A program made the translations under genes and the position numbers. DNA of 64,000 bases from assembly GCA_028718605.1 (NCBI GenBank), contig JAQULM010000002.1, positions 321,776 through 385,775 on the forward strand, in the 5' to 3' direction. The notes under the pieces were generated by a model. It was not told where the DNA came from. It did no database searches and worked only from the letters and a program-made list of their open reading frames with translations. Below are positions 1-64,000 of the stretch, piece after piece. This DNA comes from Patescibacteria group bacterium. Its GTDB lineage: Bacteria > Patescibacteriota > Patescibacteriia > UBA10025 > JAHIVO01. Positions within the stretch are counted from its first letter, which is position 1, and every line of letters begins with the position of its first letter.

Positions 1-2474
1 TCACGGACGCGAATGGCAATTTTTCACTCTCGGTTCCTGAAGGCACCTACTTTATCTCAGCATCTTTGCCGCCGTCAGAGGGATACATCAATCCGAAAGC
101 ACAACAGGTATCCGTATCACCAGATTCCCCTGCCGACACCACGCTGGAGTTCCGCATCGCTGACGGGACAATAACCGGTACGGTCACGCTCGACGGCGAG
201 CCAAATACTGCGTATGTATGGGGCTGGTCAGAAGAAGGCGGCGTATCGGAAGATTTAACAGGTGATGGAGATTACTCGCTGAATGTCACCAAAGATGAAA
301 CGTGGCACCTCGGGGCAATCTACGAAACGACAACGACCTTTTATCGCAGCGATGAAAATATCATTGATGTGCCGGCAAGCGGCGAAGCGGAACAAGATCT
401 CATGCTCTTAGAAACCGACATCGCAATCCCTTCTGCCGAAACCGCGACATTTGATGCAACCATCGCAAAAGTCATCAAATTGACCGACGGCACGGAGCTT
501 TCGATTCCTGCGTACAGCATCGCATCCGAAGGCAATGTGACGGTGACGGCAACGCCGAAAGCGCAGGTTGCTTCAACGGCGACGGCAAAACCGATCGCTC
601 TCGCCTACGATTTCACTGCAAAAGATGAGCAGAACCAGACCATCACGGCATTCAACAGCAATGTGACGATTAAGCTCCCCTATACTGACGCCCAGCTTGA
701 AGCGCTCGGAATCACCGAAGATGACATCATGCCAATGTACTATGATGATGCATCGGGAACATGGAAGTCGGTCGATAATGTGGTAATCGATACCGAAAAC
801 AACACGATTTCATTCACAGCCAACCACTTCACGAATTTCGGCATTGTAACTGGCAGGGTCACCATGCAGGCAGATGACGGCGAAGACCACCTCTCGGTCA
901 CCATTACAAAACCCCCAACTGACATGACGGTATATGCGCCCTCAGTAGCAGTCGAGGGCACTGTGTCAGATGCCAGCGCCTCCCTCACCATAAGCGTCAA
1001 TGAAGGAACGGCGGATGGCGTCCCCGTTGGTGCCGATGGCTCATTCACGAGCACGATACAGCTCCAGCCTGGCGTAAACACTGTTGCGCTGGAAGCAACG
1101 AGCGGAGGAGGGGCGGCAAGTGCGTCGCTCATCATCACGTACCAGACAAGCATTGATCCGAATGCCGATCCTTCGACGATTGCAACTGGCACAGAACGTA
1201 TGATCGTTACCATGCCCGATTTCGGCGCACCACAGGTTCGCATTTTCAATTCCGACGGTGCCGTCGTTGCGTCATTCTTCGCATACAGCGAATCCCTCCG
1301 TGGCGAATTCGGAATCACGACCGCTGATATTAATGGTGATGGCGAATGGGAAATCATTACGTACCCGAAGTCCGGGTTCCCTTCGCATATCCGCGTCTTT
1401 GACCACGAAGGCACGCTCATCGATGACTTCTTCGCCTACCAGGAAACGTACCGAGGCGGCGCAGCGGTAACTGCCGCTGATGTTGATGGCGATGCCAATG
1501 CTGACCTTGTCGTAACGCCAGCGACAGGATCGAATATTCGCGTTTACACGTTCGATAGTGATACGAATTCATTTACACTCCTGGATTGGGAAATGGCATA
1601 CGGGGATACGTTCCGCGGCCACATGAATGTCGCGGTAAGCGATATCGACTGGGATGGACAAGCTGAAATCGCAGCAGTCCCAGCGTCTGGCGGCGGGCCA
1701 AACGTGCGCGTTTATAAGTACGACAGCACGGGCGATACATTAAAACTTATCGACTGGTTCATGGCGTACGATGAGGAATTCCGGGGTGGAGTCAATATCG
1801 CCCTCGCAAACGTCTCGGGGGACGCGAATAAAGAGCTCGTTGTATCGCCTGCCTCCCTTGGCGGACCAAACGTGCGGGTGTACGAATATGACAGCGGCAC
1901 AAGCACGTTCATGCTTGAAGGTTGGTTCATGGCATACCAGGACACGTACCGAGGCGGCGTGAATCTGAAATTCGCAGACGTGAACGCTGATGGCGTATCA
2001 GAAATCATCACAACGCCGACGAATGGATCGACAAACATCCGGATTTTCGAAGACGACGCTGCCGGAAGCTTCTCGGTACTCGACTGGTTCATGGCGTACG
2101 GCGATGAATTCCGGGGTGGGGTTACAACGGCGATAACGAACCTGGATGGGGACGAATACCCGGAAATCGTCACGATGCCGGCCTCTCTCGGCGGACCAAA
2201 CGTGCGGGTATACGAATATGACAGCGTCGCGGATACAGTAGAGCTTATCGATTGGGATATGGCGTACGCCGACACGTTCCGTGGTGCCCTCGGTGCTACG
2301 GTGGCGGATCTCGACGGTGATGGCTCGTCCGAGCTGCTCATCGCCCCGACAACAGCTGGCGGCCCGAATGTGCGGGTGTACGGAATGGGCGACAGCACGC
2401 TCGCCGTTGATACATGGTTTATGGCGTACACTGAAGCCTTCCGCGGCGGAGTCACCACGGCCACAACCTTATAG
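1..2474 (+). CDS. Large secreted/surface protein, 5'-partial because the reading frame is open to the window edge. N-terminal beta-sandwich (Big-like) region, then at least 8 FG-GAP / integrin-alpha-type beta-propeller repeats (FMAYxDxFRGG ... DxDGDxxxEIVxxPA ... GGPNVRVY).
   Basis: The frame has no stop from nt 3 to 2474. Repeated approx 55-aa units carry a Ca-binding-like DxDGD loop and a conserved FRGG motif. An intrinsic terminator follows. Confidence 0.6.
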   Translation, partial: TDANGNFSLSVPEGTYFISASLPPSEGYINPKAQQVSVSPDSPADTTLEFRIADGTITGTVTLDGEPNTAYVWGWSEEGGVSEDLTGDGDYSLNVTKDETWHLGAIYETTTTFYRSDENIIDVPASGEAEQDLMLLETDIAIPSAETATFDATIAKVIKLTDGTELSIPAYSIASEGNVTVTATPKAQVASTATAKPIALAYDFTAKDEQNQTITAFNSNVTIKLPYTDAQLEALGITEDDIMPMYYDDASGTWKSVDNVVIDTENNTISFTANHFTNFGIVTGRVTMQADDGEDHLSVTITKPPTDMTVYAPSVAVEGTVSDASASLTISVNEGTADGVPVGADGSFTSTIQLQPGVNTVALEATSGGGAASASLIITYQTSIDPNADPSTIATGTERMIVTMPDFGAPQVRIFNSDGAVVASFFAYSESLRGEFGITTADINGDGEWEIITYPKSGFPSHIRVFDHEGTLIDDFFAYQETYRGGAAVTAADVDGDANADLVVTPATGSNIRVYTFDSDTNSFTLLDWEMAYGDTFRGHMNVAVSDIDWDGQAEIAAVPASGGGPNVRVYKYDSTGDTLKLIDWFMAYDEEFRGGVNIALANVSGDANKELVVSPASLGGPNVRVYEYDSGTSTFMLEGWFMAYQDTYRGGVNLKFADVNADGVSEIITTPTNGSTNIRIFEDDAAGSFSVLDWFMAYGDEFRGGVTTAITNLDGDEYPEIVTMPASLGGPNVRVYEYDSVADTVELIDWDMAYADTFRGALGATVADLDGDGSSELLIAPTTAGGPNVRVYGMGDSTLAVDTWFMAYTEAFRGGVTTATTL
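1380..2460 (+). repeat. Intragenic tandem repeat array encoding the FG-GAP blades. The period is about 165-170 bp, and copies 330 bp apart are near-identical. For example, gactggttcatggcgtacg occurs at 1751 and 2081, and ggcggaccaaacgtgcgggt(g/a)tacgaatatgacagcg at 1861 and 2191.
   Basis: Direct reading of recurring 19-40 nt identical stretches at a fixed 330-bp spacing. Confidence 0.6.
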
Positions 2475-2495
2475 ACTACGGCAGACACACGCATT

Positions 2496-2535
2496 CCCCC
2501 GCTGTTGCAGAAAGCTCCAGCGGGGGTTTTTGTAT
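2496..2535 (+). terminator. Rho-independent terminator. Stem cccccgctg / cagcggggg, followed by a TTTTTG tract.
   Basis: Perfect 9-bp inverted repeat plus a T-run immediately 3' of the surface-protein stop. Confidence 0.6.
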
Positions 2536-2648
2536 CGGAACACGGGAGAGTGGTATACTAAACAAATGCAGAAAAACTATAGACACCCGGCGATGAACAT
2601 CGTATACTTTATTCAGCGCTAACTCACTAACTTTTTCAAAAAAACAGG

Positions 2649-3941
2649 ATGGAAAAGAAAAAATTTCTCTTCGTGTCCCAGGACGCGCTCATCTCGGATA
2701 TTACCTGGCAGGTTACCAAGGAGGGGCATGACGTCAAATACTTCATTGGCGACAAGATTGAGGCCGATATCGCCGATGGATTCGTCAAGAAAAGCGACGA
2801 CTGGAAAAAGGACGCGGAGTGGGCAGATGTCATCATATTTGATGACGTGCTCGGCTGGGGTGCAAAGGCCCAGAAACTGCGGCAGCAGGGCAAAAAAGTA
2901 ATTGGAGGCACTCCCTATACGGACCGACTCGAGGACGACAGGTCCTTTGGTCAGGAAGAGCTCAAGAAAAACGGTGTTTCCATCCTGTCATACCAGACTT
3001 TCAACGATTTTGACGCTGCGATCGAATTCGTGAAGAAAAATCCGTGCGAATATGTCATTAAACCGTCGGGTGAGGCCCAGAACAACAAAGGGCTCCTGTT
3101 TGTCGGCATGGAAAAAGATGGCGCGGACGTCATCCGAATACTGGAAGCATACCGGCGGGTATGGGGCAAAAAAATAAAAGAATTCCAGCTCCAGCGGAAA
3201 GTAAACGGTGTTGAAGTGGCAGTCGGTGCATTCCACAATGGCAAGCGGTTTATCTACCCAATCAATATAAATTTCGAGCACAAGAAGCTTTTTCCCGGTG
3301 ATCTCGGCCCCGCGACCGGTGAAATGGGCACCAGCATGTTCTGGAGCGGCCCCAATCGGTTTTTCAATTCAACGTTGAAAAAGCTCGAAGGCGTCCTCGC
3401 CCAAGAGGGGTACGTTGGCTATATCGATCTGAACTGCATCGTGAATGGCAATGGCATTTACCCCCTGGAATTCACGTCCCGGTTCGGCTATCCGACAATC
3501 AGCATCCAGCAGGAAGGAATGATCACGCCGATCGGCGAATTTCTGTATCTGCTCGCAGATGGCGAGGATCCGCAACTGAAAACAAAACGCGGCTTCCAGA
3601 TTGGCGTCCGGGTCGTCGTGCCGCCATTCCCCTACAGCGACAAACAGACGTTCGATGTGTATTCCAAAGACGCCGCTGCCGTCTTCAAGGGAAAGAATCT
3701 CGATGGCGTTCACATCGAGGACGTGAAACTCGTGAATGGTGAATGGACGCTCACCGGCTCAACCGGTGTGGCGCTTATTATCTGCGGCACCGGCCTTACC
3801 ATGAAGCAAGCGCAGGAACAAGCGTACAACAGAATCAGAAACATTCTGATCCCGAATATGCTGTACCGTACCGACATTGGCGATCGCTGGTTTGAGGACG
3901 GCGATAAGCTGCACAGCTGGGGATACCTCCGAGAAAACTAA
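2649..3941 (+). CDS. ATP-grasp enzyme of the phosphoribosylamine-glycine ligase (PurD/GARS) family. It is divergent, and the N-terminal glycine-rich GGREHA motif is not conserved.
   Basis: Colinear similarity to PurD across the A/B/C domains: VIKPSGEAQNNKGLLFV (ATP-grasp), GDLGPATGEMG vs GDKDTGPNTGGMG, EFTSRFGYP vs EFNCRFGDP, and the C-terminal RTDIGDRWFE vs RKDIGWRAIE. Confidence 0.5.
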   Translation: MEKKKFLFVSQDALISDITWQVTKEGHDVKYFIGDKIEADIADGFVKKSDDWKKDAEWADVIIFDDVLGWGAKAQKLRQQGKKVIGGTPYTDRLEDDRSFGQEELKKNGVSILSYQTFNDFDAAIEFVKKNPCEYVIKPSGEAQNNKGLLFVGMEKDGADVIRILEAYRRVWGKKIKEFQLQRKVNGVEVAVGAFHNGKRFIYPININFEHKKLFPGDLGPATGEMGTSMFWSGPNRFFNSTLKKLEGVLAQEGYVGYIDLNCIVNGNGIYPLEFTSRFGYPTISIQQEGMITPIGEFLYLLADGEDPQLKTKRGFQIGVRVVVPPFPYSDKQTFDVYSKDAAAVFKGKNLDGVHIEDVKLVNGEWTLTGSTGVALIICGTGLTMKQAQEQAYNRIRNILIPNMLYRTDIGDRWFEDGDKLHSWGYLREN

Positions 3942-3998
3942 TGGCTGCTGCGACTTCCATCGCAGTATGGGAAAAGGTCTGATAATGGAACAACTGAT

Positions 3999-4979
3999 AT
4001 GATTAAACTGCCGCAGCAAGACTACCAGCCGGATATGCATGCGCCGGACACCTCGGAGCACGATGAGCCAAAACACGTTGAACAAAAAAAGGCTGCCAAG
4101 CAGCCTGCCCCCCTTGAGCATCGGGAACGGCAGCGGCAAGCGAAATCGGTGCAGCAACCGGAGGTCCGTCCCTTGCCGCCGAAACCAGGAAAATCGGAAC
4201 GGCCGTTACCCCCTGGCCCTCCACCATCTGTTAACCACCACGGTGGCCTGCATCCTACTGATGTGTCAAAAAAATTCGGCGGTGGCCTTGGCGACCGCGA
4301 ACATACGCACGGGTTCCGCAACCTTGTGCTAACGCTTATTGTACTCGCGGCGCTCGTTGCAACAGGGCTTGCGGCAACGGGGCTCTATGATATTCCGTTT
4401 CTCTCCGAAAAATTCGGTACCAATAAACCGCAGGATCTCGAAGTCGCAACAAGCGATGAAGCGCTCGCAAGCCTCGGGCAAAAAATTCCCATGACAATTT
4501 CCGGTCCTCAGTTCGATTATGCCTACGTGAGCCCGAAAAAAATATACACCGGTACCGTCGCCGTTGATGCTGAAACAACGTCAGCAGAAATCTCCTCCTG
4601 GCTGCAGCGGTTCCAGGGTGAAAATCCGCCGGTAACAAAAATGCAGGTGAAAATGATCGAGGGCGGGCTGGAAATCTCCGGCATCGTCGATCGGTACGTC
4701 AAAGCTCCCGGCTATATCAAGGTCCTCGTTGCGCAAAAATCTCCAAAGAGCATCGACCTCACCATTACGGATGCGCGGCTCGGCAGAATCCCACTCCCGG
4801 CATGGATACAACGGAAAATCGAAAATTCATTCGAGGAAAAAATCAACGGCCGCTTGGGCGAAATTCCAAATTTTTCGATCGAAACGCTCGAATACCACGA
4901 CGGATTCTCCAAATTCAAAGGCACCCTGCCGGCGAATGTGTCGCCTTCAGATAATGGCTGGTGGGTGCTGCTTCAATAA
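3999..4979 (+). CDS. Hypothetical membrane-anchored protein with a basic/proline-rich N-terminus (PLPPKPGKSERPLPPGPPP), one TM helix and an approx 200-aa extracytoplasmic domain.
   Basis: ORF with a hydrophobic segment LVLTLIVLAALVATGLAATGLY. I recognise no family. Confidence 0.4.
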   Translation: MIKLPQQDYQPDMHAPDTSEHDEPKHVEQKKAAKQPAPLEHRERQRQAKSVQQPEVRPLPPKPGKSERPLPPGPPPSVNHHGGLHPTDVSKKFGGGLGDREHTHGFRNLVLTLIVLAALVATGLAATGLYDIPFLSEKFGTNKPQDLEVATSDEALASLGQKIPMTISGPQFDYAYVSPKKIYTGTVAVDAETTSAEISSWLQRFQGENPPVTKMQVKMIEGGLEISGIVDRYVKAPGYIKVLVAQKSPKSIDLTITDARLGRIPLPAWIQRKIENSFEEKINGRLGEIPNFSIETLEYHDGFSKFKGTLPANVSPSDNGWWVLLQ

Positions 4980-5006
4980 CTTTTTCTCATCTGTACACGC
5001 GGCAAG

Positions 5007-5876
5007 CTACCCCTGCTGATTCGGCGGTGGTTGCTGCTTTGTGCGGTTGAACTCGTCCGCGATGTTATTATACAGCTGGACAATCAGGTTCTCTTCCGGA
5101 TTCCTGGACGGTTTGAGGCGGTGCTCGTGGTCACCATGTGAATAACGCTGGGCTGCGTGAACGAATACTCGATACGGTTTCACAACACGCCGAGTAAACA
5201 AATACGCAAGCACACCAAATATCGGTACGAATGCAAGATTGATAATCCACAGTATTTTCAAAAACTGTTGCCGCTCGGCTGAAAGCGTTTTGGCGGCGTA
5301 ATCAACGCCGACAACTGCGACCGTCTTTCCGCGGGCATCCTCAAGCGGCGCGTATCCGGAAATCCATGCGCCCCATTTGTCGTACGTCACCTCAGCATCG
5401 TATGACGGTTTCGTCAGCGCTTCTTCAAGCGCAGGATACTCTTCGGTCTCGTATAATTCTCCGAGGTCTGCTTTCATTTCTTCCGGATCAATAACACCGT
5501 TCTTATCGGCATCAATGTCAGGTTTACCGCTCACGACAAACATCATTGTATGCGGCTTGTTAGTAGGCCGGAGCGTATAGATATCATCGATTTTCGGATT
5601 ACCAGCCATGACCGATTGTAAATACAGTTCGATAATTGCGTACCGCTCGGTGTTTTGGTCTTCGGGCGATTGCAGCAGTTCATGCGTCTCCGCCGGAATC
5701 ATGTTCGCGGTCTTGACGGCGATGTCACGAAGTTCGCGTTGCGTATCGCCTAAAATTTGCGTTGAATGAACCCAATACAGCATACTTGAAATGGCAACTG
5801 TAATAACGATGCTAATAAGCCACAGCGGCCAAAAAATATGGCGCTGATATGGATTGAATTGTACCAATTCCGGCAT
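5007..5876 (-). CDS. Two-TM membrane protein with a large extracytoplasmic domain carrying a canonical EF-hand Ca-binding loop (DADKNGVIDPEE). It looks like a sensor, but there is no output domain.
   Basis: TM helices at the N-terminus (WPLWLISIVITVAISSMLYW) and near the C-terminus (ILWIINLAFVPIFGVLAYLF). The EF-hand loop positions 1, 3, 5, 6, 8, 9 and 12 are all canonical. Confidence 0.45.
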   Translation of the reverse strand: MPELVQFNPYQRHIFWPLWLISIVITVAISSMLYWVHSTQILGDTQRELRDIAVKTANMIPAETHELLQSPEDQNTERYAIIELYLQSVMAGNPKIDDIYTLRPTNKPHTMMFVVSGKPDIDADKNGVIDPEEMKADLGELYETEEYPALEEALTKPSYDAEVTYDKWGAWISGYAPLEDARGKTVAVVGVDYAAKTLSAERQQFLKILWIINLAFVPIFGVLAYLFTRRVVKPYRVFVHAAQRYSHGDHEHRLKPSRNPEENLIVQLYNNIADEFNRTKQQPPPNQQG

Positions 5877-5960
5877 AATGTAAAAAAATATTATTTCAAG
5901 AGCCGCATATCCCCGGCCAAATGCGGCGCTTCTTCAATTATACTAAAAACTTCGTAATAT

Positions 5961-5969
5961 TGCTATAAT
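5961..5969 (+). promoter_or_regulatory. Extended -10 element TGCTATAAT, about 80 nt upstream of the 6049 CDS.
   Basis: TGnTATAAT match in an AT-rich intergenic region. Confidence 0.3.
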
Positions 5970-6048
5970 ACATCAACATCAATACCCAATTCGAACAAAC
6001 GCAATGCTATGCCAATAACTCGTAAAAAACAATAGGCGCATTCTGTGT

Positions 6049-6762
6049 ATGATTCCCCAGTGCATATACGAAAATTATTATAAAATCACCCGGGATGCCT
6101 GCGAGCCGCATGTGTGCGCCACCCTTATCCAGCCGGGGAATACCTGGTCAAACCTCGGCTACATAGCTGTTGGGCTGATTATTTTCTTTGCCGGCTCATA
6201 CAGCAAGAGGTCTGTTCTCGCGCTCTTCCCATGGATTATCGTGTTGATTGGCGTTGGATCTTTTTTGAACCATGCGCTCCGCACAGACCTGGGGCAGATG
6301 ATGGACATCGGGAGCATGATGCTTCTCTCGTCATACTTGGTGCTGCTCAATATCAACCGGCTTCGGCCAATAAGCAACCGCACGTTGTACCAATTGTTTA
6401 TCCTGCTTGCCGGCGTGGGCGTGGGCACCATGTATGCCCTGTATGAAATTTGGGGCATCAATATCGGCATACTTTTCTTCGGAGCCGGGCTGAGTATTCT
6501 CCTGGGACTCGAGAGTGTCCTCTGGGCGCGCTCCAAACCGTACCAGCTGCACTTCCTCCTGTTCGGGCTCCTTCCTGCCGCCGCTGCGTGCTTTACCTGG
6601 ACACTCGACTACTTTCGCGTCTGGTGCCACATGCCGACGGTTCACGTTATCAACGGCCACGTGATGTGGCATCTCCTCACGGCTGTTTCATTTTTCTTCA
6701 TCTATAAATTCTACCGGCAATTTGATACGGTAACCATTGAGGGAAAGAAAAAGCAGCGCTAA
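6049..6762 (+). CDS. Alkaline ceramidase / CREST-family 7-TM membrane hydrolase-like protein.
   Basis: N-terminal motif CEPHV...QPGNTWSNLGY matches the ceramidase signature CEENY...EFWNTVSNL. There are multiple TM helices and conserved His residues (NHALRT, HMPTVH, HVMWH). Confidence 0.5.
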   Translation: MIPQCIYENYYKITRDACEPHVCATLIQPGNTWSNLGYIAVGLIIFFAGSYSKRSVLALFPWIIVLIGVGSFLNHALRTDLGQMMDIGSMMLLSSYLVLLNINRLRPISNRTLYQLFILLAGVGVGTMYALYEIWGINIGILFFGAGLSILLGLESVLWARSKPYQLHFLLFGLLPAAAACFTWTLDYFRVWCHMPTVHVINGHVMWHLLTAVSFFFIYKFYRQFDTVTIEGKKKQR

Positions 6763-6774
6763 CGTACTCTCCCT

Positions 6775-7116
6775 ATGCGCTGGGTATTGCGCTCAAAAAT
6801 ACACAAAGCGACGGTGACCGACGCTAACCTCAACTACGTCGGCAGCATTACGATTGACCATGACCTGATTGAACGCGCCGGCTTCTGGCCCGGGGAAAAA
6901 GTGCTTGTCGTGAGCAATACGACCGGCGCCCGGCTCGAAACGTACGTCATCAAGGGCGAACGCGGATCTGGCACTATCTGCATGAACGGCGCCTCCTCGC
7001 ACCTCATAAAAAAGGGCGAGAAAATTATTATTATGGGGTTTGAGCTCACCGACAAGCCGATCGAACCAAAAAACATACTCGTCGATCATAAGAATCGATT
7101 TCAACGTATACTATAA
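6775..7116 (+). CDS. panD: Aspartate 1-decarboxylase.
   Basis: [21 protein letters not shown] carries the Gly-Ser self-processing site. Length is 113 aa. Confidence 0.85.
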
Positions 7117-7123
7117 AATCCGT

Positions 7124-8005
7124 ATGGCATCGAAAAACAATCGGGCCACAACATCCGACGTCAGCTATTATTATGACGTCATTACCAATTCCTACCGGTC
7201 ATTCTGGGGTGAATTCTTCCACCCAGCAATTTATGAAAATGAGCACGATGACCGCGTGACGGCGCTGCGAAAAACGCACAGCCGCTTCATCAAAGATGCC
7301 TGCCTCAATCCCGGCGATTCATTCATCGACCTCGGGTGCGGAATCGGCGGATTGACCTGCTATGTTGCACAAAAATGCCGATGCCGTGGGGTCGGAATCA
7401 CTATCTCAAAATATCAAATTGCACAGGCAAAAAAGCTCGCGCGTGTTTGGCAAGCAGGAAGCACCGAGTTCAGACTCCTCGACATTATTGCTGTTGAGCA
7501 GCTGGGGGAAAAATTTGACGCGGCGTTCCTCGTGGACGTCGGCTGCCACCTGCCGGATAAAGCGCTCGCGATGAAAAAAATCGCTGCTGTATTGAAACCC
7601 GGCGGCCGATTGGTGATTGCTGATTGGCTCCAGAAAGAACACCCGAACGCATTAGAACGCGAATTGCTCCTCGAGCCGTTCAACCGCTACTGGCATTTCC
7701 CCTCCATGGAATCCCTTGCTGGATATAAAAAAATAATCCGAAAGGCTGGAATGCGCGTTGTTCAAGCAGAAGATGTTAGTATAAAGACGAGGAAGAACTG
7801 GGAATTTTTCTACGACCTCGCTGTTCGCGAAGTTGGAAAAATGGACATCGAACAGGTGATCCGATATGTCGCAAATCCTGCGGTGCTCCGCAGCCCACGG
7901 CGGGCGCTCGCGACCGCAAAGAACCAGTTCTACGCAAATTCTTTCACCAAGCTTTGCTTTGATGCAGGCGTTTTCCGCTACGGATACATCGTGTGCGAAA
8001 AATAA
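7124..8005 (+). CDS. Class I SAM-dependent methyltransferase (CFA-synthase / sterol-MT-like). The start is moved to the first ATG after the panD stop.
   Basis: Motif I DLGCGIGG, a motif post I acidic residue, and VLKPGGRLVI. Confidence 0.7.
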   Translation: MASKNNRATTSDVSYYYDVITNSYRSFWGEFFHPAIYENEHDDRVTALRKTHSRFIKDACLNPGDSFIDLGCGIGGLTCYVAQKCRCRGVGITISKYQIAQAKKLARVWQAGSTEFRLLDIIAVEQLGEKFDAAFLVDVGCHLPDKALAMKKIAAVLKPGGRLVIADWLQKEHPNALERELLLEPFNRYWHFPSMESLAGYKKIIRKAGMRVVQAEDVSIKTRKNWEFFYDLAVREVGKMDIEQVIRYVANPAVLRSPRRALATAKNQFYANSFTKLCFDAGVFRYGYIVCEK

Positions 8006-8074
8006 TCCCGCTTGCTAGCTTCCGGATTATAAATTTGCTATACTAGTACTTCAAACCATTAACCTCCATCATCT

Positions 8075-9367
8075 ATGAAGGAAATATTTCGGAATATGTG
8101 GCGCCGCAAGATGCGGACAATTTTGACAGTTTTCGGCATCGCGATCGGCATTTTTGCGTTTACCGTTATGGGTTCCATGTCCCTCAAGATCAACAAGATG
8201 ATCAGCGGTGGCAAGCGGTATATCACCGGCCAGATAACCATTATGCCAAAAGGATCGTCCGCCGATACGTACGGGATGATGGGCGGAGCGTCATTCCTGG
8301 CGCTCGATACGCTGAACAAAATTGCTGAAGTGGACGGCGTGAAGGCAGTTACGGGCGGGGTATCCCTCGCGCTTAAGGAAGTGGACCTCAATGATCCTGA
8401 AAGCCAAAGCATGAGCTTCGGCATGCCCGCAACCATCGAAGGCATGGATCTGAATTCGGCATTTGAGAACCGCAACTGGAACACGATCGACATGAAAGAG
8501 GGGCACATGATAACTCAAGATGACCCGGACACTGCTATCACGATCGGCTATACGATCGCGGGAGACAATAACCTGAAAACCGGCGATACGTTTCAAATTC
8601 GCGGCACTGATTTCCAGGTTGTCGGGATCGCCGACCAGACACTCACCGGCCCGGACCAATACGTGTTCATGGGCATCACGAAGGCACGGGAGCTTCTTGT
8701 TGAAGCGACGCCATTCCTGAAGTCGCTCAAAGAACGCGCTGATGAAGCGGGAAGCCTTTCTGAGGCCGCGCTCGCCGCACTGCCGGAAGCGACCCGGAAG
8801 GAAATCACAGAAGCAAAAGCATTCAAAATGGAGGACGTAAACCAGATGGCGGCCGTTTCATGGGAAGACGGCCAGGATTCGGATGTTGTTGCCAACCGCA
8901 TCAAGGACCAATTCAAAGATGAGGCGGTCGTGCTGTCGCCGAAAATGCTCGGCGAACAGATCGACAAGGCATCAGCCATTTTTAATACCATGATACTCGG
9001 GAGCGCACTCATCGCCCTGATCGTCGGCGGCTTCTCCATCATCAATACCATGATCATGTCAATCTCCGAGCGGACCAAGGAGATCGGCATCAAGAAAGCG
9101 CTCGGCGCTTCCCGCAAGGCGATTGCCTACGAGTACACGCTCGAGGCGGGCGTTATCGGCCTGATCGGCGGCTGCATCGGTATGGGATTCGGCGTGCTCC
9201 TGGCGAGCATCCTGAACAGCAAAACGTCCGCCGAAATCTTCATGCTATCGCTAAATTTCCTTGGCGGAGTTGTCGCTTTTTCCTTCGTCCTCGGCATTAT
9301 CGCGGGTATCATACCGGCTATCAAGGCGTCGCGCATGAAAGCCGTTGACGCTATTCGCGAACTATAA
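8075..9367 (+). CDS. ABC transporter permease of the MacB/FtsX type.
   Basis: N-terminal TM helix, a large periplasmic domain and a C-terminal FtsX-like 3-TM bundle (GIKKALGASRKAI...). Confidence 0.75.
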   Translation: MKEIFRNMWRRKMRTILTVFGIAIGIFAFTVMGSMSLKINKMISGGKRYITGQITIMPKGSSADTYGMMGGASFLALDTLNKIAEVDGVKAVTGGVSLALKEVDLNDPESQSMSFGMPATIEGMDLNSAFENRNWNTIDMKEGHMITQDDPDTAITIGYTIAGDNNLKTGDTFQIRGTDFQVVGIADQTLTGPDQYVFMGITKARELLVEATPFLKSLKERADEAGSLSEAALAALPEATRKEITEAKAFKMEDVNQMAAVSWEDGQDSDVVANRIKDQFKDEAVVLSPKMLGEQIDKASAIFNTMILGSALIALIVGGFSIINTMIMSISERTKEIGIKKALGASRKAIAYEYTLEAGVIGLIGGCIGMGFGVLLASILNSKTSAEIFMLSLNFLGGVVAFSFVLGIIAGIIPAIKASRMKAVDAIREL

Positions 9368-9377
9368 CCATACGACT

Positions 9378-10055
9378 ATGAATAAAACAATTATCAAGGT
9401 TAACCAGCTGAAAAAAACATACGCCCTGACCAAAACGAACCAGGTCCAGGCGCTCCGCGGCATCGACATGGAAGTCCGCGAAGGGGACTTCACCGCCATT
9501 GTCGGACCCTCGGGGTGCGGCAAATCAACGCTCCTCCATATGCTCGGCCTGCTCGATACGCCGGACGAGGGCGCACTGCAGATCGACGGCATCGACACGT
9601 CAAAAATGAAAGAGCACGAGGCGCACATGATCCGCGCCCACAAGATCGGATTCGTATTTCAGGGTTTCAACCTGATCCCGTCACTCACCGCCTTGGAAAA
9701 TGTCATGCTCGCAGGCAAGTACGGCGGCATGAAGTACGGCGAGCGCAAGAAACGCGCGGAGGAACTCCTGAAATCAATGGGCCTTTCGGACCGCATCAAC
9801 CATCGGCCCAATGAAATGTCCGGCGGACAGCAGCAGCGCGTTGCCCTTGCCCGTGCGCTCATGAACAATCCCTCGATCATCCTCGCCGACGAGCCGACTG
9901 GCGAGTTGGATAGCAACACCTCACTCGAAATCATCAACACCCTGAAAAAGCTGAACCAGGAGCGCAACCAGACGTTTGTCATCGTCACGCACAATAACGA
10001 CGTGGCCAATGCCTGCAAGGCTATCCTGCACATGAAAGACGGCCGGAACGCATAA
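9378..10055 (+). CDS. ABC transporter ATP-binding protein, MacB/LolD-like.
   Basis: Walker A GPSGCGKST, ABC signature LSGGQQQRVALARAL, Walker B ILADEPTGELD. Confidence 0.85.
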   Translation: MNKTIIKVNQLKKTYALTKTNQVQALRGIDMEVREGDFTAIVGPSGCGKSTLLHMLGLLDTPDEGALQIDGIDTSKMKEHEAHMIRAHKIGFVFQGFNLIPSLTALENVMLAGKYGGMKYGERKKRAEELLKSMGLSDRINHRPNEMSGGQQQRVALARALMNNPSIILADEPTGELDSNTSLEIINTLKKLNQERNQTFVIVTHNNDVANACKAILHMKDGRNA

Positions 10056-10119
10056 CGTTCCCTCACCGGGTATATTTCGGTGCGGGTACATCGTGGGTGA
10101 ATAAATAACGCATAATAAA

Positions 10120-10148
10120 GGCGGGGTTCCCCCGAAAGAAGCCCCGCC
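10120..10148. terminator. GC-rich hairpin (ggcgggg ... ccccgcc). The U-tract is on the minus-strand side only, so this is a possible bidirectional or minus-oriented terminator.
   Basis: 7-bp perfect inverted repeat. An A-run follows on the plus strand, which is a T-run on the minus strand. Confidence 0.35.
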
Positions 10149-10239
10149 CTGTAAAAAGCAACTACGCCAGTGCCATTCCGCGTAACGGCATTTTAGTATA
10201 CAATGAAGGAAATGTTAGAGGCTCGGTCACAATATTCCT

Positions 10240-10569
10240 ATGGCAAATAGGCTGCTCCCCTTCGCGCTTCTGTTCATTGGCGGTATCATCCTCACCGCTG
10301 GTGATGTCGTGATGAAGCAGTGGGTTGAAACAAACCGGCGCATGCTCTACATCGCTGGCCTCATCATTTACCTGCTCGGAATGATCTTCCTGGCACAAAG
10401 CTTCCGGTATAAAAATATTGCTATCGCCTCGGTCATTTTTGTCTTCTTTAACGTTGCCACACTCCTGCTCGTCAGCTGGCTGTATTTCAAGGAAGGGCTA
10501 ACGCCCGTCCAGCTCGCAGGCGTCGCCCTCGGCCTCGCCTCGGTCGCGATCATGGAGCTCGGGTCATAA
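10240..10569 (+). CDS. Small 4-TM membrane protein, SMR/EamA-like (small multidrug resistance fold).
   Basis: 109 aa with four hydrophobic helices. Confidence 0.5.
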   Translation: MANRLLPFALLFIGGIILTAGDVVMKQWVETNRRMLYIAGLIIYLLGMIFLAQSFRYKNIAIASVIFVFFNVATLLLVSWLYFKEGLTPVQLAGVALGLASVAIMELGS

Positions 10570-10582
10570 TAACTTTCATCTC

Positions 10583-11224
10583 ATGGGAATCACCGAACTA
10601 CTCATCGACAGCTTCAAGGCACTCATCGACAGTGCTGGCTACGTGGGGGTATTTATACTCATGACGCTCGAAAGTATGGTCGCGCCGGTGCCGAGTGAAG
10701 CGGTCATGCCGTTTACCGGCTTCCTCTGGAACGACGGAATGATGTCGTTCTGGATCATCGTGCTCGTAAGCACCGCGGGAAGCATCACCGGCTCGCTGAT
10801 CTCGTATTATATCGGCGCGTATGGCGGCCGTCCGCTCGTACGGAAGTTCGGTAAATTCCTGCTCCTCAATGAACACCACCTTGATAAAACTGAAGCGTTC
10901 TTCCGAAAGTATGGCGATAAAACAATTTTAATAAGCCGCTTTATCCCGATCGTCCGGCACCTGATTTCGATCCCCGCTGGTGTCGGACGGATGAAGCTCG
11001 GAAAATTCGCCGTCTACACAATCGTGGGCGCAAGCCTGTGGAATGCGTTCCTAACTTGGCTTGGCTATACCCTGGGCGACAACTGGGAAATGATCCGGAA
11101 ATACAGCGAAGTGCTGGATATTATTATTATTATCGTAATCGCCGGAGCGGTACTCTACTACATCCGGCGTGTTCTGCAGGCGAGAAACCAGGGCAAAACG
11201 ACAAACTCCTCTGCAAAAACGTAA
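10583..11224 (+). CDS. DedA / VTT-domain membrane protein.
   Basis: FILMTLESMVAPVPSEAVMPFTGFL ... ISRFIPIVRHLISIPAG is typical of DedA. Confidence 0.75.
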   Translation: MGITELLIDSFKALIDSAGYVGVFILMTLESMVAPVPSEAVMPFTGFLWNDGMMSFWIIVLVSTAGSITGSLISYYIGAYGGRPLVRKFGKFLLLNEHHLDKTEAFFRKYGDKTILISRFIPIVRHLISIPAGVGRMKLGKFAVYTIVGASLWNAFLTWLGYTLGDNWEMIRKYSEVLDIIIIIVIAGAVLYYIRRVLQARNQGKTTNSSAKT

Positions 11225-11236
11225 CATACTGGTACT

Positions 11237-11740
11237 GTGAGTAAACTCGACGTTCCATATTATAAACAATCAACGGAATACTCATGCGGGCCTGCGTCAC
11301 TCCGGATGGTGCTGGGCTACTATCACCATGCTGCCAGTGAACGTACGCTCGCACGCGCCGCGAAAACAACAAAGACGTACGGGACAAGCCATGCCGGCAT
11401 GGTCCGCGCTGCACGAGCACTGGGATTGCACTGCGTCACGCACGAGCGCGCAACTGTCGCCGAAGTGAGGAGATACATCACGCACGCAATCCCCGTGATT
11501 ATTAACTACCGCCATGCAGACGGCGAGGGGCACTACGCTGTCGTCGTCGGGCATACGCCATCGTCGCTGCGTATCCACGACCCATACGATAGACGATGCG
11601 ACTCCATTACGCTGCGAATGCTCTCCCAAAGATGGTGGGATGTATATCGCACAAAACGGTCAACCCGCTGGCTCATGGCCATCATGCCTGGAGCACGCAC
11701 GCCAAGGCGCCAGGCCAAACGACACACACATCATCCATAA
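11237..11740 (+). CDS. Peptidase C39-like (papain-fold cysteine peptidase) domain protein. GTG start as in the ORF track.
   Basis: PYYKQSTEYSCGPASLRMVL is the C39_2 signature (catalytic Cys), with a downstream His (GHYAVVVGH). Confidence 0.6.
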   Translation: MSKLDVPYYKQSTEYSCGPASLRMVLGYYHHAASERTLARAAKTTKTYGTSHAGMVRAARALGLHCVTHERATVAEVRRYITHAIPVIINYRHADGEGHYAVVVGHTPSSLRIHDPYDRRCDSITLRMLSQRWWDVYRTKRSTRWLMAIMPGARTPRRQAKRHTHHP

Positions 11741-11763
11741 ATAACTAGTAACCAATAGAAACG

Positions 11764-13083
11764 ATGGAACGAATTAAAACAATCATCATCGGCGCAGCGG
11801 GACGCGACTTCCACAATTTCAATGTCGTGTACCGAGACAATGAAGCGGTAGAAATTATTGCATTTACTGCCGCGCAAATCCCGGGAATCGCGGGCAGAAA
11901 ATACCCTGCTGTACTCGCCGGGAAACTTTACCCGAAGGGCATCCCGATCGAGGACGAAGCGAACCTCGAGGAGCTCATCAAGGAACATGCGATCGATGAA
12001 TGTGTCATGTCATACAGCGACCTGCCCTACAGCACACTGATGCATATTGGGTCGCGCGTCATGGCAGCGGGCGCAAAGTTTTCCATGCTCGGCGCCGACC
12101 AAACCATGATTAAAAGCTCAAAACCGGTTATTGCGGTTGTCGCGGTCCGGACCGGCTGCGGAAAAAGCCAGACGTCACGCGCGATCGTGAAAATGCTGAC
12201 AGCAGCAGGCAAGCGAGTTGTCGCGATCAGGCACCCCATGCCATACGGCGATCTTGCTGAACAGGCGGTACAACGTTTTGCGACGTACGCTGACCTTGAA
12301 AAAAACAAATGCACCATCGAGGAAATGGAAGAATATGAGCCCTATACCGCAATGAATGCCATTATTTACGCGGGCGTGGACTATGGGGCGATCCTCCGCG
12401 AAGCCGAGAAGGAAGCTGATGTTATCCTGTGGGACGGTGGCAATAATGACATGTCGTTCTACAAGCCTGATTTGACAATTACTGTCGCCGATCCCCTCCG
12501 CCCAGGGCACGAGATCGGATACTATCCTGGTGAAGTCAACTTCCGCCTCGCGGACGTGATCATAATTAACAAAATTGATTCTGCGAAACCGGCTGACATC
12601 GCTACCGTGGAGCGGAATGCCGCTGAGCATAACCCCCGCGCCCAAGTGATTAAAGCCCAATCAACGATCACCGTGGACGATGCTGCTCTCATCAAGGGCA
12701 AGCGTGTGCTCGCGGTCGAGGACGGCCCAACGCTCACGCACGGTGAAATGAAAATCGGCGCCGGCATCGTTGCCGCACAGCGCTTTGGTGCGCGCGAACT
12801 CGTTGACCCGCGGCCATACCTGGTCGGCGAACTCAAGACAACGTTTGAACACTATCCGAATATCGGTACGCTCCTCCCTGCGATGGGATATGGAGAACAG
12901 CAGATGCACGACCTTGAAGCGACAATTAACACCGTTGATTGCGATTCGGTCGTGATCGGCACTCCGATCGACCTCGCGAAACACCTCCATCTCACCAAGC
13001 CTTCAACGCGCGTTCGGTACGAATTAGCAGATGACGCAACCAAAACACTCAGTGCCATACTTTCGAAGAAAAACATTCTCTAA
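11764..13083 (+). CDS. COG2403-type P-loop protein (cyclic 2,3-diphosphoglycerate synthetase-like / predicted GTPase).
   Basis: Walker A-like VAVRTGCGKSQTS. The 439-aa length and domain order fit the COG2403 family. Confidence 0.45.
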   Translation: MERIKTIIIGAAGRDFHNFNVVYRDNEAVEIIAFTAAQIPGIAGRKYPAVLAGKLYPKGIPIEDEANLEELIKEHAIDECVMSYSDLPYSTLMHIGSRVMAAGAKFSMLGADQTMIKSSKPVIAVVAVRTGCGKSQTSRAIVKMLTAAGKRVVAIRHPMPYGDLAEQAVQRFATYADLEKNKCTIEEMEEYEPYTAMNAIIYAGVDYGAILREAEKEADVILWDGGNNDMSFYKPDLTITVADPLRPGHEIGYYPGEVNFRLADVIIINKIDSAKPADIATVERNAAEHNPRAQVIKAQSTITVDDAALIKGKRVLAVEDGPTLTHGEMKIGAGIVAAQRFGARELVDPRPYLVGELKTTFEHYPNIGTLLPAMGYGEQQMHDLEATINTVDCDSVVIGTPIDLAKHLHLTKPSTRVRYELADDATKTLSAILSKKNIL

Positions 13084-14332
13084 GAGAAAGCCCAGGATAA
13101 CCGCCGCCTGGAACCAACAGCGGAGCGCTGCTTTCGTCCATGCGCCGTATGGAATTTTGATAGTCCTCCTCGTTGCCTTAGCCATTACCGGCGGGCTGTT
13201 GCTGTATGTAAACGGCGCAAAACAGGCGGCTACGCCCGTGACGACGCCCACACCGGATACGTTCTGCCAACAACATTCCGCTGACGCGTGCCCCACAGCC
13301 TGTGTGGTCTGCCCTCCCTGCCCTGAGTGCAGTTCACTGGGCTGCCATAATGCACAGTACTGTGAAGCTATCGGCTTCTCCCGAGAATGGTCTGACAGCA
13401 TCCAGGAACAAAGGCAGGTCGTAACCCTTACTGCCGTCGGAGACATCATGCTGTCCCGCACCGTTGAGCAGAAAATGATTACGTACAACGACTGGGCATA
13501 CCCATTTCGAGAAACGTATGAGCGCACCTCAGCAACCAATATTACTTTTGGGAATCTTGAAACGCCCCTCATCGAAGGCCCGATCGTGAAATCGGGAACT
13601 ATGGTATTTCGAGCTGATCCAAAAGCTGTCGAGGGCCTGGAGCTCGGTGGATTTGACGTGCTGTCCCTTGCGAATAACCATATCAAGAACCAAGGTGAAA
13701 AAGGGATAACGTCCACGATAGAAACGCTCGACGCGGCGGAAATACTGCACGTCGGCGCCGGAACAGACATCGGGGACGCTCGCAATCCTGCCCGCATCGA
13801 ACGGAACGGCATCACGTTCGGTTTTCTTGCTTGCACCGAGGGCTGGTTCAATCCCGCATCGTACGAAGCAACCGAGGACCGTGCTGGATCCCCGTTCTGT
13901 GACGAATCAACGATCGGCGATGAAGTGAAGCGCCTGAAATCTGACGTCGATGTGGTTATCGTATCCATGCATGCAGGAACAGAGTATACGCTCGCACCAA
14001 GCGACTGGCAATTGCGGTTCGCCCATGCCGCAATCGACAATGGCGCGCAGCTCGTCATCGGACACCACCCGCACGTCGTCGAGCCGATTGAACACTACAA
14101 GGACGGCTATATTTTGTACTCACTCGGTAATTTTGTATTTGACCAAATGTGGTCGGAAGAAACCCGCGAAGGAGCATTCGCAACAATTACGTTCAAGGGG
14201 GATGCAATCATTGACGTTGCGCTCACCCCGGTAATAATTTACGATTACAACCAGCCGCGCATTGCGACTGGTGATGACGCGGAGCGCATTCTGGGCCGGA
14301 TGGAAGATTTTTACATTCTGACGTTTTTGTGA
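13031..14332 (+). CDS. CapA/PgsA-family metallophosphoesterase (poly-gamma-glutamate capsule synthesis protein-like). It has an N-terminal TM anchor and a Cys-rich linker. The start is uncertain, because the ORF overlaps the upstream gene by 53 nt.
   Basis: Motifs GDIMLSR, LANNH, HAGTEY and GHHPHV are typical of the CapA/PGA_cap calcineurin-like fold. Confidence 0.7.
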   Translation: MTQPKHSVPYFRRKTFSKRKPRITAAWNQQRSAAFVHAPYGILIVLLVALAITGGLLLYVNGAKQAATPVTTPTPDTFCQQHSADACPTACVVCPPCPECSSLGCHNAQYCEAIGFSREWSDSIQEQRQVVTLTAVGDIMLSRTVEQKMITYNDWAYPFRETYERTSATNITFGNLETPLIEGPIVKSGTMVFRADPKAVEGLELGGFDVLSLANNHIKNQGEKGITSTIETLDAAEILHVGAGTDIGDARNPARIERNGITFGFLACTEGWFNPASYEATEDRAGSPFCDESTIGDEVKRLKSDVDVVIVSMHAGTEYTLAPSDWQLRFAHAAIDNGAQLVIGHHPHVVEPIEHYKDGYILYSLGNFVFDQMWSEETREGAFATITFKGDAIIDVALTPVIIYDYNQPRIATGDDAERILGRMEDFYILTFL

Positions 14333-14362
14333 TATAATAATTGCACATTTTCTTTCTCGTGT

Positions 14363-15241
14363 ATGACAAAAATTACCAAGGTTGTAATCCCAGCGGCGGG
14401 CTTCGGTACGCGCTTTTTGCCAGTCACAAAAGCGCAACCGAAGGAAATGCTGCCCATTGTAGACAAGCCAGTCATCCAGTACGTGGTTGAAGAGGCAGTC
14501 GCTTCGGGGATCAAGGATATTATCATCGTCACGAGCTGGCAGAAACGCTCGCTCGAGGACCATTTCGATTATTGCCCCGAGCTCGAAAAACAGCTCAAGG
14601 AAGGCGGAAAATACGATAAGCTCAAAGAGGTCCGCCAGATCGCGGAAATGGCTAATTTTATTTATGTACGGCAAAAAGGCCCGTACGGCAATGCGACGCC
14701 CGTCATTGCAGCACATCACGTGATCGGAGATGAACCATTTGCGGTCCTGTGGGGCGACGAATTCATCTACAGCAAGTCTCCCCGCCTCAAACAGCTCCTT
14801 GAAGTCTACGAAACATACGGCCACTCAGTCATCAGCGCGGTGAAAGTTCCGCGGGAAGACGTTTCACGGTACGGCATCGCGAAACTACGCCATAAAAAAA
14901 AGAATATCCACCAAATTCTCGATATTGTTGAAAAGCCGAGCGTCGCTGACGCGCCATCTGATTTGGCGACCCATGGTGGTTACGTTTTCACCCCGAGTAT
15001 TGTCCCCTATCTGAAAAAACTCAAGCCGGGCAAGGGCGGTGAGCTCTGGCTCGTCGATGCGATCCGGGAGCTTATCAAGAAAGAGCCAGTATACGCGTGC
15101 GAAATCAAGAATTGCACATACTACGACACGGGAAATAAACTTGAGTATCTCAAAGCAAATATTGATTTTGCGCTCCAGCGGGCTGATCTCCGCGACCCGC
15201 TGCTTTCGTACCTGAAGCACTGCGTCAAGACAATCAAATAA
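14363..15241 (+). CDS. galU: UTP--glucose-1-phosphate uridylyltransferase.
   Basis: VIPAAGFGTRFLPVTKAQPKEMLPIVDKP... is the canonical GalU N-terminus. Confidence 0.85.
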   Translation: MTKITKVVIPAAGFGTRFLPVTKAQPKEMLPIVDKPVIQYVVEEAVASGIKDIIIVTSWQKRSLEDHFDYCPELEKQLKEGGKYDKLKEVRQIAEMANFIYVRQKGPYGNATPVIAAHHVIGDEPFAVLWGDEFIYSKSPRLKQLLEVYETYGHSVISAVKVPREDVSRYGIAKLRHKKKNIHQILDIVEKPSVADAPSDLATHGGYVFTPSIVPYLKKLKPGKGGELWLVDAIRELIKKEPVYACEIKNCTYYDTGNKLEYLKANIDFALQRADLRDPLLSYLKHCVKTIK

Positions 15242-15244
15242 CAT

Positions 15245-16627
15245 ATGAAGATGCGGCTATCCCACGCTCCCTACGGGCTGTCAAAACTTCTAATCATCGC
15301 GCTGTTTGGCGTCATCGCGCTTATACTCGGCGGCGTTGTGTATACCCTTTTCACGCCGAAGAAAGCATCCCCGCCCGCTGGTGTCACGCTGACAGTCTGG
15401 GGCGTCTGGGACGAATCAACCGACGTCAGCAGCTTATTCAGCTCATACAGCAAAGCACACCCGTACGTAAAGCTCGTCTATACAAAAATTCGGAGCGAAG
15501 AGTACGAGGACAAGCTCCTGAAAGCGTGGGCGACCGACTCGGGCCCTGATATGTACGCGCTGCCCAACTCCTGGATTCACAAATACTCTGAAGATTTTAT
15601 ATCGCCCATGGCAAAAAAGGCTACGGTAGCATATTACGAAACGAAAAAAACTCTCTTTAAAACCGAAACACAATATATCTACCGCACCGAACCCGGCCTT
15701 GCCGCGGATGTGCTCAAGCGAACATACATATCCAACGTCTACGATGACGTCGTCATCAACAACCAGATATACGCGCTTCCGTTTGGAATCAATACGCTCG
15801 TCATGTACTACAACCGGGAACTCCTGAACCAGGCGTTGCTTGCCGAACCTCCGGCATCATGGGAAGAATTCAAGCAAGCAGTGATGAAACTTGCCGTCGT
15901 CGACGACGAACAAAACGTACTTCGTGCCGGCACTGCACTCGGCACGTATGACAATATCCCCCATGCGACTGATCTCGTCACGCTCCTTATGATGCAATTT
16001 GGTACGCAGATGACGACAGGCGGCAAGGTGAGCTTCCAACTTTCTGTCGGCGGAGATGATGTCGCCATCAAGGCGCTCGACTATTACACCGCATACTCTT
16101 CGCCAGAACGTGAAGCGTACACGTGGAATACCCAAATGCCCAACGCCGTTGACTATTTCTGCGATAACCAGCTTGGCTTCATGTTCGGCTACCGATATGA
16201 ACAAACAGCGATCACGAATGCGTGCAAGGGTGTCGATTTCGGCATTGCGGCAGTACCCCAGGTAGACCCGAATTACTCGGTAAATTATGCAAACTACTGG
16301 GCCTACACTGTCTCAAAGAAATCAAAAAATGCTGCCCTGGCGTGGAACTTTCTGCAGTACGTATCAAACTCAAAGCGCGTTGCCAAATATCTAGACGCAA
16401 CAAAGCAAGCGAGTGTTTTAAAATCAGTGCTGGACGAACAGCTGAAGAATCCTGAAACCGCATATCTCGCACAGCAAGCGCTCACGGCAAAGAGCTGGTA
16501 CCGCGGCCGGGATCCGCGCGGCGCCGACGATGCCTTCCAGGCGATGATAGAAGCGATTGTTGAAAATAACCAAACAATTGGCGCTGAACTCCGTAGTGCA
16601 GCTTCAAAAATCCAAAGTACCTATTAA
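15245..16627 (+). CDS. Extracellular solute-binding protein (ABC sugar-binding, family 1-like) with an N-terminal TM/signal anchor.
   Basis: N-terminal hydrophobic helix. The overall SBP_bac_1-like pattern is LTVWGVWDE ... YALPF. Confidence 0.55.
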   Translation: MKMRLSHAPYGLSKLLIIALFGVIALILGGVVYTLFTPKKASPPAGVTLTVWGVWDESTDVSSLFSSYSKAHPYVKLVYTKIRSEEYEDKLLKAWATDSGPDMYALPNSWIHKYSEDFISPMAKKATVAYYETKKTLFKTETQYIYRTEPGLAADVLKRTYISNVYDDVVINNQIYALPFGINTLVMYYNRELLNQALLAEPPASWEEFKQAVMKLAVVDDEQNVLRAGTALGTYDNIPHATDLVTLLMMQFGTQMTTGGKVSFQLSVGGDDVAIKALDYYTAYSSPEREAYTWNTQMPNAVDYFCDNQLGFMFGYRYEQTAITNACKGVDFGIAAVPQVDPNYSVNYANYWAYTVSKKSKNAALAWNFLQYVSNSKRVAKYLDATKQASVLKSVLDEQLKNPETAYLAQQALTAKSWYRGRDPRGADDAFQAMIEAIVENNQTIGAELRSAASKIQSTY

Positions 16628-16631
16628 CAGT

Positions 16632-18314
16632 ATGCGCATAACTCGAAACACCATACTCCAACCAATACTGCTCGCACTCTGCGTGGTCTGTATTGCTTCC
16701 GCCATCCCGTCAGCTGCAAACGCCGCTCAGGCAACCTACCCCGAAGGGTTCAAGATAATCCCTGATTGCGCGCTCGACAAGGGCAACTGCGACCTGGATG
16801 ATTTTGTCCAGCTCTTCGTGAACCTCGCCGGCGTCGCCCTCCGCATCCTGCCGTACCTCGCCATGATCATGATGATCTGGGCTGGTTTCAACCTCATTAT
16901 GGCAGGCGGCAATCCCCAAAAAATCCAGGAAGGCAAGAAGATGATATCATCAATCGTCGTGGGCATGATTATTGTCATCGTCCTTGCGTGGTGCTTCGCG
17001 CATTTCGTCGTTTTTATACTGACCGGCAGCTTCAATATCTTTCCCGGATACGGGAATCCGCTTGAGCGCGAATGGTGGGGCGGCGGCACAACAGGCCAGG
17101 TAGACCCCGAGAAAGGCTGCTGCGTTATCAAGGAAGGCGGGTGCGTGGAGGAAACGCGGGAACAATGCGAATGCCGGCAGAATCCTCTCGTATACATCTG
17201 CCCGGATGGCACCCCCGGTCTGGAACAAGAAACGAATTTCATGGGTGAGGGCGAATACTGCTACTCATTTGAAGCTGCGTGCACGAAATTTAAATACGGT
17301 TGCTGCATACCGAAAGTGCCCAATGCCGCTGATCCCGGATCCGACACGTGTTACGTGCCGGACGATGACGGATGCCTCAAATTTCCGGGCACGACGCACA
17401 ACAGCAACATCTGCGCGGCGCTGACTGACATCTGCGACCCGAGCCTGATCCAGGGCACTCAGGACATTTCACCGGATGCCACCGGATGCTGCGTGAAAGA
17501 TAGTTCATGCGCGGAAACAACCTTCACTGGCTGCACCGGCACATTTAACTACGGAGTCAGCTGCAATAACATCGAGGAATGCAAGCAAGGCTGCTGTGTC
17601 GCCCCGGACGGCTGCATATCCGGAAAAATCGATTGCGCCTACTTCTGGAATGCCTCAAAATGCACTGAACCGCCGAACATCGGCGGTGCGGACAATTGCC
17701 GAGTCGGGTGCTGTATTACCAACAATTCTACAGAATTCAACCAATGCGAAAATAACCAGACAGCCCTCAATTGCAGCCTGGAAGGTGACTCTCAGTTCTT
17801 CTCGGCTACTGATTGCTCAACCATTTCCGTATGCGCGAACGGCTGCTGTCTCCAGTCGTGCACGTCAGGAAGCATTGACGGTTCCTGCGGCGCGTATACT
17901 ACATACCGAAAAAGCACCACCTGCGCCGCCTCACCGGATTGCGTTTTTGGCTGCTGCCTCAAATCAGGCGCTACGCGGTGTGTTGGGAATGTGCTCCAGG
18001 GCAACTGCGTTGCGCCGGACACGTGGATCGGTGCTGGTGCCTGTGACCCTGCCGTGTGTGCAACTGGCTGCTGTGAACTAACTGCTGAAAACTACCGGTG
18101 CGTGGACGAGACTTCAACATATTGGTGCCTTGCACAGCCGGGACATATTTTCTATCTCGGTGACGCCTGCTCAGAGGTCAATAACTGTACCGCAGGTGGG
18201 TATTGTATTTACGGCGGTACGTGCTATCCTTGGGGGTCCCCCCATACGCAGGCTGAGTGCGTAACGGGCCATGGCGGGGTATTTTACCCAGCGCCCGCAA
18301 CGTGCCCCTCATAA
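16632..18314 (+). CDS. T4SS-pilin-like (TrbC/VirB2-like) membrane domain fused to an approx 400-aa cysteine-rich extracellular repeat domain (8 GCC-initiated repeats). The start is at the first ATG after the upstream stop.
   Basis: Residues approx 60-135 (LAGVALRILPYLAMIMMIWAGFNLIMAGGNPQKIQEGKKMISSIVVGMIIVIVLAW) are paralogous to the two downstream small pilin-like proteins. Downstream, GCC recurs 8 times with about 6 Cys per repeat. Confidence 0.6.
   Translation: MRITRNTILQPILLALCVVCIASAIPSAANAAQATYPEGFKIIPDCALDKGNCDLDDFVQLFVNLAGVALRILPYLAMIMMIWAGFNLIMAGGNPQKIQEGKKMISSIVVGMIIVIVLAWCFAHFVVFILTGSFNIFPGYGNPLEREWWGGGTTGQVDPEKGCCVIKEGGCVEETREQCECRQNPLVYICPDGTPGLEQETNFMGEGEYCYSFEAACTKFKYGCCIPKVPNAADPGSDTCYVPDDDGCLKFPGTTHNSNICAALTDICDPSLIQGTQDISPDATGCCVKDSSCAETTFTGCTGTFNYGVSCNNIEECKQGCCVAPDGCISGKIDCAYFWNASKCTEPPNIGGADNCRVGCCITNNSTEFNQCENNQTALNCSLEGDSQFFSATDCSTISVCANGCCLQSCTSGSIDGSCGAYTTYRKSTTCAASPDCVFGCCLKSGATRCVGNVLQGNCVAPDTWIGAGACDPAVCATGCCELTAENYRCVDETSTYWCLAQPGHIFYLGDACSEVNNCTAGGYCIYGGTCYPWGSPHTQAECVTGHGGVFYPAPATCPS
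17115..18311 (+). repeat. Coding repeat array. Eight cysteine-rich modules each begin with Gly-Cys-Cys (ggctgctg / ggttgctg / gggtgctg at 17115, 17299, approx 17487, 17590, 17709, 17842, 17949, 18066).
   Basis: Direct reading of the recurrent GCC motif in the translation and of the ggYtgctg motif in the DNA. Confidence 0.55.
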
Positions 18315-18347
18315 TTATCAAATTTTAAAACATTTCTTGGAACGAAT

Positions 18348-18746
18348 ATGTCAAAAACATTCTTGCTCGGCACTATACTCACGGCCACGGCGGTTATCGC
18401 GCTGACTGCTGTGCTTCCTACCCCATCGACACTTGCCGCCGAAACGGCTGACGCACCGGTGACGCTGCCAAATCCGCTCGGGAAGAAGACTGGCACCGAC
18501 GAGCCGATTAGCATGGTTGATGTCTTGCTTCGCGTCATGCAAATTGCGCTTATGGCTGTGGATGTATTCGCCCTCTTTATGTTCATCCTCGGCGGATTCG
18601 AGATGCTGATTTCGGCTGGTAACCCGAATATGATTAAAAAGGCAAAAGACACGCTCATCTGGGCTACGCTTGGGATACTCGTGATTACATTCAGCTATTC
18701 GATACTCAAATTCGTATTTGAAGAAGTACGCAAGGGTTTCGCATAA
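18348..18746 (+). CDS. T4SS-pilin-like (TrbC/VirB2-like) small membrane protein: signal peptide plus two TM helices.
   Basis: VFALFMFILGGFEMLISAGNPNMIKKAKDTLIWATLGILVI matches the paralog core GGFxxMxAGGNxxKxxxAKKxI. Confidence 0.6.
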   Translation: MSKTFLLGTILTATAVIALTAVLPTPSTLAAETADAPVTLPNPLGKKTGTDEPISMVDVLLRVMQIALMAVDVFALFMFILGGFEMLISAGNPNMIKKAKDTLIWATLGILVITFSYSILKFVFEEVRKGFA

Positions 18747-18752
18747 GTTTGA

Positions 18753-18781
18753 TTGACAAAAACATCAATACGGAGTATAAT
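18753..18781 (+). promoter_or_regulatory. Consensus sigma70 promoter P1: TTGACA, 17 nt, TATAAT.
   Basis: Exact -35 TTGACA (18753-18758), a 17-nt spacer, and exact -10 TATAAT (18776-18781). Confidence 0.6.
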
Positions 18782-18794
18782 AATAACGTTACCA

Positions 18795-18823
18795 TTGACA
18801 CGCATCGTAACCTTTTGTATAAT
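18795..18823 (+). promoter_or_regulatory. Consensus sigma70 promoter P2: TTGACA, 17 nt, TATAAT. It sits in tandem with P1, with a strong SD (aagggggtga) 8 nt before the 18935 ATG.
   Basis: Exact -35 (18795-18800), a 17-nt spacer, and exact -10 (18818-18823). Confidence 0.6.
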
Positions 18824-18934
18824 ACCAGGATTTCGTGAATTGCTAGGTTCTTGCGCTCCGATGTGTTTATTATTTCGCTAGTCCCTTCTCGCATTTCAAT
18901 AAGAGAAAAGGGGTAGAAAGGGGGTGAGTACAGA

Positions 18935-19291
18935 ATGAAAAAAATTACAGTCGGCTTACTCACTGCAGCAGCGGTTTTGCTGCCAGTCGTCGCTTCAGCA
19001 CAGGTGAACATCAACAAGGTAAACGGTTCGACCTTCAACCTTGGCACCGCGGACCTCGAGTCAGCGGTCGTGAACATTGTGCAGTGGGTGTTAGGTTTCT
19101 TGGGATTGGTCGCAGTTATCATGATCCTGATCGGCGGTTTCCAGTGGATGACAGCAGGTGGAAACGAAGAAAAAGTTGCATCAGCAAAGAAAATTATTTC
19201 TGCAGCAGTTATCGGTTTAATCGTTATATTGCTCGCATGGGCAATTGTCATCTTTGTCGTTTCGCAGACACAGGACTGGACTGGCGTCTAG
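18935..19291 (+). CDS. T4SS-pilin-like (TrbC/VirB2-like) small membrane protein, probably the highly expressed paralog.
   Basis: Signal peptide MKKITVGLLTAAAVLLPVVASA plus the core LGFLGLVAVIMILIGGFQWMTAGGNEEKVASAKKIISAAVIGLIVILLAW. It has tandem consensus promoters and a strong terminator. Confidence 0.65.
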   Translation: MKKITVGLLTAAAVLLPVVASAQVNINKVNGSTFNLGTADLESAVVNIVQWVLGFLGLVAVIMILIGGFQWMTAGGNEEKVASAKKIISAAVIGLIVILLAWAIVIFVVSQTQDWTGV

Positions 19292-19311
19292 TGAATGTTT
19301 GATTCTAACTG

Positions 19312-19350
19312 CCCCCCACACCATTTTTTATGGTGTGGGGGGTTTGTTTT
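19312..19350 (+). terminator. Strong rho-independent terminator. The 12-bp stem is ccccccacacca / tggtgtgggggg, with loop tttttta and trailing TTTGTTTT.
   Basis: Perfect 12-bp inverted repeat plus a T-tract directly after the pilin-like gene. Confidence 0.8.
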
Positions 19351-19378
19351 ATCGAGAAACCTACGATACAATACATGC

Positions 19379-21382
19379 ATGGAAATTGCGAAAAAAATCA
19401 CCCTCATGACGCGGCGATACAGCACCCTGCTGCTCTGGATATGTATCGCGATATTCATAAGCGCGCTCTTTATCGTTGTCGCGTGCAAGTACGCTGCGTT
19501 TGGCTACGACGCGATCGATCTCGGGATATACAGCCAGGTTTTTTTCAATTCCAGCCATGGTGCGCTGTTCGAATTCTCAGTACACCCGCATTCCTACCTC
19601 GGTGACCACGTCGAGCTTTTTATTTTATTGCTCCTGCCGTTCTACGCACTCCTCAAATCCCCGCTCACGCTCCTCGCACTGCAGATAATTGCCGTCGCCA
19701 TTGCTGCCGTGCCGCTCTACTCCATAGCCCGCAGGCTGCTCCCCGAGCATTGGTCGCTCGCGATCGTGCTCGCGTACTTATGCAACCCGTTTGTATTGAA
19801 CATGGCGTTTTTTGAATTTCACTTGCTCCCGTTCGCCATCCCCTTGCTCATGGCAGCGTTTTACTTCTACCGCGAGAAGCGGCTGGCATGGTTTCTTGTT
19901 TTTTCAGTCCTCGCGCTCTCGGTACGGGAAGACGTCCCGCTCGTTATCGGCATGTTCGGCGTGCTCGCTGCCATTGACCGCCGGCGACTCCGGTGGATAC
20001 TGCCGCCAATAATTATTAGCGGCGTGTGGTTCATAGCTGCATTTAAGTTAACCGGCTACTTCAGCGGTTATGACACCTATAAATTTCTCGCTTTTTATTC
20101 TTGGCTCGGATCAACCCCAGGGGAAATCGTACACAATGCGCTATTCAAACCATGGCTTGTTCTCCGGCAGATTATGAGCGCGAACAATCTGCTGCTGGTA
20201 ATCGGTTTGCTCCTCCCACTCGGAGCATTGCCGCTGCTGAAAACACGATACCTTATTCCGGCCGCGCTCATCACGGCCCAGCTTTTCCTCGCGACCGTGA
20301 GCAGCACGATTGTACTTCAAACACACTATCCATCGCTCATTATTCCGTTCCTCTTTATCGCGTGTGTCTTTTCGCTCGCAACAGTGCTCTCAGCGACGCC
20401 ACGCGCAACACGCCTCGCGCAGTTTGCGCGCCGCAACCGGCTGATCGTGCTCGCAGTTTTCGGTATGGCGGTCGTGTATAGTTTTCTGACATTTAGCCCT
20501 GCCGTAAGCAGCGCGAAATTCGTAGCAACAGGACAGCACCGCAATGAAAGCACTACCGTGAAGCGAAACGCCATTGCGCCGATTCAGGAGGGTGACGCGG
20601 TGGTCGCGAGCTACGAATTTTTGCCAGCATTAGCCCAAAGAAAACATTTATACCCTCTGCATTATTTATTTCTTGGAGTTCAGCAGTATTCTGATAAGCC
20701 GTATATCGTGACTGAACCGATCGACACGGCCGTGGTCAATTTCCAAGACTTCGTAACGTACTACATCCAAACAGGCAACATTAGCTCATACCGCGACCAC
20801 TACCGGTCCGGCGCGGGAAGAATTCTCTCGCTGATTAACGAAAATCGGCTCGGCCTGGCCTCTCTGACCGATTCAATCGCGCGGTACGACCGAAACGCGC
20901 AGCCAGTCGCCAAACTCGTTGACCTGCCGAATGCAGTCAGCGCAAGTGCGACTGCCGTTGAAACCACGGGCAACCAGCTTCTTCGCATTACCGCATGGGA
21001 TCGAATCGCTGCGCTCCCGGACCATGAAGCCCTTGCGGTCCTTCCCCTTGCGCTGTACTGGGAAAAAAGCGGCAATCTCGCCGAGGACTATGCCATGGAA
21101 GTCGTGTTCCGTACCGCAAACGGTAAAGCAGCCAGCACAGAATACTACCCCATTGGGTACGGCATATTCCCCCCCTCTGTATGGATCGTCGATACTACCG
21201 TCCAAACCAACCACTGGTTCCTCATACCACGGGAGTGCAAAAAAAGCTCGTGCAATGCCGAGCTTACGGTCGTCTCTCTCCGCGGCTATTACGGCCTGGA
21301 TGGAATCCGCTCAACCAAACTCGAAATCACCCAGCGGCAGTCAATCGGGCCTACGGTAACTATTCCCGCACCCGATAGATAG
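19379..21382 (+). CDS. Polytopic membrane protein, GT-C / DUF2079-like putative glycosyltransferase, with an approx 300-aa C-terminal extracytoplasmic domain. The start is moved to an internal ATG, because the upstream part of the ORF is the terminator.
   Basis: N-terminal motif GYDAIDLGIYSQVFFNSSHG is typical of DUF2079. There are more than 10 TM helices. Confidence 0.5.
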   Translation: MEIAKKITLMTRRYSTLLLWICIAIFISALFIVVACKYAAFGYDAIDLGIYSQVFFNSSHGALFEFSVHPHSYLGDHVELFILLLLPFYALLKSPLTLLALQIIAVAIAAVPLYSIARRLLPEHWSLAIVLAYLCNPFVLNMAFFEFHLLPFAIPLLMAAFYFYREKRLAWFLVFSVLALSVREDVPLVIGMFGVLAAIDRRRLRWILPPIIISGVWFIAAFKLTGYFSGYDTYKFLAFYSWLGSTPGEIVHNALFKPWLVLRQIMSANNLLLVIGLLLPLGALPLLKTRYLIPAALITAQLFLATVSSTIVLQTHYPSLIIPFLFIACVFSLATVLSATPRATRLAQFARRNRLIVLAVFGMAVVYSFLTFSPAVSSAKFVATGQHRNESTTVKRNAIAPIQEGDAVVASYEFLPALAQRKHLYPLHYLFLGVQQYSDKPYIVTEPIDTAVVNFQDFVTYYIQTGNISSYRDHYRSGAGRILSLINENRLGLASLTDSIARYDRNAQPVAKLVDLPNAVSASATAVETTGNQLLRITAWDRIAALPDHEALAVLPLALYWEKSGNLAEDYAMEVVFRTANGKAASTEYYPIGYGIFPPSVWIVDTTVQTNHWFLIPRECKKSSCNAELTVVSLRGYYGLDGIRSTKLEITQRQSIGPTVTIPAPDR

Positions 21383-22994
21383 AAACATCCCTATTACGGA
21401 ATATCGCCTCGAGGTACGCTTTCGTGTCCGGATCATATGATCCGGATTCTTTTTCTTTCTGCCCGTAAAAAACGTACGCAATATTCTGCTCATTGAGGAA
21501 TTGTTTCTTGCCAGTGCTATCGGTATCGTCCTGCCAGAACCACTCACTGGCTGTAAATTTTTCCTGCAGATTAATAGTTTGCGGGCCGTGGCCGACCCAG
21601 ACCACCCTGCCGCTGTACGCCGGAATGAAGTTGCCCATGTAGTAGCTCGAAAAAATGACCTCACGTTCACCAACATGGTCACGGAGCCAGTGCATCGCCT
21701 CAACCTCCTGCTCGGTTAAATAGTACGGCAGTGCTTTTTTTGTTTGGTAGAGGTGGATGTCCTGGCCAACAATCTGCGCATTCGTAAGCGGCAGAAAAAC
21801 GAAAAGCACAATCAGTACAATGACCGGCGCCATGCTGTCCGAACCACGCTTCCTGCTGATCACGCTCACAACGCTCGCAACGCCAATAAATGCAAGGATT
21901 GACAGCGGAATATGGAATCCCTCAATCATGCGCCGCTGGAATGCGACGGGAAAATATACAAGCGCCATTGTCGCCGCGATCCAGGACAGAACGAATATAT
22001 GCCGCGATGTGGGTTTGCCCCGCAGTTTCCATGCGCCGACCGCAGCCAACGGCAGCAGGAGACCGAAGCCAATCAGGTACATCCATATGCTCGGCGAGTT
22101 GAGGATGTTTTGGGCAGACCAATTGCGGATTACCCAGTCAGCGCGGCTGATAAGGTAGAGGTAGAGAACTGGTGGAACCGTAAAGAGCGCGAGCACAACC
22201 CCATGCTTCAGGTATTGCCAAAGTACCGTACGGCTCCGGATGCATTGAACACAGATAAAAATGGCCAGCGTCAAGGCAATCGTCGGCGCATTAAACGGGT
22301 GAAACCAGGTCAGAAACAAATTCGCAATACCGGCAGCAACGCTGTATGATACGCGGTTCGTATCAAACGCCAAGAGCATCAGGAGAAAAACAAGCACAAT
22401 GAGTGTCAGGGACGCGATAATATGCGGTGTATGGTAGAGCGTCAGGAACGTGATGCTCTCTGGCACCCAAATATCCGTCGGGTGCTCCTCGATATTATTG
22501 GGGTCAAAAAGGAACGGATTGAAAAACACGCCGAGGCCCGAGGAAAAAACAATCAGGATGAGGACCCACACCCGCCAGCGCTGGTGCCGAATCACGTACG
22601 CGATAAACAAATAGACCACAAAAATAAATACAGCAATGAGTATCGAACGGGCGATATGGAGCGCCAGCAAGTTTGGCATGTCGAATGCTTTCGCAAATAA
22701 CCCAACAGAGAGCCATAAGGGATTAATGAAAATCCGCGATTGCGCTTCACCTGTGTACAAATTGAGAAATACCGCGTGCCCCTGTTTTACCTGCTCAATC
22801 ATGGACAGAAAAACATTCGTGTCCCCCGGCGTCAGGTGATGCAAACCGGTGTATACCATGCCGGTAGGCCTCGTGAAGTAACCATACAGATACGGCGCTG
22901 CAGTTATGACAATGGTTGCGCAGGCAATAACGGCGATGAAAATCCATTCACGCTTTGAAATTGATTGAATTAATTGTTTTAGTCCGTGTCCCAT
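21360..22994 (-). CDS. GT-C fold membrane glycosyltransferase (PMT/ArnT/GT39-like). Its 3' end overlaps the convergent upstream gene by 23 nt.
   Basis: More than 11 TM helices, then a C-terminal soluble domain, as in polyprenyl-phosphate-sugar dependent transferases. Confidence 0.5.
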   Translation of the reverse strand: MGHGLKQLIQSISKREWIFIAVIACATIVITAAPYLYGYFTRPTGMVYTGLHHLTPGDTNVFLSMIEQVKQGHAVFLNLYTGEAQSRIFINPLWLSVGLFAKAFDMPNLLALHIARSILIAVFIFVVYLFIAYVIRHQRWRVWVLILIVFSSGLGVFFNPFLFDPNNIEEHPTDIWVPESITFLTLYHTPHIIASLTLIVLVFLLMLLAFDTNRVSYSVAAGIANLFLTWFHPFNAPTIALTLAIFICVQCIRSRTVLWQYLKHGVVLALFTVPPVLYLYLISRADWVIRNWSAQNILNSPSIWMYLIGFGLLLPLAAVGAWKLRGKPTSRHIFVLSWIAATMALVYFPVAFQRRMIEGFHIPLSILAFIGVASVVSVISRKRGSDSMAPVIVLIVLFVFLPLTNAQIVGQDIHLYQTKKALPYYLTEQEVEAMHWLRDHVGEREVIFSSYYMGNFIPAYSGRVVWVGHGPQTINLQEKFTASEWFWQDDTDSTGKKQFLNEQNIAYVFYGQKEKESGSYDPDTKAYLEAIFRNRDVSIYRVRE

Positions 22995-23002
22995 ATGCGT
23001 TA

Positions 23003-23986
23003 TTATGGCATGTTCACGGTTTTCTCATGGACCTCTCCGGAATCGGAATCTGGCTCCCGAGAGATCGCCTGCCGCGATAAATAGTAATTAAACACAATGC
23101 CGAGTGCGAAAATCCATATCATTGAAATGCCCCGGTCGAGTACTGCAGCGGTTACGCTGTCAGAGACGTTTACCGCAAACCATGCAGCAAATGCGCCGAC
23201 GAGCGCTTCGCGTATAACAAGCCCGCCAGGGGTTATTGAAGTGAATGTTGCCAGAAGCGTAATAGGCCCCACTAAGATATAGAAAAATATTGAAATATCA
23301 TATCCAAGCGCATTGCTCGCGATAGAAAGCCGAAGCGCCGCGAGAAAGATAATAACAACATTTAAAAACGCTGACTGCCAGATCACGCTTCGGTGCTGCA
23401 TGAGAATACGAACTCCCTGGAAAAAACGCTCTGCGAAACTCCAGCGGATTCCCAGACGGCGTGCGGCCACCAAAGCGGCGAAGACCAAAAATGAGAGGAC
23501 GACAACCCCACCATATATGGCAACGGGGAGCCAAGAAATGGTAAAACCATTCCACAAGGCTGCCACCAGTCCAGCAAGACCGACAATGCCGACCACGAAA
23601 AAAGTAATGAGGTAACTTGCGGTCAACATTGAAAGATACTCTGTATATGAAAATTGATATCGGCGTTTAAGGTAGAGCCCTTTTGCAACCAGGCCTCCCT
23701 GAAAAGGTAAGTAATTCCAAAACGAATTCACGACGGAAACGCCGAACCATTCGGAGGTTTTCAGGCGAATATTGAACGGTCTCAAGAGAACCGTATTCTG
23801 GATACCATTAGCGAAAAACACCGCTATTGAAATGGCGGACATGGCCGCCGCGTCAAACCATCCAATATTTAAAATGCTCCCAAAGTCAAATTGTTCCCGC
23901 TGGACAAAAAACCATACAAAAATGCAAGAAATGATCAGAATGACATATGAGATCACTTTCTTGTACGAACCCGATGCAACAGCCAT
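23003..23986 (-). CDS. Lysylphosphatidylglycerol-synthase-TM-region / flippase-like (UPF0104) membrane protein.
   Basis: 8-TM protein with the LPG_synthase_TM-like pattern (GIQNTVLLRPFNIRLKTSEWFGVSVVNSFWNYLPFQGG). Confidence 0.5.
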   Translation of the reverse strand: MAVASGSYKKVISYVILIISCIFVWFFVQREQFDFGSILNIGWFDAAAMSAISIAVFFANGIQNTVLLRPFNIRLKTSEWFGVSVVNSFWNYLPFQGGLVAKGLYLKRRYQFSYTEYLSMLTASYLITFFVVGIVGLAGLVAALWNGFTISWLPVAIYGGVVVLSFLVFAALVAARRLGIRWSFAERFFQGVRILMQHRSVIWQSAFLNVVIIFLAALRLSIASNALGYDISIFFYILVGPITLLATFTSITPGGLVIREALVGAFAAWFAVNVSDSVTAAVLDRGISMIWIFALGIVFNYYLSRQAISREPDSDSGEVHEKTVNMP

Positions 23987-24021
23987 ATTCCTTGAAACAT
24001 TACCCCTCTCGCAAATTAGAA

Positions 24022-24741
24022 TTATTTCTGCTTATGAACTCTGCAAACGAGCACAAGGAAACTCGCAAAGTACACCAGAGGGGTCCTCGCGAGAAAGCGC
24101 TCAAGCCAGCAGAGCACAGAGCGAAGAATGGGTATGCGGTAGAGATGCCCCGTCGGCGAGATTATCCTGATGCCAGTGACTTTCTCGACAGTACACATGG
24201 GCGGTAAGTACTTCTTCGCCCCCCAATAGCTGTCAAAACGCGTATATACATCTTCCGCGCTTAAAAAACTAATGAGCCGCCGGATACTCCATGCATTATA
24301 AAACTCCAGGATCAAATGCCCGCCATTCTGAGTAATGCGGGTTGCTTCCTGGATGAGCGGACCGATGCGTTCAACGTGGCCGAGGACCTTGAATGAATAC
24401 ACAACATCAAATGCGTTATCGGAGAATGGCAACAGTTGATTCGCATCCGCCTCCCGTACGTCCAATCCTTTCCGTCGAGCTTCGTTGAGCATGGTGCGCG
24501 AATTATCAATGCCAATGAGCGATTGTGTGGAGTCGCGAAGGCGTTCCATAACCATCCCCGTGCCACATCCCACTTCAAGGGCCTTCTTCCCGTGTATATA
24601 TGGCTCAACGATGCTGACCGCCGAATCATACAATAGCTTATAGTAATGCGGATACTTTATTATTCGATCCGTATCGTAACTGCCCCCTGTTGTATTGTAA
24701 TATCCTTGTGTATTTGACATATGCTTATCATCACTATACAC
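24022..24741 (-). CDS. Class I SAM-dependent methyltransferase. GTG start at 24741 as in the ORF track, alternatively the ATG at 24720.
   Basis: Motif I LEVGCGTGMV, acidic IGIDNS, and motif II/III. Confidence 0.7.
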   Translation of the reverse strand: MYSDDKHMSNTQGYYNTTGGSYDTDRIIKYPHYYKLLYDSAVSIVEPYIHGKKALEVGCGTGMVMERLRDSTQSLIGIDNSRTMLNEARRKGLDVREADANQLLPFSDNAFDVVYSFKVLGHVERIGPLIQEATRITQNGGHLILEFYNAWSIRRLISFLSAEDVYTRFDSYWGAKKYLPPMCTVEKVTGIRIISPTGHLYRIPILRSVLCWLERFLARTPLVYFASFLVLVCRVHKQK

Positions 24742-26923
24742 GTACCTGCTCCTTCAGTACACGGGTACTGCCCCGAAGCGTTCGGGGATTGATGACTATG
24801 CCACCGAATGAAGAGAGCAACTGTCGGACAAGTTGTTCCTGGCGCTGTTTTAATAAAGGGATTGCCCGGTTATCGACGTACGGTAATAGAGTTGAGCATA
24901 AAATATCATGGTACTCAATTGTTCGACATACGAGAGCAACGCATTGGCCAAGTGTACGTGTATCTATCTTTATAAAATCCGCGCCGATTTCCGATGATAA
25001 AACCACGATGTTGTTAACGTTCCCGGTAGGGATTCGTTGGGCTGCCGGCATGAGCCGGTCAATGGGAATGCGCGTACTGAGATACAGGCGCTGGCGCATG
25101 ACCGCCCCTGCAAACCAGCGTATAAAACTTTTGCATATGAGCACCATTCGAATCCCGGCGGAAAGCGAAAGTGAAGGCACGGCACGTGTTGTACCGCTGA
25201 AAATATGCACAAATCGCGGGGATAAAGACAACACAGCGCCTGCCGGCTCGACCAAAAGAGCATCGTCCGCTACGAACTGCCAGCCGTGCGCAACCAGATT
25301 GAGTGCGGTGCTCGTCTTGCCGCCCCGTGAGCTGGCAATAAAAACGGATACTTTTCTATCGTGGGCTACTGCTGCTGCATGGAGCAGCAGCGAACCTCGC
25401 TGAAGGGCAGTATAATAGATAAATGGCATGAGCACCATTGAATAAGCCCCAAGAGCTACGATATGGCGTACAAGCCGATATGCGGGGTGCACCGAACATC
25501 GAATCTCAAAACAGTTCTCTCGGGTCGAGCGTACCGCAATCGTTGCGCGGAACGCTTTACTTTTAACTTGAAATGTCTTGCCGACAAGAGGCAGTGAATA
25601 ACCTATATGAAAATCAATGTCAGGTATCGTGGGCGAATCAGCACATTCAAGATTTGAAAACTCTTTGCGAAAAAAATCAAGAATGAAAGTATTTTGAGCG
25701 GTTACCGCAACGATTCCTGCGCTTTTCAAATCGAAGCGGGTGGTTTTCGTTATCGCCAGGGAAGGCTCCCGATATACGCTATATGTTCGTTGTGCAATAT
25801 TCTGCCACATGCATTCCTGCTGAACCACGGACCGTCCGTGCCGGCCAAACTGCCCGCGGAGCGAGGGATCAGCGATCAGCTTTACAATGGAATCAGCAAT
25901 CGCTTCCGGCGTGCCAGGAGGCACGACAAAGCCCGCCGTACCGTCCTGAATAATGTCCGAAACGCCCCCAACATTCGTCGCAACGACCGGCCTGCCAGCA
26001 GCAAGCGCTTCAATGATAACCAATGGAAAACCTTCTCGATTTGATGTCAGCATCAAGAGTGCATGGCGGGCAAACTGCCGAGGAACATCCCGCTTGTCAA
26101 CCGCACCAGTAAACGCCACTGATTTTTGTATTCCGAGTTTCCGGCATAGCGCCTCGCATGGGGCGCGTTCCGGGCCGTCACCGATCATGGTCAGCCGGGC
26201 ATCCGGGGCGTGAATAAGCACCGCCTGGAATGCTTGAATTGCCAAGCGTGGATTTTTTTCCTCGGTAAAGCGGCCAATCCATACTACGCTATGATTGGCT
26301 GCATCCGCAAAGGGTATGCGAAGTAGCTCCTCAGCATTTGAAACGCCATTCGGGATTACGGCAACCCGCCGCGGGTTAACGCCAAGGCCGAGAATTATAT
26401 CACGCTGTTGTTTCGCCACCGTGATAACACCGTCAGCCCTCCGGAGTACGTAGCGGGAAATGCTCCGAAATAAACGGTTACGCGTGCTCAAATACGCATC
26501 CGAGCCGTGTACCGTTACGACGAGCCGCGCACGGGTGAACCGCCGAACTACTACGCCAATAATGCCCGCGCCAACCCAGTGCGCGTGGATAATATCAGCC
26601 CCCCGGGACGCCCGGACGCTGTTTACCAAAAAACTGACAAGAAAAAATGGCAGGCCAAGCAATGAAATAACGTTATGGCGTATATTGCTGACAACGCCAC
26701 CCCCATACCCCACGCGCTCATATGAAGAGGGCCACATATACCGAAAACGGCGAATGGCAATCCGCTCGCGAGCCTCCCGTTTTTTTAATCCCTGCCCATG
26801 GGGCGCAACGACTACTACCTCAACGCCACGCTGTGCTAATGAACGGGCAAGCTCAAAAACAAAAATACCCGCATAGTCACCTCGATGACGGGGAAACGAC
26901 GTTGTGAGCATGCATACCCGCAT
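24734..26923 (-). CDS. Fusion protein. N-terminal GT4 (GT-B) glycosyltransferase, approx 370 aa, plus a C-terminal HprK-C-like P-loop serine-kinase domain, approx 260 aa.
   Basis: GT4 part: EGFPLVIIEALAAGRPVVATNVGG. HprK-like part: GSLLLHAAAVAHDRKVSVFIASSRGGKTSTALNLVAHGWQFVADD, against the HprK pattern hGvlv.v.g.GvLitG.SGvGKSE.ALeLi.rGHrLvADD. The two parts share a single uninterrupted frame. Confidence 0.6.
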   Translation of the reverse strand: MRVCMLTTSFPRHRGDYAGIFVFELARSLAQRGVEVVVVAPHGQGLKKREARERIAIRRFRYMWPSSYERVGYGGGVVSNIRHNVISLLGLPFFLVSFLVNSVRASRGADIIHAHWVGAGIIGVVVRRFTRARLVVTVHGSDAYLSTRNRLFRSISRYVLRRADGVITVAKQQRDIILGLGVNPRRVAVIPNGVSNAEELLRIPFADAANHSVVWIGRFTEEKNPRLAIQAFQAVLIHAPDARLTMIGDGPERAPCEALCRKLGIQKSVAFTGAVDKRDVPRQFARHALLMLTSNREGFPLVIIEALAAGRPVVATNVGGVSDIIQDGTAGFVVPPGTPEAIADSIVKLIADPSLRGQFGRHGRSVVQQECMWQNIAQRTYSVYREPSLAITKTTRFDLKSAGIVAVTAQNTFILDFFRKEFSNLECADSPTIPDIDFHIGYSLPLVGKTFQVKSKAFRATIAVRSTRENCFEIRCSVHPAYRLVRHIVALGAYSMVLMPFIYYTALQRGSLLLHAAAVAHDRKVSVFIASSRGGKTSTALNLVAHGWQFVADDALLVEPAGAVLSLSPRFVHIFSGTTRAVPSLSLSAGIRMVLICKSFIRWFAGAVMRQRLYLSTRIPIDRLMPAAQRIPTGNVNNIVVLSSEIGADFIKIDTRTLGQCVALVCRTIEYHDILCSTLLPYVDNRAIPLLKQRQEQLVRQLLSSFGGIVINPRTLRGSTRVLKEQVRV

Positions 26924-26925
26924 GG

Positions 26926-27876
26926 TTACTGCTGTAAATCTTTATTCGTATCCATGTCAAACCACATCGCAAAAAACAGCGATTGCGTGCCAAAGAGAAA
27001 GAATATTGCTGCGAATAACGCGCTTGTGCCGGATACCGGCCCGCTGAAAATCCGGTACCCCAGCAGGTACAGGCCAAAAGTTAAACCAATGAGAAGCGAT
27101 GCGCCCCCAAAAAAATAGAAAAACACGAGTGGATGGAAATCGCGAATGATATATTTTTCTTTCAGGCGCCAGAAAAAATTCTTCATAAGGAGCCACGAAA
27201 TCTTCGGAATGACCGATCCAAGCCGGATCCCGGACCGCTCCCCCGCATAGATTGGGCGTATCGGCACTTCGCATACGCGCGCCCGTACGACATTGAGCTT
27301 AACAAGGATGTCATTAGGAAATCCGTACCGCGGATAGAGCCCGTCGAGGGGAAGCCGCTGAAGCATTGCCAGTGAAATCGCAGTATACCCAGTCTGGAAA
27401 TCAGAAAGTTTCCAATATCCCGAGGCGATTTTGGTTAGCAATGACAATATTGCGTTCCCGATAAAACGGTATTTCGGCATAACTTGCCACGAATTCCCAT
27501 ACGCAAACCTGTTCCCTTTCACATAATCCGCCGTTCCCCGCACGACAGGTAAAACAATCTGTTCAAGCTCTCCCGGATCCATCTGCCCGTCGCCCGCCAT
27601 CACCGCACAAACATCAATCTTGTCCTTACAAGCCCGCCGGTAACCGCTGGTGATCGCCGCTCCCACTCCCCGATTCCGGTCATGCTGTATGAGCGCGACG
27701 GTCGTCGACGGTGTGCCACGAAATGTCCGGACGATTGTGCACGTCGAATCCGTGCTCGCATCATCAATAACGTACACTGCGTCAACAAATGCCGGCATCG
27801 TTTCCAGGACGCGGCGAATGCGCTCCGCTTCATTGCGGGCAGGAACAACAACACAAATTTTCTTTCCGGACAGCAT
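26926..27876 (-). CDS. GT2 polyprenyl-phosphate sugar synthase (Dpm1/GtrB-like) with C-terminal TM helices.
   Basis: KKICVVVPARNEAERI ... VYVIDDASTDST, then DGQMD, then C-terminal hydrophobic helices. Confidence 0.75.
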   Translation of the reverse strand: MLSGKKICVVVPARNEAERIRRVLETMPAFVDAVYVIDDASTDSTCTIVRTFRGTPSTTVALIQHDRNRGVGAAITSGYRRACKDKIDVCAVMAGDGQMDPGELEQIVLPVVRGTADYVKGNRFAYGNSWQVMPKYRFIGNAILSLLTKIASGYWKLSDFQTGYTAISLAMLQRLPLDGLYPRYGFPNDILVKLNVVRARVCEVPIRPIYAGERSGIRLGSVIPKISWLLMKNFFWRLKEKYIIRDFHPLVFFYFFGGASLLIGLTFGLYLLGYRIFSGPVSGTSALFAAIFFLFGTQSLFFAMWFDMDTNKDLQQ

Positions 27877-27879
27877 AGA

Positions 27880-29322
27880 TTATTTCTGAAGATTGAACCG
27901 TCGTAAAACAATGCGGCTTACAGTTTCCCATTGTACCATAAGGGCGAATATAACTAAAGAAAGGCAAAACAGCACACTCGGCAAAAACACCTGGAGCATG
28001 CCGTAGTACAGAAAGCCATACACCGTAATAATCAGGATGATACCGTGGTACCATCGGTCACGGGTAATGAGTACAAGCGGCGCGCACCAGAGGATATACC
28101 AAATATTAAATTTTCCGCCAAGCAGAAGAACCAATAAAAGCAACATCCAGAAATACCGCTTAATATCAGACGAGCCATCTCCCCGCTTCCCCATGAAAAG
28201 CAATAAAGAATATGGGACTAGAAAAGCAACAATGTAACCCGCCCGGACTGCGGTCAAATTGTAGGGAATCAATGGAATAAGTTTATGAAAGCCCTCAAGG
28301 GCGACCTGGATGAACGCTTGGGGTAACGTGAGATAATTATCCTTTACAAACGCACGGCCAAGATTTCCGATGCTCGAAGAAAAGCTTCCATAGGGGAGAT
28401 ATGCAATCGCGATGAGGGCCGCCCCGACGAGAGCGCCTATCGCACAATCACGCCATGCCTTTTTTCGATCCTGGGTGAATATCAATAAAACAACAACAGG
28501 CAAGAGTACGATCGCGCTGTATTTTATCAGGAAGGCACACGTGAGCGCCACGATAGACCAACGATATTTTTTAGTCACGATGAAATACACGGATGCCAAA
28601 ATAAACAGCACCATATACATATCATTATGTGCAGAATGAACCGCTTCAATAAGGATATACGGATTCCAGAGGAAGAGCGCAGTGCCTATAAAGCGGAACT
28701 TCGGGGCACTCTGTTGCAAAATTTTATACATCAGGTAACCGCACGCGGCGAAAACAGCCGCTGCAGCAAGCCGAAAAACCACCAAGTTCGCCACAATATC
28801 AGAACCGGCAATTTTATTGAAAAGCAGCCCAATGGAAATAAACAGCGGCCCGTAAACGGACTCCTTGTCCGGCCATGCCACAAAATCGCTGTATCCGAGC
28901 GACGCGGGCGTTATGGTATACGGATTGGCATGGTGGATGTTTGCTATTGCAGACCGGGTAATGTAACCGAATAAATCGGAGGAAAAAAACGGCGGGCTTA
29001 AAAAAAGTATCACCACAAACACAACAGGAAAAAGTATGAGGATCCGCTGGTAGCGGGCACTTGCCTCGTGCTGCTTCCGCACCGTGAAAAAAAATACCCC
29101 GTACAGAATGCAGAACGCGAGGAAAAATAAACTGAACACAACCCTGTTCGCGAAAAAAATTCCTGCATGCCGCATAAACGTACCGATGTGCGGAGGCATG
29201 TAGAAAAAGGTAAGGAGGGTGTACGCGAAAAACATAAAGCTAAAAACAACCCCCAGAAGTACGAGCCGGCGCGTTGCAGTGCCCGCCGCGGCGTGTGTCA
29301 ACATGACGCTTTGTTCTTTCAT
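27880..29322 (-). CDS. GT-C fold membrane glycosyltransferase (DUF2029 / GT87 / PIG-M-like mannosyltransferase family).
   Basis: Polytopic. Shared motifs with its neighbour: SDLFGYITRSAIAN-HHANPY and VYGPL. Confidence 0.5.
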   Translation of the reverse strand: MKEQSVMLTHAAAGTATRRLVLLGVVFSFMFFAYTLLTFFYMPPHIGTFMRHAGIFFANRVVFSLFFLAFCILYGVFFFTVRKQHEASARYQRILILFPVVFVVILFLSPPFFSSDLFGYITRSAIANIHHANPYTITPASLGYSDFVAWPDKESVYGPLFISIGLLFNKIAGSDIVANLVVFRLAAAAVFAACGYLMYKILQQSAPKFRFIGTALFLWNPYILIEAVHSAHNDMYMVLFILASVYFIVTKKYRWSIVALTCAFLIKYSAIVLLPVVVLLIFTQDRKKAWRDCAIGALVGAALIAIAYLPYGSFSSSIGNLGRAFVKDNYLTLPQAFIQVALEGFHKLIPLIPYNLTAVRAGYIVAFLVPYSLLLFMGKRGDGSSDIKRYFWMLLLLVLLLGGKFNIWYILWCAPLVLITRDRWYHGIILIITVYGFLYYGMLQVFLPSVLFCLSLVIFALMVQWETVSRIVLRRFNLQK

Positions 29323-30782
29323 CGCGATTTGCCGTCAGAAAATTGTATGCCAAACCGAAGCCGTGGGGCCGCCAAAACAGCTGCATAGTACATCCCCACA
29401 AGCACCCAAAAGAGAGTATTCGCCAGAAGATTGCCGTCAAGGTAAAAAGCAAACCCGCTCAATGTCAGTATGAGAATAATCGGAAAATGGCGGGGATTTC
29501 CGGCAAGGAGCAGGAGCGGAAATAACCAAATGGTATACCATATATTAAACATATTCGCAACGAATGAGAGCGCTAGTGCAATAATCCAAAAATAACGCCG
29601 GATAAAAACACCGCGTTCGGCGATACGCGGCCAAAATAATACCACGGCGTATGCTGCTCCGAATACCACGAGATATAACATCAAGAGGGTATCCTTGCTT
29701 GCCGGTGGGGAATTAAATACATCACCAATGGTCTGCACGACCCCATTAATAACGCTCTTGAAAAACGTCAGCTTATAATTCGCGACATACGCACGGCCGA
29801 GGTTGCCGACATTCGCGGAAAAATTGTGAAATGGCAAATACAATACCGCAATGACAGCAAACGCTGCCAGAACCACCAAGCCTAATTTTACTGCCTTTTG
29901 GCGAGAGGGCATTCGGTCTTTAAGCAGCATGAGAAGGAGTACCGGGAACAGAAAAATAGTGATGAACTTCACGGCAAAGCCGGCGGCTAACATTGCTCCC
30001 GCAAGGACGTACTGGCGCCGGAGTATGAACAACGCCGACAGCAGAATAAACGCGAGCATGATGATATCGTTGTGCACATTACTCACCACTTCAAGCAGCA
30101 CGAAGGGGTTCCAGAGAAACAGCGCTGTCGCAGCATACGCATGCCGAGACGCTACCCGCAGCATAATACGAAATACGAGATACCCGCACAGGGCAAACAG
30201 GGCAACATTGAACAATCGGTAAACCGTTAACTGGGCGATGAAAGCGCTCCCGCCAATCTTGTACAGGAACATCGAGATGATTGTATACAGGGGGCCATAC
30301 ACCATCGGCGTACGCTCGCATGGAACGATGGTGCCGTAGCCGAGCTCTTCCGGCGTCGTATTGTACGGATTCACATGGTGTTCGACCGCTATTTCAGCTC
30401 GAAAAATATACCCATAAATATCCGTTGTCATGAACGGAAGCGACAGGAAAAGGATGGCCGTGAAACATATTGAAAAAAATAGAATGGTGCGGAAACGGCG
30501 CTGTGGCTCGTCCGAAGATGTCCGCAGATACAAATACACGATGCAATACACTGCGGTCATGCCAAGAAATAGCAGGACGAGCACTCCCTTCCCTGCATTG
30601 AACACGCCGGCGCAACGAAAAATATTCCCACATGCCGCCGACGTAACGATGTTGGTGGTTATTGCGTAGAGCAGAAATAAAAGGCACAGCAGGATGCCGA
30701 GCCCGACAACTGACCGGCGTGGCCACTGATAGTGGCGTAGAATTGCCGGCATAAGTGCTGTTTTGTTGAATCCACCGAGCAT
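29319..30782 (-). CDS. GT-C fold membrane glycosyltransferase, tandem paralog of 27880..29322 with a 4-nt overlap.
   Basis: TDIYGYIFRAEIAVEHHVNPY ... VYGPLYTIISMF parallels its neighbour. Confidence 0.5.
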   Translation of the reverse strand: MLGGFNKTALMPAILRHYQWPRRSVVGLGILLCLLFLLYAITTNIVTSAACGNIFRCAGVFNAGKGVLVLLFLGMTAVYCIVYLYLRTSSDEPQRRFRTILFFSICFTAILFLSLPFMTTDIYGYIFRAEIAVEHHVNPYNTTPEELGYGTIVPCERTPMVYGPLYTIISMFLYKIGGSAFIAQLTVYRLFNVALFALCGYLVFRIMLRVASRHAYAATALFLWNPFVLLEVVSNVHNDIIMLAFILLSALFILRRQYVLAGAMLAAGFAVKFITIFLFPVLLLMLLKDRMPSRQKAVKLGLVVLAAFAVIAVLYLPFHNFSANVGNLGRAYVANYKLTFFKSVINGVVQTIGDVFNSPPASKDTLLMLYLVVFGAAYAVVLFWPRIAERGVFIRRYFWIIALALSFVANMFNIWYTIWLFPLLLLAGNPRHFPIILILTLSGFAFYLDGNLLANTLFWVLVGMYYAAVLAAPRLRFGIQFSDGKSR

Positions 30783-30870
30783 AGACTACTCTTTTCACTA
30801 TTCGTATCTCGTAACAGCCAGTATACCAACGCCCCTTCACTGCCGCAATAAAGCATTGGGCAACGACGAA

Positions 30871-32079
30871 CTACGCCGGCGTGGGTGCCCCATGCTCCGC
30901 TTGGCGGATGCGGACAAAGCGCACCATAATCAACACCATGGCAATAGCCACGAGGAGCAGCGACGCCGTTGTAAACGCCGGAGTCCAGTTCCCCCACAGC
31001 TGCCAAACCACCGGATATGCAAAATAATTTATTACGTCGTACGCGATGACGAGAGCCACTTCGTACCATCGTGGGCGGCACACAATGATGAGCGGAACAA
31101 ACCAAAGAATCCACTGCGGCGAATAAAACCGCGAACACAGCAAGAAGAGGGTGACCGCGATCACGCACCATGATATGAACTGCGCCGGCGTTTGTATGGA
31201 CTTCTTCATGCGGTGCGGGAAAAAAACAAACGCCAGCGGAACACTGGCCTGGAGCAGGAGAAAAAAGCCAAAACCGATATAATTTACTGCTGAACCGCCC
31301 AATGATTGTAGGGCAGGCGCCAGGAGAATCGAATACAGGCTACCGGTTCCTGCGGCGCGGCTCGCATGAAAAAGATACGGCTGCAACGAATATATCCCAT
31401 CCATGATGAACCCGCCAGCGAGGACCAGCGTGATCGGCACTATAAAGTATACTGCAACGTCGTTCCGAACCCTGCTGTGCACAACAGATGGCTGCTGCCG
31501 TTCATAGTACCAATACAGCGGCAATAGAATCAGCGGATACCACTTCACGAGGACTGCGCACGCGAGGATAAATAATGACAATCGGCGGCGGCGGACGATC
31601 AGAAAATAGAGGCTCGTTTGGACGAGGAATGCGATACATACGTCAAAACGGCTGAATGTAAAATACAGCATGGACGGGAGTACCAGCAGCATGATAAGCC
31701 ACGGAGACCCTCCGAGGTGCTTGATCAGTTTATATGAAGACACGATCAAGCCGACCGCGCACAGGAGGTTCATGGTAATCAAAATCGTGCGGTAGCCGAG
31801 GTAGTCGGCCGTCGCGAGGAATGGCAGGGTTATGTACGCCAAGCCAAGCTGCGGGTATTCTTGGAATGAATCCTTGCCGTACGGCGTTACGTCCTGGGGC
31901 AGCCAGCTGCCGCGCGTATAAAAAACCGTCAGTTCGTTGTCGTCACGCACTCCGCGAAAATCTCCCATTGGCGTCGATACCTTCTCGGGCACGAAATGGA
32001 CGGCAAATGACGCGCCGGCGCAAACGACAACGGCGATAAGCACCACTATTTTTCCGTGTGATCGCAACCACATACGCAT
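30871..32079 (-). CDS. Polytopic membrane protein, GT-C-like. Only the C-terminal two-thirds of the 505-aa ORF is called. The start is set at the internal Met after the Ser/Thr/Arg-rich non-membrane prefix.
   Basis: The first TM begins right after MRMWLRSHGKIVVLIAVVV. The upstream ORF portion overlaps the preceding gene and has an atypical composition. Confidence 0.45.
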   Translation of the reverse strand: MRMWLRSHGKIVVLIAVVVCAGASFAVHFVPEKVSTPMGDFRGVRDDNELTVFYTRGSWLPQDVTPYGKDSFQEYPQLGLAYITLPFLATADYLGYRTILITMNLLCAVGLIVSSYKLIKHLGGSPWLIMLLVLPSMLYFTFSRFDVCIAFLVQTSLYFLIVRRRRLSLFILACAVLVKWYPLILLPLYWYYERQQPSVVHSRVRNDVAVYFIVPITLVLAGGFIMDGIYSLQPYLFHASRAAGTGSLYSILLAPALQSLGGSAVNYIGFGFFLLLQASVPLAFVFFPHRMKKSIQTPAQFISWCVIAVTLFLLCSRFYSPQWILWFVPLIIVCRPRWYEVALVIAYDVINYFAYPVVWQLWGNWTPAFTTASLLLVAIAMVLIMVRFVRIRQAEHGAPTPA

Positions 32080-32080
32080 A

Positions 32081-33796
32081 TCAATCCAACACCCGATAAA
32101 TGGTAGCTTCAGCGTCCCGATATGCCTCCGCGAACCCACCGTCATTCTCGATTGCCTGCTCCATGCCCCGGTGGTTTGACTCCACGAATACGTACGATGC
32201 GCCGAATTTTCCTCGGATATCATCGTGCAGGTTCTCCGTTTGGGTGCCGATCGTGATGTCAACCATGCGGCGGTACAAATCGTGGCTGTACTCGTACGTG
32301 AACGTCGGGTCCAGCCCTGCAATATAGTAATTCTGGGAATTAAAATAAAACAGTATAGGAAACTCATCCCAGCTTGAGTGGAATACAATTTCGCCTTTTT
32401 GGGTATTTTCCTTGAGCCATGTGGCCGCTTTCTGGAAACGCGTCAGCGGAATTCCGCCCTGGTAGTCCCGGTACGTGCCGCGGATATCCTTCGCGGCGAG
32501 TGCGGGAACCATGACCGCAAAATAAACAATGAGAATTGTCGCTATCACGCGGTAGCGGGAATACCAGCTCACTATATTCCGGCCGATCGCACGCCATGCA
32601 TACTGCCCGACGAGCTGGTGGATGGCAAACGCTTCGAACAGGATAGCGAACGGCACATAGTACTCCACGTACCGCCGTGATTTGAGGGTGAATACAAGCA
32701 GAAGTAAAAAAATCCCGAAAAGCGTCAAAACTTTTTTCGAAAGCCGGTGGCGGTTGACGACCATCAAAACGAACGCAACTACGAGGAGCACCGTGACTAA
32801 CGCAGTACCCGCCGTCAGGTCAACAAATTTATACGGGTACCATTCGTTCCCCACGGAAATCACTTTCTGGTAGTTAATAATGCCGATTTTGATGAGCTGG
32901 TTCCAATAGAACGACAAGTTGTGAGGGAAATACGGGTTCACGATAATGCCAGCGATGACGCCAGCGAGAGACGCGAAAAAAAGCTTCACGTCGCGGCTAT
33001 GGCCGATGATTGAAAAAAAAGTGCGATGCTGCAAGTTCCGCACCCAATCATACGCAATGCCCACGAACGCATAAATACCGGCAAAGATTACGATGAGGAT
33101 AAATCCACCATACGCCCATACGTAAAAAAAGGAGAGCAAAAACAGCGCACGGTAGCGGTACTGAAAAATTACATGCAGCCCAATAAGCAAGAATAGGATA
33201 GAAAACGCGGGTGCCTTCACGAGATTCACGCGGAACATGAATGGCATTGTCACGAGTAAAATCAACGAATAAACGAACGCAAACCGCACATGGTACCGGC
33301 GCAGCATGAAATAAAAAACCATTACGAGGAGGGATGTCAACACGACATTCGCGAACTTCGCGCCCCACAGCGGCCCAAGCGCCATTTCAAATGGGACAAG
33401 AAACACGTGGTACAAAAAATGCTGGTCAATGTAGTGGTCTCGGATGACGGAAACCTGGAGCCAGGGAAATGTCTTGATGATGCCATCCGACCGGATAATC
33501 TGCGCCATCTTCGCGTGGTAAAAAGAGTCTGGGTCTGGAAACGACGGGACTGACTGGAATATCGCGCACAAGGTCGTTGCGACGACTAACAAAACACAGG
33601 CGGCGACCACCCACCCGTATTTCTTGAAAAATACCAAAGCTTGTTGCCTTGAAATCATGGGTGCATTATACCATTTTTCGCGTATAACTCGAAGGAATAG
33701 TGCGTTATCCACACCGCCCAGCAAGACGCTGGTCAGCATAACATTTCGTGGGTTGCTGACGAGCACTCCTCGGGCGTCTACTTCTACCGGATACAA
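32081..33796 (-). CDS. GT-C fold membrane glycosyltransferase (ArnT/PMT/STT3-like). The start may be internal, at M47 (33658).
   Basis: More than 12 TM helices. An early loop motif PDPDSFYHAKMAQ is followed by a C-terminal soluble domain. Confidence 0.45.
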   Translation of the reverse strand: MYPVEVDARGVLVSNPRNVMLTSVLLGGVDNALFLRVIREKWYNAPMISRQQALVFFKKYGWVVAACVLLVVATTLCAIFQSVPSFPDPDSFYHAKMAQIIRSDGIIKTFPWLQVSVIRDHYIDQHFLYHVFLVPFEMALGPLWGAKFANVVLTSLLVMVFYFMLRRYHVRFAFVYSLILLVTMPFMFRVNLVKAPAFSILFLLIGLHVIFQYRYRALFLLSFFYVWAYGGFILIVIFAGIYAFVGIAYDWVRNLQHRTFFSIIGHSRDVKLFFASLAGVIAGIIVNPYFPHNLSFYWNQLIKIGIINYQKVISVGNEWYPYKFVDLTAGTALVTVLLVVAFVLMVVNRHRLSKKVLTLFGIFLLLLVFTLKSRRYVEYYVPFAILFEAFAIHQLVGQYAWRAIGRNIVSWYSRYRVIATILIVYFAVMVPALAAKDIRGTYRDYQGGIPLTRFQKAATWLKENTQKGEIVFHSSWDEFPILFYFNSQNYYIAGLDPTFTYEYSHDLYRRMVDITIGTQTENLHDDIRGKFGASYVFVESNHRGMEQAIENDGGFAEAYRDAEATIYRVLD

Positions 33797-33817
33797 ACGC
33801 CTGAGGCAACACAGACA

Positions 33818-33854
33818 AAGAAGATGCTCTTACTCAAGTAGAGCATGCCTTCTT
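33818..33854 (-). other. Stable imperfect hairpin, a 13-bp stem with a 2-nt bulge (aagaag-atgctct / agagcat-gc-cttctt). It lies in the 5' leader between the PGI terminator and the GT-C gene start.
   Basis: Direct reading of the inverted repeat. No adjacent U-tract. Confidence 0.4.
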
Positions 33855-33995
33855 CCCCAAGACATACCTACCGATTCCAAGAAAACACCGGATTCATCCC
33901 CTGGATCCGGCGTTCTTTATTGGGGTAATTTTCCGAGTGCGAAATAAAAAATCCCCACCAAGCATGGGGGCGGGGATTTACGGACTCGCGATTAG

Positions 33996-35069
33996 TTATT
34001 TTGCGAGCTGTTCCTTGAAAAAATCCACGTACGGGACCGGCGTCGGGTTGAGCCGGTTGGAGAGCGCCAGATAGTAGTTCATATAGCTGCCGAAGAGGAG
34101 AATTTCCAGGACTTGCTCTATGGGTGTACGGCCAGCCGCAATATAACTGGCAAAAGAAATCTTGTTTTTCAGGAGCACTTTCTTGGTAATGGCAAAACGC
34201 CGCTGTATCTTCGGCAAATACAGGCGGGACTCGATAAATAAAAATTTCAAAACGCTGCGATTCGCGCGAGGCAATTTCAGGCCTTCCATCAGGTGGTGGT
34301 TTAATTCCGGAATCAGAAAGTAGGAGGAAAATACTTTGCTGTTTTCGTTGATCTGGTTGGCGAAGACGTGGGCATTGCCCGAAAGATGATCGGCACCGAC
34401 GATAATCGGGATGCGGCCGGCGAATGCGCGCGCTGTTTGTTTCGCTCCATTCTTGCGCAGCGGCACTTTTGCGCCGAATCGACGGTGCAGGGCGACAATT
34501 TTCTGGACTGCCTCCTTGAACTCGCCCTCAGCCAGTTTCAGCAAACCGCTCCGCCGGAGCAGGACAATCTGCCCAATAACCGAATAGCCCAATCCCATGC
34601 GCGGCTGGTTGCAGGGATTAAACTGGGGAACGAAAAAATATCCCGGCACGCGGTACTTCTGTGCCAATCGGGCGAGTTTTGAATTCGCCATGCAAATAAC
34701 CATCAGCTTCGCTTTCCGCCGGCGCGCTTCAGCAAATGTCGACAGGGGCTCCTCCGTCGTGCCTGAATAGCTAGAAATGATGTAGAGCGTTGTGCGATCT
34801 ACAAAACCGGGCAACGAGTAATGATTTATTATCTTGATGGGCACTTTCAACGCCGTTCCGAACAAAGACTCGATAATATGCCCACCGAGGGCAGAGCCTC
34901 CCATGCCGTTGATAAGTATATTTTTTACCTGGCGGTAGGTACGTGGGATTTTTACCATGTTCGCCTCTTCCCATGCCTGCCTGCACTGCAAGCCGAGTGA
35001 CTCGATTGATTGGAGCAGGTTTGATTTGTCGTACCGCCGGTACTGACTTGTGGAGTCGAGCAAATTCAT
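33996..35069 (-). CDS. Bifunctional phosphoglucose/phosphomannose isomerase (archaeal-type PGI/PMI, SIS domain).
   Basis: NGMGGSALGG is a SIS phosphosugar-binding motif, then SYSGTTEE. Length about 350 aa. Confidence 0.7.
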   Translation of the reverse strand: MNLLDSTSQYRRYDKSNLLQSIESLGLQCRQAWEEANMVKIPRTYRQVKNILINGMGGSALGGHIIESLFGTALKVPIKIINHYSLPGFVDRTTLYIISSYSGTTEEPLSTFAEARRRKAKLMVICMANSKLARLAQKYRVPGYFFVPQFNPCNQPRMGLGYSVIGQIVLLRRSGLLKLAEGEFKEAVQKIVALHRRFGAKVPLRKNGAKQTARAFAGRIPIIVGADHLSGNAHVFANQINENSKVFSSYFLIPELNHHLMEGLKLPRANRSVLKFLFIESRLYLPKIQRRFAITKKVLLKNKISFASYIAAGRTPIEQVLEILLFGSYMNYYLALSNRLNPTPVPYVDFFKEQLAK

Positions 35070-35193
35070 AGTGTTTGTTTAAAATTGTACATCCATTATA
35101 CGGTATTGGGAACAATAAAACAAATTTGAAATTTTGCTTAAAATATGGTATATTGAATGGCGAACGGGTGTATTTTTTTATGTAAAATATCAT

Positions 35194-35919
35194 ATGTCTG
35201 GACACTCAAAGTGGAGGCAAATCAAACGCCAGAAAGCCGTCACTGACAACAAACGCGGTAACCTTTTTACAAAGCTCGCGAATGGAATCTCGATCGCCGC
35301 CAAACGCGGCGGGAAAGATCCCACCATGAATTTCCAGCTGCGCATGGCTATCGATAAGGCGAAAGCAGGCAATATGCCGAATGAAAACATCGAACGGGCG
35401 ATCAAACGCGGTGCCGGCGAACTTGCCGGCGCGGCCATCGAGGAAGTGACATACGAAGGCTTTGGCCCGGGCGGAACTGCAATCATCATCCAGACTGCAA
35501 CCGACAATAAAAACCGCACGGCGGGCACTATCAGGAGCACGCTGACGAAATTTGGCGGTAACCTCGGCGGCAGCGGAAGTGTTCAGTGGATGTTCCAGCA
35601 GCGTGCTGTTATCCGCATTGCGCGCGAACAGATCACTGACCGCGATGCGCTCGAACTGGCGCTCATCGACGCAGGCGCGGACGACATTGCCGACGAAACA
35701 GAAGGCATAACAGTCTATGCGAGCCCGGAACGGTTTGCTGGCATCAAAGCGGCCTTAGAACAATCGAACATCCAGACGGCCTCGGCCGATATCGAGCTTG
35801 TGCCGCAGAATAAAGTTGCCCTCCCGAACGAACGCGCTGCTGAGCGGCTCAATGAACTGCTCGAAGAGCTTGAACAAAATGACGACGTAAGCAACTACTT
35901 CACCAATGCAGATGCCTAA
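35194..35919 (+). CDS. yebC: YebC/PmpR-family transcriptional regulator.
   Basis: MSGHSKWRQIKRQKAVTDNKRGNLFTKL is a canonical N-terminus. Confidence 0.85.
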   Translation: MSGHSKWRQIKRQKAVTDNKRGNLFTKLANGISIAAKRGGKDPTMNFQLRMAIDKAKAGNMPNENIERAIKRGAGELAGAAIEEVTYEGFGPGGTAIIIQTATDNKNRTAGTIRSTLTKFGGNLGGSGSVQWMFQQRAVIRIAREQITDRDALELALIDAGADDIADETEGITVYASPERFAGIKAALEQSNIQTASADIELVPQNKVALPNERAAERLNELLEELEQNDDVSNYFTNADA

Positions 35920-36406
35920 ACGGCGGATTATCATGGGCATTGACCCCGGCTTCGCAATCACCGGCTACGGAATCATCCAGCTGTCCAAACACACCGTTTC
36001 CCCCGTGCAGTATGGCGCCATTACGTCGTCCGCACGAGAACCGTACGGACAGCGGCTCGAGAAACTGTACCGCGAGCTCACCACGGTAATCAAACGTTAT
36101 AAGCCCGATACGATTGCGGTTGAAAAGCTCTTCTTCTCAAAAAACGTAACGACCGCGCTGAAGGTTGGGGAAGCGCGGGGCATCGCAATGCTTGCCGCAT
36201 CGCAGAGCGGTGCAGCGATACTCGAATTTACTCCCCTGCAGATTAAACAGGCAATGACAGGATACGGCCGCGCTGGAAAAGCCCAAATCCAAAAAATGGT
36301 TGAGCAGTCGCTCTGCCTGGGGCGGTGCCCGAAGCCTGACGATATCGCTGACGCACTCGCAATTGCGATCTGCGGTGCTTACACAAAAGACTTTTCACGC
36401 GAGTAA
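35906..36406 (+). CDS. ruvC: Crossover junction endodeoxyribonuclease RuvC.
   Basis: IMGIDPGFAITGYGI has the catalytic Asp. Length about 160 aa. Confidence 0.85.
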   Translation: MQMPKRRIIMGIDPGFAITGYGIIQLSKHTVSPVQYGAITSSAREPYGQRLEKLYRELTTVIKRYKPDTIAVEKLFFSKNVTTALKVGEARGIAMLAASQSGAAILEFTPLQIKQAMTGYGRAGKAQIQKMVEQSLCLGRCPKPDDIADALAIAICGAYTKDFSRE

Positions 36407-36408
36407 CC

Positions 36409-37905
36409 ATGGCAAAAACACTCCGCATCGCAAGCATATCATCAGAGGTTTCCCCCTACTCCAAAACTGGCGGCTTAGCTGACGTGACGAAGGCGCTCTC
36501 AAAAGCGCTTTCGAACCACGGCCACAAGGTTTCGGTAGTAACGCCGTTCTACAAATTCATCAAAGATCAGGACCTCAATCTAAAACGGGTGAAGGAAACC
36601 GCGACGGTGGTCGTCGGACGGCAAAAATTTCCCGTTTCGTATCTCAGGTTGGATGTCAACCCAAACCTGGCTATTTTCTTTGTGGTCATTGATGCCCTCT
36701 TTACGAAACGCTCAAATGTATATGGATACCCAGATGACAACCTGCGGTTTCTCGTTTTTAATATCGCCGCATTGAGATTTCTCGACAACTTGACGCCACG
36801 CCGCGACATCATCCACTGCCATGATTGGCAGGCGGGCTTGGTCCCGTACTTCCTCACAAAATACCCACAGCGGTTCCAGTCGCTCCGGCGATCTGCAACC
36901 GTATTCACCATCCATAATCTCACATTCCAATCCGGCAAGAATTGGTGGAGCATCCCAAAACGATCACGCGATGACGGAAAATTCGACCCACTGAAAAATC
37001 CGGCAAAAATCCGATTCCTCAATTTTACGAAACGTGGAATACTATACGCCGATACGATCAATACGGTCAGCGAACGGTACGCGGAAGAAATTTTGACACC
37101 GGAGTACGGCCAAGGCTTGGATAAGTGCCTCCGAGCTCGCAAAACAAACCTGTACGGCATCATTAACGGCATTGATTATACGATACATAATCCGGCTTTT
37201 GATGGGAATATCCGATTCAAATACGACTGGAATAGCCTCGGCCGCAAGAAAAAAAATAAGCTTGAGCTGCAAAAAATCGTCGGTATCGAACAGAACCCGG
37301 AGATTCCCCTGATCGGCGTCGTCAATCGGCTCACGGAGCAGAAAGGCTTCCGTCTTATCATGGAAACCTTCGAGGTGCTCATGCGCATGCCATTGCAAAT
37401 TGTTATTCTCGGGAGCGGTTTTCTTGAGTACATCACGTTTTTCAAAAAAATGGCGCGCACGTACCCGCGGCGGTTCGCATTCTTCACGCCTTTTTCAGAA
37501 CAAATGGAATCAAAAATTTATGCCGGATCGGACATGTTCCTCATGCCGTCGCGGTTTGAGCCATGCGGAATTTCCCAGCTGAAAAGCTTGCGGTACGGAT
37601 CCATACCGATCGTGCACGAAACCGGCGGCCTCTCTGACACGATCACGAATTACAGCCCCCGCACCCGAAAAGGAAACGGCTTTGTTTTCAAAAAATACGC
37701 TCCTGAGGACTTCCTCATAACGATTGCCCGGGCTCTTGAAAATTACAAATACTCGCAGGCGTGGGAATACCTCGTCTGGTCGTCCATGCAGCAAACCTAC
37801 TCGTGGGAATTGCCCGCACGAAAATATCTGCTCCTCTACTCTCGCGCGATAAAAACCAGGCCAAAAAACCGAACTACATTAATTATCCCCCACCAACACG
37901 AATGA
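36409..37905 (+). CDS. glgA: Glycogen synthase (GT5).
   Basis: LRIASISSEVSPYSKTGGLADV is the K-T-G-G-L motif, with C-terminal E377-like motifs. Confidence 0.8.
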   Translation: MAKTLRIASISSEVSPYSKTGGLADVTKALSKALSNHGHKVSVVTPFYKFIKDQDLNLKRVKETATVVVGRQKFPVSYLRLDVNPNLAIFFVVIDALFTKRSNVYGYPDDNLRFLVFNIAALRFLDNLTPRRDIIHCHDWQAGLVPYFLTKYPQRFQSLRRSATVFTIHNLTFQSGKNWWSIPKRSRDDGKFDPLKNPAKIRFLNFTKRGILYADTINTVSERYAEEILTPEYGQGLDKCLRARKTNLYGIINGIDYTIHNPAFDGNIRFKYDWNSLGRKKKNKLELQKIVGIEQNPEIPLIGVVNRLTEQKGFRLIMETFEVLMRMPLQIVILGSGFLEYITFFKKMARTYPRRFAFFTPFSEQMESKIYAGSDMFLMPSRFEPCGISQLKSLRYGSIPIVHETGGLSDTITNYSPRTRKGNGFVFKKYAPEDFLITIARALENYKYSQAWEYLVWSSMQQTYSWELPARKYLLLYSRAIKTRPKNRTTLIIPHQHE

Positions 37906-39131
37906 TTTGGGCAAATTTTTTCCATATTTACCAGCCGCCGAATTGGCCACCCGCAATCATAAAAAAGGTTGCGGACGAAAGCTATCGTCCGTTTCTTGAT
38001 ATCCTGAAACGCCACCCGTCCCTCAAGGTTACGCTGAATATTTCTGGCTCACTTACCGAGCAGCTCGCCCAGCACAAGCTCCACGACATTATACTGGACA
38101 TCAAACGTCTCGCGACACTCAAGCAGATAGAATTCACCGGCACGGCGATCTACCACCCAATATTGCCGCTGATCCCCACTGAGGAAATCGTTCGGCAAAT
38201 TGAGTTGAATACGGCGGTGAACCAGAAATATTTCGGCCATATATACAAACCGACGGGCTTCTATCCGCCGGAAATGGCGTACGGACGCAAAGCCGCGCTC
38301 ACCATTCAGCCTCTCGGCTTCAAGTGGATCATCGCTGACGAAATAAGCAGCGCCGGAAAACTCGGCCGCACCAGATTCGACCGCCGATACCATATCATCA
38401 ACACGTCCATCGACATTATTTTCAGGAATCGCGCGATTAGCGATTACTTCGCTTTCCATGCAAACCCGAGCAACCCGGGAGGATTCTGGGATGCTATCCG
38501 CGACGATAACCGCAGTGCGCAGGCGCTTGTTACCGGAATGGACGGTGAAAACCTTGGCCACCACCGAAAGGGATGGGATGCTTTTTGGGAACAGCTGGTC
38601 ACTGCCCAACGCGTACAGACAGTCACGATAAGCGAGCTTCTTGCGCGGTACCAAAAAAGAGAAACCATCAGTCCGCGCCGCGCAAGCTGGTCTTCCCAGG
38701 AACGCGAAATCGAACAAGGAAGCCCCTATGTACTCTGGGATGACCCCCATAATCCAATCCACGAACTGCAGTGGCGGCTTCTCAGGCATGTTACTTCGCT
38801 CGTCGAGGAGCAGAAACAGAACCCGCTCTATATGAAAGCCCGGGAATTGCTTGATCGCCAGCTCTCCTCGGACCAATTTTGGTGGGCATCGGCAAAACCG
38901 TGGTGGAGTCTCGACATTATCAAGCGTGAAACAAAGGAGCTCGTCCGTATTGCCCAATATATTAATGAGAAAGACACGCTGACGTACGAATTGTCCCATA
39001 TGATACTCACAACCGCCAAGTCGTGGCAAGATGAAAATAAATTCGAAATAACCGCCAACGAATACCTCAATGCGAATGGGGACACCGGTGTCCGGTATAT
39101 CGGCGGCCGGATGATATCTGCGAATAAATAA
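37902..39131 (+). CDS. GH57-family alpha-glucan-active enzyme (branching enzyme / amylase-like). It overlaps the glgA stop in an ATGA arrangement.
   Basis: MIWANFFHIYQPP... start, and catalytic-region motifs GDGENLGHHRKGWDAF. Confidence 0.7.
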   Translation: MIWANFFHIYQPPNWPPAIIKKVADESYRPFLDILKRHPSLKVTLNISGSLTEQLAQHKLHDIILDIKRLATLKQIEFTGTAIYHPILPLIPTEEIVRQIELNTAVNQKYFGHIYKPTGFYPPEMAYGRKAALTIQPLGFKWIIADEISSAGKLGRTRFDRRYHIINTSIDIIFRNRAISDYFAFHANPSNPGGFWDAIRDDNRSAQALVTGMDGENLGHHRKGWDAFWEQLVTAQRVQTVTISELLARYQKRETISPRRASWSSQEREIEQGSPYVLWDDPHNPIHELQWRLLRHVTSLVEEQKQNPLYMKARELLDRQLSSDQFWWASAKPWWSLDIIKRETKELVRIAQYINEKDTLTYELSHMILTTAKSWQDENKFEITANEYLNANGDTGVRYIGGRMISANK

Positions 39132-39145
39132 TTAATACTACGATC

Positions 39146-40525
39146 ATGTACTGGGCGAATTTTTTACACATTTACCAGCCCCCAACCCAGAAAGAATACT
39201 GGGTGAAGAAAATCGCGAACGAAAGCTACCGCAAGCTGATCAAGGGCTTCACGGAAAATCCCCATGCGAAAGCAACGTTGAATATCAACGCAGGCTTAAC
39301 CGAACTCTTCGCAAAGTATGCTTGCCGCGACGTCATCGCCGGCATACGGATGCTGGCAGAACGCGGCCAGATCGAGCTCACCGCGAGCGCAAAATACCAC
39401 CCCTTCCTCCCCATGATGCCCAAGGATGAAATCGTCCGTCAGATCGAGTTGAATACTGCAACAAACCGCCGCTATTTTGGCTCCGCATACAAACCGACGG
39501 GGTTCTTCCCGCCGGAAATGGCGTACAACCGTAACGTTGCCGATGTCATTGCAGGCCAGGGGTACCGCTGGCTCATCCTCGATGAGCTTGCTTTCTCGGG
39601 AAAAATTAAAGACATCGACTGGACAAAAACCTACACAGTGCGCGGGCATGACAATCTCCACGTTTTCTTCCGCGAGCGTGAAGCGAGCTTCCGTATACTG
39701 TCCGCCGAAATCGGGATGAGCATCTTCTCGGGCAGCATGCTCATCAAGCTCCTCGGAGAGCGCGTTCATAACAAGGAATACCTTATCACCGCCATGGACG
39801 GAGAAACATTCGGCCACCACCGGCCGGGCCTTGAATACCTCCTCTTTGACCTCTATAAGACGAAAGAATTGCAGCCCGTTACGATTTCCGAACTCACGGC
39901 GTTCTTTCCCGCATCGGCAGCCATCGAGCCGCGGCCGTCGTCATGGGCACTGATGATGAAAGACATCGAACGCAACACGCCATTTTCACGGTGGAACGAC
40001 AAACACAACACCATCCATGCGATGCAATGGCAGCTCACGAATCTCGCCATACAGAGCATCAAGCGACTGAAAAAAACGTTCAAGCGGTACCCGCGCGTCC
40101 GCCATGACCTGGATCGCGCGCTCCACTCCGACCAATACTGGTGGGCCTCGGCGATGCCGTGGTGGAGCATCGAAATGATCGAAGCGGGAGCGAAGGACCT
40201 CCGCGACGTCATACTCGAATCCCCGGTCAGCAAAACAACAAAAGCTAAAGCGCAACAGTTATACCAAAACATCCTCTTTACAGCTTTTGACTGGCAACGG
40301 TCAGGCAAGGTTGATGTGCTGGCAAAATCGGCTGACGAGGACGTTACACAGCGTATTACCACTGATATTCCGTACATACCGGAGGCAGAATTCAACAGCA
40401 TCATCGCGAACCTTGAGAAACAGATGCATGAGGCGGCAAGTTCCCAAGAGTACGAACGCGCCGCGCAAATCAGAAATCGCGTCAACGAACTCAAGGAAAA
40501 GAAAGATCAAATTACGAAGCGTTAA
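39146..40525 (+). CDS. GH57-family enzyme, tandem paralog, with a C-terminal UVR (UvrB/UvrC-type) motif.
   Basis: MYWANFLHIYQPP, then TAMDGETFGHHRPG. The C-terminal EYERAAQIRNRVNELKEKK matches the UVR domain. Confidence 0.7.
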   Translation: MYWANFLHIYQPPTQKEYWVKKIANESYRKLIKGFTENPHAKATLNINAGLTELFAKYACRDVIAGIRMLAERGQIELTASAKYHPFLPMMPKDEIVRQIELNTATNRRYFGSAYKPTGFFPPEMAYNRNVADVIAGQGYRWLILDELAFSGKIKDIDWTKTYTVRGHDNLHVFFREREASFRILSAEIGMSIFSGSMLIKLLGERVHNKEYLITAMDGETFGHHRPGLEYLLFDLYKTKELQPVTISELTAFFPASAAIEPRPSSWALMMKDIERNTPFSRWNDKHNTIHAMQWQLTNLAIQSIKRLKKTFKRYPRVRHDLDRALHSDQYWWASAMPWWSIEMIEAGAKDLRDVILESPVSKTTKAKAQQLYQNILFTAFDWQRSGKVDVLAKSADEDVTQRITTDIPYIPEAEFNSIIANLEKQMHEAASSQEYERAAQIRNRVNELKEKKDQITKR

Positions 40526-40528
40526 CGT

Positions 40529-41524
40529 ATGGCATCACAACGATATGCGCCATCTCGGCTCCGGGAACGGCAGCGCGGCCTGGCAATTATCCGGCAGGTT
40601 ATCGCTTCACAGAATTTTCGCACTGATAAAAAAATCAAGTTCGGCGACCGCTATTACATTGCAGAAGGTTCGCTGCGAAGCACCCCGGCGCTCTTTAAAT
40701 CCTGTATCTTCCCCCCATCCTTCGACCACCTCACGCACCAAAAGTTCTCGCGGGAAATTATCTTTCTGACATTCGTCAAGCGTTCACACTTCAACGCCCT
40801 CAAGCGCGCAGTCCCGTACGTGTATGCCTCATCAGTCAGCCACCGCGCATGGTATATCCGTGAGTACTTTGGCGGAATCCGGCAAAATATTCACGATGGG
40901 AATATCCGCTTTCGGCCGTCCTTTTTCACGCCGGCATCGCTCCGCTGGGTGCTCAATACGTTCTTCGAGCTACAATCGATCCGCGAGCAGGACTTGCCGG
41001 ACCGTTTTAAAAAACTGCTTTACGCGCCCCAAACGTTCGCATATCTGTGGCGCTTTGTCAGGCCGTTTCGCCAGCACGTTGATGCGTTTACCCGCATACC
41101 TAACGCAAGCCAGCGCGCCTTCGCGGTATTACGCGCCCACAACACCCTCGCAGCTCGCTTTCCGCGAGTTTTAGCGCACCAGGAACCGTATGCGCCCCAC
41201 ATCCTAAAAACGGGCGCTTCGTATCGGCTCATTGACTGGGAAAATATCGGCTGGGCGTCCATCATGAAAGACTTTGTAACGATATGGATGCGTGCATCGA
41301 GTAATCCAGCATGGCAACGCGCCTTGTACCATCGCTTAAAACGGCGGTATGGCTCGTACGCGGGGTTCAATAATCTCTGGTCATCAACCGTGTTGCTTCA
41401 ATCAGTATTCAATACCATTGGCTATCATTTTTACCCAGACAAAAAAGATTTCGCCGAGCTTGGGAAATTTTCTGCACAGAAAATCCGGGAGATCCTCGCC
41501 AACAATTTCCGGATGTATAATTAA
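40529..41524 (+). CDS. Hypothetical protein, with possible protein-kinase-like / APH-type phosphotransferase fold remnants.
   Basis: Only weak motif hints (LIDWENIGW). No clear HxDxxxxN catalytic loop. Confidence 0.3.
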   Translation: MASQRYAPSRLRERQRGLAIIRQVIASQNFRTDKKIKFGDRYYIAEGSLRSTPALFKSCIFPPSFDHLTHQKFSREIIFLTFVKRSHFNALKRAVPYVYASSVSHRAWYIREYFGGIRQNIHDGNIRFRPSFFTPASLRWVLNTFFELQSIREQDLPDRFKKLLYAPQTFAYLWRFVRPFRQHVDAFTRIPNASQRAFAVLRAHNTLAARFPRVLAHQEPYAPHILKTGASYRLIDWENIGWASIMKDFVTIWMRASSNPAWQRALYHRLKRRYGSYAGFNNLWSSTVLLQSVFNTIGYHFYPDKKDFAELGKFSAQKIREILANNFRMYN

Positions 41525-41533
41525 CGCCTCCCT

Positions 41534-42415
41534 ATGAGACAGTTTATCGACCTCCACGTGCACTCACACTATTCTGAGGGCGATTACTCCGTCAATGAGC
41601 TGCTCCAGCGCGCGCAATCAGAAAACATTTCAGCGCTGGCACTCGCTGACCACAATACAATCGCAGGCATTCAGGAACTATTGACCGAGGCACCACGCGC
41701 CGGAATCAAGGCAATTGTCGGCATTGAGCTCTATGTACATCATAACAGCCGGCAGCTGCATATCCTCGGGTATAATTTCAGCACAACAAACGCCGCTCTA
41801 GCATCCTCCCTGGCAGCGCTGCGGAAAGACAATGCTCGCAATGTCACACGCTCCATACACAGCCTTGAGGAACAAGGGTATACTATCAGCGAGGAGGCGA
41901 TTCTCGCCCTTCCATCCCAATCCATCGGAGTTATCCATTTGCTCCGCGAATTAGAAAGTTTCGAGGCAAACCGGGTAAAAATGCAGGCAGCGCTCCCTGC
42001 AGAAAAACAAACGTTTTTCGAAAAAATCAGTTACTTGTTCGGATTCCATGCTCCCGCGCATTTCCCCGTTTCAGCCCTTCCCGCAGGCGATGCAATCAAG
42101 CTCATTCATGGCGCGGGGGGCAGTGCGGTACTCGCCCACCCCGGACAACAATTAACGCACGCGGACGACTCACTGATCCGGAACCTGGCGCGCTTAGGCC
42201 TTGACGGCCTCGAAGTGCTCTCCCCGTACCATACCTGGCACCAAATTGAATACTACCAGCACCTCGCTCAAGAGCTCAAGCTACTGATGACTGGCGGCAG
42301 CGACTTCCACGGGGACTTTCCTGCTAACAAGCAAGGTTTCCTCAAAAGCCAGCTCGATTACTTCAAGATTCCAGTGTCTTTCCTGAATGGACTGACCACG
42401 CCCGGTACTCAATAA
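41534..42415 (+). CDS. PHP-domain metal-dependent phosphoesterase.
   Basis: IDLHVHSHYSEGD ... LADHNTIAG, with a later HGDFPANKQGF. Confidence 0.75.
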   Translation: MRQFIDLHVHSHYSEGDYSVNELLQRAQSENISALALADHNTIAGIQELLTEAPRAGIKAIVGIELYVHHNSRQLHILGYNFSTTNAALASSLAALRKDNARNVTRSIHSLEEQGYTISEEAILALPSQSIGVIHLLRELESFEANRVKMQAALPAEKQTFFEKISYLFGFHAPAHFPVSALPAGDAIKLIHGAGGSAVLAHPGQQLTHADDSLIRNLARLGLDGLEVLSPYHTWHQIEYYQHLAQELKLLMTGGSDFHGDFPANKQGFLKSQLDYFKIPVSFLNGLTTPGTQ

Positions 42416-42428
42416 TTAACCTCTTACC

Positions 42429-43937
42429 ATGAGCATCCGAAAAGTTCTCTTCATCGCGTCCGAACTGACCCCCCTCGCAAAAGTCGGCGGCCTTGCCGAT
42501 GTCGTCGGCGCCCTGCCAAAAGCGCTCGCCGCGCTCGGCATCGACGTGCGCATTGCCATCCCGAAATACGGCGTCATCGATGACAAAAAGTATGCGACAA
42601 AAAAAATCGCGAGCGGCATCACGGTGCCATTCAATGGCAAAAAAGAACTCGTCACCGTCTTCGAAACCGCGCTTCCCAGCAGTACCGTGCCTGTATACCT
42701 CATCGAAAACAAGCGGTACCTCGGCGAAAACGGCATTTACTTCGAAACGCTCCAGCTTGCTGATTCAGCCCAACGGGAAATTGAGCGGTTTACGTTCTTC
42801 GCGCGTTCCAGCCTTGCAATGTTCCCTGCATTGTCATGGAAACCGGACATCATCCATTGCCACGACTGGCATGTTGGCATCCTCCCGCTGCTCATGAAGC
42901 TTTTAGCAAAAACTGACTCGCTGTATCGTTCAATAAAAACACTTTTTACCATTCATAATCTTGAATTCCAGGGATTGTTTGATTCTCGAATCGTCATGGA
43001 AGGGCTCGGTATCTCTACAAAAGACTGTCCGTCACTCCTGATGCGAAATGACGGAAAAATCAACCTCGTTCAGCAGGCAATCGCCGCAAGTGATTTTATC
43101 AACGCCGTGAGTCCAACATACCGGAATGAAATCCTGACCCCGGAGTTTGGCGCCGGGCTGGAAAAAGACCTCCAGGGGCGCGAGCATGAATTAGCCGGCA
43201 TCCTGAATGGAATCGACGCCGATCGTTTTAATCCCGCAACCGATCCTTATATTGTAAAAAATTTCTCTGCTGATGACCTGGCGGGCAAGCGCCAGTGCAA
43301 GCTCCACGTCCAAAAACGGTGCGGCTTGCCGGAGCGCGACGATATCCCGCTCATTGGCATCGTATCGCGAATAACTGACCAGAAGGGGTTTGACCTCGTC
43401 TATGATGCAATCAAAACGACGCTCCACAATAACACACAACTCGCCATTCTTGGCACGGGTGACCCGAAACTTGAGGAGCTTATGGAATCGCTTGAATCCA
43501 AGCACCCGCATAACGTTTCATCCAATATTGAATTCAATGCGGCGCTCGCGCAACAAATCTATGCCGGTTCGGATATTTTCCTCATGCCATCACGCTTCGA
43601 ACCATGCGGCCTCGGCCAGATGATTGCCATGCGCTACGGCACCGTTCCAGTGGTCCGGGCAACGGGCGGGCTCCGCGATTCGGTCGCCGATTATAACAAT
43701 GCGAGTGGCGCAGGAGACGGATTTGTATTTGAAGAATACAAAAGTTCAGCGCTTAAAAAAGCGCTGCAGCGCGCACTTACCTTGTACCGCGACGAAAAAG
43801 CATGGTACACTCTAGTTGTCCGCCTGATGAAAAAAGACTTTTCCTGGAATAATTCGGCGCGCCAGTACGCCGCACTCTACAATCGGCTTATAATCGACTC
43901 CCATGGCAAAAAAAATTCCTCGACCGACAACGGTTAA
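42429..43937 (+). CDS. glgA: Glycogen synthase paralog (GT5).
   Basis: KVLFIASELTPLAKVGGLADVVGALPKAL. Confidence 0.8.
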   Translation: MSIRKVLFIASELTPLAKVGGLADVVGALPKALAALGIDVRIAIPKYGVIDDKKYATKKIASGITVPFNGKKELVTVFETALPSSTVPVYLIENKRYLGENGIYFETLQLADSAQREIERFTFFARSSLAMFPALSWKPDIIHCHDWHVGILPLLMKLLAKTDSLYRSIKTLFTIHNLEFQGLFDSRIVMEGLGISTKDCPSLLMRNDGKINLVQQAIAASDFINAVSPTYRNEILTPEFGAGLEKDLQGREHELAGILNGIDADRFNPATDPYIVKNFSADDLAGKRQCKLHVQKRCGLPERDDIPLIGIVSRITDQKGFDLVYDAIKTTLHNNTQLAILGTGDPKLEELMESLESKHPHNVSSNIEFNAALAQQIYAGSDIFLMPSRFEPCGLGQMIAMRYGTVPVVRATGGLRDSVADYNNASGAGDGFVFEEYKSSALKKALQRALTLYRDEKAWYTLVVRLMKKDFSWNNSARQYAALYNRLIIDSHGKKNSSTDNG

Positions 43938-44871
43938 AATCCACGAATCAAAAAGTGAAATTCGCATTGACGAAATCCACGATCGTTATATTATCGTTGC
44001 GCCGAAACGCTCCATGCGCCCGCATGACGTTGCCCAGCATCAGGAAGTTCCCGTGAAATCAAAAGATTGCCCATTCTGCCGGGAAACCGAAATGATGTCC
44101 CAGCCCCCGCTGTACCTCGAGGGTCCGGACAATTGGTGGGAAATTAAAGTAATTAAAAACGTCTTCCCCTTCGTCAGCCCGGGCAATCCCAAAGCGTACG
44201 GACACCAAGAGGTAATTATCGAAACTCCCCACCACAACAAGGAAATGGCTGAATTCAGCGACTCGCACGTCTATCGAGTGCTGAAGGCATACGCTGCCCG
44301 CACCAAAGCATTGTCCCGGGATAAAAAAATAAAATACATTATCATCTTTAAAAACCACGGCGGCAAAGCGGGCGCCTCGCTCGTCCATGCACATTCTCAA
44401 ATTCTTGCAACCGGGTTCGTACCGAGCCATATTATCAATAAGCTTGCGCGAGCCGAAGAATACCTCATTGAACATGGCATATCATACTACGCAAAACTCG
44501 CGCAAACTGAAGCAAAGGGGCCCCGGTGCATCATGACAAATAAATACCTCACGGTATTCTGCCCGTATGCCTCCTCATACAACTATGAAGTGTGGATCGT
44601 CCCGCACCGGCAAGTGGACAACATTACCCTCCTCGAAGAAGAGGAATTAAAAGCAGTCGCCCATGCACTGAAACTGATCATCAAGAAGGTAAACGAGCTT
44701 GGCCTGCCCTATAACTATTACATGCACCAAACAATCACTGAGCCCAATGAATACTTCTACCTCCGTATTTGCCCCCGCCGCGACACGTGGGCTGGGGTTG
44801 AACTTGGATCGCGCGTGGTCATCAATAGTGTCGCGCCGGAAGAAGCGGCAAAATTTTATCGCAGGCGGTAG
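43903..44871 (+). CDS. Galactose-1-phosphate uridylyltransferase (GalT)-like HIT-superfamily nucleotidyltransferase (possible NDP-sugar phosphorylase).
   Basis: Zn-knuckle CPFC, and an HxHxQ active-site pattern VHAHSQI. Confidence 0.6.
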   Translation: MAKKIPRPTTVKIHESKSEIRIDEIHDRYIIVAPKRSMRPHDVAQHQEVPVKSKDCPFCRETEMMSQPPLYLEGPDNWWEIKVIKNVFPFVSPGNPKAYGHQEVIIETPHHNKEMAEFSDSHVYRVLKAYAARTKALSRDKKIKYIIIFKNHGGKAGASLVHAHSQILATGFVPSHIINKLARAEEYLIEHGISYYAKLAQTEAKGPRCIMTNKYLTVFCPYASSYNYEVWIVPHRQVDNITLLEEEELKAVAHALKLIIKKVNELGLPYNYYMHQTITEPNEYFYLRICPRRDTWAGVELGSRVVINSVAPEEAAKFYRRR

Positions 44872-44904
44872 CCTTACAACAAACCAGCTCCCCTCTATAA
44901 CAAC

Positions 44905-44928
44905 AGCCCCGCGAACGGGGCTTGTTTT
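44905..44928 (+). terminator. Rho-independent terminator: agccccg-cgaa-cggggct, then TGTTTT.
   Basis: 7-bp perfect stem, a GNRA-like loop and a T-tract after the GalT-like gene. Confidence 0.6.
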
Positions 44929-44950
44929 GATGCAACGACCCTCACGACCA

Positions 44951-45910
44951 TTATTTAACGCCTTCGCTCAGAGGCACGATCGAATACCCGGCCTGCTCTA
45001 TCTGCGCCAGCACCCGGTCGAGCACGGCGCCTGTTAATGTATCGCCGACATGCATCAAATAAATATTCCCCGGCGCAAGTTTTGAAAGTATGCGGTCTTG
45101 TACCTGCGCTGCGGTCATGCCCTCGCTTTCTTGCCAATCAAGCGCATCGACCGTCCAAAAAACTGAACGATACCCAGCAGCCGACGCAACCTCAAGCACG
45201 TGACTCGTGCGATCCCCATATGGCGGCCGAAAGTACGGTTTCGTTGAGGTGCCGGTAATGCGCTCAATGATAGCCTCCGTCTCGCTCAATTCTGCGCGAA
45301 TGTCTTCATCGTTCAACGTTGGCAGGTGGGGGTGCGAATAGGTATGGTTAAACATCTCATGGCCAGCTTCGGCAATCGCTCGAACGGAGTCTTCGTTTTT
45401 TTCTGCCCACTTCCCGGTGAGAAAAAATGATGCGGTAATGCCATGCTCCCCGAGCGTTTCAAGGATGGCTCCGATTGACTGATTGCCAGACCCGGCGTCA
45501 AACGTAAATATAACCTGCTGCTTTGTGTCATCGCCACGCACAATTTCCGGGCCGGTGCTCGTTTGGGTTGCGGGGGCAACGACCGGTTCTGTATTGACGA
45601 CGGTCACTTCTGGTTCGGTGGCGGGAACTTCTTGGTCCGCGCCTTGCCCATTGGTACTATTCATGGGCGGCAAACTATTGTCCAATGCATTGGTGGTGCT
45701 GTGATTGCTGGTGGATGTATTCTCGCTGATGGGAGTACGCACGCTTCCCGAGAGCTTCAAAATCATAATACATGCGCCGATGCAAAAAACAATTGCAGCT
45801 GCTGCAACAAGTTTTGTTCTTCGCGGCGTCGGTTTCCGGGACCACGAGGATGGCCACAATGATCGTGGCGGCACCCGACGCTGTGGCGCTCGCCCGTATG
45901 AACGTATCAT
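44951..45910 (-). CDS. Polysaccharide deacetylase (CE4 / NodB domain) with an N-terminal TM anchor and a Ser/Thr-rich linker.
   Basis: FTFDAGSG ... TASFFLTGKWAE ... HEMFNHTYSHP is the NodB motif set. Confidence 0.75.
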   Translation of the reverse strand: MIRSYGRAPQRRVPPRSLWPSSWSRKPTPRRTKLVAAAAIVFCIGACIMILKLSGSVRTPISENTSTSNHSTTNALDNSLPPMNSTNGQGADQEVPATEPEVTVVNTEPVVAPATQTSTGPEIVRGDDTKQQVIFTFDAGSGNQSIGAILETLGEHGITASFFLTGKWAEKNEDSVRAIAEAGHEMFNHTYSHPHLPTLNDEDIRAELSETEAIIERITGTSTKPYFRPPYGDRTSHVLEVASAAGYRSVFWTVDALDWQESEGMTAAQVQDRILSKLAPGNIYLMHVGDTLTGAVLDRVLAQIEQAGYSIVPLSEGVK

Positions 45911-47109
45911 TCCTTATTGATTACCAAGCGGACAAACTTTCGCTTTCCAGCGCGGAGCACCATCCCTGATGCGACACGAACTTTTTTCTTCCAGTCAGTA
46001 ATAAGCATGCTATCGAATTCCACGGCGCCCTGCTCAATAAGCCTGCGGGCGTCACTTTTTGATTTTGCCAAGCCAGTCTCCACGAGCGTATCAACCAAAG
46101 AAAAACTGCCAGCTTTCTTTATCGCATACTCTGGAATATCCTGGGGCGCCTGTTTTCCCTGAAACACCCGAGCAAACTCTTTTTCGGCTTCATCAGCCGC
46201 ACGCACGCTATGGTACAGCTTGACCAGCGACCACGCAAGTTTCGCCTTATACGCTCTCGGATTTTCACCGGCAGCCATGGCGTTTTGGTACTCGCTAATT
46301 TCAGCCATCGGCGTATCCGTCAGGGTTGTGAAATACTTTATTATTAACGTATCGGGAATAGACATAAGCTTTCCGTACATTTCACGCGGTTCATCATCGA
46401 GGTCAATGGTATTGCCAATGCTCTTGCTCATTTTGCTCTTGCCGTCCGTGCCCTCGATGAGCTGCACGGTAATAATATCTTGCGGTTCTTGGTTATAGTG
46501 GGGTTGAATAGTCCTTGCGGCGAGGACATTAAACGTCTGGTCGGTTCCTCCGAGCTCGACGTCTGCTTGAAGCGCCACTGAATCGTATCCCTGCAATAAG
46601 GGGTAAAGCAGTTCATGAATCCACAGCGGTTTCCCGGACTTCATTCTTTTCTGAAACATATCCCGCTCAAGCATTTGGTTCACCGAAAACCAGCTCGCGA
46701 GCTGAAACAGCTCAGCGAAATCCATATTTGCGTGCCATTCCGCATTATGGCGCATCGTAACGTTTTCGAGGTCCAGTACCTTCCCAATCTGCGCTCGGTA
46801 CAGCTTCATATTATGTTCAATCTCCTTCGGCGTGAGCGGTTTTCGGGCAGAGAGGCGATCGGACGGGTCCCCAATGCGGGCGGTAAAATCACCAATTAAA
46901 AAAATAATCTGATGCCCAAGTTCCTGAAACTGCCGAAGCTTGCGGAGCGCAACGGTATGCCCGAGGTGGAGGCGGGGAGATGTCGGGTCGATGCCAAGCT
47001 TCACTTTCAGCGGTGTGCCTGATTGAAGCTTACGTTCAAGGTCCTTCCGGACGATTACATCAACGACGCCCCTCGTTAATAATTCTTCAATTTCTGCCTT
47101 TTTATCCAT
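45907..47109 (-). CDS. tyrS: Tyrosine--tRNA ligase.
   Basis: HLGH-type motif (RLHLGHTVAL) and KMSKS (KMSKSIGN), with a C-terminal S4-like domain. Confidence 0.9.
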   Translation of the reverse strand: MDKKAEIEELLTRGVVDVIVRKDLERKLQSGTPLKVKLGIDPTSPRLHLGHTVALRKLRQFQELGHQIIFLIGDFTARIGDPSDRLSARKPLTPKEIEHNMKLYRAQIGKVLDLENVTMRHNAEWHANMDFAELFQLASWFSVNQMLERDMFQKRMKSGKPLWIHELLYPLLQGYDSVALQADVELGGTDQTFNVLAARTIQPHYNQEPQDIITVQLIEGTDGKSKMSKSIGNTIDLDDEPREMYGKLMSIPDTLIIKYFTTLTDTPMAEISEYQNAMAAGENPRAYKAKLAWSLVKLYHSVRAADEAEKEFARVFQGKQAPQDIPEYAIKKAGSFSLVDTLVETGLAKSKSDARRLIEQGAVEFDSMLITDWKKKVRVASGMVLRAGKRKFVRLVINKE

Positions 47110-47212
47110 AGTCTCCCGTATCCTTTTTAAACCAACGACTGCCTACAGTATACCGCACTTTCCTCATTATGAAAAAGACAAAACACGCCCATTCTGCTAT
47201 ACTATCGATACT

Positions 47213-48112
47213 ATGGCTACTGGCATACTCGGTCTCGATATCGGCGGCACAAAAATTCAAATCGGCCTTGTCAGCGACCGGCATAGGGTCATTCGCAGTG
47301 GGCGATTTTTAATCGATCCGAAAAACGCTACGACTGCGCTCGCGAGTATCAAGAAAGCCATAACTATATTCAGGCCAACAGCATTCAAGGCGATCGGGAT
47401 TGGGATTACTGGCCTTGTTGATCATGCTCGTGGCATTTCGATCATGAGCCCAAATCTTCCCAGGACATGGCACCGCGTCCCCCTGAAAAAACTTTTTGAA
47501 CGCCGCTACCATGTACCGGTCGCCGTTGATAACGACGCGCACTGCATTGCCCTTGCTGATGCGCTGGTCGGAGATGGGAAAAAATACCAAACCGTTTTTT
47601 CAATTACCATCGGGACGGGAATTGGGGCCGGCCTCGTTGTGGGAAAACGCCTCTACCGGGGCGCGCAAAATTCAGTCGAGTTCGGCCATACTATCATCGC
47701 CCAAGACTCGCCGCCCTGCAGCTGCGGTAAGCGCGGCCACCTTGAAGCACTCGTTTCCGGGCGCGCGATGGTCAACCTGTACCGGCAGCGCACAGGAAAA
47801 ACGCTCACTACATACGGCATTGTTGCTGCGGCTGCAGCTCGGCAGCGTGACGCGGTATTTACCGTCAAAACCATGTCAAACTTTCTTTCCCATGGCTTCG
47901 CAAATGCCATTCATGCGTATAATCCGGAAATAATTGTCGTGGGTGGCGGGCTTTCACAAATTCCCCGGTTGGTTCAGAATGCCGTACGGGCAACCCGCCA
48001 GCTGCTCCTTTCCCCTGAGTTACGCACTGTCCGTATCGTGCGCTCCAGTCTCTGCCAGGATGCCGGCGTTATCGGCGCAGCCTTGCTCGCACAACAAAAA
48101 TTCAAGGTTTAG
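47213..48112 (+). CDS. ROK-family glucokinase.
   Basis: ILGLDIGGTKIQIGLV. Zn-binding CSCGKRGHLEA. Length about 300 aa. Confidence 0.8.
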   Translation: MATGILGLDIGGTKIQIGLVSDRHRVIRSGRFLIDPKNATTALASIKKAITIFRPTAFKAIGIGITGLVDHARGISIMSPNLPRTWHRVPLKKLFERRYHVPVAVDNDAHCIALADALVGDGKKYQTVFSITIGTGIGAGLVVGKRLYRGAQNSVEFGHTIIAQDSPPCSCGKRGHLEALVSGRAMVNLYRQRTGKTLTTYGIVAAAAARQRDAVFTVKTMSNFLSHGFANAIHAYNPEIIVVGGGLSQIPRLVQNAVRATRQLLLSPELRTVRIVRSSLCQDAGVIGAALLAQQKFKV

Positions 48113-48121
48113 TTTCCTCCC

Positions 48122-50749
48122 ATGCCAATCCCCCAACTCCACGAACCTCAATTCAGGATCCGCCAAATCGGCGCACGCGTCGTCCGGCGCGTTCAGGCTG
48201 TCGAACAGCGCAGAAAGCGCCATTTCCAAAAATGGCCGCGCTGGAAGCGGATTCTTGTCCGTACACTGATTGGTTGTGCAATCGCTGGTGGCCTTGGCGT
48301 CATTTTTCTCATTAGCGCATTTGCCTGGTACTCGCGTGACCTTCCTGACCCGAATAAAATCATGAGTCGGAGCATTGCCCAGAGTACTCAGATTTACGCG
48401 CGGGACGGAACTACCCTCTTGTACGAAATTCATGGCTCTGAGAAACGGACACTAATGCAGATCGAGGACATCCCGAAGATCATGCAACAGGCAACGGTCG
48501 CCATTGAAGACCAGGATTTTTACAAACACCAGGGGTTTGACCTCGGCGGCATTATCAAGGCTGGGTGCCATGAAGCGTTTGGCAATCTCGCCGGTTTGTG
48601 CCCCACGCGCGGCGGATCAACGATAACGCAACAGTTCGTAAAAAACGCCATCCTGACTTCCGAACGGTCCTACACCAGGAAAATCAAGGAGCTCGTCCTC
48701 TCATACCAGATCGAAAAAAAATTCACGAAAGACCAAATTCTCCAGCTGTATTTCAATGAGATTCCATTCGGTTCAACGCTCTACGGCGTCGAGGCGGCTG
48801 CCCAATCCTTTCTGGGGAAATCCGTCAAAGACGTAACCCTCTCCGAAGCTGCGTTCCTCGCGGCCATCCCCCAGCGGCCAACCTACCTGTCCCCCTACGG
48901 CAGCCACACCGACGAGCTATCCGCGCGGCTCCACACGGTACTGAATAAAATGGTCGAGCTTGGCTACATTACTAAAGAGCAAGCTGCTGAGGCGAAGAAA
49001 GACAATATCCTTGAACGGATGCGCCCCCAGTATGAAAATATTACCGCCCCCCATTTCGTCATGTATGTGCGCGAGCTGCTCAGTAACACGTACGGCGAAA
49101 AGATGGTCGAACAGGGCGGCTTGAAAGTAATCACCACGCTCAATATCGACAAACAGCGTGCAGCAGAAGAATCAATCAACAAATACGCGGGCAAGAACGC
49201 GGATACGTACCAAGCTTCAAATGCAGCGCTTGTTAGCCTCGACACAAAAACCGGCCAAATCCTTGCCATGGTAGGATCAAGAGACTACTTCGACGAGAGT
49301 ATCGACGGCAACGTTAACGTTACCTTGCGCCCGCGCCAACCCGGCTCATCATTCAAGCCCATCGTCTATCTCACTGCTTTCATGAAAGGCTATACCCCCG
49401 ATACGCTCCTCTTTGATCTCGTGACGAGTTTCAAGACTGGTGCTAAGGATTACTCGCCGAAAAATTACGATCTGCAGGAGCACGGTCCCGTGACAATGCG
49501 CCAAGCGCTTGCCGGATCCCTCAACATACCAGCGGTAAAAACCCTCTACCTCGCCGGGATAGACAATGTACTGGACACTGCTGCCTCCCTCGGATATTCA
49601 ACCTTCGGCGACCGCAGCAGATTCGGGCTGTCGCTCGTCTTGGGTGGCGGCGAAGTTACGCTGCTCGAGCATACCGCGGCATTTGCCTCTCTCGCACGGG
49701 AAGGCGTCTACCACCCGCCCGCGAGCATCCTGCGCGTTGAAGACAATACCGGAAAAGTACTTGAGGAATTCAAGGACCGCGAAGAACGCGCTGTCGACGA
49801 AAAATATGTCCGCATGCTCACCAGCGTCCTTTCTGACAACGGCGCACGAGCGTACATCTTCGGTTCACGGAATTATCTCACCCTCTCGGGGCGCCCCGTT
49901 GCCGCAAAAACAGGCACAACTAACGACTACCGCGATGCATGGACGCTGGGGTATACGCCTTCGATTGCAACCGGCGTCTGGGTCGGCAATAATGACAATT
50001 CGGAAATGCGGCGCGGCGCAGACGGCTCGATCGTTGCTGCACCTATCTGGCACGATTTTATGCAAAACACGGTCGGGGGGCCCGTAGAGCCATTCAAGGC
50101 GGCACCAGCAAATGACGCGGACAAACCAGTTCTGCGCGGAGAGCTCCAGGCTGAAACGAAATTCAAAGTTGACTCCGTGACGGGTAAATTAATCCCCGAA
50201 TCGTGCCTTCCTGACTATCCGTCTCAGTTTATTGTCGAAAAAACATTCCGCGCGGTCCACGATATCCTTTACTATGTTAATAAAGACAATCCGCGCGGTC
50301 CGGCACCCGCTGACCCAGCCGCTGATCCACAATACGAGCGATGGGAAGAGCCTGTGCGCCGCTGGGCTGCCCAGAATAATTATACGGAATCCATGCCGGC
50401 ACCGGGCGATTGCTCATTGCGTTCCGCCGAGAACCAGCCATCAATTACCATTACGGCGCCTAAGAATGGCGCAGCAATTAATTCTAAAAAATTTACTGCT
50501 ACCGCTGCCGCCACGTCGCCTCGGACAATAAAAAAGGTCGTCTTCTTTATTGATTCCACGGTAGCCGGCACGGTCACCAAGAAGCCCTACAGCCTCAGCA
50601 TCGACGTAAGTAAAACTGAAAAGGGGTTTCACGACCTGAAAGCTGTTGTGTACGATGATATCGACAACTCCTCGTCAGCAACTGTAACAATCAACGTCCG
50701 GTCCGGCGTTGCTTCAATACCAAAAAAAACGAGTACAAACACCGAATAA
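48122..50749 (+). CDS. Class A penicillin-binding protein (PBP1A-type transglycosylase/transpeptidase) with C-terminal Ig-like domains.
   Basis: GT51 motifs (AIEDQDFYKHQGFD, GGSTITQQ). TPase motifs SxxK (PGSSFKP), SLN and KTGTT. Confidence 0.85.
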   Translation: MPIPQLHEPQFRIRQIGARVVRRVQAVEQRRKRHFQKWPRWKRILVRTLIGCAIAGGLGVIFLISAFAWYSRDLPDPNKIMSRSIAQSTQIYARDGTTLLYEIHGSEKRTLMQIEDIPKIMQQATVAIEDQDFYKHQGFDLGGIIKAGCHEAFGNLAGLCPTRGGSTITQQFVKNAILTSERSYTRKIKELVLSYQIEKKFTKDQILQLYFNEIPFGSTLYGVEAAAQSFLGKSVKDVTLSEAAFLAAIPQRPTYLSPYGSHTDELSARLHTVLNKMVELGYITKEQAAEAKKDNILERMRPQYENITAPHFVMYVRELLSNTYGEKMVEQGGLKVITTLNIDKQRAAEESINKYAGKNADTYQASNAALVSLDTKTGQILAMVGSRDYFDESIDGNVNVTLRPRQPGSSFKPIVYLTAFMKGYTPDTLLFDLVTSFKTGAKDYSPKNYDLQEHGPVTMRQALAGSLNIPAVKTLYLAGIDNVLDTAASLGYSTFGDRSRFGLSLVLGGGEVTLLEHTAAFASLAREGVYHPPASILRVEDNTGKVLEEFKDREERAVDEKYVRMLTSVLSDNGARAYIFGSRNYLTLSGRPVAAKTGTTNDYRDAWTLGYTPSIATGVWVGNNDNSEMRRGADGSIVAAPIWHDFMQNTVGGPVEPFKAAPANDADKPVLRGELQAETKFKVDSVTGKLIPESCLPDYPSQFIVEKTFRAVHDILYYVNKDNPRGPAPADPAADPQYERWEEPVRRWAAQNNYTESMPAPGDCSLRSAENQPSITITAPKNGAAINSKKFTATAAATSPRTIKKVVFFIDSTVAGTVTKKPYSLSIDVSKTEKGFHDLKAVVYDDIDNSSSATVTINVRSGVASIPKKTSTNTE

Positions 50750-50767
50750 CTTTTCAATAGTAAAATA

Positions 50768-50791
50768 AAGCCACAGGGTCACCGTGGCCTT
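50768..50791 (-). terminator. Hairpin (aagccac ... gtggcctt) with a U-tract on the minus strand. It is probably the dnaN terminator and may also stop the convergent PBP gene.
   Basis: Inverted repeat between convergent genes, with a T-run on the minus-strand 3' side. Confidence 0.5.
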
Positions 50792-50808
50792 ATTGTTCGC
50801 TCAGTTTT

Positions 50809-51912
50809 CTACTGCTTGATTGGCATGATGATGTAGAGGTACTGCTCCTTACCAGCAGGGCGAATCACGCCAGGGCTTGTGCTCGTCGTGATTTCGAGAA
50901 TACACTCCTCGCTCTGAATATTCTGCAGGCCGTCGAGCAAGAAGCGATAGTTAAAAACAATAGTATTATCCTCCCCCTCCACCGCTGCGTCCTGGTGCGC
51001 TTCACTCTCGCCAACCTGGAGATTCGCCGCGGTGACGGTTATTTTTCCTGCCTTGGCGTCCACTTTCAGAATAATATCATTGCCTCCCTGCTTACAGAAC
51101 AAACTGGCGCGGCGTACGGTGTTGGTAAACTCAGTGAGCGGAACACGCACTCGCGTGCGGCTCTCTTGCGGAATTATCTGCTGGTAGTCAGGATATTGCC
51201 CCTCGACGATCCGGGAGGTTAATTTCAGCTCGCCGATTGAAAACAGTATTTGGTTCTCATTGCTTTGAATCTCCACTTCTTCGGTTCCGTCGCTGAGTAC
51301 GCGCATCACTTCTTGCACAGTTCTTCCGGGGACGATGAGGCTGTAATTACCGGCCGATTGCTTCTCGAGAGGCACCTTTTTTTCTGCGAGCCGGTAACTA
51401 TCCGTCGCGACGAACGTCACGGCCTCCCCCTCAAGCTTAAACAGCACCCCGCTGATCTCGGGGCGAGTCTCGTCATACGCAACCGCGAGGCTCACCGACG
51501 TCAGTGCTGTTTTCAGCTCCGTTGCTGGAATCCGAAAATCCTGCTTCGCCTCGACAACCGGTATCAAGGGAAATTCTGATGCCCCCAGCCCCTTCATGCT
51601 TGTCTTTGCATTACTGCAGGAAATTGTGAGATTGTCTTCCCGCACCTCGAGGGTGACATTTTCGCGCGGCAGGAGATTGATGTAATCATGTAAAACGCGT
51701 GCCTGCACGCTTATTGCGCCCTCGCGCTCAACCTTGCCACGGATACTGCATTCTGCGCCGATCTCAAGATTTGTCGCAAGCAAACGGAGCGCCCCCTTCT
51801 CGGCTTTTAACAAGACATTATTAAGGATTGGTAAAGAAACGTTTTTGCTTGCAATGTGGCTCACCATTTGAAGTCCGCGTGCAAGATTTTCTTGTGTACA
51901 AATCACTCTCAT
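50809..51912 (-). CDS. dnaN: DNA polymerase III beta sliding clamp.
   Basis: MRVICTQENLARGLQMVSHIASKNVSLPILNNVLLKAE. Length 367 aa. Sits downstream of dnaA. Confidence 0.9.
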   Translation of the reverse strand: MRVICTQENLARGLQMVSHIASKNVSLPILNNVLLKAEKGALRLLATNLEIGAECSIRGKVEREGAISVQARVLHDYINLLPRENVTLEVREDNLTISCSNAKTSMKGLGASEFPLIPVVEAKQDFRIPATELKTALTSVSLAVAYDETRPEISGVLFKLEGEAVTFVATDSYRLAEKKVPLEKQSAGNYSLIVPGRTVQEVMRVLSDGTEEVEIQSNENQILFSIGELKLTSRIVEGQYPDYQQIIPQESRTRVRVPLTEFTNTVRRASLFCKQGGNDIILKVDAKAGKITVTAANLQVGESEAHQDAAVEGEDNTIVFNYRFLLDGLQNIQSEECILEITTSTSPGVIRPAGKEQYLYIIMPIKQ

Positions 51913-52182
51913 AAAAGTATAGATAAATAATTTAAAGAATAATAATTATAGTAATAGGAGCTGTGGGAAAGTGGAAAAGAATTATTGGTGGGTTTTTGGG
52001 AGCGAAGGTTAGCGCGCGAAGAAAGAAAAAGGATTTTATTGGGTGTGAACGACAACCGCACAAAAGGGGTATAGCGTGCCGACAGAGCGGGGATAATTAT
52101 TCAGGAGGAAGTGGGCGCGGGGGAAATGGTTTGATAAAAGGGGATAATCATGTGAGTTGTACGCTTGCCATCCACCACTTAT
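51913..52182. other. Candidate replication origin segment (dnaA-dnaN intergenic). It has an 85% AT stretch at 51913-51958 (DUE-like) and two GGGGATAAT near-DnaA-box motifs (52088, 52140).
   Basis: Synteny plus direct reading of the AT-rich block and repeated motifs. Boxes are only approximate matches to TTATCCACA. Confidence 0.35.
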
Positions 52183-53547
52183 CTACTCGTTATAAAGCCG
52201 CTGCCGGATCAAATTAATATCCTGGTGGATTTTTTCGTCTTCCTCGAAGGCACGCCGGATTTTTTCGTATGCATGCATCGCCGTCGTGTGGTCGCGGCCG
52301 CCAAGCTCCTGGCCAATTGATGGGTATGAACACTTTGCCTCTTCCCGCATCAGGAACATGGTGATTTGCCGAGGGACAACGAGCTCTTTTTTCCGGCTAC
52401 TGCCGGTCAGGTCCGCGACAGAGATGTCAAAAAAGGCGGCAACAGTGTTGATTATTTGCTTGATGGTAATGGCGCCTTCACGTTTTTGGTGCTGTGACAT
52501 GCTCGCGAGAATCCCCCGCACCGATTCCACGGAAGGCTTTGAATTATTGAGCTGGTGGAATGCGAGAATACGGTTCAGGGCGCCCTCAAGTTCACGGACG
52601 TTGCTCTGGACGGACGTAGCGACCGTTGAAAGGATTTCACGGGGGAAGGAAAGGTTTTTTTCCTTGCATTTCGCGCTCAATATAGCAATTCGTGTTTCAT
52701 AATCCGGCTGGGCGATGTCCGCAATCATTCCCCATTCAAACCGGGAGATGAGCCGATTTTCGAGGGCAGGGATTGCCTTGGGGGGGCGGTCGGAGCTCAA
52801 GACGATCTGCTTATTCTGCTGGTGAAGCGCGTTGAATGTATGGAAAAATTCTTCCTGGGTGCCTTCTTTGCCTGCGAGGAATTGGATATCATCGATGAGC
52901 AGTACGTCAGCGGTACGATAAACGTTCTTAAAACGCTCGCCTCCGCCCTGGCTGATGGCTGCGATAAACTCATTGGTGAATTTTTCACACGTAACGTAGA
53001 GGATTTTTTTCCCCGCATGGAGCGTTGCGATCTCATGGGCAATCGCTTGTAAAAGGTGTGTTTTCCCCAGCCCAGCACCGCCGTAGAGGAATAAAGGGTT
53101 GTACACAACACCTGGCCGCTGTGCGACGGCAAGGCAGGCGGCGTGGGCGAGCTCATTGCCCTTGCCCACCACAAACGTGCTGAAGGTGTAGCGCGCGTTC
53201 AGCCCATAGCCATTCTTTTGGGTTACGGGGGCCACTTGTTCGGGGCGTTGCTGTGCCGGAGCCGCCGGCGCGGTGGCATGGTGGGCCGCACCTTTGTGGA
53301 ACACTTCAACACGGTACTGGACGTCGGTGATGTGGTTATCAGTCGCGTGCTTCAGCGCTTCCAGGATTTGTTTGTGGTATTTATTTTCGAGCCACGTCTT
53401 CGTAAAAGCATTTGGCACGCCGATGATTACCGACTCGTTTTCGTATGAGGAGACGAAGGTGTTTTTGAACCACGTGGTGAAATTTGCCTTACTGAGCGTC
53501 AGCTCAAGTTCACCCAGAGCGGCATGCCATAGTTGCTCCTTGTCCAT
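52183..53547 (-). CDS. dnaA: Chromosomal replication initiator protein DnaA.
   Basis: AAA+ Walker A GGAGLGKTHLL, sensor motifs, and the C-terminal DNA-binding domain (HTTAMHAYEKI). Confidence 0.9.
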   Translation of the reverse strand: MDKEQLWHAALGELELTLSKANFTTWFKNTFVSSYENESVIIGVPNAFTKTWLENKYHKQILEALKHATDNHITDVQYRVEVFHKGAAHHATAPAAPAQQRPEQVAPVTQKNGYGLNARYTFSTFVVGKGNELAHAACLAVAQRPGVVYNPLFLYGGAGLGKTHLLQAIAHEIATLHAGKKILYVTCEKFTNEFIAAISQGGGERFKNVYRTADVLLIDDIQFLAGKEGTQEEFFHTFNALHQQNKQIVLSSDRPPKAIPALENRLISRFEWGMIADIAQPDYETRIAILSAKCKEKNLSFPREILSTVATSVQSNVRELEGALNRILAFHQLNNSKPSVESVRGILASMSQHQKREGAITIKQIINTVAAFFDISVADLTGSSRKKELVVPRQITMFLMREEAKCSYPSIGQELGGRDHTTAMHAYEKIRRAFEEDEKIHQDINLIRQRLYNE

Positions 53548-53765
53548 AAGGAAAAAGACGTAAAAGATAGAACTCGTGGGACTGTATAAGTCGGTCAGTC
53601 GTGGTATTCATACTACCACAGCAAGCCGATAGAAAGAATGGTGGAATGCGAGCGTCTTTGTGAATAAACTGTTGATACTCTGAGGACAACCATAAATCGT
53701 TGACCGGAAGGATGAATTGTTGGTATACTGTGTGACATGCAATAAAAAATAATTTGTATTCGATT

Positions 53766-53903
53766 ATGCCGAAAAGAACGCATCAACCAAAAAAACGGAA
53801 ACGGAGCAGAACATACGGTTATATGAAGCGCACCCAGTCAAAGAAAGGGCGCAAGGTACTTGCGCGCCGGCGCCGGAAAGGGCGGTATTCACTGTCGCGG
53901 TAA
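53766..53903 (+). CDS. rpmH: 50S ribosomal protein L34. At 45 aa it is below the ORF-track cutoff.
   Basis: Translation is [45 protein letters not shown], against the L34 consensus M-KRT-QP-...[13 protein letters not shown]. Confidence 0.85.
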
Positions 53904-53916
53904 CGATTTTCAGCAT

Positions 53917-54261
53917 ATGCTGCCAATGGCACGACGCGTAACCAGACAATCGGACTGGCACCGGGCGCACCGGTTTGGGAGAATTTCTCGTGTTCCGGAG
54001 GTAACCATGAAGGTAGTGCGGAACGGCCGGGACATGACGCGGTTTGGGTTCAGCGTCAGCGTGAAAGTGGCGAAGCGTGCGACAGAGCGGAACACCATGA
54101 AACGGCGCCTTCGGGCAGCGGCAGCACGGCTTACTCCAAAGATTATCCAAGGTTTTGACATAATTATCATAGCGCGGCACCAGCTCCGCGGGACGCCGAC
54201 AGCGCGGGTCACCCAAATTCTTGAGGGATTATTAAAGCGAGCACGGCTCGTATATACATAA
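53917..54261 (+). CDS. rnpA: Ribonuclease P protein component.
   Basis: Basic approx 115-aa protein directly after rpmH. The [24 protein letters not shown] pattern is typical. Confidence 0.8.
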
Positions 54262-54265
54262 AAAC

Positions 54266-54511
54266 ATGGGAAAGTATTTCAAAAAAGCGGTATTAGGGGG
54301 AGTGCGATTGTACCAGTGGACTGTATCCCCAGACCATGGTATGTTGTCGTTTCGACGCCCGTATGGGCACTGCCGGTTTTACCCGACATGCTCAGAGTAT
54401 GCATACCAAGCGATTGACCGGCATGGCGTTGGAAAAGGGATTTGGATGGGGCTTCGGCGCATTATCCGTTGCAACCCATTCCATCCCGGCGGATTTGATC
54501 CAGTGAAATAA
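54266..54511 (+). CDS. yidD: Membrane protein insertion efficiency factor YidD.
   Basis: RLYQWTVSP...[11 protein letters not shown] is a diagnostic motif. Confidence 0.85.
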
Positions 54512-54514
54512 ATT

Positions 54515-55294
54515 ATGATTGGCGATCTCTATAACGCAATTCTATTTCAGCCGTTGTTCAACGGCCTCGTTTTCATTTACCAGTACATACCGAACTTGGG
54601 CATCGCTATTATTATCTTGACCCTCATTATCAAATTGCTCCTCTACATCCCGTCGCGATCCTCAATCCGTTCTCAGAAGGCGCTGCAGGATGCGCAGCCG
54701 AAACTGAAGGCGCTGCAGGAAAAGTACAAGGACAACAAGGAAGAGCTTGGCCGCCAAATCATGAAGTTTTATAAAGAGAATAAAGTAAATCCCCTGTCTT
54801 CGTGCTTGCCGCTCCTGATCCAGCTGCCGATCCTCATCGCACTGTACCGAGTTTTTATTGCCGTGTCACAAACGGATCCGACGACCCATTTGCTCGTCGC
54901 AGACCAATTGAAGCACTTGTATGAGCCGCTGCAGGCGATTTTTGCAACCAAGCCGATTGATCCCATGTTTCTTGGTATTGTTGATTTGTCTAAAAAGGGA
55001 AACTACATACTCGCGCTTTTAGCGGGGGCAGCGCAATTCTGGCAGACAAAGATGGTCATGGCGAAAAAACCGCCGCAAGTTCCCGGCGCCCAGGACGAGC
55101 GCATGACCGCAGGAATCAACAAGCAGATGATGTATTTCATGCCGATTATAACAGTTTTTTTCGGAATACAGTTTGCCGCCGGGCTGACGCTGTATTGGTT
55201 CGTGTCAACGCTCTTCCAGGTTGGGCAGCAATGGTACGTTTTCCATAAAGATTCTGCGAAACAAGGCATTATAAAAGGAGAGGTGCAAAAATGA
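54515..55294 (+). CDS. yidC: Membrane protein insertase YidC (short, Oxa1-like form).
   Basis: 5-TM core with QLPILIALYRVF and MMYFMPIITVFFGIQFAAGLTLYWFVS. Confidence 0.85.
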   Translation: MIGDLYNAILFQPLFNGLVFIYQYIPNLGIAIIILTLIIKLLLYIPSRSSIRSQKALQDAQPKLKALQEKYKDNKEELGRQIMKFYKENKVNPLSSCLPLLIQLPILIALYRVFIAVSQTDPTTHLLVADQLKHLYEPLQAIFATKPIDPMFLGIVDLSKKGNYILALLAGAAQFWQTKMVMAKKPPQVPGAQDERMTAGINKQMMYFMPIITVFFGIQFAAGLTLYWFVSTLFQVGQQWYVFHKDSAKQGIIKGEVQK

Positions 55295-55572
55295 TTATTC
55301 GCAAGGGCGAACTGATAAACCTTCCAGTCGTGACACAATCCGGCCAACAGCTGGGGAGAGTCGCGGATTTTGAGATGGATGCGGAAGAACACACCGTCGT
55401 GCGATATATTGTGAAGCCAGGTACCCTGCTTGCCGATTTGCTGGAAAGTGATCTTGTGATCGCCCGAGAGCAGGTTGTCGCGATCACCGCCGACCGCATG
55501 ATCGTTGAAGATGCCGTTGTAACCGCAAAGAACCGGAAGGGGCTTATAAAAAAAGCAATCCCTGCCACATAA
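55291..55572 (+). CDS. PRC-barrel domain protein.
   Basis: A 93-aa beta-rich protein with a PRC-like pattern (GELINLPVVTQSGQQLGRVADFEMD). Confidence 0.45.
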   Translation: MIIRKGELINLPVVTQSGQQLGRVADFEMDAEEHTVVRYIVKPGTLLADLLESDLVIAREQVVAITADRMIVEDAVVTAKNRKGLIKKAIPAT

Positions 55573-55619
55573 GGGACTTTTCGGCGGAGGTCATCGCCCA
55601 GCGTTTCCGCGCATTCGCA

Positions 55620-56063
55620 TCAAGCGTAAGCGCTTCTTTTGCGTATCGAAATAATTCTTGTGTGGTTGTCAACGAAAGAAAAATGGAGTTCAGTTATGGT
55701 ATAGGGCGTCAGGAGATCCCAGATTTTATCAGCCCACTCAATGACGGTTACCACATCGATTTTTCCGAGGTACTCGTCGATGCCGACTGACGCGATATCT
55801 TCCATAGAGCGTAATCGGTACGCGTCAATGTGGCAGCAGGCGGCAATGCCAGCTTTTTTTACCGGGTATGTCTTCATAAGTACAAAAGTCGGGCTGGTAA
55901 CTGCGCCATGGACGCCGAGGCCTGCTGCAAACCCTTGGGTAAAGCACGTTTTTCCGCCGCCCAAGTCGCCGATCAGGGCGAATATTTCGCCCCCACGGGC
56001 TTTTTTGGCTAAACTTCGGCCAAACCGCCTGGTTTCTGACGGTGCTTTTGTGGTTATTTCCAT
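55620..56063 (-). CDS. tsaE: tRNA threonylcarbamoyladenosine biosynthesis ATPase TsaE.
   Basis: P-loop GDLGGGKTCFTQG and a TSPTF motif. Confidence 0.8.
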   Translation of the reverse strand: MEITTKAPSETRRFGRSLAKKARGGEIFALIGDLGGGKTCFTQGFAAGLGVHGAVTSPTFVLMKTYPVKKAGIAACCHIDAYRLRSMEDIASVGIDEYLGKIDVVTVIEWADKIWDLLTPYTITELHFSFVDNHTRIISIRKRSAYA

Positions 56064-56173
56064 ATGTGTATTGTAGTATGTTTCCCCGTCCCGACCAAGC
56101 TTGACACCTGATGGGGTCTACAGTATACTGATTTATTCTATAAAAAGCATACAGGAGGCGCACCCATTCATGT

Positions 56174-57316
56174 ATGGAGCATTCGACTATCCAACAAGCA
56201 GTTGACCTTATCGGCAAGAGCGGTAACGTCGTTATTGTATTGCCGCGCGATCCATCGACCGACGCAATTGCATCGAGTCTGGCACTTTTTCTTGTACTGG
56301 AAAAGGAAGGGAAGAAAGTCAAGGTTGTTTGCAATGAGTTCAATCTGCCGCCCTCGCATCAGTTTTTACCGAAGAGCAAGGAAATTCTGACGGATCTCAC
56401 CGCTCTGCGGAAATTCATCATCACGCTCGACTGTACGCGCACGAAAGTTCAGGAATTGAGTTATGATATCAGCGCCAAGGACCAGCTGAATATTTTTATA
56501 ACGCCAAAAGACGGATTCTTTGAGCCGCGTGACGTAACCACGTCAGCATCATCGTATGAGTACGATTTGATTGTAGTCATTGATGCCCCAGACCTTGAAT
56601 CCCTGGGCAAAGTGTACGATAATAATACGGAATTTTTTTACCATACACCAATCATTAATATTGACCACAATCCCGCAAATGAATATTTTGGTCAAATTAA
56701 TGTCGTCGACTTGGTGGCAACGTCCACGTCAGAAATAATTTTTGAAATGCTCCGCAGCATGAAGAGCAATTCGCTTGATGAATATATCGCGACGAGCTTA
56801 CTGACGGGCATCATCACAAAGACGAAAAGTTTCCAGAGCGCGAGCGTTACGCCGCGTTCGCTTGCTGTTTCGAGCCTCCTGGTTGAAAGCGGTGCGCGCC
56901 GTGATGACATTATCAAGCATTTGTACCGCACGAAATCAATCAATACCCTGAAGCTCTGGGGCCGGGCACTCGCACGGCTCAAAACGGGCCACAACGACCG
57001 TATCGTTTGGTCCCTCCTCAATCGCCAGGATTTTACGAAATCGGGCGCGAGCGAATCTGAGCTCGAGGGGGTTATCGACGAGCTTATCGTCAATACCCCC
57101 CACGCCGAAGCCGTTCTTATCCTGTATGAATCAGGCGAGAAGGGCATCAAAGGCGTCGCGAGCACGGCCCCGTCAATTGATGGATTGGCAGTGTTTAAGC
57201 AGTTTCAGCCAACGGGAACCAGGGACTTTACCCGATTTGTCCTCCCGTACGCCGATCTTTTGCAAGCTGAGCAGGCAATGATTGATACCGTAAAGCCGTA
57301 TATCGGGGTAAAGTAG
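56174..57316 (+). CDS. DHH/DHHA1 phosphoesterase (NrnA-like oligoribonuclease / pAp phosphatase).
   Basis: DHH motifs (VVIVLPRDPSTDAIAS, INIDHNPANE) and a C-terminal DHHA1 (GGH-type) domain. Confidence 0.75.
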   Translation: MEHSTIQQAVDLIGKSGNVVIVLPRDPSTDAIASSLALFLVLEKEGKKVKVVCNEFNLPPSHQFLPKSKEILTDLTALRKFIITLDCTRTKVQELSYDISAKDQLNIFITPKDGFFEPRDVTTSASSYEYDLIVVIDAPDLESLGKVYDNNTEFFYHTPIINIDHNPANEYFGQINVVDLVATSTSEIIFEMLRSMKSNSLDEYIATSLLTGIITKTKSFQSASVTPRSLAVSSLLVESGARRDDIIKHLYRTKSINTLKLWGRALARLKTGHNDRIVWSLLNRQDFTKSGASESELEGVIDELIVNTPHAEAVLILYESGEKGIKGVASTAPSIDGLAVFKQFQPTGTRDFTRFVLPYADLLQAEQAMIDTVKPYIGVK

Positions 57317-57397
57317 TGGAGTCATGGATGCATACCATGCGTGCATGAAGGCCTTTTTTTGTTTACCCGCACTGAAAAATTTGATATACTGCGTAGC

Positions 57398-59200
57398 ATG
57401 AATGACGATATTGAGAGCAAAAATGAACAGGATATAAGCGACCTTATTGAGCAGTCGCGGCAGCGGCGGACCAAGTTTCGTGTCGCAACGGAAGACGTGG
57501 CAGACAAGCTGCGCTTGAAGATTAACGAGATTGACCAAAGAAAAAAAGAAGAGCTCACGCGGCACAAGGCTGAGGAGGCCGGCTTCGGGTACATCTTTTT
57601 AAAAGGATTTCCGATCAGCCCCGAGGCTCTCACGCTCATTCCCGAGGAGCGAGCACGTCAGCTGAAGGCGATTTGCTTCTTGAAAACCGATACGGAATTT
57701 CGCATCGGGGCGCTCGCGCCAGAATCACCGGACATTTTAAACCTCATCGCTGAGCTTGAAGACGAAACAGGATCCCACGGTGCGCCATATATAGTTTCTG
57801 AACAAAGCCTGGCAGCGGCAATGAAAATTTATGCCACCTTGCCCAAGATTCGGAAGCATTTGAGCGGGGTTGAGGTGTCGGCCGAGGACTTGAAGAAATT
57901 CCAGCGATCAATCGGCTCGTTCCGGGAGCTCGGCAAACTTATGCACCATGCGTCGACGACAGATTTGTATACCATAATTTTAGCCGCCGCGATACAGTCG
58001 AACGCCTCCGATGTGCACATTGAAGCGCAGCAAGATGACATTAAGATTCGCTATCGCATTGACGGCGTTCTGTATGACGTCGCGACGCTTGAGAAGAAAG
58101 TGTGGCCGAAGGTGGTGAACCGGGTGAAGTTATTAGCCAGTCTCAAGATAAACATTACTGACATTCCCCAGGATGGCCGCTTTACAATTTACCTTGAGAA
58201 TGAATTTATCGACGTCCGCGTATCGACGGTACCGAGTGCGTACGGCGAGAGCGTTGTAATGCGGTTGCTCATGTCCTCTGCGGCGAGCCTTGAGCTTGAG
58301 GATATCGGCTTGGTCGGAGTAGCGTTTGACATAATGAAAAAAGAAATTGAGCGGCCGAACGGGATGATTGTCACGACAGGCCCTACTGGTTCGGGCAAGA
58401 CAACAACTCTCTACGCAATTTTAAAGAGATTGAATAAGCCGGAGTCAAAGATCATCACCCTTGAGAATCCCATCGAATACCGTCTCAAGGGCATCACCCA
58501 AAGCCAGGTTCAAGCGAGCGATTCCTCGTCCGAGGATAAAACGAATATCCGCGATCTGCTCCGCGCAAGCGGGGAAACAAAACGGCACTTTACGTATGCA
58601 TCGGGCCTGCGCGCCGTGTTGCGCCAGGACCCGGATATCGTGATGGTCGGTGAAATTCGCGACCACGAAACGGCGGAAACGGCGATCCAAGCAGCGCTAA
58701 CCGGCCACCTGATGCTCTCGACGCTCCATACCAATAGCGCCGCAGGCGCAATACCCCGCCTTGTTTCAATGGAAGTGAAGCCATTCTTGCTTGCGCCTGC
58801 GATGAATGTCATAATCGGCCAGCGCCTCGTGCGGCGGATCTGCAAAGACTGCAAAGAGCCGTACATGCCCGACGAGGCAACACTCAAGCGAGTGTATGAG
58901 GTGTTCGACACGATACCGACAGAACATCGCGGCGGCATCACGAAAGAGAATCTCGCGTTCAATCACGGTCGGGGCTGCCAGAAGTGCAACAACATCGGAT
59001 TCAAGGGGCGTGTTGGTGTTTTTGAAATTCTCACGATGAACGAGGAGATTGAAAAATTAATTTTAACCGGCCAGGTGTCGGAATTCCAGATTACTAAAGT
59101 CGCTTCACAGCATGGGATGCTTACGATGCGCCAGGACGGAATACTGAAAGCCGCCCAGGGCATTACGACGCCCGAGGAAGTATTTAAAGCGACCGACTAA
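57398..59200 (+). CDS. pilB: Type II secretion / type IV pilus assembly ATPase (GspE/PilB family). The start is moved to an internal ATG.
   Basis: N-terminal GSPII_E domain. Walker A GPTGSGKTTTLYA, Asp box, Walker B, His box, and the tetracysteine motif CKDC...CQKC. Confidence 0.8.
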   Translation: MNDDIESKNEQDISDLIEQSRQRRTKFRVATEDVADKLRLKINEIDQRKKEELTRHKAEEAGFGYIFLKGFPISPEALTLIPEERARQLKAICFLKTDTEFRIGALAPESPDILNLIAELEDETGSHGAPYIVSEQSLAAAMKIYATLPKIRKHLSGVEVSAEDLKKFQRSIGSFRELGKLMHHASTTDLYTIILAAAIQSNASDVHIEAQQDDIKIRYRIDGVLYDVATLEKKVWPKVVNRVKLLASLKINITDIPQDGRFTIYLENEFIDVRVSTVPSAYGESVVMRLLMSSAASLELEDIGLVGVAFDIMKKEIERPNGMIVTTGPTGSGKTTTLYAILKRLNKPESKIITLENPIEYRLKGITQSQVQASDSSSEDKTNIRDLLRASGETKRHFTYASGLRAVLRQDPDIVMVGEIRDHETAETAIQAALTGHLMLSTLHTNSAAGAIPRLVSMEVKPFLLAPAMNVIIGQRLVRRICKDCKEPYMPDEATLKRVYEVFDTIPTEHRGGITKENLAFNHGRGCQKCNNIGFKGRVGVFEILTMNEEIEKLILTGQVSEFQITKVASQHGMLTMRQDGILKAAQGITTPEEVFKATD

Positions 59201-59232
59201 CCGATTCAGTCGGGTGTGGGTATTCAACGGGG

Positions 59233-59256
59233 AGAGCTGCTTTCTAGAGCAGCTTT
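59233..59256. terminator. Bidirectional hairpin (agctgc-tttctaga-gcagct) flanked by T-runs. It lies between convergent pilB and valS and overlaps the valS stop codon.
   Basis: Inverted repeat followed by TTTTTT on the plus strand. On the minus strand it lies just past the valS stop. Confidence 0.45.
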
Positions 59257-62135
59257 TTTAGTTTTTCGCGCTGCTCGGCGAGTTTTGACCGCACTTCATC
59301 AACGACTTCTTTGGGCGCACGATCAGTGAAATTCTTATTCGAAAGTTTTGCCTCAAGCTTTTGGATGTAGGAGGAGAGCGCTACCACCTCCTGTTTGCGT
59401 TTTGATGCGTCAACGCGATAGTCGACGAAGAAGTTCAAACCCGGAAGCGAACCGGATACCTGCGGTTGCTCGCTCATGCCCATAGTTTGAACGGCGGAGA
59501 GCGGGCGGATCCAGCGCTCGTTTTCCTTAATAAGCGGCGCTTTACTTCCCCAGTAGGAAACGGACAGCGATTCCGAGGCACTGATTTTATTTTCAGCACG
59601 GAAATTCCGCAGCAGTGTGACGTATTGTTGGATGAACGCGAGCCCAAGGGTGGACTGCTCTTGCTGCGCTCGAGGCCAGTTCTGAACAATCAGCATGTTG
59701 TTTTTCCCCGCCGGAGCCAGCCGCGACCAGATTTCTTCCGTTACGAACGGGATGAACGGGTGCGCGAGCTTCAGCCATACGGACAGAACATGGCGTAGGA
59801 TGCCGTAATTTTTTTCCACCTTAGATATTTCCAGGTACCAGTCGGCGAAGTCATGCCAGAGGAACTCGTAGAGCGCGGTGCCGGCTTCGGAGAATTTAAA
59901 TTGTTCGATGTTTTTAGTTACCGCGCCATTCAATGTATTCAGCCGGCCTATGATCCATTTGTCCGCTAAGTTTTTTATCTCCAACTCCTGAGCTTTCGGT
60001 GTGCGCTGGGAAAGGACAAAACGCGCTACGTTCCACAATTTGTTAATAAAATTGCGGTATCCGGCGATTTTTTCTTCCGATAATTTAAAATCCTGGCCAG
60101 CAGAGGTGCCGAGCACGAGAGAGAGGCGGATGGCGTCAGTGCCGTATTTTTCGGCCATAGGCAGCGGGTCAATGCCCGTGCCTTTTGATTTCGACATTTT
60201 CTTCCCGCTTTTGTCGAGAACCAGTCCATGGAGATATACAGTACGGAAGGGCACCTGCTTTACGAATTTGAGGGAAAACATGATCATGCGTGCCACCCAG
60301 AAAAAGAGAATGTCCCAGCTGGTTTCCATGACCGACGTTGGGTGGAAGCGTTTGAGGTCTATCGTTTTTTTTGGCCACCCGAGCGTTGAGAATGTCCATA
60401 AACCAGACGAGAACCAGGTATCGAGCGTGTCCTCCTCCTGCCTGAGAAACTTCGTTTGTTTGCAGTGTGGGCAGCGTTTTGGTTTATCGGACGACGCGAT
60501 GGTTGCCCCGCATCCGTGATCAGCATCGAGAGCGGCGAACGAGTACGTGTAGATATACGCGGGTGTCGCGGCATTCACGCGGATTTTTGGATAGTGGACT
60601 TTGAATCGCGCAATGAGCTGGTTGATATGCGAATACGTGGCACCGTGCATTGGATTGTCGAGCGGAAGCTTGCCGACCGTCGTGCATTCAATTTTATTAA
60701 TAGTTGCAATCCCAATAATTTGCCCTGTTGTGCTGTTCTCAACCGCAACGCGGTCCCCAACGGTGAGGTGGTGGTCGCGGAGTCGGTACGTTACCGTTTT
60801 GCCTTTAAATAGTTGGCGTACAACATCCCCGGCGAAACCAATCTTTTCTGCTGGCACGGTACGCTCGGGGCCGCAGTACCAGATCGGTATTTGGTGGCCC
60901 CACCAGAGCTGGCGCGAAATGCACCAGTCGCGGATGTTGTTCATCCAGTGGAAGTAAACCTTCTCGAACCGTTTGGGGATGATGTTGATGGTTCCAGACT
61001 TCACGGCGGCAATCGCCGGTTTTGCCAGTGGGGCGATTTTGAGGAACCACTGTTTCGAGATGAGAGGCTCAATCGGCGTATTGCAACGGTCGCACCGCGC
61101 CTGGTGGTGGGCGTAGTCAACCGTTTTTTCAAGCAGCTCTTCGGTTTCAAGCCGGGCAATCACGTCCTGGCGCGCGTCCTGGACGCTTTTGCCGTAGAAT
61201 TCACCGGCTTCTTTGGTCATTTTATTATCCTGGCCGATGATGTTGATAACTGGCAGGTGGTGCGTTGTCCCGATGTCATAATCAGCAGCGTCGTGCGCAG
61301 GCGTGACTTTTACCGCGCCGGTGCCGAATTCCCTGTCAACGCGGGCATCGGCAACGATCGGGATTTCCCGGTTCATGATCGGCAGGATGATTTTTTTTCC
61401 GATGTACTGAGTGTAGCGTTGGTCTTTCGGGTTGACGGCTACCGCGGTGTCGCCGAGCATTGTCTCCGGCCGGGTGGTCGCCACGACAATGTACTTGGTT
61501 GACCCGGATAATGGGTAGCGGATAAACCAAAGCTTGCTCGAGGTTTCGATGTGTTTCACTTCCAGGTCAGAGAGCGCGGTCGCACAGCGCGGACACCAGT
61601 TGACGATACGCGCACCGCGGTAAATTAACCCCTCATTGAATAATGTAATGAAAGCCTTGTGCACCGCGGCAGTCAGCGCGGGGTCCATGGTGAAATGCTC
61701 CCGGGACCAGTCGCATGAAGCGCCGAGTGAGCGCGTTTGGTCATTGATACGCGTGCCGTACTTATTTTTCCATTCCCATACGCGCTTGAGGAATTTTTCA
61801 CGGCCGATGTCATCGCGGCTCAAACCCTCTTGTTGGAGTAGCCGTTCTACCATGATCTGCGTGGAGATGCCAGCGTGGTCAGTGCCAGGAAGCCATAGCG
61901 TTTTGTAGCCGGCCATGCGGTGGAAACGCGTGAGGATGTCTTGAACGGTAAAGCCAAGTGCGTGGCCGAGGTGTAGTTCACCCGTTACGTTCGTTGGTGG
62001 CATGGAAATAGTAAACGGTTTGGTCCGTCTCCCGGGAAGCGTATCTGGATTGAAAAAACCCGACCGTTCCCATCGTTTGTAGATGGCAGCCTCAATAGAC
62101 TGTGGTTGGTAGGTTTTCTCAAGCTCTTTGGGCAT
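59244..62135 (-). CDS. valS: Valine--tRNA ligase, carrying an extra approx 110-aa insertion before the DTLDTWFSS motif.
   Basis: HLGHA (PPTNVTGELHLGHAL), KMSKS (KMSKSKGT), editing domain, and a C-terminal coiled coil. Length 963 aa. Confidence 0.9.
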   Translation of the reverse strand: MPKELEKTYQPQSIEAAIYKRWERSGFFNPDTLPGRRTKPFTISMPPTNVTGELHLGHALGFTVQDILTRFHRMAGYKTLWLPGTDHAGISTQIMVERLLQQEGLSRDDIGREKFLKRVWEWKNKYGTRINDQTRSLGASCDWSREHFTMDPALTAAVHKAFITLFNEGLIYRGARIVNWCPRCATALSDLEVKHIETSSKLWFIRYPLSGSTKYIVVATTRPETMLGDTAVAVNPKDQRYTQYIGKKIILPIMNREIPIVADARVDREFGTGAVKVTPAHDAADYDIGTTHHLPVINIIGQDNKMTKEAGEFYGKSVQDARQDVIARLETEELLEKTVDYAHHQARCDRCNTPIEPLISKQWFLKIAPLAKPAIAAVKSGTINIIPKRFEKVYFHWMNNIRDWCISRQLWWGHQIPIWYCGPERTVPAEKIGFAGDVVRQLFKGKTVTYRLRDHHLTVGDRVAVENSTTGQIIGIATINKIECTTVGKLPLDNPMHGATYSHINQLIARFKVHYPKIRVNAATPAYIYTYSFAALDADHGCGATIASSDKPKRCPHCKQTKFLRQEEDTLDTWFSSGLWTFSTLGWPKKTIDLKRFHPTSVMETSWDILFFWVARMIMFSLKFVKQVPFRTVYLHGLVLDKSGKKMSKSKGTGIDPLPMAEKYGTDAIRLSLVLGTSAGQDFKLSEEKIAGYRNFINKLWNVARFVLSQRTPKAQELEIKNLADKWIIGRLNTLNGAVTKNIEQFKFSEAGTALYEFLWHDFADWYLEISKVEKNYGILRHVLSVWLKLAHPFIPFVTEEIWSRLAPAGKNNMLIVQNWPRAQQEQSTLGLAFIQQYVTLLRNFRAENKISASESLSVSYWGSKAPLIKENERWIRPLSAVQTMGMSEQPQVSGSLPGLNFFVDYRVDASKRKQEVVALSSYIQKLEAKLSNKNFTDRAPKEVVDEVRSKLAEQREKLKKLL

Positions 62136-62167
62136 AGTGCGTGGTTATTGTACCGCAAACGCACGCA

Positions 62168-63190
62168 CTAGACTAGCTCCCAGTTTGGGTATGCGTCCAG
62201 CGTATTCCATGCTGAATAGCGCTTCCGGAGAGCGCGGTAGTAGCCCGTGATCGCGATCATTCCCGCATTATCAGTGCAGAGTTCAATGGGAGGCGTGTGG
62301 AACGGCAGCCCGGATGCGCCAATGTTGCCGACTGCTGACCGCAATTGTTCGCGCAAGGGGGCATTTGCCGCAACGCCGCCCGCAAGGAGTACGGAGCGCG
62401 CCCCAACCTCCATGGCAGCACGGACGGTCTTGCCGACGAGTACGTCAATGACGGCTTGCTGAAAGCTTGCACAAACGTCGTTGGTTGGAATGTTCTTGCC
62501 CCGGTATGCATTTTTTATGAGGTACAGAACGGCAGTTTTCAGACCTGAAAAGCTGAAGTCGTACCCCTGGCGATTGAGCATAGGGCGCGGCAGATCAAAT
62601 GCGGCTGGATTACCCTTGCGCGCGAGCTGCTGAATTTTCGGGCCACCGGGGTACCCGATATTTAAAATTTTCGCAACCTTGTCGAATGCTTCACCTGCCG
62701 CATCATCCCTGGTTCGCCCAATCAATGTATGGTTGCCATGTTGCGTGACCAGAACAAGTTCAGTGTGGCCGCCGGAGACGATCAGGCAGAGCGCAGGGAA
62801 TTTAATAACAGTCGAATCGTGCCAATTCGCGTAGAGGTGCCCCTCGATGTGGTTAACGGCAACGAGTCTTTTTTCCCATGCGAGCGAAAGCGTCTTTGCC
62901 GTTTGTACGCCGACGCGCAGTGAAGTAACAAGGCCTGGTCCGGCCGTAACCGCGATTGCTGAGAGAGCCTGCGGAGCAATATGTGCTTGCTTCAGGGCGC
63001 GGTCAAGGCACGGGATGATGTTCAGAATATGTTCACGGGCAGCAACTTCCGGCACGACGCCGCCGTATTGGCGGTGCGTGGCGATTTGCGATGCGATAAC
63101 GTGCGATAGGAGCGTCCGCTTGCGTTTGGTGCCGTGCAGGACCGCCACCGCTGTTTCATCACACGATGTTTCGATGCCGAGGATAATCAT
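62168..63190 (-). CDS. tsaD: tRNA N6-adenosine threonylcarbamoyltransferase TsaD (Kae1/Gcp).
   Basis: MIILGIETSCDETAVAV start. His-His metal site (HIEGHLY). Confidence 0.9.
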   Translation of the reverse strand: MIILGIETSCDETAVAVLHGTKRKRTLLSHVIASQIATHRQYGGVVPEVAAREHILNIIPCLDRALKQAHIAPQALSAIAVTAGPGLVTSLRVGVQTAKTLSLAWEKRLVAVNHIEGHLYANWHDSTVIKFPALCLIVSGGHTELVLVTQHGNHTLIGRTRDDAAGEAFDKVAKILNIGYPGGPKIQQLARKGNPAAFDLPRPMLNRQGYDFSFSGLKTAVLYLIKNAYRGKNIPTNDVCASFQQAVIDVLVGKTVRAAMEVGARSVLLAGGVAANAPLREQLRSAVGNIGASGLPFHTPPIELCTDNAGMIAITGYYRALRKRYSAWNTLDAYPNWELV

Positions 63191-63870
63191 AGTTTATCTT
63201 GTACGCGCCCCACGATATCTTCCATTTCCTGCACAACCTCGTCGCTCACGCTCGCCGCAATCGGGATATAGTAGTCGTTCGCTTCCTTGAGCCACCGCGG
63301 GAGTTTATACGCGAGGGGATGCCCTGGCGTGAAATACGTCCATGTCCGCATATTATCCAGCAGATCCGCAGTTTTTATAAGCCGCACGCGTTCCGTCATT
63401 TTAAGGAGTTTTTTGTAGTGGAGGGGCTTGGAAGTTTTTTTATCAGCCTCTGACTCATTGTGCGGGCGCGGTCTGGTGACCGCTTGTACAAGCGAAAGCG
63501 CCTCGTTCCCAAACTGTTCGCGGATGTCTTCGGGAGTAAGCGCGGTGTCCTCAAGGGTATCGTGGAGAAGCGCAGCGATCAGCATGTCAGCGTCGCGGAT
63601 TCCATGCTCGAGCAGCCACCGCGCAGCACGTACCGGGTGGATAATGTATCCCCCGTGTTCTACGTCGGCCGCATGCCGTTGTTGGCCTTTGTGGTACTGC
63701 GCGGCGAGATTGAGAGCTGACCGGATTTTTTTCTGGTCAGCGCTGGGAAGTGCCGAAAGGCCTCGGAAGAGCGCTTCCTCGTTTTTGGAATAATACGGAA
63801 AGTCGTCCATACGTATAGTATAGCGCGTCGGTGTTAAAAATGAAAAAAGCCGGACTGGTTTGCCGTACAA
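63187..63870 (-). CDS. HD-domain protein of the RelA/SpoT (p)ppGpp-hydrolase type. There is no synthetase domain (Mesh1/SAH-like).
   Basis: HPVRAARWLLEHG...IAALLHDTLEDT...FGNEALSLVQAVT matches the SpoT HD hydrolase domain. Confidence 0.6.
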   Translation of the reverse strand: MYGKPVRLFSFLTPTRYTIRMDDFPYYSKNEEALFRGLSALPSADQKKIRSALNLAAQYHKGQQRHAADVEHGGYIIHPVRAARWLLEHGIRDADMLIAALLHDTLEDTALTPEDIREQFGNEALSLVQAVTRPRPHNESEADKKTSKPLHYKKLLKMTERVRLIKTADLLDNMRTWTYFTPGHPLAYKLPRWLKEANDYYIPIAASVSDEVVQEMEDIVGRVQDKL

Positions 63871-63953
63871 GCCGCCAGAGAGAAAATCGGGAAAATTTCA
63901 CAAAGTATGAATCTGGTAGCCCCACGGGGAATCCTGCTTACCCGTCGCAAAAA

Positions 63954-63972
63954 CCACCGCGTACTCGCGGTG
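63954..63972 (-). terminator. Hairpin caccgcg-tact-cgcggtg with a U-tract on the minus strand. It may be the terminator of a minus-strand gene beyond the window's right edge.
   Basis: 7-bp perfect inverted repeat. The AAAAAC 5' flank on the plus strand is a T-run on the minus strand. Confidence 0.35.
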
Positions 63973-64000
63973 CCGGTTTGTTCCTCCTTCGCAGCCCGGG

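Follow-up and report, generated by a model that had tools for sequence, protein, structure and literature searches.

A conserved module of three VirB2-like pilin genes, one with a modular cysteine-rich extension, in a Patescibacterium related to Candidatus Kerfeldbacteria

Patescibacteria account for much of the bacterial diversity that is still uncultivated, and those members that have been cultivated live attached to other cells. A preliminary description of a 64-kb stretch of DNA from an uncultivated, ultra-small Patescibacterium (hereafter the window, i.e., the entire sequence analyzed) pointed to three consecutive genes for VirB2-like pilins with no type IV secretion system (T4SS) nearby. 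All three open reading frames (ORFs) are present on the same strand:

16632..18314, forward strand: gene A, extended VirB2-like pilin of 560 aa, with an ATG start that is also the NCBI start
18348..18746, forward strand: gene B, small divergent VirB2-like pilin of 132 aa, with zero cysteines
18935..19291, forward strand: gene C, conserved small VirB2-like pilin of 118 aa, candidate major subunit

A TTG start at 16557 was considered for gene A and dropped because the ATG at 16632 fits both the N-termini of the orthologs and the NCBI call. A 181-aa ORF on the opposite strand (18706-19251) is treated as spurious because it is antisense to the conserved gene C.

A Pfam profile search identifies all three proteins as members of the VirB2-like family PF18895 (T4SS_pilin), as had been proposed, with scores of 28.8 bits for A (residues 64-125), 28.3 bits for B (residues 59-122) and 50.8 bits for C (residues 46-107), membership being defined by the gathering score of 26.6 bits; the same assignment is given by Pfam annotation precomputed for the identical proteins at NCBI. 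The TrbC/VirB2 profile PF04956 matches none of A, B and C at E-values up to 1, and is touched only by the A ortholog of locus L022 (16.4 bits, where the cut-off is 27.9) and by two C homologs in precomputed annotation. The best NCBIfam match for all three is NF045849, the Mbov_0395 family, at 31 bits for C and 18 bits for each of the other two, against a cut-off of 40. A profile built from the C orthologs retrieves A (E 1e-16) and B (E 4e-11) and no third protein among the 869 window ORFs of at least 40 aa, so that the resemblance of the three proteins is far above chance, at pairwise identities to the core of A of 23% for B and 33% for C. Both B and C fall within the range of about 100-140 aa that is typical of PF18895 members, although Pfam does not define the family by size; A, being a fusion, lies outside this range.

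Hydropathy analysis and AlphaFold2 models agree with the topology initially suggested, namely, an N-terminal signal helix followed by two long hydrophobic helices that are joined by a short loop, (A/S)(G)GN..K, or (A/S)GGN..K..(A/G)KK in its longer form; the signal peptides end in AxA-type sites. The prepilin motif G-[FMILV]-T-[LIVM]-[ILVM]-E is missing from A, B, C and every other ORF of the window, in line with the earlier view that these are not type IV (PilA) pilins. A Foldseek comparison of the C model with the PDB returns generic helical hairpins only, a fold that is too simple to discriminate and is not specific to pilins, and a sequence-profile search of the PDB with the C family yields no matches.

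The three genes differ in their expression signals and in conservation, and gene C stands out in both respects. The signals around C are:

18753..18823, forward strand: tandem sigma-70-type promoter matches between B and C, each a perfect TTGACA-17-TATAAT (18753-18781 and 18795-18823)
18920..18927, forward strand: strong Shine-Dalgarno-like site, GGGGGTGA, read from the sequence, 7 nt upstream of the C ATG
19311..19343, forward strand: intrinsic-terminator-like hairpin of 14 pairs, 9 of them G-C, followed by TTTGTTTT, 20 nt past the C stop codon

The two promoter matches, which had been recognized as consensus promoters of the last gene, are the only 12/12 sites in the 64-kb window, against 0.01 expected by chance. 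Across 17 loci (the window and 16 orthologous ones), a site matching at 11-12 of the 12 positions separates B from C in 16, and an equivalent hairpin followed by TTTGTT(T/G)T lies downstream of C in all 17. By inspection of the sequence, neither A nor B has a Shine-Dalgarno-like site comparable to that of C. Orthologs of C are 74-80% identical, i.e., as conserved as a neighboring enzyme (69-73%), compared to 62-67% for B and, for A, 48-57% over residues 1-150 (signal peptide, N-terminal segment and hairpin) and 38-40% over the tail. Homologs of C number 850, and the best 120 of the 850 are 62-82% identical to it and about 117 aa long. The C protein consists of a signal peptide (approximately residues 1-22, VVASA|Q), a helix (38-73), the AGGN loop and a second helix (78-116), modeled with a pLDDT of 76.9. 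Judging by these signals, C looks like a candidate major pilin that is apparently highly expressed and would be abundant. A second C-like paralog was considered as a pointer to a T4SS locus and ruled out, as it stands alone, flanked by dnaB and a P-type ATPase gene.

The fusion of one pilin to a cysteine-rich tail is evident in gene A. Its product contains a signal peptide (residues 1-31; 16632-16724), a conserved Cys46-Cys53 pair, the hairpin (residues 55-131; 16794-17024) with helices 55-90 and 95-131 in the AlphaFold2 model, a linker with a WWGG motif near residue 148 that is invariant in 16 aligned orthologs of this type, and eight six-cysteine "GCC" modules with a C-terminal cap (residues 162-560; 17115-18311). 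The tail as a whole (approximately residues 150-560, about 410 aa) holds 54 of the 59 cysteines of the protein; since these follow the second helix, they are placed on the outer side of the membrane, a location that permits disulfide formation. Among the orthologs, column conservation in the tail is 93% for cysteines and 30% for other residues, and the number of GCC modules ranges from 0-2 up to 8-10. Acidic residues strongly predominate in the tail (46 D/E vs 18 K/R), for which no relative in sequence or fold was detected outside the A orthologs. The sole non-pilin match, P0147, is a eukaryotic kinase/TPR protein and was discarded as a low-complexity repeat match. The GCC module would be a candidate for a new disulfide-rich fold, and the fusion of the tail to a pilin is a new lead on how these cells may attach.

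In related genomes, the outer part of A differs. Deeper positional orthologs carry a PG_binding_1 domain in place of the tail (34-38 bits against a cut-off of 23), only about 50-60 residues past the second helix, and the A ortholog of locus L024 combines PG_binding_1 with one GCC module. At other loci, a C-like pilin domain (44-50 bits) heads proteins of 2,703 aa and at least 3,043 aa; such giant fusions (about 2,700-3,200 aa) carry arrays of Ig-like domains (Big_5, Big_7, Big_13, TIG and HYR), and their hairpins are, by inspection, visibly close to C in sequence. A is a modular "extended pilin", and pilin domains of the A and C types are recurrently joined to outer domains of the binding type.

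The genomic context of the trio is shared with the related genomes found, and its remaining elements in the window are:

14310..14338, forward strand: promoter-like site, TTTACA-17-TATAAT, 11/12, with TG, preceding the nucleotidyltransferase gene
14363..15241, forward strand: nucleotidyltransferase (GalU-like sugar-1-phosphate nucleotidyltransferase; Pfam NTP_transferase, E 1.3e-35)
15245..16627, forward strand: membrane-anchored carbohydrate-type solute-binding protein (SBP; Pfam SBP_bac_1, E 1.1e-17; weak NCBIfam GanS/MalE matches)
19379..21382, forward strand: DUF2079 polytopic membrane protein (Pfam DUF2079, E 4e-53), past the terminator, start as called by NCBI

The genes for the nucleotidyltransferase, the SBP, A and B are separated by gaps of 3, 4 and 33 nt, with the SBP stop codon 4 nt upstream of the A start, and the site at 14310..14338 is the likely start of an operon that would comprise these four genes. 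No ABC permease gene adjoins the SBP gene of the window. In the related loci, the SBP gene is always directly upstream of A, at protein identities as low as 32%; the nucleotidyltransferase gene lies at the same offset in every locus with an upstream flank, and B lies between A and C in all loci compared. The conserved downstream neighbor, the DUF2079 protein, weakly matches an NCBIfam "cell surface glycopolymer formation protein" family and is probably involved in surface glycopolymer formation. Together with glycosyltransferases, these genes form an envelope and glycan neighborhood. The order nucleotidyltransferase, SBP, A, B, C, DUF2079 recurs in all 19 related species-representative genomes found (Kerfeldbacteria lineage) and is the commonest context among 80 metagenome loci. 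An Rfam scan of the 14-22 kb region detects nothing. The trio is best read as a chromosomal pilin module that has been inherited vertically, in a Patescibacterium with affinity to Candidatus Kerfeldbacteria (class ABY1).

As to the assembly machinery, Pfam and NCBIfam scans of essentially all window ORFs of at least 80 aa identify no VirB4, VirD4, relaxase or other T4SS families, in agreement with the preliminary description; seven window ORFs lack any family match in these scans. The only secretion-type ATPase in the window, also singled out earlier as the single filament-type ATPase, is a T2SSE protein (57341-59200). Genes for VirB4, VirB6, VirB3 and VirD4 were likewise found neither up to about 10 kb from the trio in the 19 related genomes, where relaxase genes were not found either, nor next to C-like pilin genes in the 80 metagenome loci (810 kb). 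Large ORFs with a Walker A motif near pilin genes were considered as VirB4 candidates, and proved to be DnaB, an AcrB-family transporter, PKD-like and LTD/PKD proteins. Among the rows of Table S1 of PMC12102498 that were counted, which include neither the source assembly nor the Kerfeldbacteria relative GCA_016214565.1, seven of nine Kerfeldbacteria assemblies encode VirB4.

We consider that there is about an even chance that the trio is a pilin module in which C is the major subunit, A and B are minor subunits with a binding display, and a VirB4-type T4SS is presumably encoded elsewhere in the genome. Under this scheme, all three VirB2-like proteins would be exported by Sec and, after cleavage of the signal peptide, would reside in the membrane as hairpins, with both termini outside and the lysine-rich loop inside. 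C would be the abundant major subunit, whereas B and A would be made at lower levels from the upstream nucleotidyltransferase/SBP operon. A would join or nucleate the assembly of C through its pilin hairpin, exposing at the outward C-terminus a disulfide-scaffolded ectodomain of about 410 aa that could bind the surface of a host or partner, or the cell wall. On the assumption that a domain of this size on each subunit misfits a packed pilus shaft, A would be rare or terminal; polymerization of C into a fiber would presumably depend on VirB4. The PG_binding_1 orthologs could equally fit anchoring of A to the cell's own wall instead of host binding. The original suggestion of an abundant surface fiber or adhesin system is strengthened by the conserved signals around C and by the recurrent fusions to binding-type domains.

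A possible, if rather unlikely, alternative is that no filament exists, the hairpin being a two-helix membrane anchor or oligomer that tethers A, the PG_binding_1 variants and the Ig-like giants to the membrane, with B and C as abundant small partners tied to the envelope-glycan genes, e.g., in the organization or anchoring of a surface layer. The generic nature of the hairpin fold and the location of the trio among envelope and glycan genes are compatible with this alternative, as is the lack of an assembly ATPase gene linked to these pilin genes in the loci compared, but a simple anchor would need neither the lineage-wide identity of 74-80% nor an invariant GGN..K..KK loop. The short distance between the second helix and PG_binding_1 would suit binding to the cell's own wall, whereas the C-like hairpins of the giants suggest shared subunit contacts, so that co-assembly fits better than a generic anchor. 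Moreover, the family is homologous to the pilus-forming VirB2/TrbC proteins, with a precomputed PF04956 match in some close C homologs, and in Saccharibacteria, a pilin array is located inside a T4SS cluster and is essential (PMC10633639).

It appears unlikely that a pilus is formed in which A is a basal or wall-spanning anchor, comparable to the basal pilin of sortase pili, with an ectodomain that ancestrally bound peptidoglycan and has become a rigid disulfide-rich stalk, with host binding as the task of other proteins, e.g., the giant fusions of pilin and Ig-like domains. The conservation in the tail of only 30% outside the cysteines and the variable number of modules better suit an exposed element with a variable partner, and the acidic character of the tail also speaks against such an anchor, even though PG_binding_1 occurs in positional A orthologs (together with a GCC module in L024), the juxtamembrane WWGG motif is invariant, and separate giant adhesin-like pilin fusions do occur in the lineage.

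A bolder extension, which we regard as improbable, is that the VirB2-like hairpin of the Kerfeldbacteria lineage is a general "pilin handle": C, as a highly expressed core pilin, would form a fiber or lattice into which A, with its GCC or peptidoglycan-binding ectodomain, and the Ig-like giants plug. Assembly might need no linked T4SS and perhaps involve the SBP and DUF2079 proteins, whose genes are always adjacent. This would be a new class of modular adhesive appendages in monoderms, and the GCC module a new disulfide-rich fold. The idea that the trio is what is left of an integrated conjugative element or of some other mobile DNA, as the origin of the pilin family in conjugation systems and the weak NF045849 match of C might suggest, is effectively refuted by the synteny with housekeeping and envelope genes, identical in all 19 genomes found. 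The lack of a relaxase, integrase, coupling protein and VirB4 in the window, the unremarkable GC content, and a tblastn search with C that yields zero matches among 72,556 plasmids also speak against it.

Returning to the pilin module with C as the major subunit, the locus is a concrete, conserved candidate that suggests a division of labor between a conserved, apparently strongly expressed pilin and extended pilins bearing exchangeable outward binding domains. If true, this division of labor would explain the specificity or the anchoring of a monoderm T4SS-type fiber, and the C pilin could serve as a marker, and the A tail as a hypervariable element, for tracking host association in groundwater Kerfeldbacteria. 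To our knowledge, a pilus of this type has never been seen in any Patescibacterium.

The closest known counterparts are the VirB2-like pilin arrays of Patescibacteria, defined as 2-11 pilin genes in tandem or one gene apart with low mutual identity (PMC12102498), and the trio, with its three adjacent genes, falls within this definition. Arrays are found in 1,948 Patescibacteria assemblies, in just 1,135 of them near virB4; 441 arrays in 383 assemblies have been published, and TM7x has an array as well. In Southlakia epibionticum ML1, the one species tested, the T4SS and the six-pilin array within its cluster are essential. These systems have no identified adhesin, and the 2025 survey reported none (PMC10633639, PMC12102498, PMC12857230). 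The phenomenon is less obscure than the preliminary description implied: NCBI already labels A and C "pilin", and such arrays, often located away from virB4, were described in publications of 2023-2025. What is new here is the conserved A-B-C module, with C as the likely major subunit and A as a modular extended pilin with the GCC tail. The trio resembles the arrays in PF18895 membership, tandem divergent small pilins (23-33% identity against a published mean of 25%), a monoderm host, chromosomal location, lack of a relaxase and pilin genes that are often distant from virB4. It differs in that the arrays are variable paralog sets, whereas the trio is a fixed, deeply conserved module with three roles, one member of which (C) is very conserved instead of diversified, and in the large ectodomain of A, which is undescribed in these three papers. 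The trio also differs in its envelope-glycan neighborhood with T4SS genes absent from the window and flanks, and belongs to the ABY1/Kerfeldbacteria lineage rather than to Saccharimonadia.

In the VirB2, TrbC and TraA pilins of Gram-negative T4SSs, the signal peptide is cleaved, a short basic loop connects two hydrophobic helices, and both termini lie outside. The trio shares this predicted topology and, through the VirB2-like family PF18895, a distant sequence relationship, but has no PF04956 match, short signal peptides and no linked VirB4, VirB5 or VirB6, and there is no evidence for cyclization, acetylation or lipid co-assembly; we are not aware of any natural pilin of the VirB2 family that bears a C-terminal domain several hundred residues long. 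The Mbov_0395 family of the Mycoplasma ICE (NF045849) also consists of small two-helix pilin-like proteins of a wall-less or monoderm T4SS, but the trio scores below its cut-off and lacks an ICE context. VirB5 and TrwJ are tip adhesins, and the Bartonella Trw system has multiple copies of the TrwL and TrwJ genes; here the analogy is functional only, namely, a minor component with a variable binding surface on a VirB2 fiber, encoded by genes that are amplified or diversified for host range. The sortase pili of Gram-positive bacteria consist of a tip adhesin, a major pilin and a basal pilin that anchors to the wall. Although their fold and chemistry are unrelated, with isopeptide-joined Ig-like domains instead of helical membrane hairpins, and the trio involves no LPXTG motif or sortase, the analogy is in the organization, i.e., in a monoderm, an abundant shaft subunit that would be accompanied by two minor subunits, one of them binding or anchoring to the wall.

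Open reading frames were found exactly where the preliminary description, made from sequence alone, had placed three adjacent same-strand genes of the VirB2-like T4SS_pilin family (PF18895):

16632-18314, plus strand: gene A, 560 aa, pilin fused to a cysteine-rich tail
18348-18746, plus strand: gene B, 132 aa, pilin
18935-19291, plus strand: gene C, 118 aa, pilin

The family assignment and the predicted two-helix hairpin are borne out as well. In a Pfam scan, all three products exceed the PF18895 gathering score of 26.6 bits: A with 28.8 bits (residues 64-125), B with 28.3 bits (residues 59-122) and C with 50.8 bits (residues 46-107); a comparison with NCBIfam yields only sub-threshold matches to NF045849, the Mycoplasma ICE pilin-like family. 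A profile of 40 C orthologs recovers A (E 1e-16) and B (E 4e-11), with no further match among the 869 window ORFs of at least 40 aa, and the reciprocal search with a profile of the pilin core of A has the same outcome. This core is 23% identical to B and 33% identical to C, and all three proteins contain the motif GF..(M/L).(A/S)GGN..K(I/V)..(A/G)KK. Hydropathy analysis of the pilins reveals an N-terminal signal helix with an AxA-type end (ANA/A in A, ASA/Q in C) and, behind it, two long hydrophobic segments. AlphaFold2 models concur, with a loop of four residues between helices 38-73 and 78-116 of C (pLDDT 76.9), and helices 55-90 and 95-131 of A followed by small beta-hairpin/short-helix modules (pLDDT mostly 75-88). 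A motif search detects no type IV prepilin motif in A, B, C or any other window ORF, in agreement with the original view that these are not type IV pilins. A and C are identical to proteins named 'pilin' at NCBI, from the MAG GCA_028711455.1 (Patescibacteria group bacterium).

Virtually all ORFs of 80 aa or more in the window were scanned with Pfam and NCBIfam, and no VirB4, VirD4, VirB6, VirB3 or relaxase family was identified, as initially reported for VirB4, VirD4 and relaxase; seven ORFs of the scan have no family match. Likewise, no VirB4-like ATPase adjoins the extended-pilin, C-like or paralog genes in the approximately 1.2 Mb of sequence examined. The window is chromosomal, with a GC content of about 50-55%, and encodes envelope and glycan enzymes, a class A penicillin-binding protein (transglycosylase and transpeptidase), a glycogen cluster, YidC, YidD, TsaD, TsaE and aminoacyl-tRNA synthetases. 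Other features in the window include:

11237-11740: Peptidase_C39-like cysteine protease, 167 aa, stand-alone without an ABC transporter fusion
15245-16627: SBP gene (SBP_bac_1), carbohydrate-type solute-binding protein, anchored in the membrane at its N-terminus, without an adjacent ABC permease
50809-51912, minus strand: dnaN
52183-53547, minus strand: dnaA
57341-59200: T2SSE (PilB/GspE-type) ATPase, the sole secretion-type ATPase listed in the scan

No ORF of the window matches the type IV prepilin motif, despite the presence of the T2SSE gene. The region 50809-57316, with dnaN, dnaA, YidD, YidC and TsaE and a cumulative GC skew minimum near 50-52 kb, looks like the replication-origin region. 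No virB4 was found at this dnaA region, whereas in many classes of Patescibacteria virB4 lies close to dnaA, according to a published paper. In L002, L013 and L017, three related loci, a homolog of the Peptidase_C39-like protein is encoded 5.9-7.9 kb upstream of A. The ORF at 66-2474, which probably starts upstream of the window's start, encodes a large protein of secreted type that combines FG-GAP repeats with a PliI-like (lysozyme-inhibitor) region and glucodextranase domain B. The glycogen/starch-type cluster (36409-44871), remarkable for a reduced genome, includes two Glyco_transf_5 starch synthases, a GH57 enzyme with a UVR motif, a kinase-like APH protein, a PHP-domain protein and a GalT-like transferase.

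The trio belongs to a fixed module. Relatives of A are rare (about 20 in 5.8 billion clustered proteins). In species-representative genomes, 19 loci were found, in MAGs of Patescibacteria and Candidatus Kerfeldbacteria, one of them the complete chromosome CP181398.1. In 19/19, a long A is followed by a small B and then C; in deeper Kerfeldbacteria the order is A-B-C-C-C. The neighborhood consists of NTP-transferase, SBP_bac_1, A, B, C and DUF2079 genes, followed by an opposite-strand gene for a 544-aa membrane protein. It is retained in every flank-bearing locus, even at SBP identity down to 32%, and is the most frequent arrangement in the 80 metagenome loci retrieved with the C family. The SBP gene is invariably directly upstream of A, with a gap of 1-4 nt in the two loci where coordinates were read. 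Loci L009, L011, L019, L021 and L027 come from third-party ('TPA_asm', binchicken) MAGs titled 'uncultured Gammaproteobacteria bacterium' yet carry this Patescibacteria-specific pilin locus, which looks like mislabelled taxonomy in public records.

Ortholog identity between the window and two relatives, counted over aligned columns
C: 74-80%
NTP-transferase: 69-73%
B: 62-67%
SBP: 49-53%
A residues 1-150 (signal peptide, N-terminal segment, hairpin): 48-57%
DUF2079: 42-44%
A tail: 38-40%

Judging by its identity compared with that of the NTP-transferase, C has an evolutionary rate as low as that of a core enzyme.

Expression signals set C apart. The B-C gap contains the sole two perfect TTGACA-17-TATAAT sites of the window (18753-18781 and 18795-18823; 0.01 expected by chance), in accord with the consensus promoters previously attributed to the last gene. 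The other signals are as follows:

14310-14338: promoter upstream of the A/B series, 11/12 consensus match
7 nt upstream of the ATG of C: ribosome-binding site GGGGGTGA
20 nt past the stop codon of C: terminator, 14-bp stem and TTTGTTTT

The ribosome-binding sites of A and B are poor, and the gaps are 4 nt from SBP to A and 33 nt from A to B. Across 17 loci (the window and 16 orthologous loci), a B-C gap promoter scoring 11-12 of 12 is present in 16, with 12 of 12 in twelve of these, often in tandem, and a hairpin with a T-run follows C in all 17. This comparative evidence suggests that C is a separately, strongly expressed unit. A GATACAAT-like (-10-type) element lies between the terminator of C and the DUF2079 start codon (19344-19378). 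Most of the 16 orthologous loci have it at the corresponding place, with variants in a few, which points to DUF2079 having a conserved promoter of its own.

The fusion of one pilin to a cysteine-rich tail also holds. Residues 162-560 of A comprise eight modules of 35-62 aa, each with GCC at the start and six cysteines (three predicted disulfides), and a C-terminal cap with four further cysteines; the tail is Gly/Thr-rich and acidic (46 D/E vs 18 K/R) and contains 54 cysteines in total. Among 16 orthologs, the Cys columns are 93% conserved (47/54 at 90% or more), whereas the other 357 tail columns average 30%, compared with 73% for the hairpin. The number of GCC modules is 0-2 in short A proteins (256-344 aa) and 8-10 in long ones (516-666 aa). 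The tail is located past the second membrane helix. With the signal peptide removed and lysines abundant in the inter-helix loop, the positive-inside rule and the known VirB2/TraA pilin topology predict an extracellular location for the tail, in keeping with its disulfide content.

Other extended pilins combine the hairpin with different domains:

L024 9839-10831, L025 2520-3635 and L026 11-1249: genes at the position of A (positional orthologs), immediately following the SBP gene, in three deeper Kerfeldbacteria
L074 7764-15875: giant pilin-headed protein, 2,703 aa
L088 9947-19076: giant pilin-headed protein, at least 3,043 aa
L092 9938-19441: giant pilin-headed protein, 3,167 aa, pilin domain likened to C by eye
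L073 5391-7213: partial giant pilin-headed protein, 607 aa
L004 10001-10354 and L006 10001-10351 (also L036, L049, L055, L075 and others): solo C-like pilin, about 72% identical to C

The Kerfeldbacteria proteins combine T4SS_pilin (31.6 bits in L024 and 28.5 in L025, both reaching the cut-off; only 22.0 in L026) with PG_binding_1 (34-38 bits vs a cut-off of 23) in place of the GCC repeats, although that of L024 additionally has one GCC module. The combination of pilin and PG_binding_1 occurs in at least 12 protein clusters, one of which is named 'peptidoglycan-binding protein' by NCBI. The giant proteins from other metagenome loci begin with a pilin domain that is, by eye, close to C in sequence; in L074, L088 and L073, T4SS_pilin (44-50 bits) precedes arrays of Ig-like domains, which contain Big_5 in each case, Big_7 and Big_13 in both L074 and L088, and TIG and HYR in L088. 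Such arrays are a classical adhesin architecture, and by predicted domain content these proteins are adhesin-like. The genes preceding them we take, by eye, to encode signal peptidase I, HisRS, a HIT-family protein, ribosomal protein S21 and GatB/YqeY. The solo paralog is flanked by dnaB and a P-type (cation) ATPase gene, with no T4SS gene nearby in related genomes.

These observations confirm the pilin trio and support its interpretation as such. The best-supported model of its role, with about even chances of being right, is as follows: C would be the main and abundant subunit of a VirB2-type assembly and B a minor one, and A would be another minor subunit, its hairpin joining the assembly and its C-terminus displaying a disulfide-scaffolded binding domain that is strongly diverged between orthologs. 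Assembly would depend on a T4SS encoded elsewhere; of nine Kerfeldbacteria assemblies taken from a published table, seven have VirB4 (PMC12102498). The resemblance of the fused hairpins to C favors co-assembly over mere anchoring. One main rival, a purely membrane-resident complex or anchor tied to the neighboring glycan genes, seems rather unlikely. Within the pilus model, the PG_binding_1 orthologs suggest a variant in which A is a wall-anchoring basal subunit, a doubtful one in our judgment. The conserved synteny rules out that the trio is a remnant of a mobile element.

VirB2-like pilin arrays of Patescibacteria, often unlinked to virB4, are already published and annotated. Quinonero-Coronel et al. 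(2025) screened 3,035 genomes of Patescibacteria for PF18895 and PF04956 and found such pilins in 1,948 VirB4-bearing assemblies, near virB4 in only 1,135, with 441 arrays of 2-11 pilin genes each at a mean identity of 25%; the survey found no adhesin (PMC12102498). In Southlakia epibionticum, a pilin array of the T4SS cluster is essential (Wang et al. 2023, PMC10633639). A 2025 review considers the Patescibacteria systems unique among monoderms in their potential to build conjugative pili (PMC12857230), and their function has been described as completely unknown (PMC11665869), so the initial framing of a family expanded in CPR with unknown function was correct. Newly described here are the fixed A-B-C module with its conserved neighborhood, the putative high-expression signals conserved at C, and the modular 'extended pilin' architecture, part of which is the Cys-rich repeat domain of A, for which no relative was detected. 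Whereas the pilin arrays described elsewhere in Patescibacteria consist of variable paralogs, C shows the opposite behavior and evolves slowly.

Follow-up and report, generated by a model that had tools for sequence, protein, structure and literature searches.

A cysteine-rich repeat tail on a predicted VirB2-like pilin of Patescibacteria, with a weak resemblance of its module to the iRhom homology domain

CPR genomes have been described to contain arrays of 2-11 divergent VirB2-like genes in tandem (bioRxiv 10.1101/2025.01.22.634366). In CPR genomes that have virB4, about 40% of the VirB2-like genes lie away from it, and a VirB2-like array has been reported, in work cited in the same survey, to be essential for the epibiotic lifestyle (bioRxiv 10.1101/2025.01.22.634366). 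A cysteine-rich repeat tail is unmentioned in this survey of CPR T4SS. A second described system of relevance is the iRhom homology domain (IRHD) of metazoan iRhom proteins; the IRHD is extracytoplasmic and disulfide-stapled (PMC11248996).

In the current analysis a 64-kb stretch of the genome of a Patescibacteria group bacterium (the window) has been considered. It encodes a 560-residue protein with 59 Cys (10.5% of the product) and an uninterrupted translation. An identical database copy is labelled 'MAG: pilin [Patescibacteria group bacterium]', and 19 further homologues have been identified. Sixteen full-length orthologues sharing 35-48% identity retain almost every Cys through to the C-terminus, and because the Cys positions are kept in these the reading frame is confirmed. 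The frameshift that had been named as a possible objection to the tail is therefore excluded, the tail being conserved end to end in the 16 orthologues. The features of the gene are as follows.

16632..18314, plus strand: cysteine-rich VirB2-like gene, 560 aa, stop codon at 18312-18314 (ORF list and translation)
16632..16724, plus strand: predicted Sec signal peptide, aa 1-31, ending ...SAANA and followed by AQ; hydrophobic aa 3-32, AF2 helix 6-31
16821..17006, plus strand: match to PF18895 (T4SS_pilin), aa 64-125; two TM helices with the Lys-rich loop GGNPQKIQEGKKM
17067..17087, plus strand: conserved juxtamembrane motif, R-E-W-W-G-G-G (aa 146-152), located after TM2 and ahead of module 1
17115..17297, plus strand: module 1, aa 162-222, GCCVIKEGGC..., 8 Cys; kept even in short-tailed orthologues
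17298..17483, plus strand: module 2, aa 223-284, GCCIPKVP..., 6 Cys
17484..17588, plus strand: module 3, aa 285-319, GCCVKDSSC..., 6 Cys
17589..17705, plus strand: module 4, aa 320-358, GCCVAPDGC..., 6 Cys; 'GKI.C' subtype
17706..17840, plus strand: module 5, aa 359-403, GCCITNNS..., 6 Cys
17841..17948, plus strand: module 6, aa 404-439, GCCLQSC..., 6 Cys
17949..18065, plus strand: module 7, aa 440-478, GCCLKSG..., 6 Cys
18066..18197, plus strand: module 8, aa 479-522, GCCELTA..., 6 Cys; the module modelled alone
18198..18311, plus strand: module 9, degenerate, aa 523-560, GYCIYGG..., 4 Cys

The N-terminal region has been assigned to PF18895 with an E-value of 1.3e-6 (28.8 bits against a gathering cut-off of 26.6). 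AF2 places helices at aa 55-90 and 95-131, hydropathy stretches are seen at aa 3-32, 58-91 and 100-137, and the two putative TM helices are joined by the short, basic loop GGNPQKIQEGKKM of the KxxxxKK type. The putative signal peptide cleavage site was placed by the A-x-A motif. In the juxtamembrane motif W148, W149, G150 and G151 are invariant in the 16 orthologues, which are also annotated with PF18895 in precomputed assignments. The gene is paralogous to the two genes downstream of it, sharing 43% identity over 77 residues with the third gene of the set (E 3e-16), and PF18895 scores above the gathering threshold in all three tandem genes. Judged from the sequence, the predicted anchor of the Cys-rich protein is thus a VirB2/TrbC-like T4SS pilin hairpin. 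A type IV pilin was considered and rejected, since the N-terminus MRITRNTILQPILLALCVVCIASAIPSAANAAQ... is without the G-F/M-x-x-x-E site and two further helices follow; families of type IV pilins (pilin, N_methyl and other) have no Pfam match in the 560-residue protein. The preliminary description had proposed a pilin-like membrane anchor ahead of the repeats, and a two-helix anchor is indeed found there, its kind being VirB2/TrbC-like and not that of a type IV pilin. The Pam pilins of a new CPR pilus preprint (10.64898/2026.03.03.709456) are unrelated, being Ig-fold donor-strand pilins.

The tail (aa 162-560, nt 17115-18311) contains 54 Cys, close to the 50 first estimated, that make up 13.5% of its residues. 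G-C-C occurs eight times, at aa 162, 223, 285, 320, 359, 404, 440 and 479 (nt 17115, 17298, 17484, 17589, 17706, 17841, 17949 and 18066), while 0.79 occurrences are expected on average in shuffles of the tail residues and eight or more were reached in none of 20000. All eight motifs and the strings quoted for them in the preliminary description are present at the positions given there; the count of modules has been raised to nine, as the last 38 residues, beginning with G-Y-C, align with full GCC modules of the orthologues P0009, P0013, P0014 and P0016. The modules have the Cys order CC-C-C-C-C and measure 35-62 residues with 4-8 Cys each, near to the 35-60 residues and about six Cys proposed earlier. 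They abut one another, with 2-3 residues from the last Cys of one module to the next G-C-C. The DNA motif GGYTGCTG, which had been described as recurring every 110-185 bp, is exact at six of the eight sites and the GCC codons are spaced by 105-186 nt. No tandem repeat is present in the tail at the DNA level.

Comparison of the orthologous module columns by hhalign shows modules 3, 5, 7, 8 and 9 to be related (highest probabilities 92-96%; module 8 with module 9, 94%) and module 4 to be related to module 6 (92%). The repeats of the tail are old and diverged. Mean column identity across the 16 orthologues is 40%, nearly all the tail Cys being invariant while other positions vary, and in each module a signature of its own is conserved among these orthologues, which suggests module-specific roles rather than that of a simple spacer.

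The number of Cys between successive GCC motifs is 8, 6, 6, 6, 6, 6, 6 and 10, the last segment being composed of module 8 (six) and module 9 (four). In every such segment of the 16 orthologues the number is even (6, 8 or 10). Losses of Cys in pairs are observed for C2 and C4 in module 7 of P0009 and for C1 and C5 in module 4 of P0018 and module 7 of P0006, and in five orthologues the first Cys of module 9 has gone together with the final Cys. The co-losses favour a pairing of C1 with C5, C2 with C4 and C3 with C6; their number is small, and they do not wholly agree on whether C5 or C6 is the partner of C1. Degenerate modules of distant repeat proteins offer few clean cases and give a pairing at odds with the co-losses of the orthologues. 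The AF2 model of module 8 (aa 478-521, from an alignment of 105 modules) has a pLDDT of 89.8 and a strand-strand-helix-strand-helix order. In the full-length model the tail has a pLDDT of roughly 80-87 in most blocks with a few lower stretches; the pTM of this model is 0.41, so that the relative placement of the modules is unreliable. We infer that the tail is disulfide-bonded.

Searches of the tail against Pfam-A (E≤1) and NCBIfam (E≤10) yielded no family, PF18895 being matched in the N-terminal part only, and no match was found for the full-length protein, the tail or the tail profile among PDB sequences using phmmer and hmmsearch. In Foldseek against the PDB the 44-residue module model has no hits, and the full-length model has none at E≤0.001. 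Ten further module-bearing proteins are matched by PF18895, LamG and a sub-threshold IPTL-CTERM only (Pfam, E≤0.01). The six-Cys module is a repeat family beyond Pfam-A and NCBIfam. The view of the preliminary description that the repeat matches no named domain is upheld by the family and PDB sequence searches, and the Foldseek check it had proposed returned nothing significant for a single repeat or for the full-length model.

The same module has been identified outside CPR bacteria, in giant secreted repeat proteins that are rare and come from other bacteria and from the amoeba Mastigamoeba balamuthi (P0025). The tail profile matches these proteins with E-values of 1e-8 to 1e-20 over 5-11 stretches each, and with the CPR-only module profile a repeat of P0031 scores 31 bits. 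The giant G-[AS]-C-C repeats have no matching Pfam or NCBIfam model either. The module also follows signal peptides in proteins with an IPTL-CTERM-like C-terminal anchor and reaches up to 40 copies in the giant ones; as signal peptides, such anchors and giant secreted proteins accompany it, the module is taken as an extracytoplasmic building block. It is unique neither to the Cys-rich pilin nor to CPR bacteria. The search for GCC-repeat proteins in other CPR genomes suggested earlier was also productive, orthologues being found in Patescibacteria/Kerfeldbacteria loci. A six-Cys module that spans CPR bacteria to an amoeba and has no Pfam-A or NCBIfam model merits the definition of a family.

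A profile made from the CPR modules has the iRhom family as its sole match in the PDB, with two separate stretches of iRhom2 (E 0.001) and with iRhom1 (E 0.46). The second stretch of the IRHD has the pattern CC-x6-C-x7-C-x13-C-x4-C with G-x-F ahead of the fifth Cys, as read from exon-sized iRhom fragments of the protein collection, and its Cys order is that of the module. In shuffles with the Cys held fixed, the real scores were reached by 0-8 of 2000 for the two IRHD stretches with both profiles (p≤0.004). With the speed filters off, iRhom scores 15-24 bits, and 2 bits is the most that is reached by the classical Cys-rich controls (EGF, crambin, viscotoxin, purothionin, hevein and granulin). 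The broad module profile and the tail profile have no match in the PDB with default filters; for the broad profile this negative result came from the filters, because both iRhom fragments score 16-20 bits once these are off. Foldseek with the full-length model gave nine hits, all non-significant, and these include a chain of iRhom1. The module appears to resemble, weakly but specifically, the two halves of the IRHD, and homology is suggested by these profile comparisons. If the resemblance is real, it would provide an evolutionary context for the IRHD and a small, expressible model module.

The genes that surround the Cys-rich gene are given below.

14363..15241, plus strand: NTP_transferase (GalU-like), assigned by precomputed Pfam matches in related loci and by tblastn (48-80% identity)
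15245..16627, plus strand: membrane-anchored family-1 solute-binding protein (PF01547, E 1.1e-17)
18348..18746, plus strand: PilB, second of the VirB2-like set, 132 aa without Cys (PF18895, E 1.9e-6); syntenic in all related loci
18935..19291, plus strand: PilC, third VirB2-like gene, 118 aa (PF18895, E 1.7e-13); most conserved of the three
19295..21382, plus strand: DUF2079 polytopic membrane protein (PF09852, E 4e-53), also from synteny

The gene of the solute-binding protein (SBP) ends 4 nt ahead of the Cys-rich gene (CysPil) and is always immediately upstream of it in related loci. The cassette GalU-SBP-CysPil-PilB-PilC-DUF2079 is present in every Patescibacteria/Kerfeldbacteria locus examined that is long enough. 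In most related loci PilC shares 72-81% identity, against 28-46% for the Cys-rich gene, and the length of the tail varies across species from 0 to 10 modules. The three VirB2-like genes are situated about 33 kb from dnaA. Neither virB4 nor other T4SS genes were seen among the approximately 40 ORFs scanned in the window or within 6-10 kb in related loci, and a T4SS-type filament is for this reason unproven. The absence of virB4 from the neighbourhood is itself weak evidence, because in CPR genomes that have virB4 about 40% of such genes are located apart from it.

These observations lead us, with moderate confidence and slightly better than even expectation, to view the tail as a surface stalk that is stapled by disulfides and borne by a specialised VirB2-like subunit, for which filament display and adhesion would be the putative functions. 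It would be a Sec-exported envelope protein of a Kerfeldbacteria-related Patescibacteria bacterium, in which the Lys-rich loop of the hairpin would face the cytoplasm and thereby leave the C-terminus outside the cell. Each module would form a strand-strand-helix-strand-helix unit with three intramodule disulfides, and nine modules may hold about 27 disulfides and make up a rigid stalk of beads. Most of the membrane or filament assembly, whatever its nature, would consist of the short paralogues with their high conservation, and the Cys-rich protein would add to it a protruding, lineage-variable stalk of 0-10 modules that is likely to touch either a surface polymer or another cell. The location outside the cell, the rigidity, the assembly with the paralogues and the role in contact or adhesion are what we infer from the predicted topology and fold. 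The topology of VirB2 makes it plausible that the protein may be displayed on a filament, whether at its tip or along its length.

The alternative readings concern both the tail and the company it keeps. That the tail is not translated as read, the ORF being a pseudogene, a frameshifted or a chance one, has practically no probability in view of the unbroken ORF 16632..18314, the Cys invariant up to the C-terminus in orthologues at 35-48% identity and the conserved synteny. An ordinary array of a diverged, already described Cys-rich domain (EGF, granulin, thionin/crambin, hevein or GCC2_GCC3) is very improbable: the order CC-C-C-C-C is indeed that of the thionins, but neither Pfam-A at E≤1, NCBIfam at E≤10, the PDB sequences nor, at a significant level, Foldseek with either model provides a match, and the classical controls score at most 2 bits with the filters off. 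The EGF, granulin and thionin reading is rejected, as these show no profile or sequence similarity to the module. It is also improbable, though a shade less so, that the Cys of the tail bind metal or serve in redox or electron transfer, in a metallothionein-like or Fe-S-like manner, instead of forming structural disulfides. A Cys density as high as 13.5%, the lack of a DsbA, DsbB or VKOR-like gene among the approximately 40 ORFs scanned in the 64-kb window, and the anoxic groundwater in which CPR bacteria mostly live would suit such a role. Against it are the strictly even Cys counts and paired losses, a confident fold prediction made without metal, the extracytoplasmic topology and the absence of His or CxxC metal-site motifs, and a metallothionein is rejected. 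A DsbA-family gene, moreover, ends 3 nt upstream of the homologous repeat gene of P0031 in a large-genome bacterium. CPR bacteria are usually without quinones and respiratory chains, and the oxidant for about 27 disulfides is therefore a puzzle, as is, more generally, the way in which secreted proteins become oxidised in CPR bacteria.

With respect to the role of the cassette, the three VirB2-like proteins and the orphan, co-transcribed solute-binding protein could instead constitute a membrane complex that is independent of a T4SS and serves uptake, sensing or the handling of envelope glycans. The hairpin would then be no more than an anchor, and it would fall to the Cys-rich stalk to position the complex or to shield it. 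We regard this as rather unlikely. It is favoured by the gap of only 4 nt between the solute-binding gene and the Cys-rich gene, by the order SBP-CysPil-PilB-PilC, which is kept throughout the related loci even where identity falls to 28-35%, by the absence nearby of genes for an ABC permease, virB4 and a coupling protein, and by the envelope glycan neighbours GalU, PGA_cap, DUF2079, GT87, GT2 and GT4. It is opposed by the homology of PF18895 to the filament-forming VirB2/TrbC pilins and by the distance from virB4 of about 40% of the CPR VirB2-like genes (bioRxiv 10.1101/2025.01.22.634366), and any interaction of the SBP with the pilins would be hypothetical. A bolder and distinctly doubtful proposal is that the orphan SBP, the three VirB2-like proteins and the neighbouring GT-C-type membrane enzymes make up an envelope apparatus that works without a T4SS and has so far gone unrecognised in Kerfeldbacteria-like CPR bacteria. 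The pilin fold would here have found a new use as the bearer of a disulfide-stapled stalk, expandable and directed toward the host or substrate, and the stalk module would be a prokaryotic and protist relative of the two Cys-rich halves of the animal IRHD, whose fold is reported as unprecedented. Under the preferred reading of a surface stalk on a VirB2-like subunit, the tail is a concrete candidate for the contact-making part of arrays that are widespread in CPR bacteria. An array member with a long extracellular extension of lineage-dependent length also offers a handle for antibodies, for tagging and for relating module number to host range.

The EGF-like, granulin, thionin/crambin and hevein domains resemble the CPR module in being small extracellular modules of 35-60 residues with 3-6 disulfides that often occur in tandem, and differ from it in the absence of any profile or sequence similarity; the predicted order of hairpin, helix, strand and helix of the CPR module is matched by no PDB entry in Foldseek. 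The G-[AS]-C-C six-Cys repeat proteins (P0025, P0028, P0031, P0034, P0035 and P0066), un-named and known from database entries only, share the order CC-C-C-C-C and a similar consensus, C.D..T...C...GG.F.....C. They differ in having 13-40 modules in 770-2100 residues, an ordinary signal peptide, no pilin domain and in some cases LamG, in beginning mostly with G-A-C-C rather than G-C-C and in modules that usually end with C-P; their hosts are large-genome bacteria and one eukaryote.

The IRHD of metazoan iRhom1 and iRhom2 (PDB 8SNL, 9O58 and 9XY4), the only PDB family matched by the CPR module profile, is like the CPR tail extracytoplasmic and disulfide-stapled, the former as described (PMC11248996) and the latter by prediction. 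It is a single domain of 243 residues with 16 Cys and extra elements, inserted into a rhomboid pseudoprotease after TM1 and before TM2, whereas the CPR tail is a tandem array, and the E-values that connect the two are borderline. With the VirB2/PF18895 arrays of CPR bacteria the protein shares a signal peptide and a two-helix hairpin in its N-terminal 160 residues, and it heads three divergent paralogues. The CPR PF18895 proteins are typically of about 100-140 residues, whereas a Cys-rich tail of 400 residues is added here, and the three-gene set is linked to a solute-binding protein and glycan genes instead of virB4.

The window encodes a conserved, Sec-exported VirB2-like protein with a C-terminal array of nine six-cysteine modules of an unlisted family. 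Its gene heads a set of three paralogues within a conserved cassette, and the number of modules varies with lineage. The relevant features are:

15245-16627, forward strand: membrane-anchored family-1 solute-binding protein (SBP_bac_1), directly upstream of the three VirB2-like genes (16632-19291)
16632-18314, forward strand: Cys-rich pilin gene, an ORF of 560 residues with 59 cysteines
50809-53547, reverse strand: dnaN and dnaA, at the turn of the cumulative GC skew
57341-59200: PilB-type T2SSE ATPase with an MshEN domain, the only secretion ATPase of the window, of a type IV pilus system separate from the VirB2-like genes

The ATG start of the Cys-rich gene lies 75 nt inside a longer ORF with a TTG start (16557-18314). 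An identical protein is recorded at NCBI as 'MAG: pilin [Patescibacteria group bacterium]', and 19 more homologues have been identified, every named one being from Patescibacteria or Kerfeldbacteria. In an alignment of 16 sequences sharing 35-48% identity with the window protein, the cysteines of the tail (residues 162-560) and the glycine preceding each CC are nearly all invariant, the remaining positions being free to vary. A frameshift, the possibility raised in the preliminary description, and a chance ORF are excluded by this conservation of cysteine positions across the orthologues.

The Cys-rich repeat array described earlier is confirmed as correctly observed and its interpretation is partly supported. 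The eight GCC motifs are found exactly where they had been placed (residues 162, 223, 285, 320, 359, 404, 440 and 479), but the modules number nine, the last being degenerate. Residue shuffles of the 399-residue tail contain a mean of 0.79 GCC, and a count of eight is reached in none of the 20000. The segments between successive motifs comprise 35-62 residues with six cysteines apiece (eight in the first), and the final 82 residues are made up of a regular module 8 and module 9 (G-Y-C..., four cysteines), which is a complete GCC module in several orthologues. The recurrent DNA motif GGYTGCTG fits literally at six of the eight sites, but not at the other two. The repeat region has no tandem repeat at the DNA level and the repeats are therefore ancient. 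Profile-profile comparison of the orthologous module columns links modules 3, 5, 7, 8 and 9 (highest probabilities 92-96%) and module 4 with module 6 (92%), modules 1 and 2 being more distant from the others.

The pattern x-G-C1C2-x(2-15)-C3-x(4-11)-C4-x(6-21)-C5-x(2-12)-C6, with 2-3 residues between C6 and the next G-C-C, describes 126 modules of 16 orthologues. The cysteine count is even (6, 8 or 10) in every inter-GCC segment of these orthologues, and losses come in pairs: C2 with C4 in module 7 of homologue P0009, C1 with C5 in module 4 of P0018 and module 7 of P0006, and the first cysteine of module 9 with the final cysteine in five sequences, the window protein included. At the level of sequence, such parity is the signature expected of intramodule disulfides, and the few co-loss events would be explained most parsimoniously by the pairing C1-C5, C2-C4 and C3-C6. 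The full-length AF2 model (16 sequences) has a mean pLDDT of 73.5, with roughly 80-87 in most blocks of the tail, and a pTM of only 0.41. Module 8 modelled alone with a 105-module alignment (pLDDT 89.8) has a two-stranded hairpin followed by a short helix, one more strand and a second short helix at the C-terminus.

The family of VirB2/TrbC-like CPR pilins, Pfam PF18895 (T4SS_pilin), is matched over the gathering score by residues 64-125 and by the products of both small downstream genes (18348-18746 and 18935-19291), to which this N-terminal domain is paralogous (43% identity over 77 residues with the third pilin, E 3e-16). Hydropathy and the AF2 model indicate a signal peptide at residues 3-32 and long helices at 55-90 and 95-131, with the loop GGNPQKIQEGKKM connecting them. 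From the positive-inside rule and the known topology of VirB2-family pilins, this loop is predicted to be cytoplasmic and the C-terminus to lie outside the membrane. The suggested pilin-like anchor is thus borne out by the PF18895 match, but its kind is VirB2/TrbC-like; a type IV pilin is rejected because a class III signal peptide is absent.

The gene order of the window is PGA_cap, NTP_transferase (GalU-like), membrane-anchored SBP_bac_1, Cys-rich pilin, two further pilins and DUF2079, followed by glycosyltransferase-type membrane proteins on the opposite strand; 4 nt separate the SBP gene from the Cys-rich gene. The comparison covered four loci retrieved by way of their proteins, two that belong to distant relatives with short tails, and the loci of species representatives from a genome scan. 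Every Patescibacteria/Kerfeldbacteria locus of sufficient length keeps the order, and the SBP-pilin linkage persists down to about 30% identity. The orphan SBP always lies directly upstream of the VirB2-like trio, in the window and in loci L001-L005, L007, L008 and L010-L028. Records L010, L012, L020, L022 and L028 bear the title 'uncultured Gammaproteobacteria bacterium'; in gene content and synteny they agree with Patescibacteria, and the title seems to be a placeholder or a taxonomic mislabel. Identity to the window in most loci is 72-81% for the third pilin, 40-77% for the second and 28-46% for the Cys-rich protein. The third (18935-19291), far more conserved than its paralogues, may provide the structural core of the trio. 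The first-gene tail carries 0, 1, 2, 4, 6 or 7-10 CC modules by species, short-tailed orthologues being matched only to about query residue 265 (N-terminal domain and modules 1-2).

A large envelope glycan cluster, partly syntenic in related loci, follows the cassette (19295-30782) and holds DUF2079, two Pfam-less polytopic proteins, an LPG_synthase_TM protein, a methyltransferase, GT4, GT2 and GT87. A large Cys-free ORF near the window start (66-2474, at least 802 residues) with FG-GAP repeats and Glucodextran_B and PliI-like domains probably encodes another surface protein. Two starch/glycogen-synthase-like genes are close neighbours of a GH57 gene (36409-37905, 39146-40525, 42429-43937), indicating storage-glucan metabolism in a small genome. 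The window is chromosomal: the skew turns at dnaN and dnaA (50.8-53.5 kb), which places the origin some 33 kb away from the pilin cassette. T4SS genes often occur near dnaA, and divergent VirB2 genes commonly form arrays of 2-11 (bioRxiv 10.1101/2025.01.22.634366).

We propose that the tail would lie outside the cell, with about 27 disulfides making it a stiff stalk of beads. The core of the assembly would consist of the short paralogues, which are highly conserved, and the Cys-rich protein would be a specialised subunit projecting the stalk, which could make contact with a partner cell or polymer. This reading meets three difficulties: no disulfide-forming oxidase was seen among the window ORFs scanned, CPR bacteria are expected to lack quinones, and conservation is module-specific, which argues that the modules are more than a spacer. 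In the main rival reading, which we regard as rather unlikely, the orphan SBP would join the three hairpin proteins in a membrane complex that has nothing to do with T4SS pili. No ABC permease is found near the SBP gene in the window and related loci, and neither the roughly 40 window ORFs scanned nor the 6-10 kb around the genes in related loci showed a virB4, a coupling protein or a relaxase; all three hairpin proteins match the T4SS pilin family. The missing nearby virB4 is not decisive, because VirB2-like genes lie near virB4 in 1,135 of 1,948 assemblies (bioRxiv 10.1101/2025.01.22.634366).

An exhaustive hmmsearch of the tail profile against 1.84 billion cluster representatives matched only 57 proteins at E<=1e-3, in three groups. 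These are the orthologous group with shorter PF18895-plus-module proteins; small proteins (e.g. P0052, P0039) in which a signal peptide is combined with 6-11 GCC modules and, at the C-terminus, an IPTL-CTERM-like anchor; and giant secreted proteins with 13-40 'G-[AS]-C-C' modules (P0028, P0030, P0031, P0034, P0035, P0066), together with P0025. The last, a 1672-residue EukProt protein of the amoebozoan Mastigamoeba balamuthi, has 25 copies of the CC-C-C-C-C module, and horizontal transfer, contamination or an ancient origin might account for its eukaryotic occurrence. In locus L006, on a bacterial contig of 5.3 Mb, a DsbA-family gene (5126-5998) ends 3 nt before the gene of P0031 (6001-10590), a LamG protein of 1529 residues with 22 six-Cys modules, which suggests a dedicated oxidase for the repeat family. 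The repeat had not been recognised earlier as a named domain, and neither Pfam-A nor NCBIfam has a model covering it in the module-bearing proteins of the three groups scanned. It follows that the module is an extracytoplasmic building block of rare and widely scattered occurrence, outside the domain libraries searched, and here it is borne by a CPR VirB2-like pilin.

A possible likeness to a known structure has been identified in the extracellular iRhom homology domain (IRHD). The 42-position CPR-only module profile, compared with 177,635 PDB sequences, matches iRhom2 (8SNL_B, 9O58_B; E 0.001) and iRhom1 (E 0.46), in two separate stretches of the IRHD in each chain, and otherwise just one marginal unrelated chain (E 2). 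The broad module profile had no match in PDB with default filters, which looks like a filter effect. With HMMER filters off both stretches score 15-24 bits, and the control sequences EGF, crambin, two thionins, hevein and granulin at most 2 bits. When the cysteines are kept in place and the remaining residues shuffled, only 0-8 of 2000 sequences score as high as the real one, for either stretch and with either profile. The cryo-EM study of iRhom2 described an IRHD with 8 disulfides, for which no similar structure could be found (PMC11248996), and two structured halves had been predicted before that (PMC8233286). These sequence comparisons tentatively suggest that the CPR module might be related to the two IRHD halves, a link that is still weak and is testable. 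In iRhom fragments from the protein collection the second stretch reads CC-x6-C-x7-C-x13-C-x4-C with G-x-F ahead of the fifth cysteine, the cysteine order being that of the CPR module, and its start (CCIGTKGSCEITTREYC) resembles that of window module 1 (CCVIKEGGCVEETREQC).

Follow-up and report, generated by a model that had tools for sequence, protein, structure and literature searches.

The lipomannan/lipoarabinomannan pathway of Corynebacteriales comprises Ppm1, the GT4 enzymes PimA and PimB, the GT87 enzymes PimE and MptC, and MptA/MptB. N-glycan assembly in the ER lumen employs DPMS, the GT-C enzymes ALG3/9/12 and ALG6/8/10, and then STT3; the sequon is read through the motif WWDYG. GtrA/GtrB/Gtr*, CsbB-GtcA-YfhO and ArnC-ArnT are three-component systems of extracytoplasmic glycosylation (PMC11127046). 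We analyzed a 64-kb stretch of Patescibacteria DNA (the window), in which ten ORFs at 19379-33658 form a conserved cluster, carried by a CPR bacterium with a tiny genome and predicted to make a lipid-linked sugar that is used outside the membrane. We read the cluster as an operon for extracytoplasmic glycan assembly from a polyprenyl-phosphate-linked hexose and, with a probability of roughly 45%, as the source of an envelope glycopolymer rather than a protein glycan; the polymer would be a wall-linked polysaccharide or a lipoglycan similar to lipomannan or lipoglucan.

Gene content of the cluster

Nine genes on the minus strand form a tight operon, with spacing of -8 to +88 bp, and the plus-strand DUF2079 gene g1 (19379..21382) converges on it, its 3' end overlapping that of g2 by 23 bp. 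Every protein could be placed in a family or fold. The searches agreed almost gene for gene with an earlier note on this DNA, which had listed ten genes with six polytopic GT-C enzymes; its family calls were all correct, including those of a tandem paralog pair (g7/g8) and a GT4::kinase-like fusion (g5). The end of the cluster had been placed at 33796, which is the TTG start of the longest g10 ORF; the deposited g10 protein (525 aa, PHY34_00130) begins at 33658. The start of g9 most likely lies near 32079 rather than 32388, the deposited protein being 400 aa long.

The product of g6 (26926..27876, minus strand, 316 aa) matches Glycos_transf_2 (1e-19) and the NCBIfam models AglJ (4e-24), PpgS (6e-12) and ArnC (2e-7), the NCBIfam matches all being under the equivalog cutoffs, so that a sugar specificity is not assignable from them. 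Its PDB matches are Pyrococcus DPMS (5mlz, 1.3e-7) and ArnC (7e-5), and two hydrophobic segments (residues 247-304) provide C-terminal membrane helices; g6 is a candidate GT2 polyprenyl-phosphate glycosyltransferase of the GtrB/DPMS/ArnC type. The polytopic protein g3 (23003..23986, minus strand, 327 aa) matches LPG_synthase_TM (PF03706, 3.2e-21) and, above the cutoff, the flippase-like domain TIGR00374 (2e-11), and may be the flippase for the lipid-linked sugar; no GtrA, SMR or MATE gene is present in the cluster. In g5 (24734..26923, minus strand), residues 1-390 are a cytoplasmic GT4 enzyme (Glycos_transf_1, 2e-38; Glyco_transf_4, 4e-26), and the roughly 340 aa that follow form a fused C-terminal domain whose P-loop (SSRGGKTS...VADD) resembles that of HprK. 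This domain matches ScmC (1e-8), HprK_rel_B (4.5e-8) and HprK_rel_A (7.6e-7), none of which reaches the curated cutoff, and its P-loop region is similar to two other proteins, P0363 and P0367, the latter a GtrA-like::P-loop fusion. Finally, g4 (24022..24741, minus strand, 239 aa) is an accessory class I SAM-dependent methyltransferase (Methyltransf_11, 6e-21).

Immediately upstream of g10 lies a gene for a bifunctional phosphoglucose/phosphomannose isomerase (33996..35069, minus strand), which matches bact-PGI_C at 5e-30 and the NCBIfam PGI/PMI models at 9e-73, short of their equivalog cutoffs. On the other side, a GalU gene for UTP-glucose-1-phosphate uridylyltransferase (14363..15241, plus strand; TIGR01099, 331.7 bits against a cutoff of 326.8 bits) is a possible source of nucleotide sugar. 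Three T4SS_pilin-domain genes (16557-18314, encoding a Cys-rich protein, 18348-18746 and 18935-19291, all on the plus strand; PF18895 at 1.3e-6, 1.9e-6 and 1.7e-13) stand upstream of g1 and co-directional with it, with a terminator hairpin at 19311-19343 in between.

The six polytopic proteins

The GT-C fold is recognized by 7-13 membrane helices and a conserved acidic residue in an early extracytoplasmic loop. Each of the six polytopic proteins (g1, g2, g7, g8, g9 and g10) has 10-14 hydrophobic segments and is similar in structure or profile to solved or curated GT-C enzymes. In the loop that follows an early membrane helix, which is TM1 in g1, g2, g9 and g10, acidic residues are invariant or nearly so: D47 in g1 (invariant, directly after TM1), D58 in g2, D116 in g7/g8, D46 and E49 in g9 (both invariant, in the first outer loop), and D42 and D44 in g10. 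Since basic residues precede TM1 in each of the six, the N-termini are predicted to lie inside, and the conserved acidic loops should therefore face outward. By family or fold, all six are GT-C glycosyltransferases, and six adjacent polytopic proteins of 400-670 aa in one fold class cannot be explained by chance.

The tandem paralogs g7 (27880..29322, minus strand, 480 aa) and g8 (29319..30782, minus strand, 487 aa) are 36% identical. Both match TIGR03459 (MptA), g7 at 1.7e-16 (60.2 bits) and g8, over nearly the whole model, at 3.7e-11 (42.6 bits); the equivalog cutoff of 439 bits is not reached, and the relation to MptA/MptB holds at the family level. Of the two, g8 alone matches GT87 (2.4e-8, exceeding the cutoff) and is named 'glycosyltransferase 87 family protein' by NCBI; the ortholog of g7 in one related locus, L001, carries PF26314 (MptA_B_family). 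For g9 (30871..32079, minus strand, about 400 aa) no direct Pfam match was found. Its orthologs match GT87 in 9 of 15 cases and the PIG-M family in 4, its profile matches solved GPI mannosyltransferase I at 1.2e-4, and hhalign related it to the g7/g8 profile with 98.5% probability (E = 1.5e-15). The 667-aa g1 protein matches Pfam DUF2079 (E = 4e-53; NCBI name 'DUF2079 domain-containing protein'), ends in a domain of roughly 270 aa, and aligns with the MptA/GT87-like profile of g7/g8 with 82% probability (E = 1e-5). Characterized relatives of g7, g8 and g9 (MptA, GT87, PIG-M) extend lipid-anchored glycans. The analogy with Ppm1 + Pmt protein O-mannosylation that had been proposed for the cluster finds no support, no true PMT/GT39 enzyme being encoded: the PMT_2 scores (21.9 bits for g7, and 25.9 bits) are below the 26.1-bit cutoff, and the Pfam search gave no PMT, MIR or 4TMC match among the cluster proteins. 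Among characterized enzymes, lipoglycan mannosyltransferases (MptA, GT87) are nearest to the GT-Cs of the cluster, with oligosaccharyltransferases and ArnT taking that place for g2 and g10.

Both g2 (21360..22994, minus strand, 544 aa) and g10 (32081..33658, minus strand, 525 aa) belong to unannotated GT-C families that most resemble the enzymes attaching N-glycans to proteins, and their closest solved structures are protein-modifying oligosaccharyltransferases. The C-terminal 'central core' alpha/beta unit that comes after a 13-helix membrane domain in STT3/AglB/PglB enzymes is present; g2 has an oligosaccharyltransferase/AftA-like fold with an AglB-type core domain, and g10 is the most oligosaccharyltransferase-like member of the cluster. 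In g10, a literal D-x-D (D42-P-D44) occupies EL1 after TM1, and a long outer loop contains I267-x-V-G-x-E272 (IxVGxEW), with E272 invariant. No clear DXD was found in EL2 of g10, g2 has the single D58, neither DK/MI nor DGGK motifs were detectable in the two proteins, and neither matches Pfam STT3. The WWDYG position is degenerate in g2 (SSYYMG, variable across the family) and reads SSWDEF in g10, where only W430-D431 is invariant. The missing WWDYG rules out g2 and g10 as bona fide oligosaccharyltransferases, g10 retaining W-D only.

These similarities bear on general protein glycosylation as the function of the cluster, which we consider possible but rather unlikely. A lipid-linked glycan would be built partly inside, by the GT4 enzyme, and partly outside, by the GT87/MptA-like GT-Cs from Und-P-hexose, and g10, possibly also g2, would transfer the glycan or single sugars to secreted proteins, the neighbouring pilin-like and Cys-rich proteins being the likely targets. 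This is the interpretation of the earlier note with g10 in place of a PMT as the protein transferase. It is consistent with the D-x-D, the invariant Glu of the IxVGxEW loop and the invariant W-D of g10, with the T4SS_pilin genes that adjoin g1 in 38-39 of 61 loci and, weakly, with the six N-x-S/T sites of the Cys-rich pilin-domain protein, where about 3.9 are expected. However, the small pilins carry 0-1 sequons, g2 has lost WWDYG and g10 keeps just its W-D, neither protein matches Pfam STT3, and ArnT, AftA and ALG9/12, which act on non-protein acceptors, are nearly as similar to g2 and g10 as the oligosaccharyltransferases. The window contains neither an initiating phosphoglycosyltransferase nor a Wzx/PglK flippase, and the pilin adjacency may reflect the shared ancestry of 80 loci, across which g10 is 37-66% identical.

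We regard it as less probable still that g10 and, more distantly, g2 represent a very large, unrecognized bacterial branch of STT3/AglB/PglB that glycosylates surface proteins with a replaced WWDYG, g10 keeping an invariant x-W-D-E-F, g2 a degenerate form, and the acceptor motif being new. Together with the DPMS-like synthase and the ALG/GT87-like GT-Cs, such a branch would be a bacterial counterpart of lumenal N-glycan assembly, in which glycan extension would take place outside the membrane, before transfer to, for example, the co-located pilin-like proteins.

Conservation across Patescibacteria loci

In other Patescibacteria species the gene order RuvC-YebC-PGI/PMI-g10-(variable GT-C/GT2)-g2-g1-pilin genes-SBP-GalU is found again. 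Among 61 species loci, 33 keep g10...g2, g1 in this arrangement and 37 have a g1 homolog downstream of g10; pilin homologs follow beyond g1 in the 38-39 loci mentioned above, and GalU belongs to the same block in 20; the PGI/PMI gene adjoins g10 in 46/64 loci. Other members recur less often. A GT2 of the g6 type was found within 10 kb in only 22/61 loci and a g5 homolog in only 5/61, 12/61 have a methyltransferase gene similar to g4 on the downstream side of g10 (another stands beside a distant g2 homolog in locus L085), and phmmer recognized a g3-type gene in only 1/61, although in L001 the g3 position is taken by a divergent protein that shares the ITPxGxxIRE motif. Both g7 and g8 paralogs were also found in L012 and L015.

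Because the same order recurs with housekeeping flanks in related genomes, the cluster is a vertically inherited core and not an island, as the earlier note had called it; its GC content is ordinary (0.47-0.53; window mean about 0.52), and no tRNA, integrase or transposase is present. Horizontal acquisition, or a role outside glycosylation for non-catalytic proteins of the GT-C fold, as PIG-U-like scaffolds or transporters, is accordingly very improbable. A sub-threshold PIG-U match of g8 (23.8 bits against a cutoff of 24.5) and the drop in GC to 0.474 at 28-30 kb would fit this explanation, but it is largely refuted by the synteny, with the order of the genes kept in most of 61-64 related species loci and with RuvC, YebC and PGI flanks in most related species genomes, and by the (near-)invariant acidic residues in the first outer loops of all six families; moreover, the genes are linked, and elsewhere fused, to a GT2.

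The fusions concern the g2 family. In three natural fusion proteins (P0315, P0318 and P0352) a GT2 is joined to a g2-family protein, and the GT2 of P0315 and P0318 aligns to g6 over about 210 residues (E = 1e-10), supporting a coupling of the g2 family to a polyprenyl-phosphate-sugar synthase. Other g2-family proteins are fused to YfhO-like ones, and a g2 homolog has a YfhO-like neighbour; both observations tie the family to teichoic-acid-glycosylating enzymes. The cluster might add single sugars to a polymer or lipid made elsewhere, as GtrABC, CsbB-GtcA-YfhO and ArnC-ArnT do. Each GT-C would then attach one sugar as a side chain, and the acceptors would be membrane lipids or polymers that are teichoic-acid-like or linked to peptidoglycan. 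We judge this improbable. The set of GT2, flippase-like protein and GT-Cs does fit the three-component layout (PMC11127046), ArnT is a good structural match for both g2 and g10, one g10 homolog is named 'ArnT family glycosyltransferase' by NCBI, and the g10-to-g2 interval, with GT87, PMT_2, ALG3-like GT-C and GT2 genes, differs between genomes in the manner of serotype-type variation. Yet six GT-Cs per single GT2, two of them MptA-like and thus of a polymerase family, look more like assembly, the g10/g2/g1 core shows conservation, not variability, and backbone-polymer genes are absent nearby.

Proposed pathway and known systems

For the envelope glycopolymer, the pathway that we infer, including donor identity, flipping, order of action and acceptor, would run as follows. 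At the cytoplasmic face, g6 would transfer a hexose to undecaprenyl phosphate; the hexose may be glucose or mannose, since the conserved block also encodes GalU and PGI/PMI. Through its GT4 domain, g5 may initiate or lengthen an acceptor attached to a lipid. The lipid-linked sugar would be flipped, possibly by g3, and used in series outside the membrane by the six GT-Cs, whose donor, a polyprenyl-phosphate- or -diphosphate-linked sugar, is suggested by a DPMS-like GT2 that is linked, and in other genomes fused, to such enzymes. Of the six, g7, g8, g9 and g1 could assemble a hexose oligomer or polymer or add branches to it, g10 and g2 could perform conserved core transfers, and g4 and the P-loop domain of g5 might add accessory decoration (methylation, perhaps phosphorylation). 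Such stepwise polymer building fits the arrays seen in distant genomes, where at least ten GT-C genes accompany one GT2. Against a glycopolymer count the protein-modifying oligosaccharyltransferases as the closest structures of g10 and g2, the invariant W-D of g10, the conserved pilin-like neighbours, the far sub-cutoff MptA scores, the rarity of g3-type and GT2 genes among the loci, and a window without an anchor-synthesis gene (PimA-type, LtaS-type or LCP ligase).

There is good inferential support for the lipid-carrier mechanism: a polyprenyl-phosphate-sugar synthase, a candidate flippase and outer-face GT-Cs, as proposed earlier, agree with the families, with linkage in dozens of species and with the GT2::g2-family fusions. 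The earlier interpretation thus stands in part, the lipid-carrier GT-C pathway being upheld while the island and the Ppm1 + Pmt analogy are not.

As in the three-component systems, a GT2 with C-terminal helices, a candidate flippase and GT-Cs are encoded together, and the predicted donor is an Und-P-monosaccharide used on the outer face. The cluster differs from them in having six GT-Cs instead of one, a flippase candidate of the LPG_synthase_TM (MprF-type) family rather than GtrA/SMR/MATE, the additional GT4, methyltransferase and P-loop domain, and in being part of the conserved core of the chromosome, not a phage or serotype module. Compared with STT3/AglB/PglB, SSYYMG in g2 and SSWDEF in g10 replace WWDYG, no DK/MI or DGGK motif is detectable, a Pfam STT3 match is missing, and genes for lipid-PP-oligosaccharide assembly are absent near the cluster. 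The Corynebacteriales pathway likewise combines a DPMS-like GT2 with GT4, GT87-type and MptA-type enzymes, but here the host is a Patescibacterium, phosphatidylinositol-related genes are absent, the MptA scores fall well short of the equivalog cutoff (60 versus 439 bits), and the families of g1, g2 and g10 have no counterpart there. By analogy only, the cluster also resembles N-glycan assembly in the ER lumen: one polyprenyl-phosphate-hexose synthase would feed serial GT-Cs beside an STT3-like enzyme, and related loci contain GT-Cs matching the ALG3 and ALG6/8 models.

Gene layout and conservation of the cluster

The region consists of ten genes (g1 to g10, locus tags PHY34_00130 to 00175) on a 386-kb contig of a Patescibacteria metagenome-assembled genome, whose relatives carry the label Kerfeldbacteria. 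The minus strand carries nine genes, of which g10 (33658-32081) is the first and g2 (22994-21360) the last; neighbours overlap by up to 8 bp or are at most 88 bp apart, as in an operon. The one plus-strand gene, g1 (19379-21382), converges on g2, and the two overlap at their 3' ends by 23 bp. The earlier note described the cluster accurately. Its end coordinate, 33796, corresponds to the start of the longest possible ORF for g10; in the deposited record, the protein begins at 33658. The start of g9 is at about 32079, not 32388. Public annotation lists g2, g7, g9 and g10 as "hypothetical". The window yielded no matches when scanned for Rfam families and tRNAs.

A pattern scan, counted as one genome per species, found a relative of g10 encoded in 299 genomes. 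All records among these that name a lineage give it as Patescibacteria or one of its groups; the others, titled only "bacterium" or "uncultured Gammaproteobacteria", were taken as mislabels by assumption. For 61 loci the sequence extends 9 kb or more beyond g10; of these, 41 have g2 downstream (duplicated in 10), 37 have g1 and 33 have the two together. A g7-, g8- or g9-like gene was present in 30 of these loci, a g6-like GT2 gene in 22, and g4-, g5- and g3-like genes in 12, 5 and 1, respectively; pilin-like genes occurred in 38-39, SBP in 30 and GalU in 20. Upstream of g10, scored in 64 loci, we found YebC in 57, RuvC in 56 and PGI/PMI in 46. The unassigned ORFs from g10 to g2 in related loci are mostly GT-Cs (GT87 in 18, PMT_2 in 12, ALG3 in 8, ALG6/8 in 2, YfhO in 1), with GT2 (10) also among them. 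A Kerfeldbacteria relative has the same gene order with one MptA-like gene, without the GT4 gene and without the methyltransferase gene.

The g10, g2 and DUF2079 genes are a conserved GT-C trio that occurs in hundreds of Patescibacteria species genomes, and the cluster is a core locus, conserved apart from its variable middle part. The description of the region as a glycosylation island was abandoned on composition and synteny, as its GC content is unremarkable and the gene order is conserved across related loci. Horizontal acquisition, or a role other than that of glycosyltransferases, is in our view extremely improbable. The dnaA and dnaN genes lie about 20 kb from the cluster (50809-53547), beside a GC-skew sign change near 52 kb, and the window thus probably contains the chromosomal replication origin, at about that distance from the cluster.

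Several neighbouring features were recorded. Upstream of g1, the product of a plus-strand gene at 16557-18314 (likely start 16629) is about 560 aa long and has a T4SS_pilin domain at its N-terminus, eight "GCC" repeats in its C-terminal region and 59 cysteines (10.5%); it resembles a pilin-type membrane anchor that bears an unusual disulfide-rich extension. Ahead of the third, small pilin-like gene (18935-19291, plus strand; PF18895 at 1.7e-13) are two exact matches to the promoter consensus TTGACA-17-TATAAT (18753-18781 and 18795-18823), and behind it is a terminator with a 14-bp stem (19311-19343); ORF 18706-19251 on the minus strand was rejected as a shadow of this gene. A PGA_cap (CapA-like) protein (13031-14332, plus strand; 1e-70) adjoins GalU, and its sole NCBIfam match, the lasso-peptide Trp epimerase MslH, is under the cutoff. 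A DedA/VTT-domain protein with a C39 peptidase beside it and, further upstream, a ceramidase-family membrane protein are encoded at 10583-11740 and 6049-6762; the DedA/VTT family has been implicated in undecaprenyl-phosphate recycling (bioRxiv 10.1101/2022.02.03.479048). On the other side of the cluster is an alpha-glucan or glycogen-type block (36409-44871), which is syntenic in a Kerfeldbacteria relative. It comprises GT5 starch-synthase-like genes and GH57 genes, two of each (one of the GH57 genes has a UVR motif), together with a GalT-like gene and genes for an APH-like kinase and a PHP protein.

Family assignment of g1 and g3-g9

Pfam and NCBIfam identified g1 as DUF2079, g3 as LPG_synthase_TM with a TIGR00374 flippase-like domain, g4 as a SAM methyltransferase, g5 as a GT4 domain joined to an HprK-like P-loop domain and g6 as GT2, in agreement with the first reading of the cluster. 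The g6 protein, with membrane segments at its C-terminal end, clusters with the polyprenyl-phosphate glycosyltransferases AglJ, PpgS and ArnC and with the solved Pyrococcus DPMS and ArnC. Proteins g7 and g8 are 36% identical and both match MptA, far under the equivalog cutoff; only g8 of the two has a GT87 match above cutoff. For g9 itself no direct match was obtained; GT87 is matched by 9 of 15 g9 orthologs, the g9 profile matches the solved GPI mannosyltransferase I, and judging by profile comparison (hhalign 98.5%) g9 is homologous to g7/g8. The DUF2079 profile aligns with the g7/g8 profile over the membrane helices of the core (82%, E = 1e-5). Single-sequence searches of the PDB with g1 and g8 returned noise only. 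The PMT/GT39 assignment was rejected because the matches were sub-threshold, and the analogy with Pmt drawn in the earlier note is not supported.

The P-loop domain of g5, in its C-terminal half (24734-25760), has the Walker motif SSRGGKTS followed by VADD and matches ScmC and HprK-related kinases A and B at 1e-8 to 8e-7, all under the curated cutoffs. A similar domain occurs in the protein P0367 as a fusion with a GtrA-like (PF04138) membrane domain, and P0363, which bears the P0367-type P-loop domain, is named "dolichol-phosphate mannosyltransferase" by JGI; these resemblances hint at a recurrent link between such domains and lipid-phosphate-sugar systems. A word-indexed homolog search with the C-terminal domain returned five weak matches and missed its own parent, P0369, which is in the collection; empty results of that search are therefore untrustworthy for this domain, and orphan status is not claimed.

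Fold and motifs of g2 and g10

An exhaustive profile search showed that the g2 family, for which there is no Pfam model, comprises 11,475 clusters at 50% identity; for the g10 family, the search returned more than 800 matches. Since no consistent family emerged when 37 members of the g10 family were scanned against Pfam, a fold comparison was needed; the g10 profile gave noise only against PDB sequences. The AlphaFold2 models, built from homolog alignments, were of very high confidence, with pLDDT values of 96.2 (g2) and 93.4 (g10). Foldseek with g10 ranked exclusively oligosaccharyltransferase catalytic subunits at positions 1-13 (E = 2e-9 to 4e-7); ArnT came 14th, and PglB occupied positions 16-19. 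The C-terminal regions of the g2 and g10 families are homologous (hhalign 96%, E = 1.8e-9).

We compared both families with the motifs that define oligosaccharyltransferases (PMC3703281 and PMC8342417). At the WWDYG segment, the g2-family profile gave a weak but precise alignment with AglB-S2 (E = 0.023) and yeast Stt3 (E = 0.85), in which VIFSSYYMGNFIPA of g2 is aligned onto AVLSWWDYGNWILY. The equivalent segment is variable across the g2 family, with FWDGN or EWIDGN retained in a few distant members. In g10 it reads H-S-[DS]-W-D-E-F-P, with W430, D431 and P434 invariant; D42 before the invariant P43-D44-S45 forms a D-x-D directly after TM1, and a long loop contains the invariant I-x-V-G-x-E272-W. 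Neither g2 nor g10 passed the WWDYG test, and they were therefore not filed as oligosaccharyltransferases; taken together, these results make both GT-C enzymes, structurally nearest to oligosaccharyltransferases. That they represent a large bacterial family derived from oligosaccharyltransferases, with an altered acceptor motif, is a doubtful proposition.

Proposed donor pathway and acceptor

The top g2-family matches include GT2::g2 fusions of about 790 aa (P0315, P0318 and P0352), whose GT2 domain can be aligned to g6 across some 210 residues (E = 1e-10). Longer fusions also occur, the YfhO-like::g2 proteins P0271 and P0300 of about 1,350-1,390 aa, and a distant g2 homolog adjoins a YfhO-like gene. 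Around a distant g2 homolog in another genome (locus L084, 1-17205), ten or more GT-C-type genes in a row (PMT, PMT_2, GT87, PIG-V-like and unassigned) are accompanied by one GT2 gene. In locus L085 (6220-11243) the order is GT2, methyltransferase, g2 homolog and Kdo/WaaP-like kinase, which echoes the methyltransferase and kinase-like accessories of the window.

The family assignments, the gene linkage and the GT2::g2 fusions support the mechanistic core proposed earlier, a lipid-carrier sugar used by outer-face GT-Cs. A lipid-phosphate-sugar donor serving GT-C enzymes is a textbook mechanism. Here, g6 would make Und-P-hexose, which would be flipped across the membrane and consumed by the GT-Cs on the outer face; for this donor side, the inferential support is good. 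The conserved acidic residues of the GT-Cs are in loops predicted to face outward. In g1, g2, g9 and g10 the loop comes right after TM1, and in g7/g8 it follows the third hydrophobic segment. The conserved block of the cluster also includes PGI/PMI and GalU, the latter scoring above its cutoff.

As the acceptor we favour a lipoglycan or wall glycopolymer, with a probability of roughly 45%, because those relatives of g7, g8 and g9 that have been characterised make lipid-anchored mannans, the multi-GT-C arrays suggest serial assembly and the connection with YfhO speaks for a polymer as acceptor. Simple side-chain decoration is unlikely. Protein glycosylation by an oligosaccharyltransferase-like g10 is a serious rival and a real possibility, given the structural ranking of g10 among oligosaccharyltransferases, the W-D, D-x-D and Glu that it has kept, and the conservation of pilin-like genes nearby. 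The adjacent pilin-like and cysteine-rich proteins, proposed in the earlier note, would then be candidate targets; the sequons of the pilin-like proteins (6 versus about 3.9 expected in one, 0-1 in the others) are uninformative.

The cell envelope of the Candidate Phyla Radiation (CPR), which mediates attachment to hosts, is almost uncharacterised. Our literature searches found no prior description: they returned nothing for DUF2079 or for GT-C enzymes in Patescibacteria, and what they returned on oligosaccharyltransferases in Patescibacteria or the CPR appeared unrelated. The g10, g2 and DUF2079 trio provides concrete, testable candidates for the main CPR envelope glycoconjugate or protein glycosylation system. 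Two large families of "hypothetical proteins" are now placed in the GT-C fold beside oligosaccharyltransferases, and they offer evolutionary intermediates between these and other GT-C enzymes.
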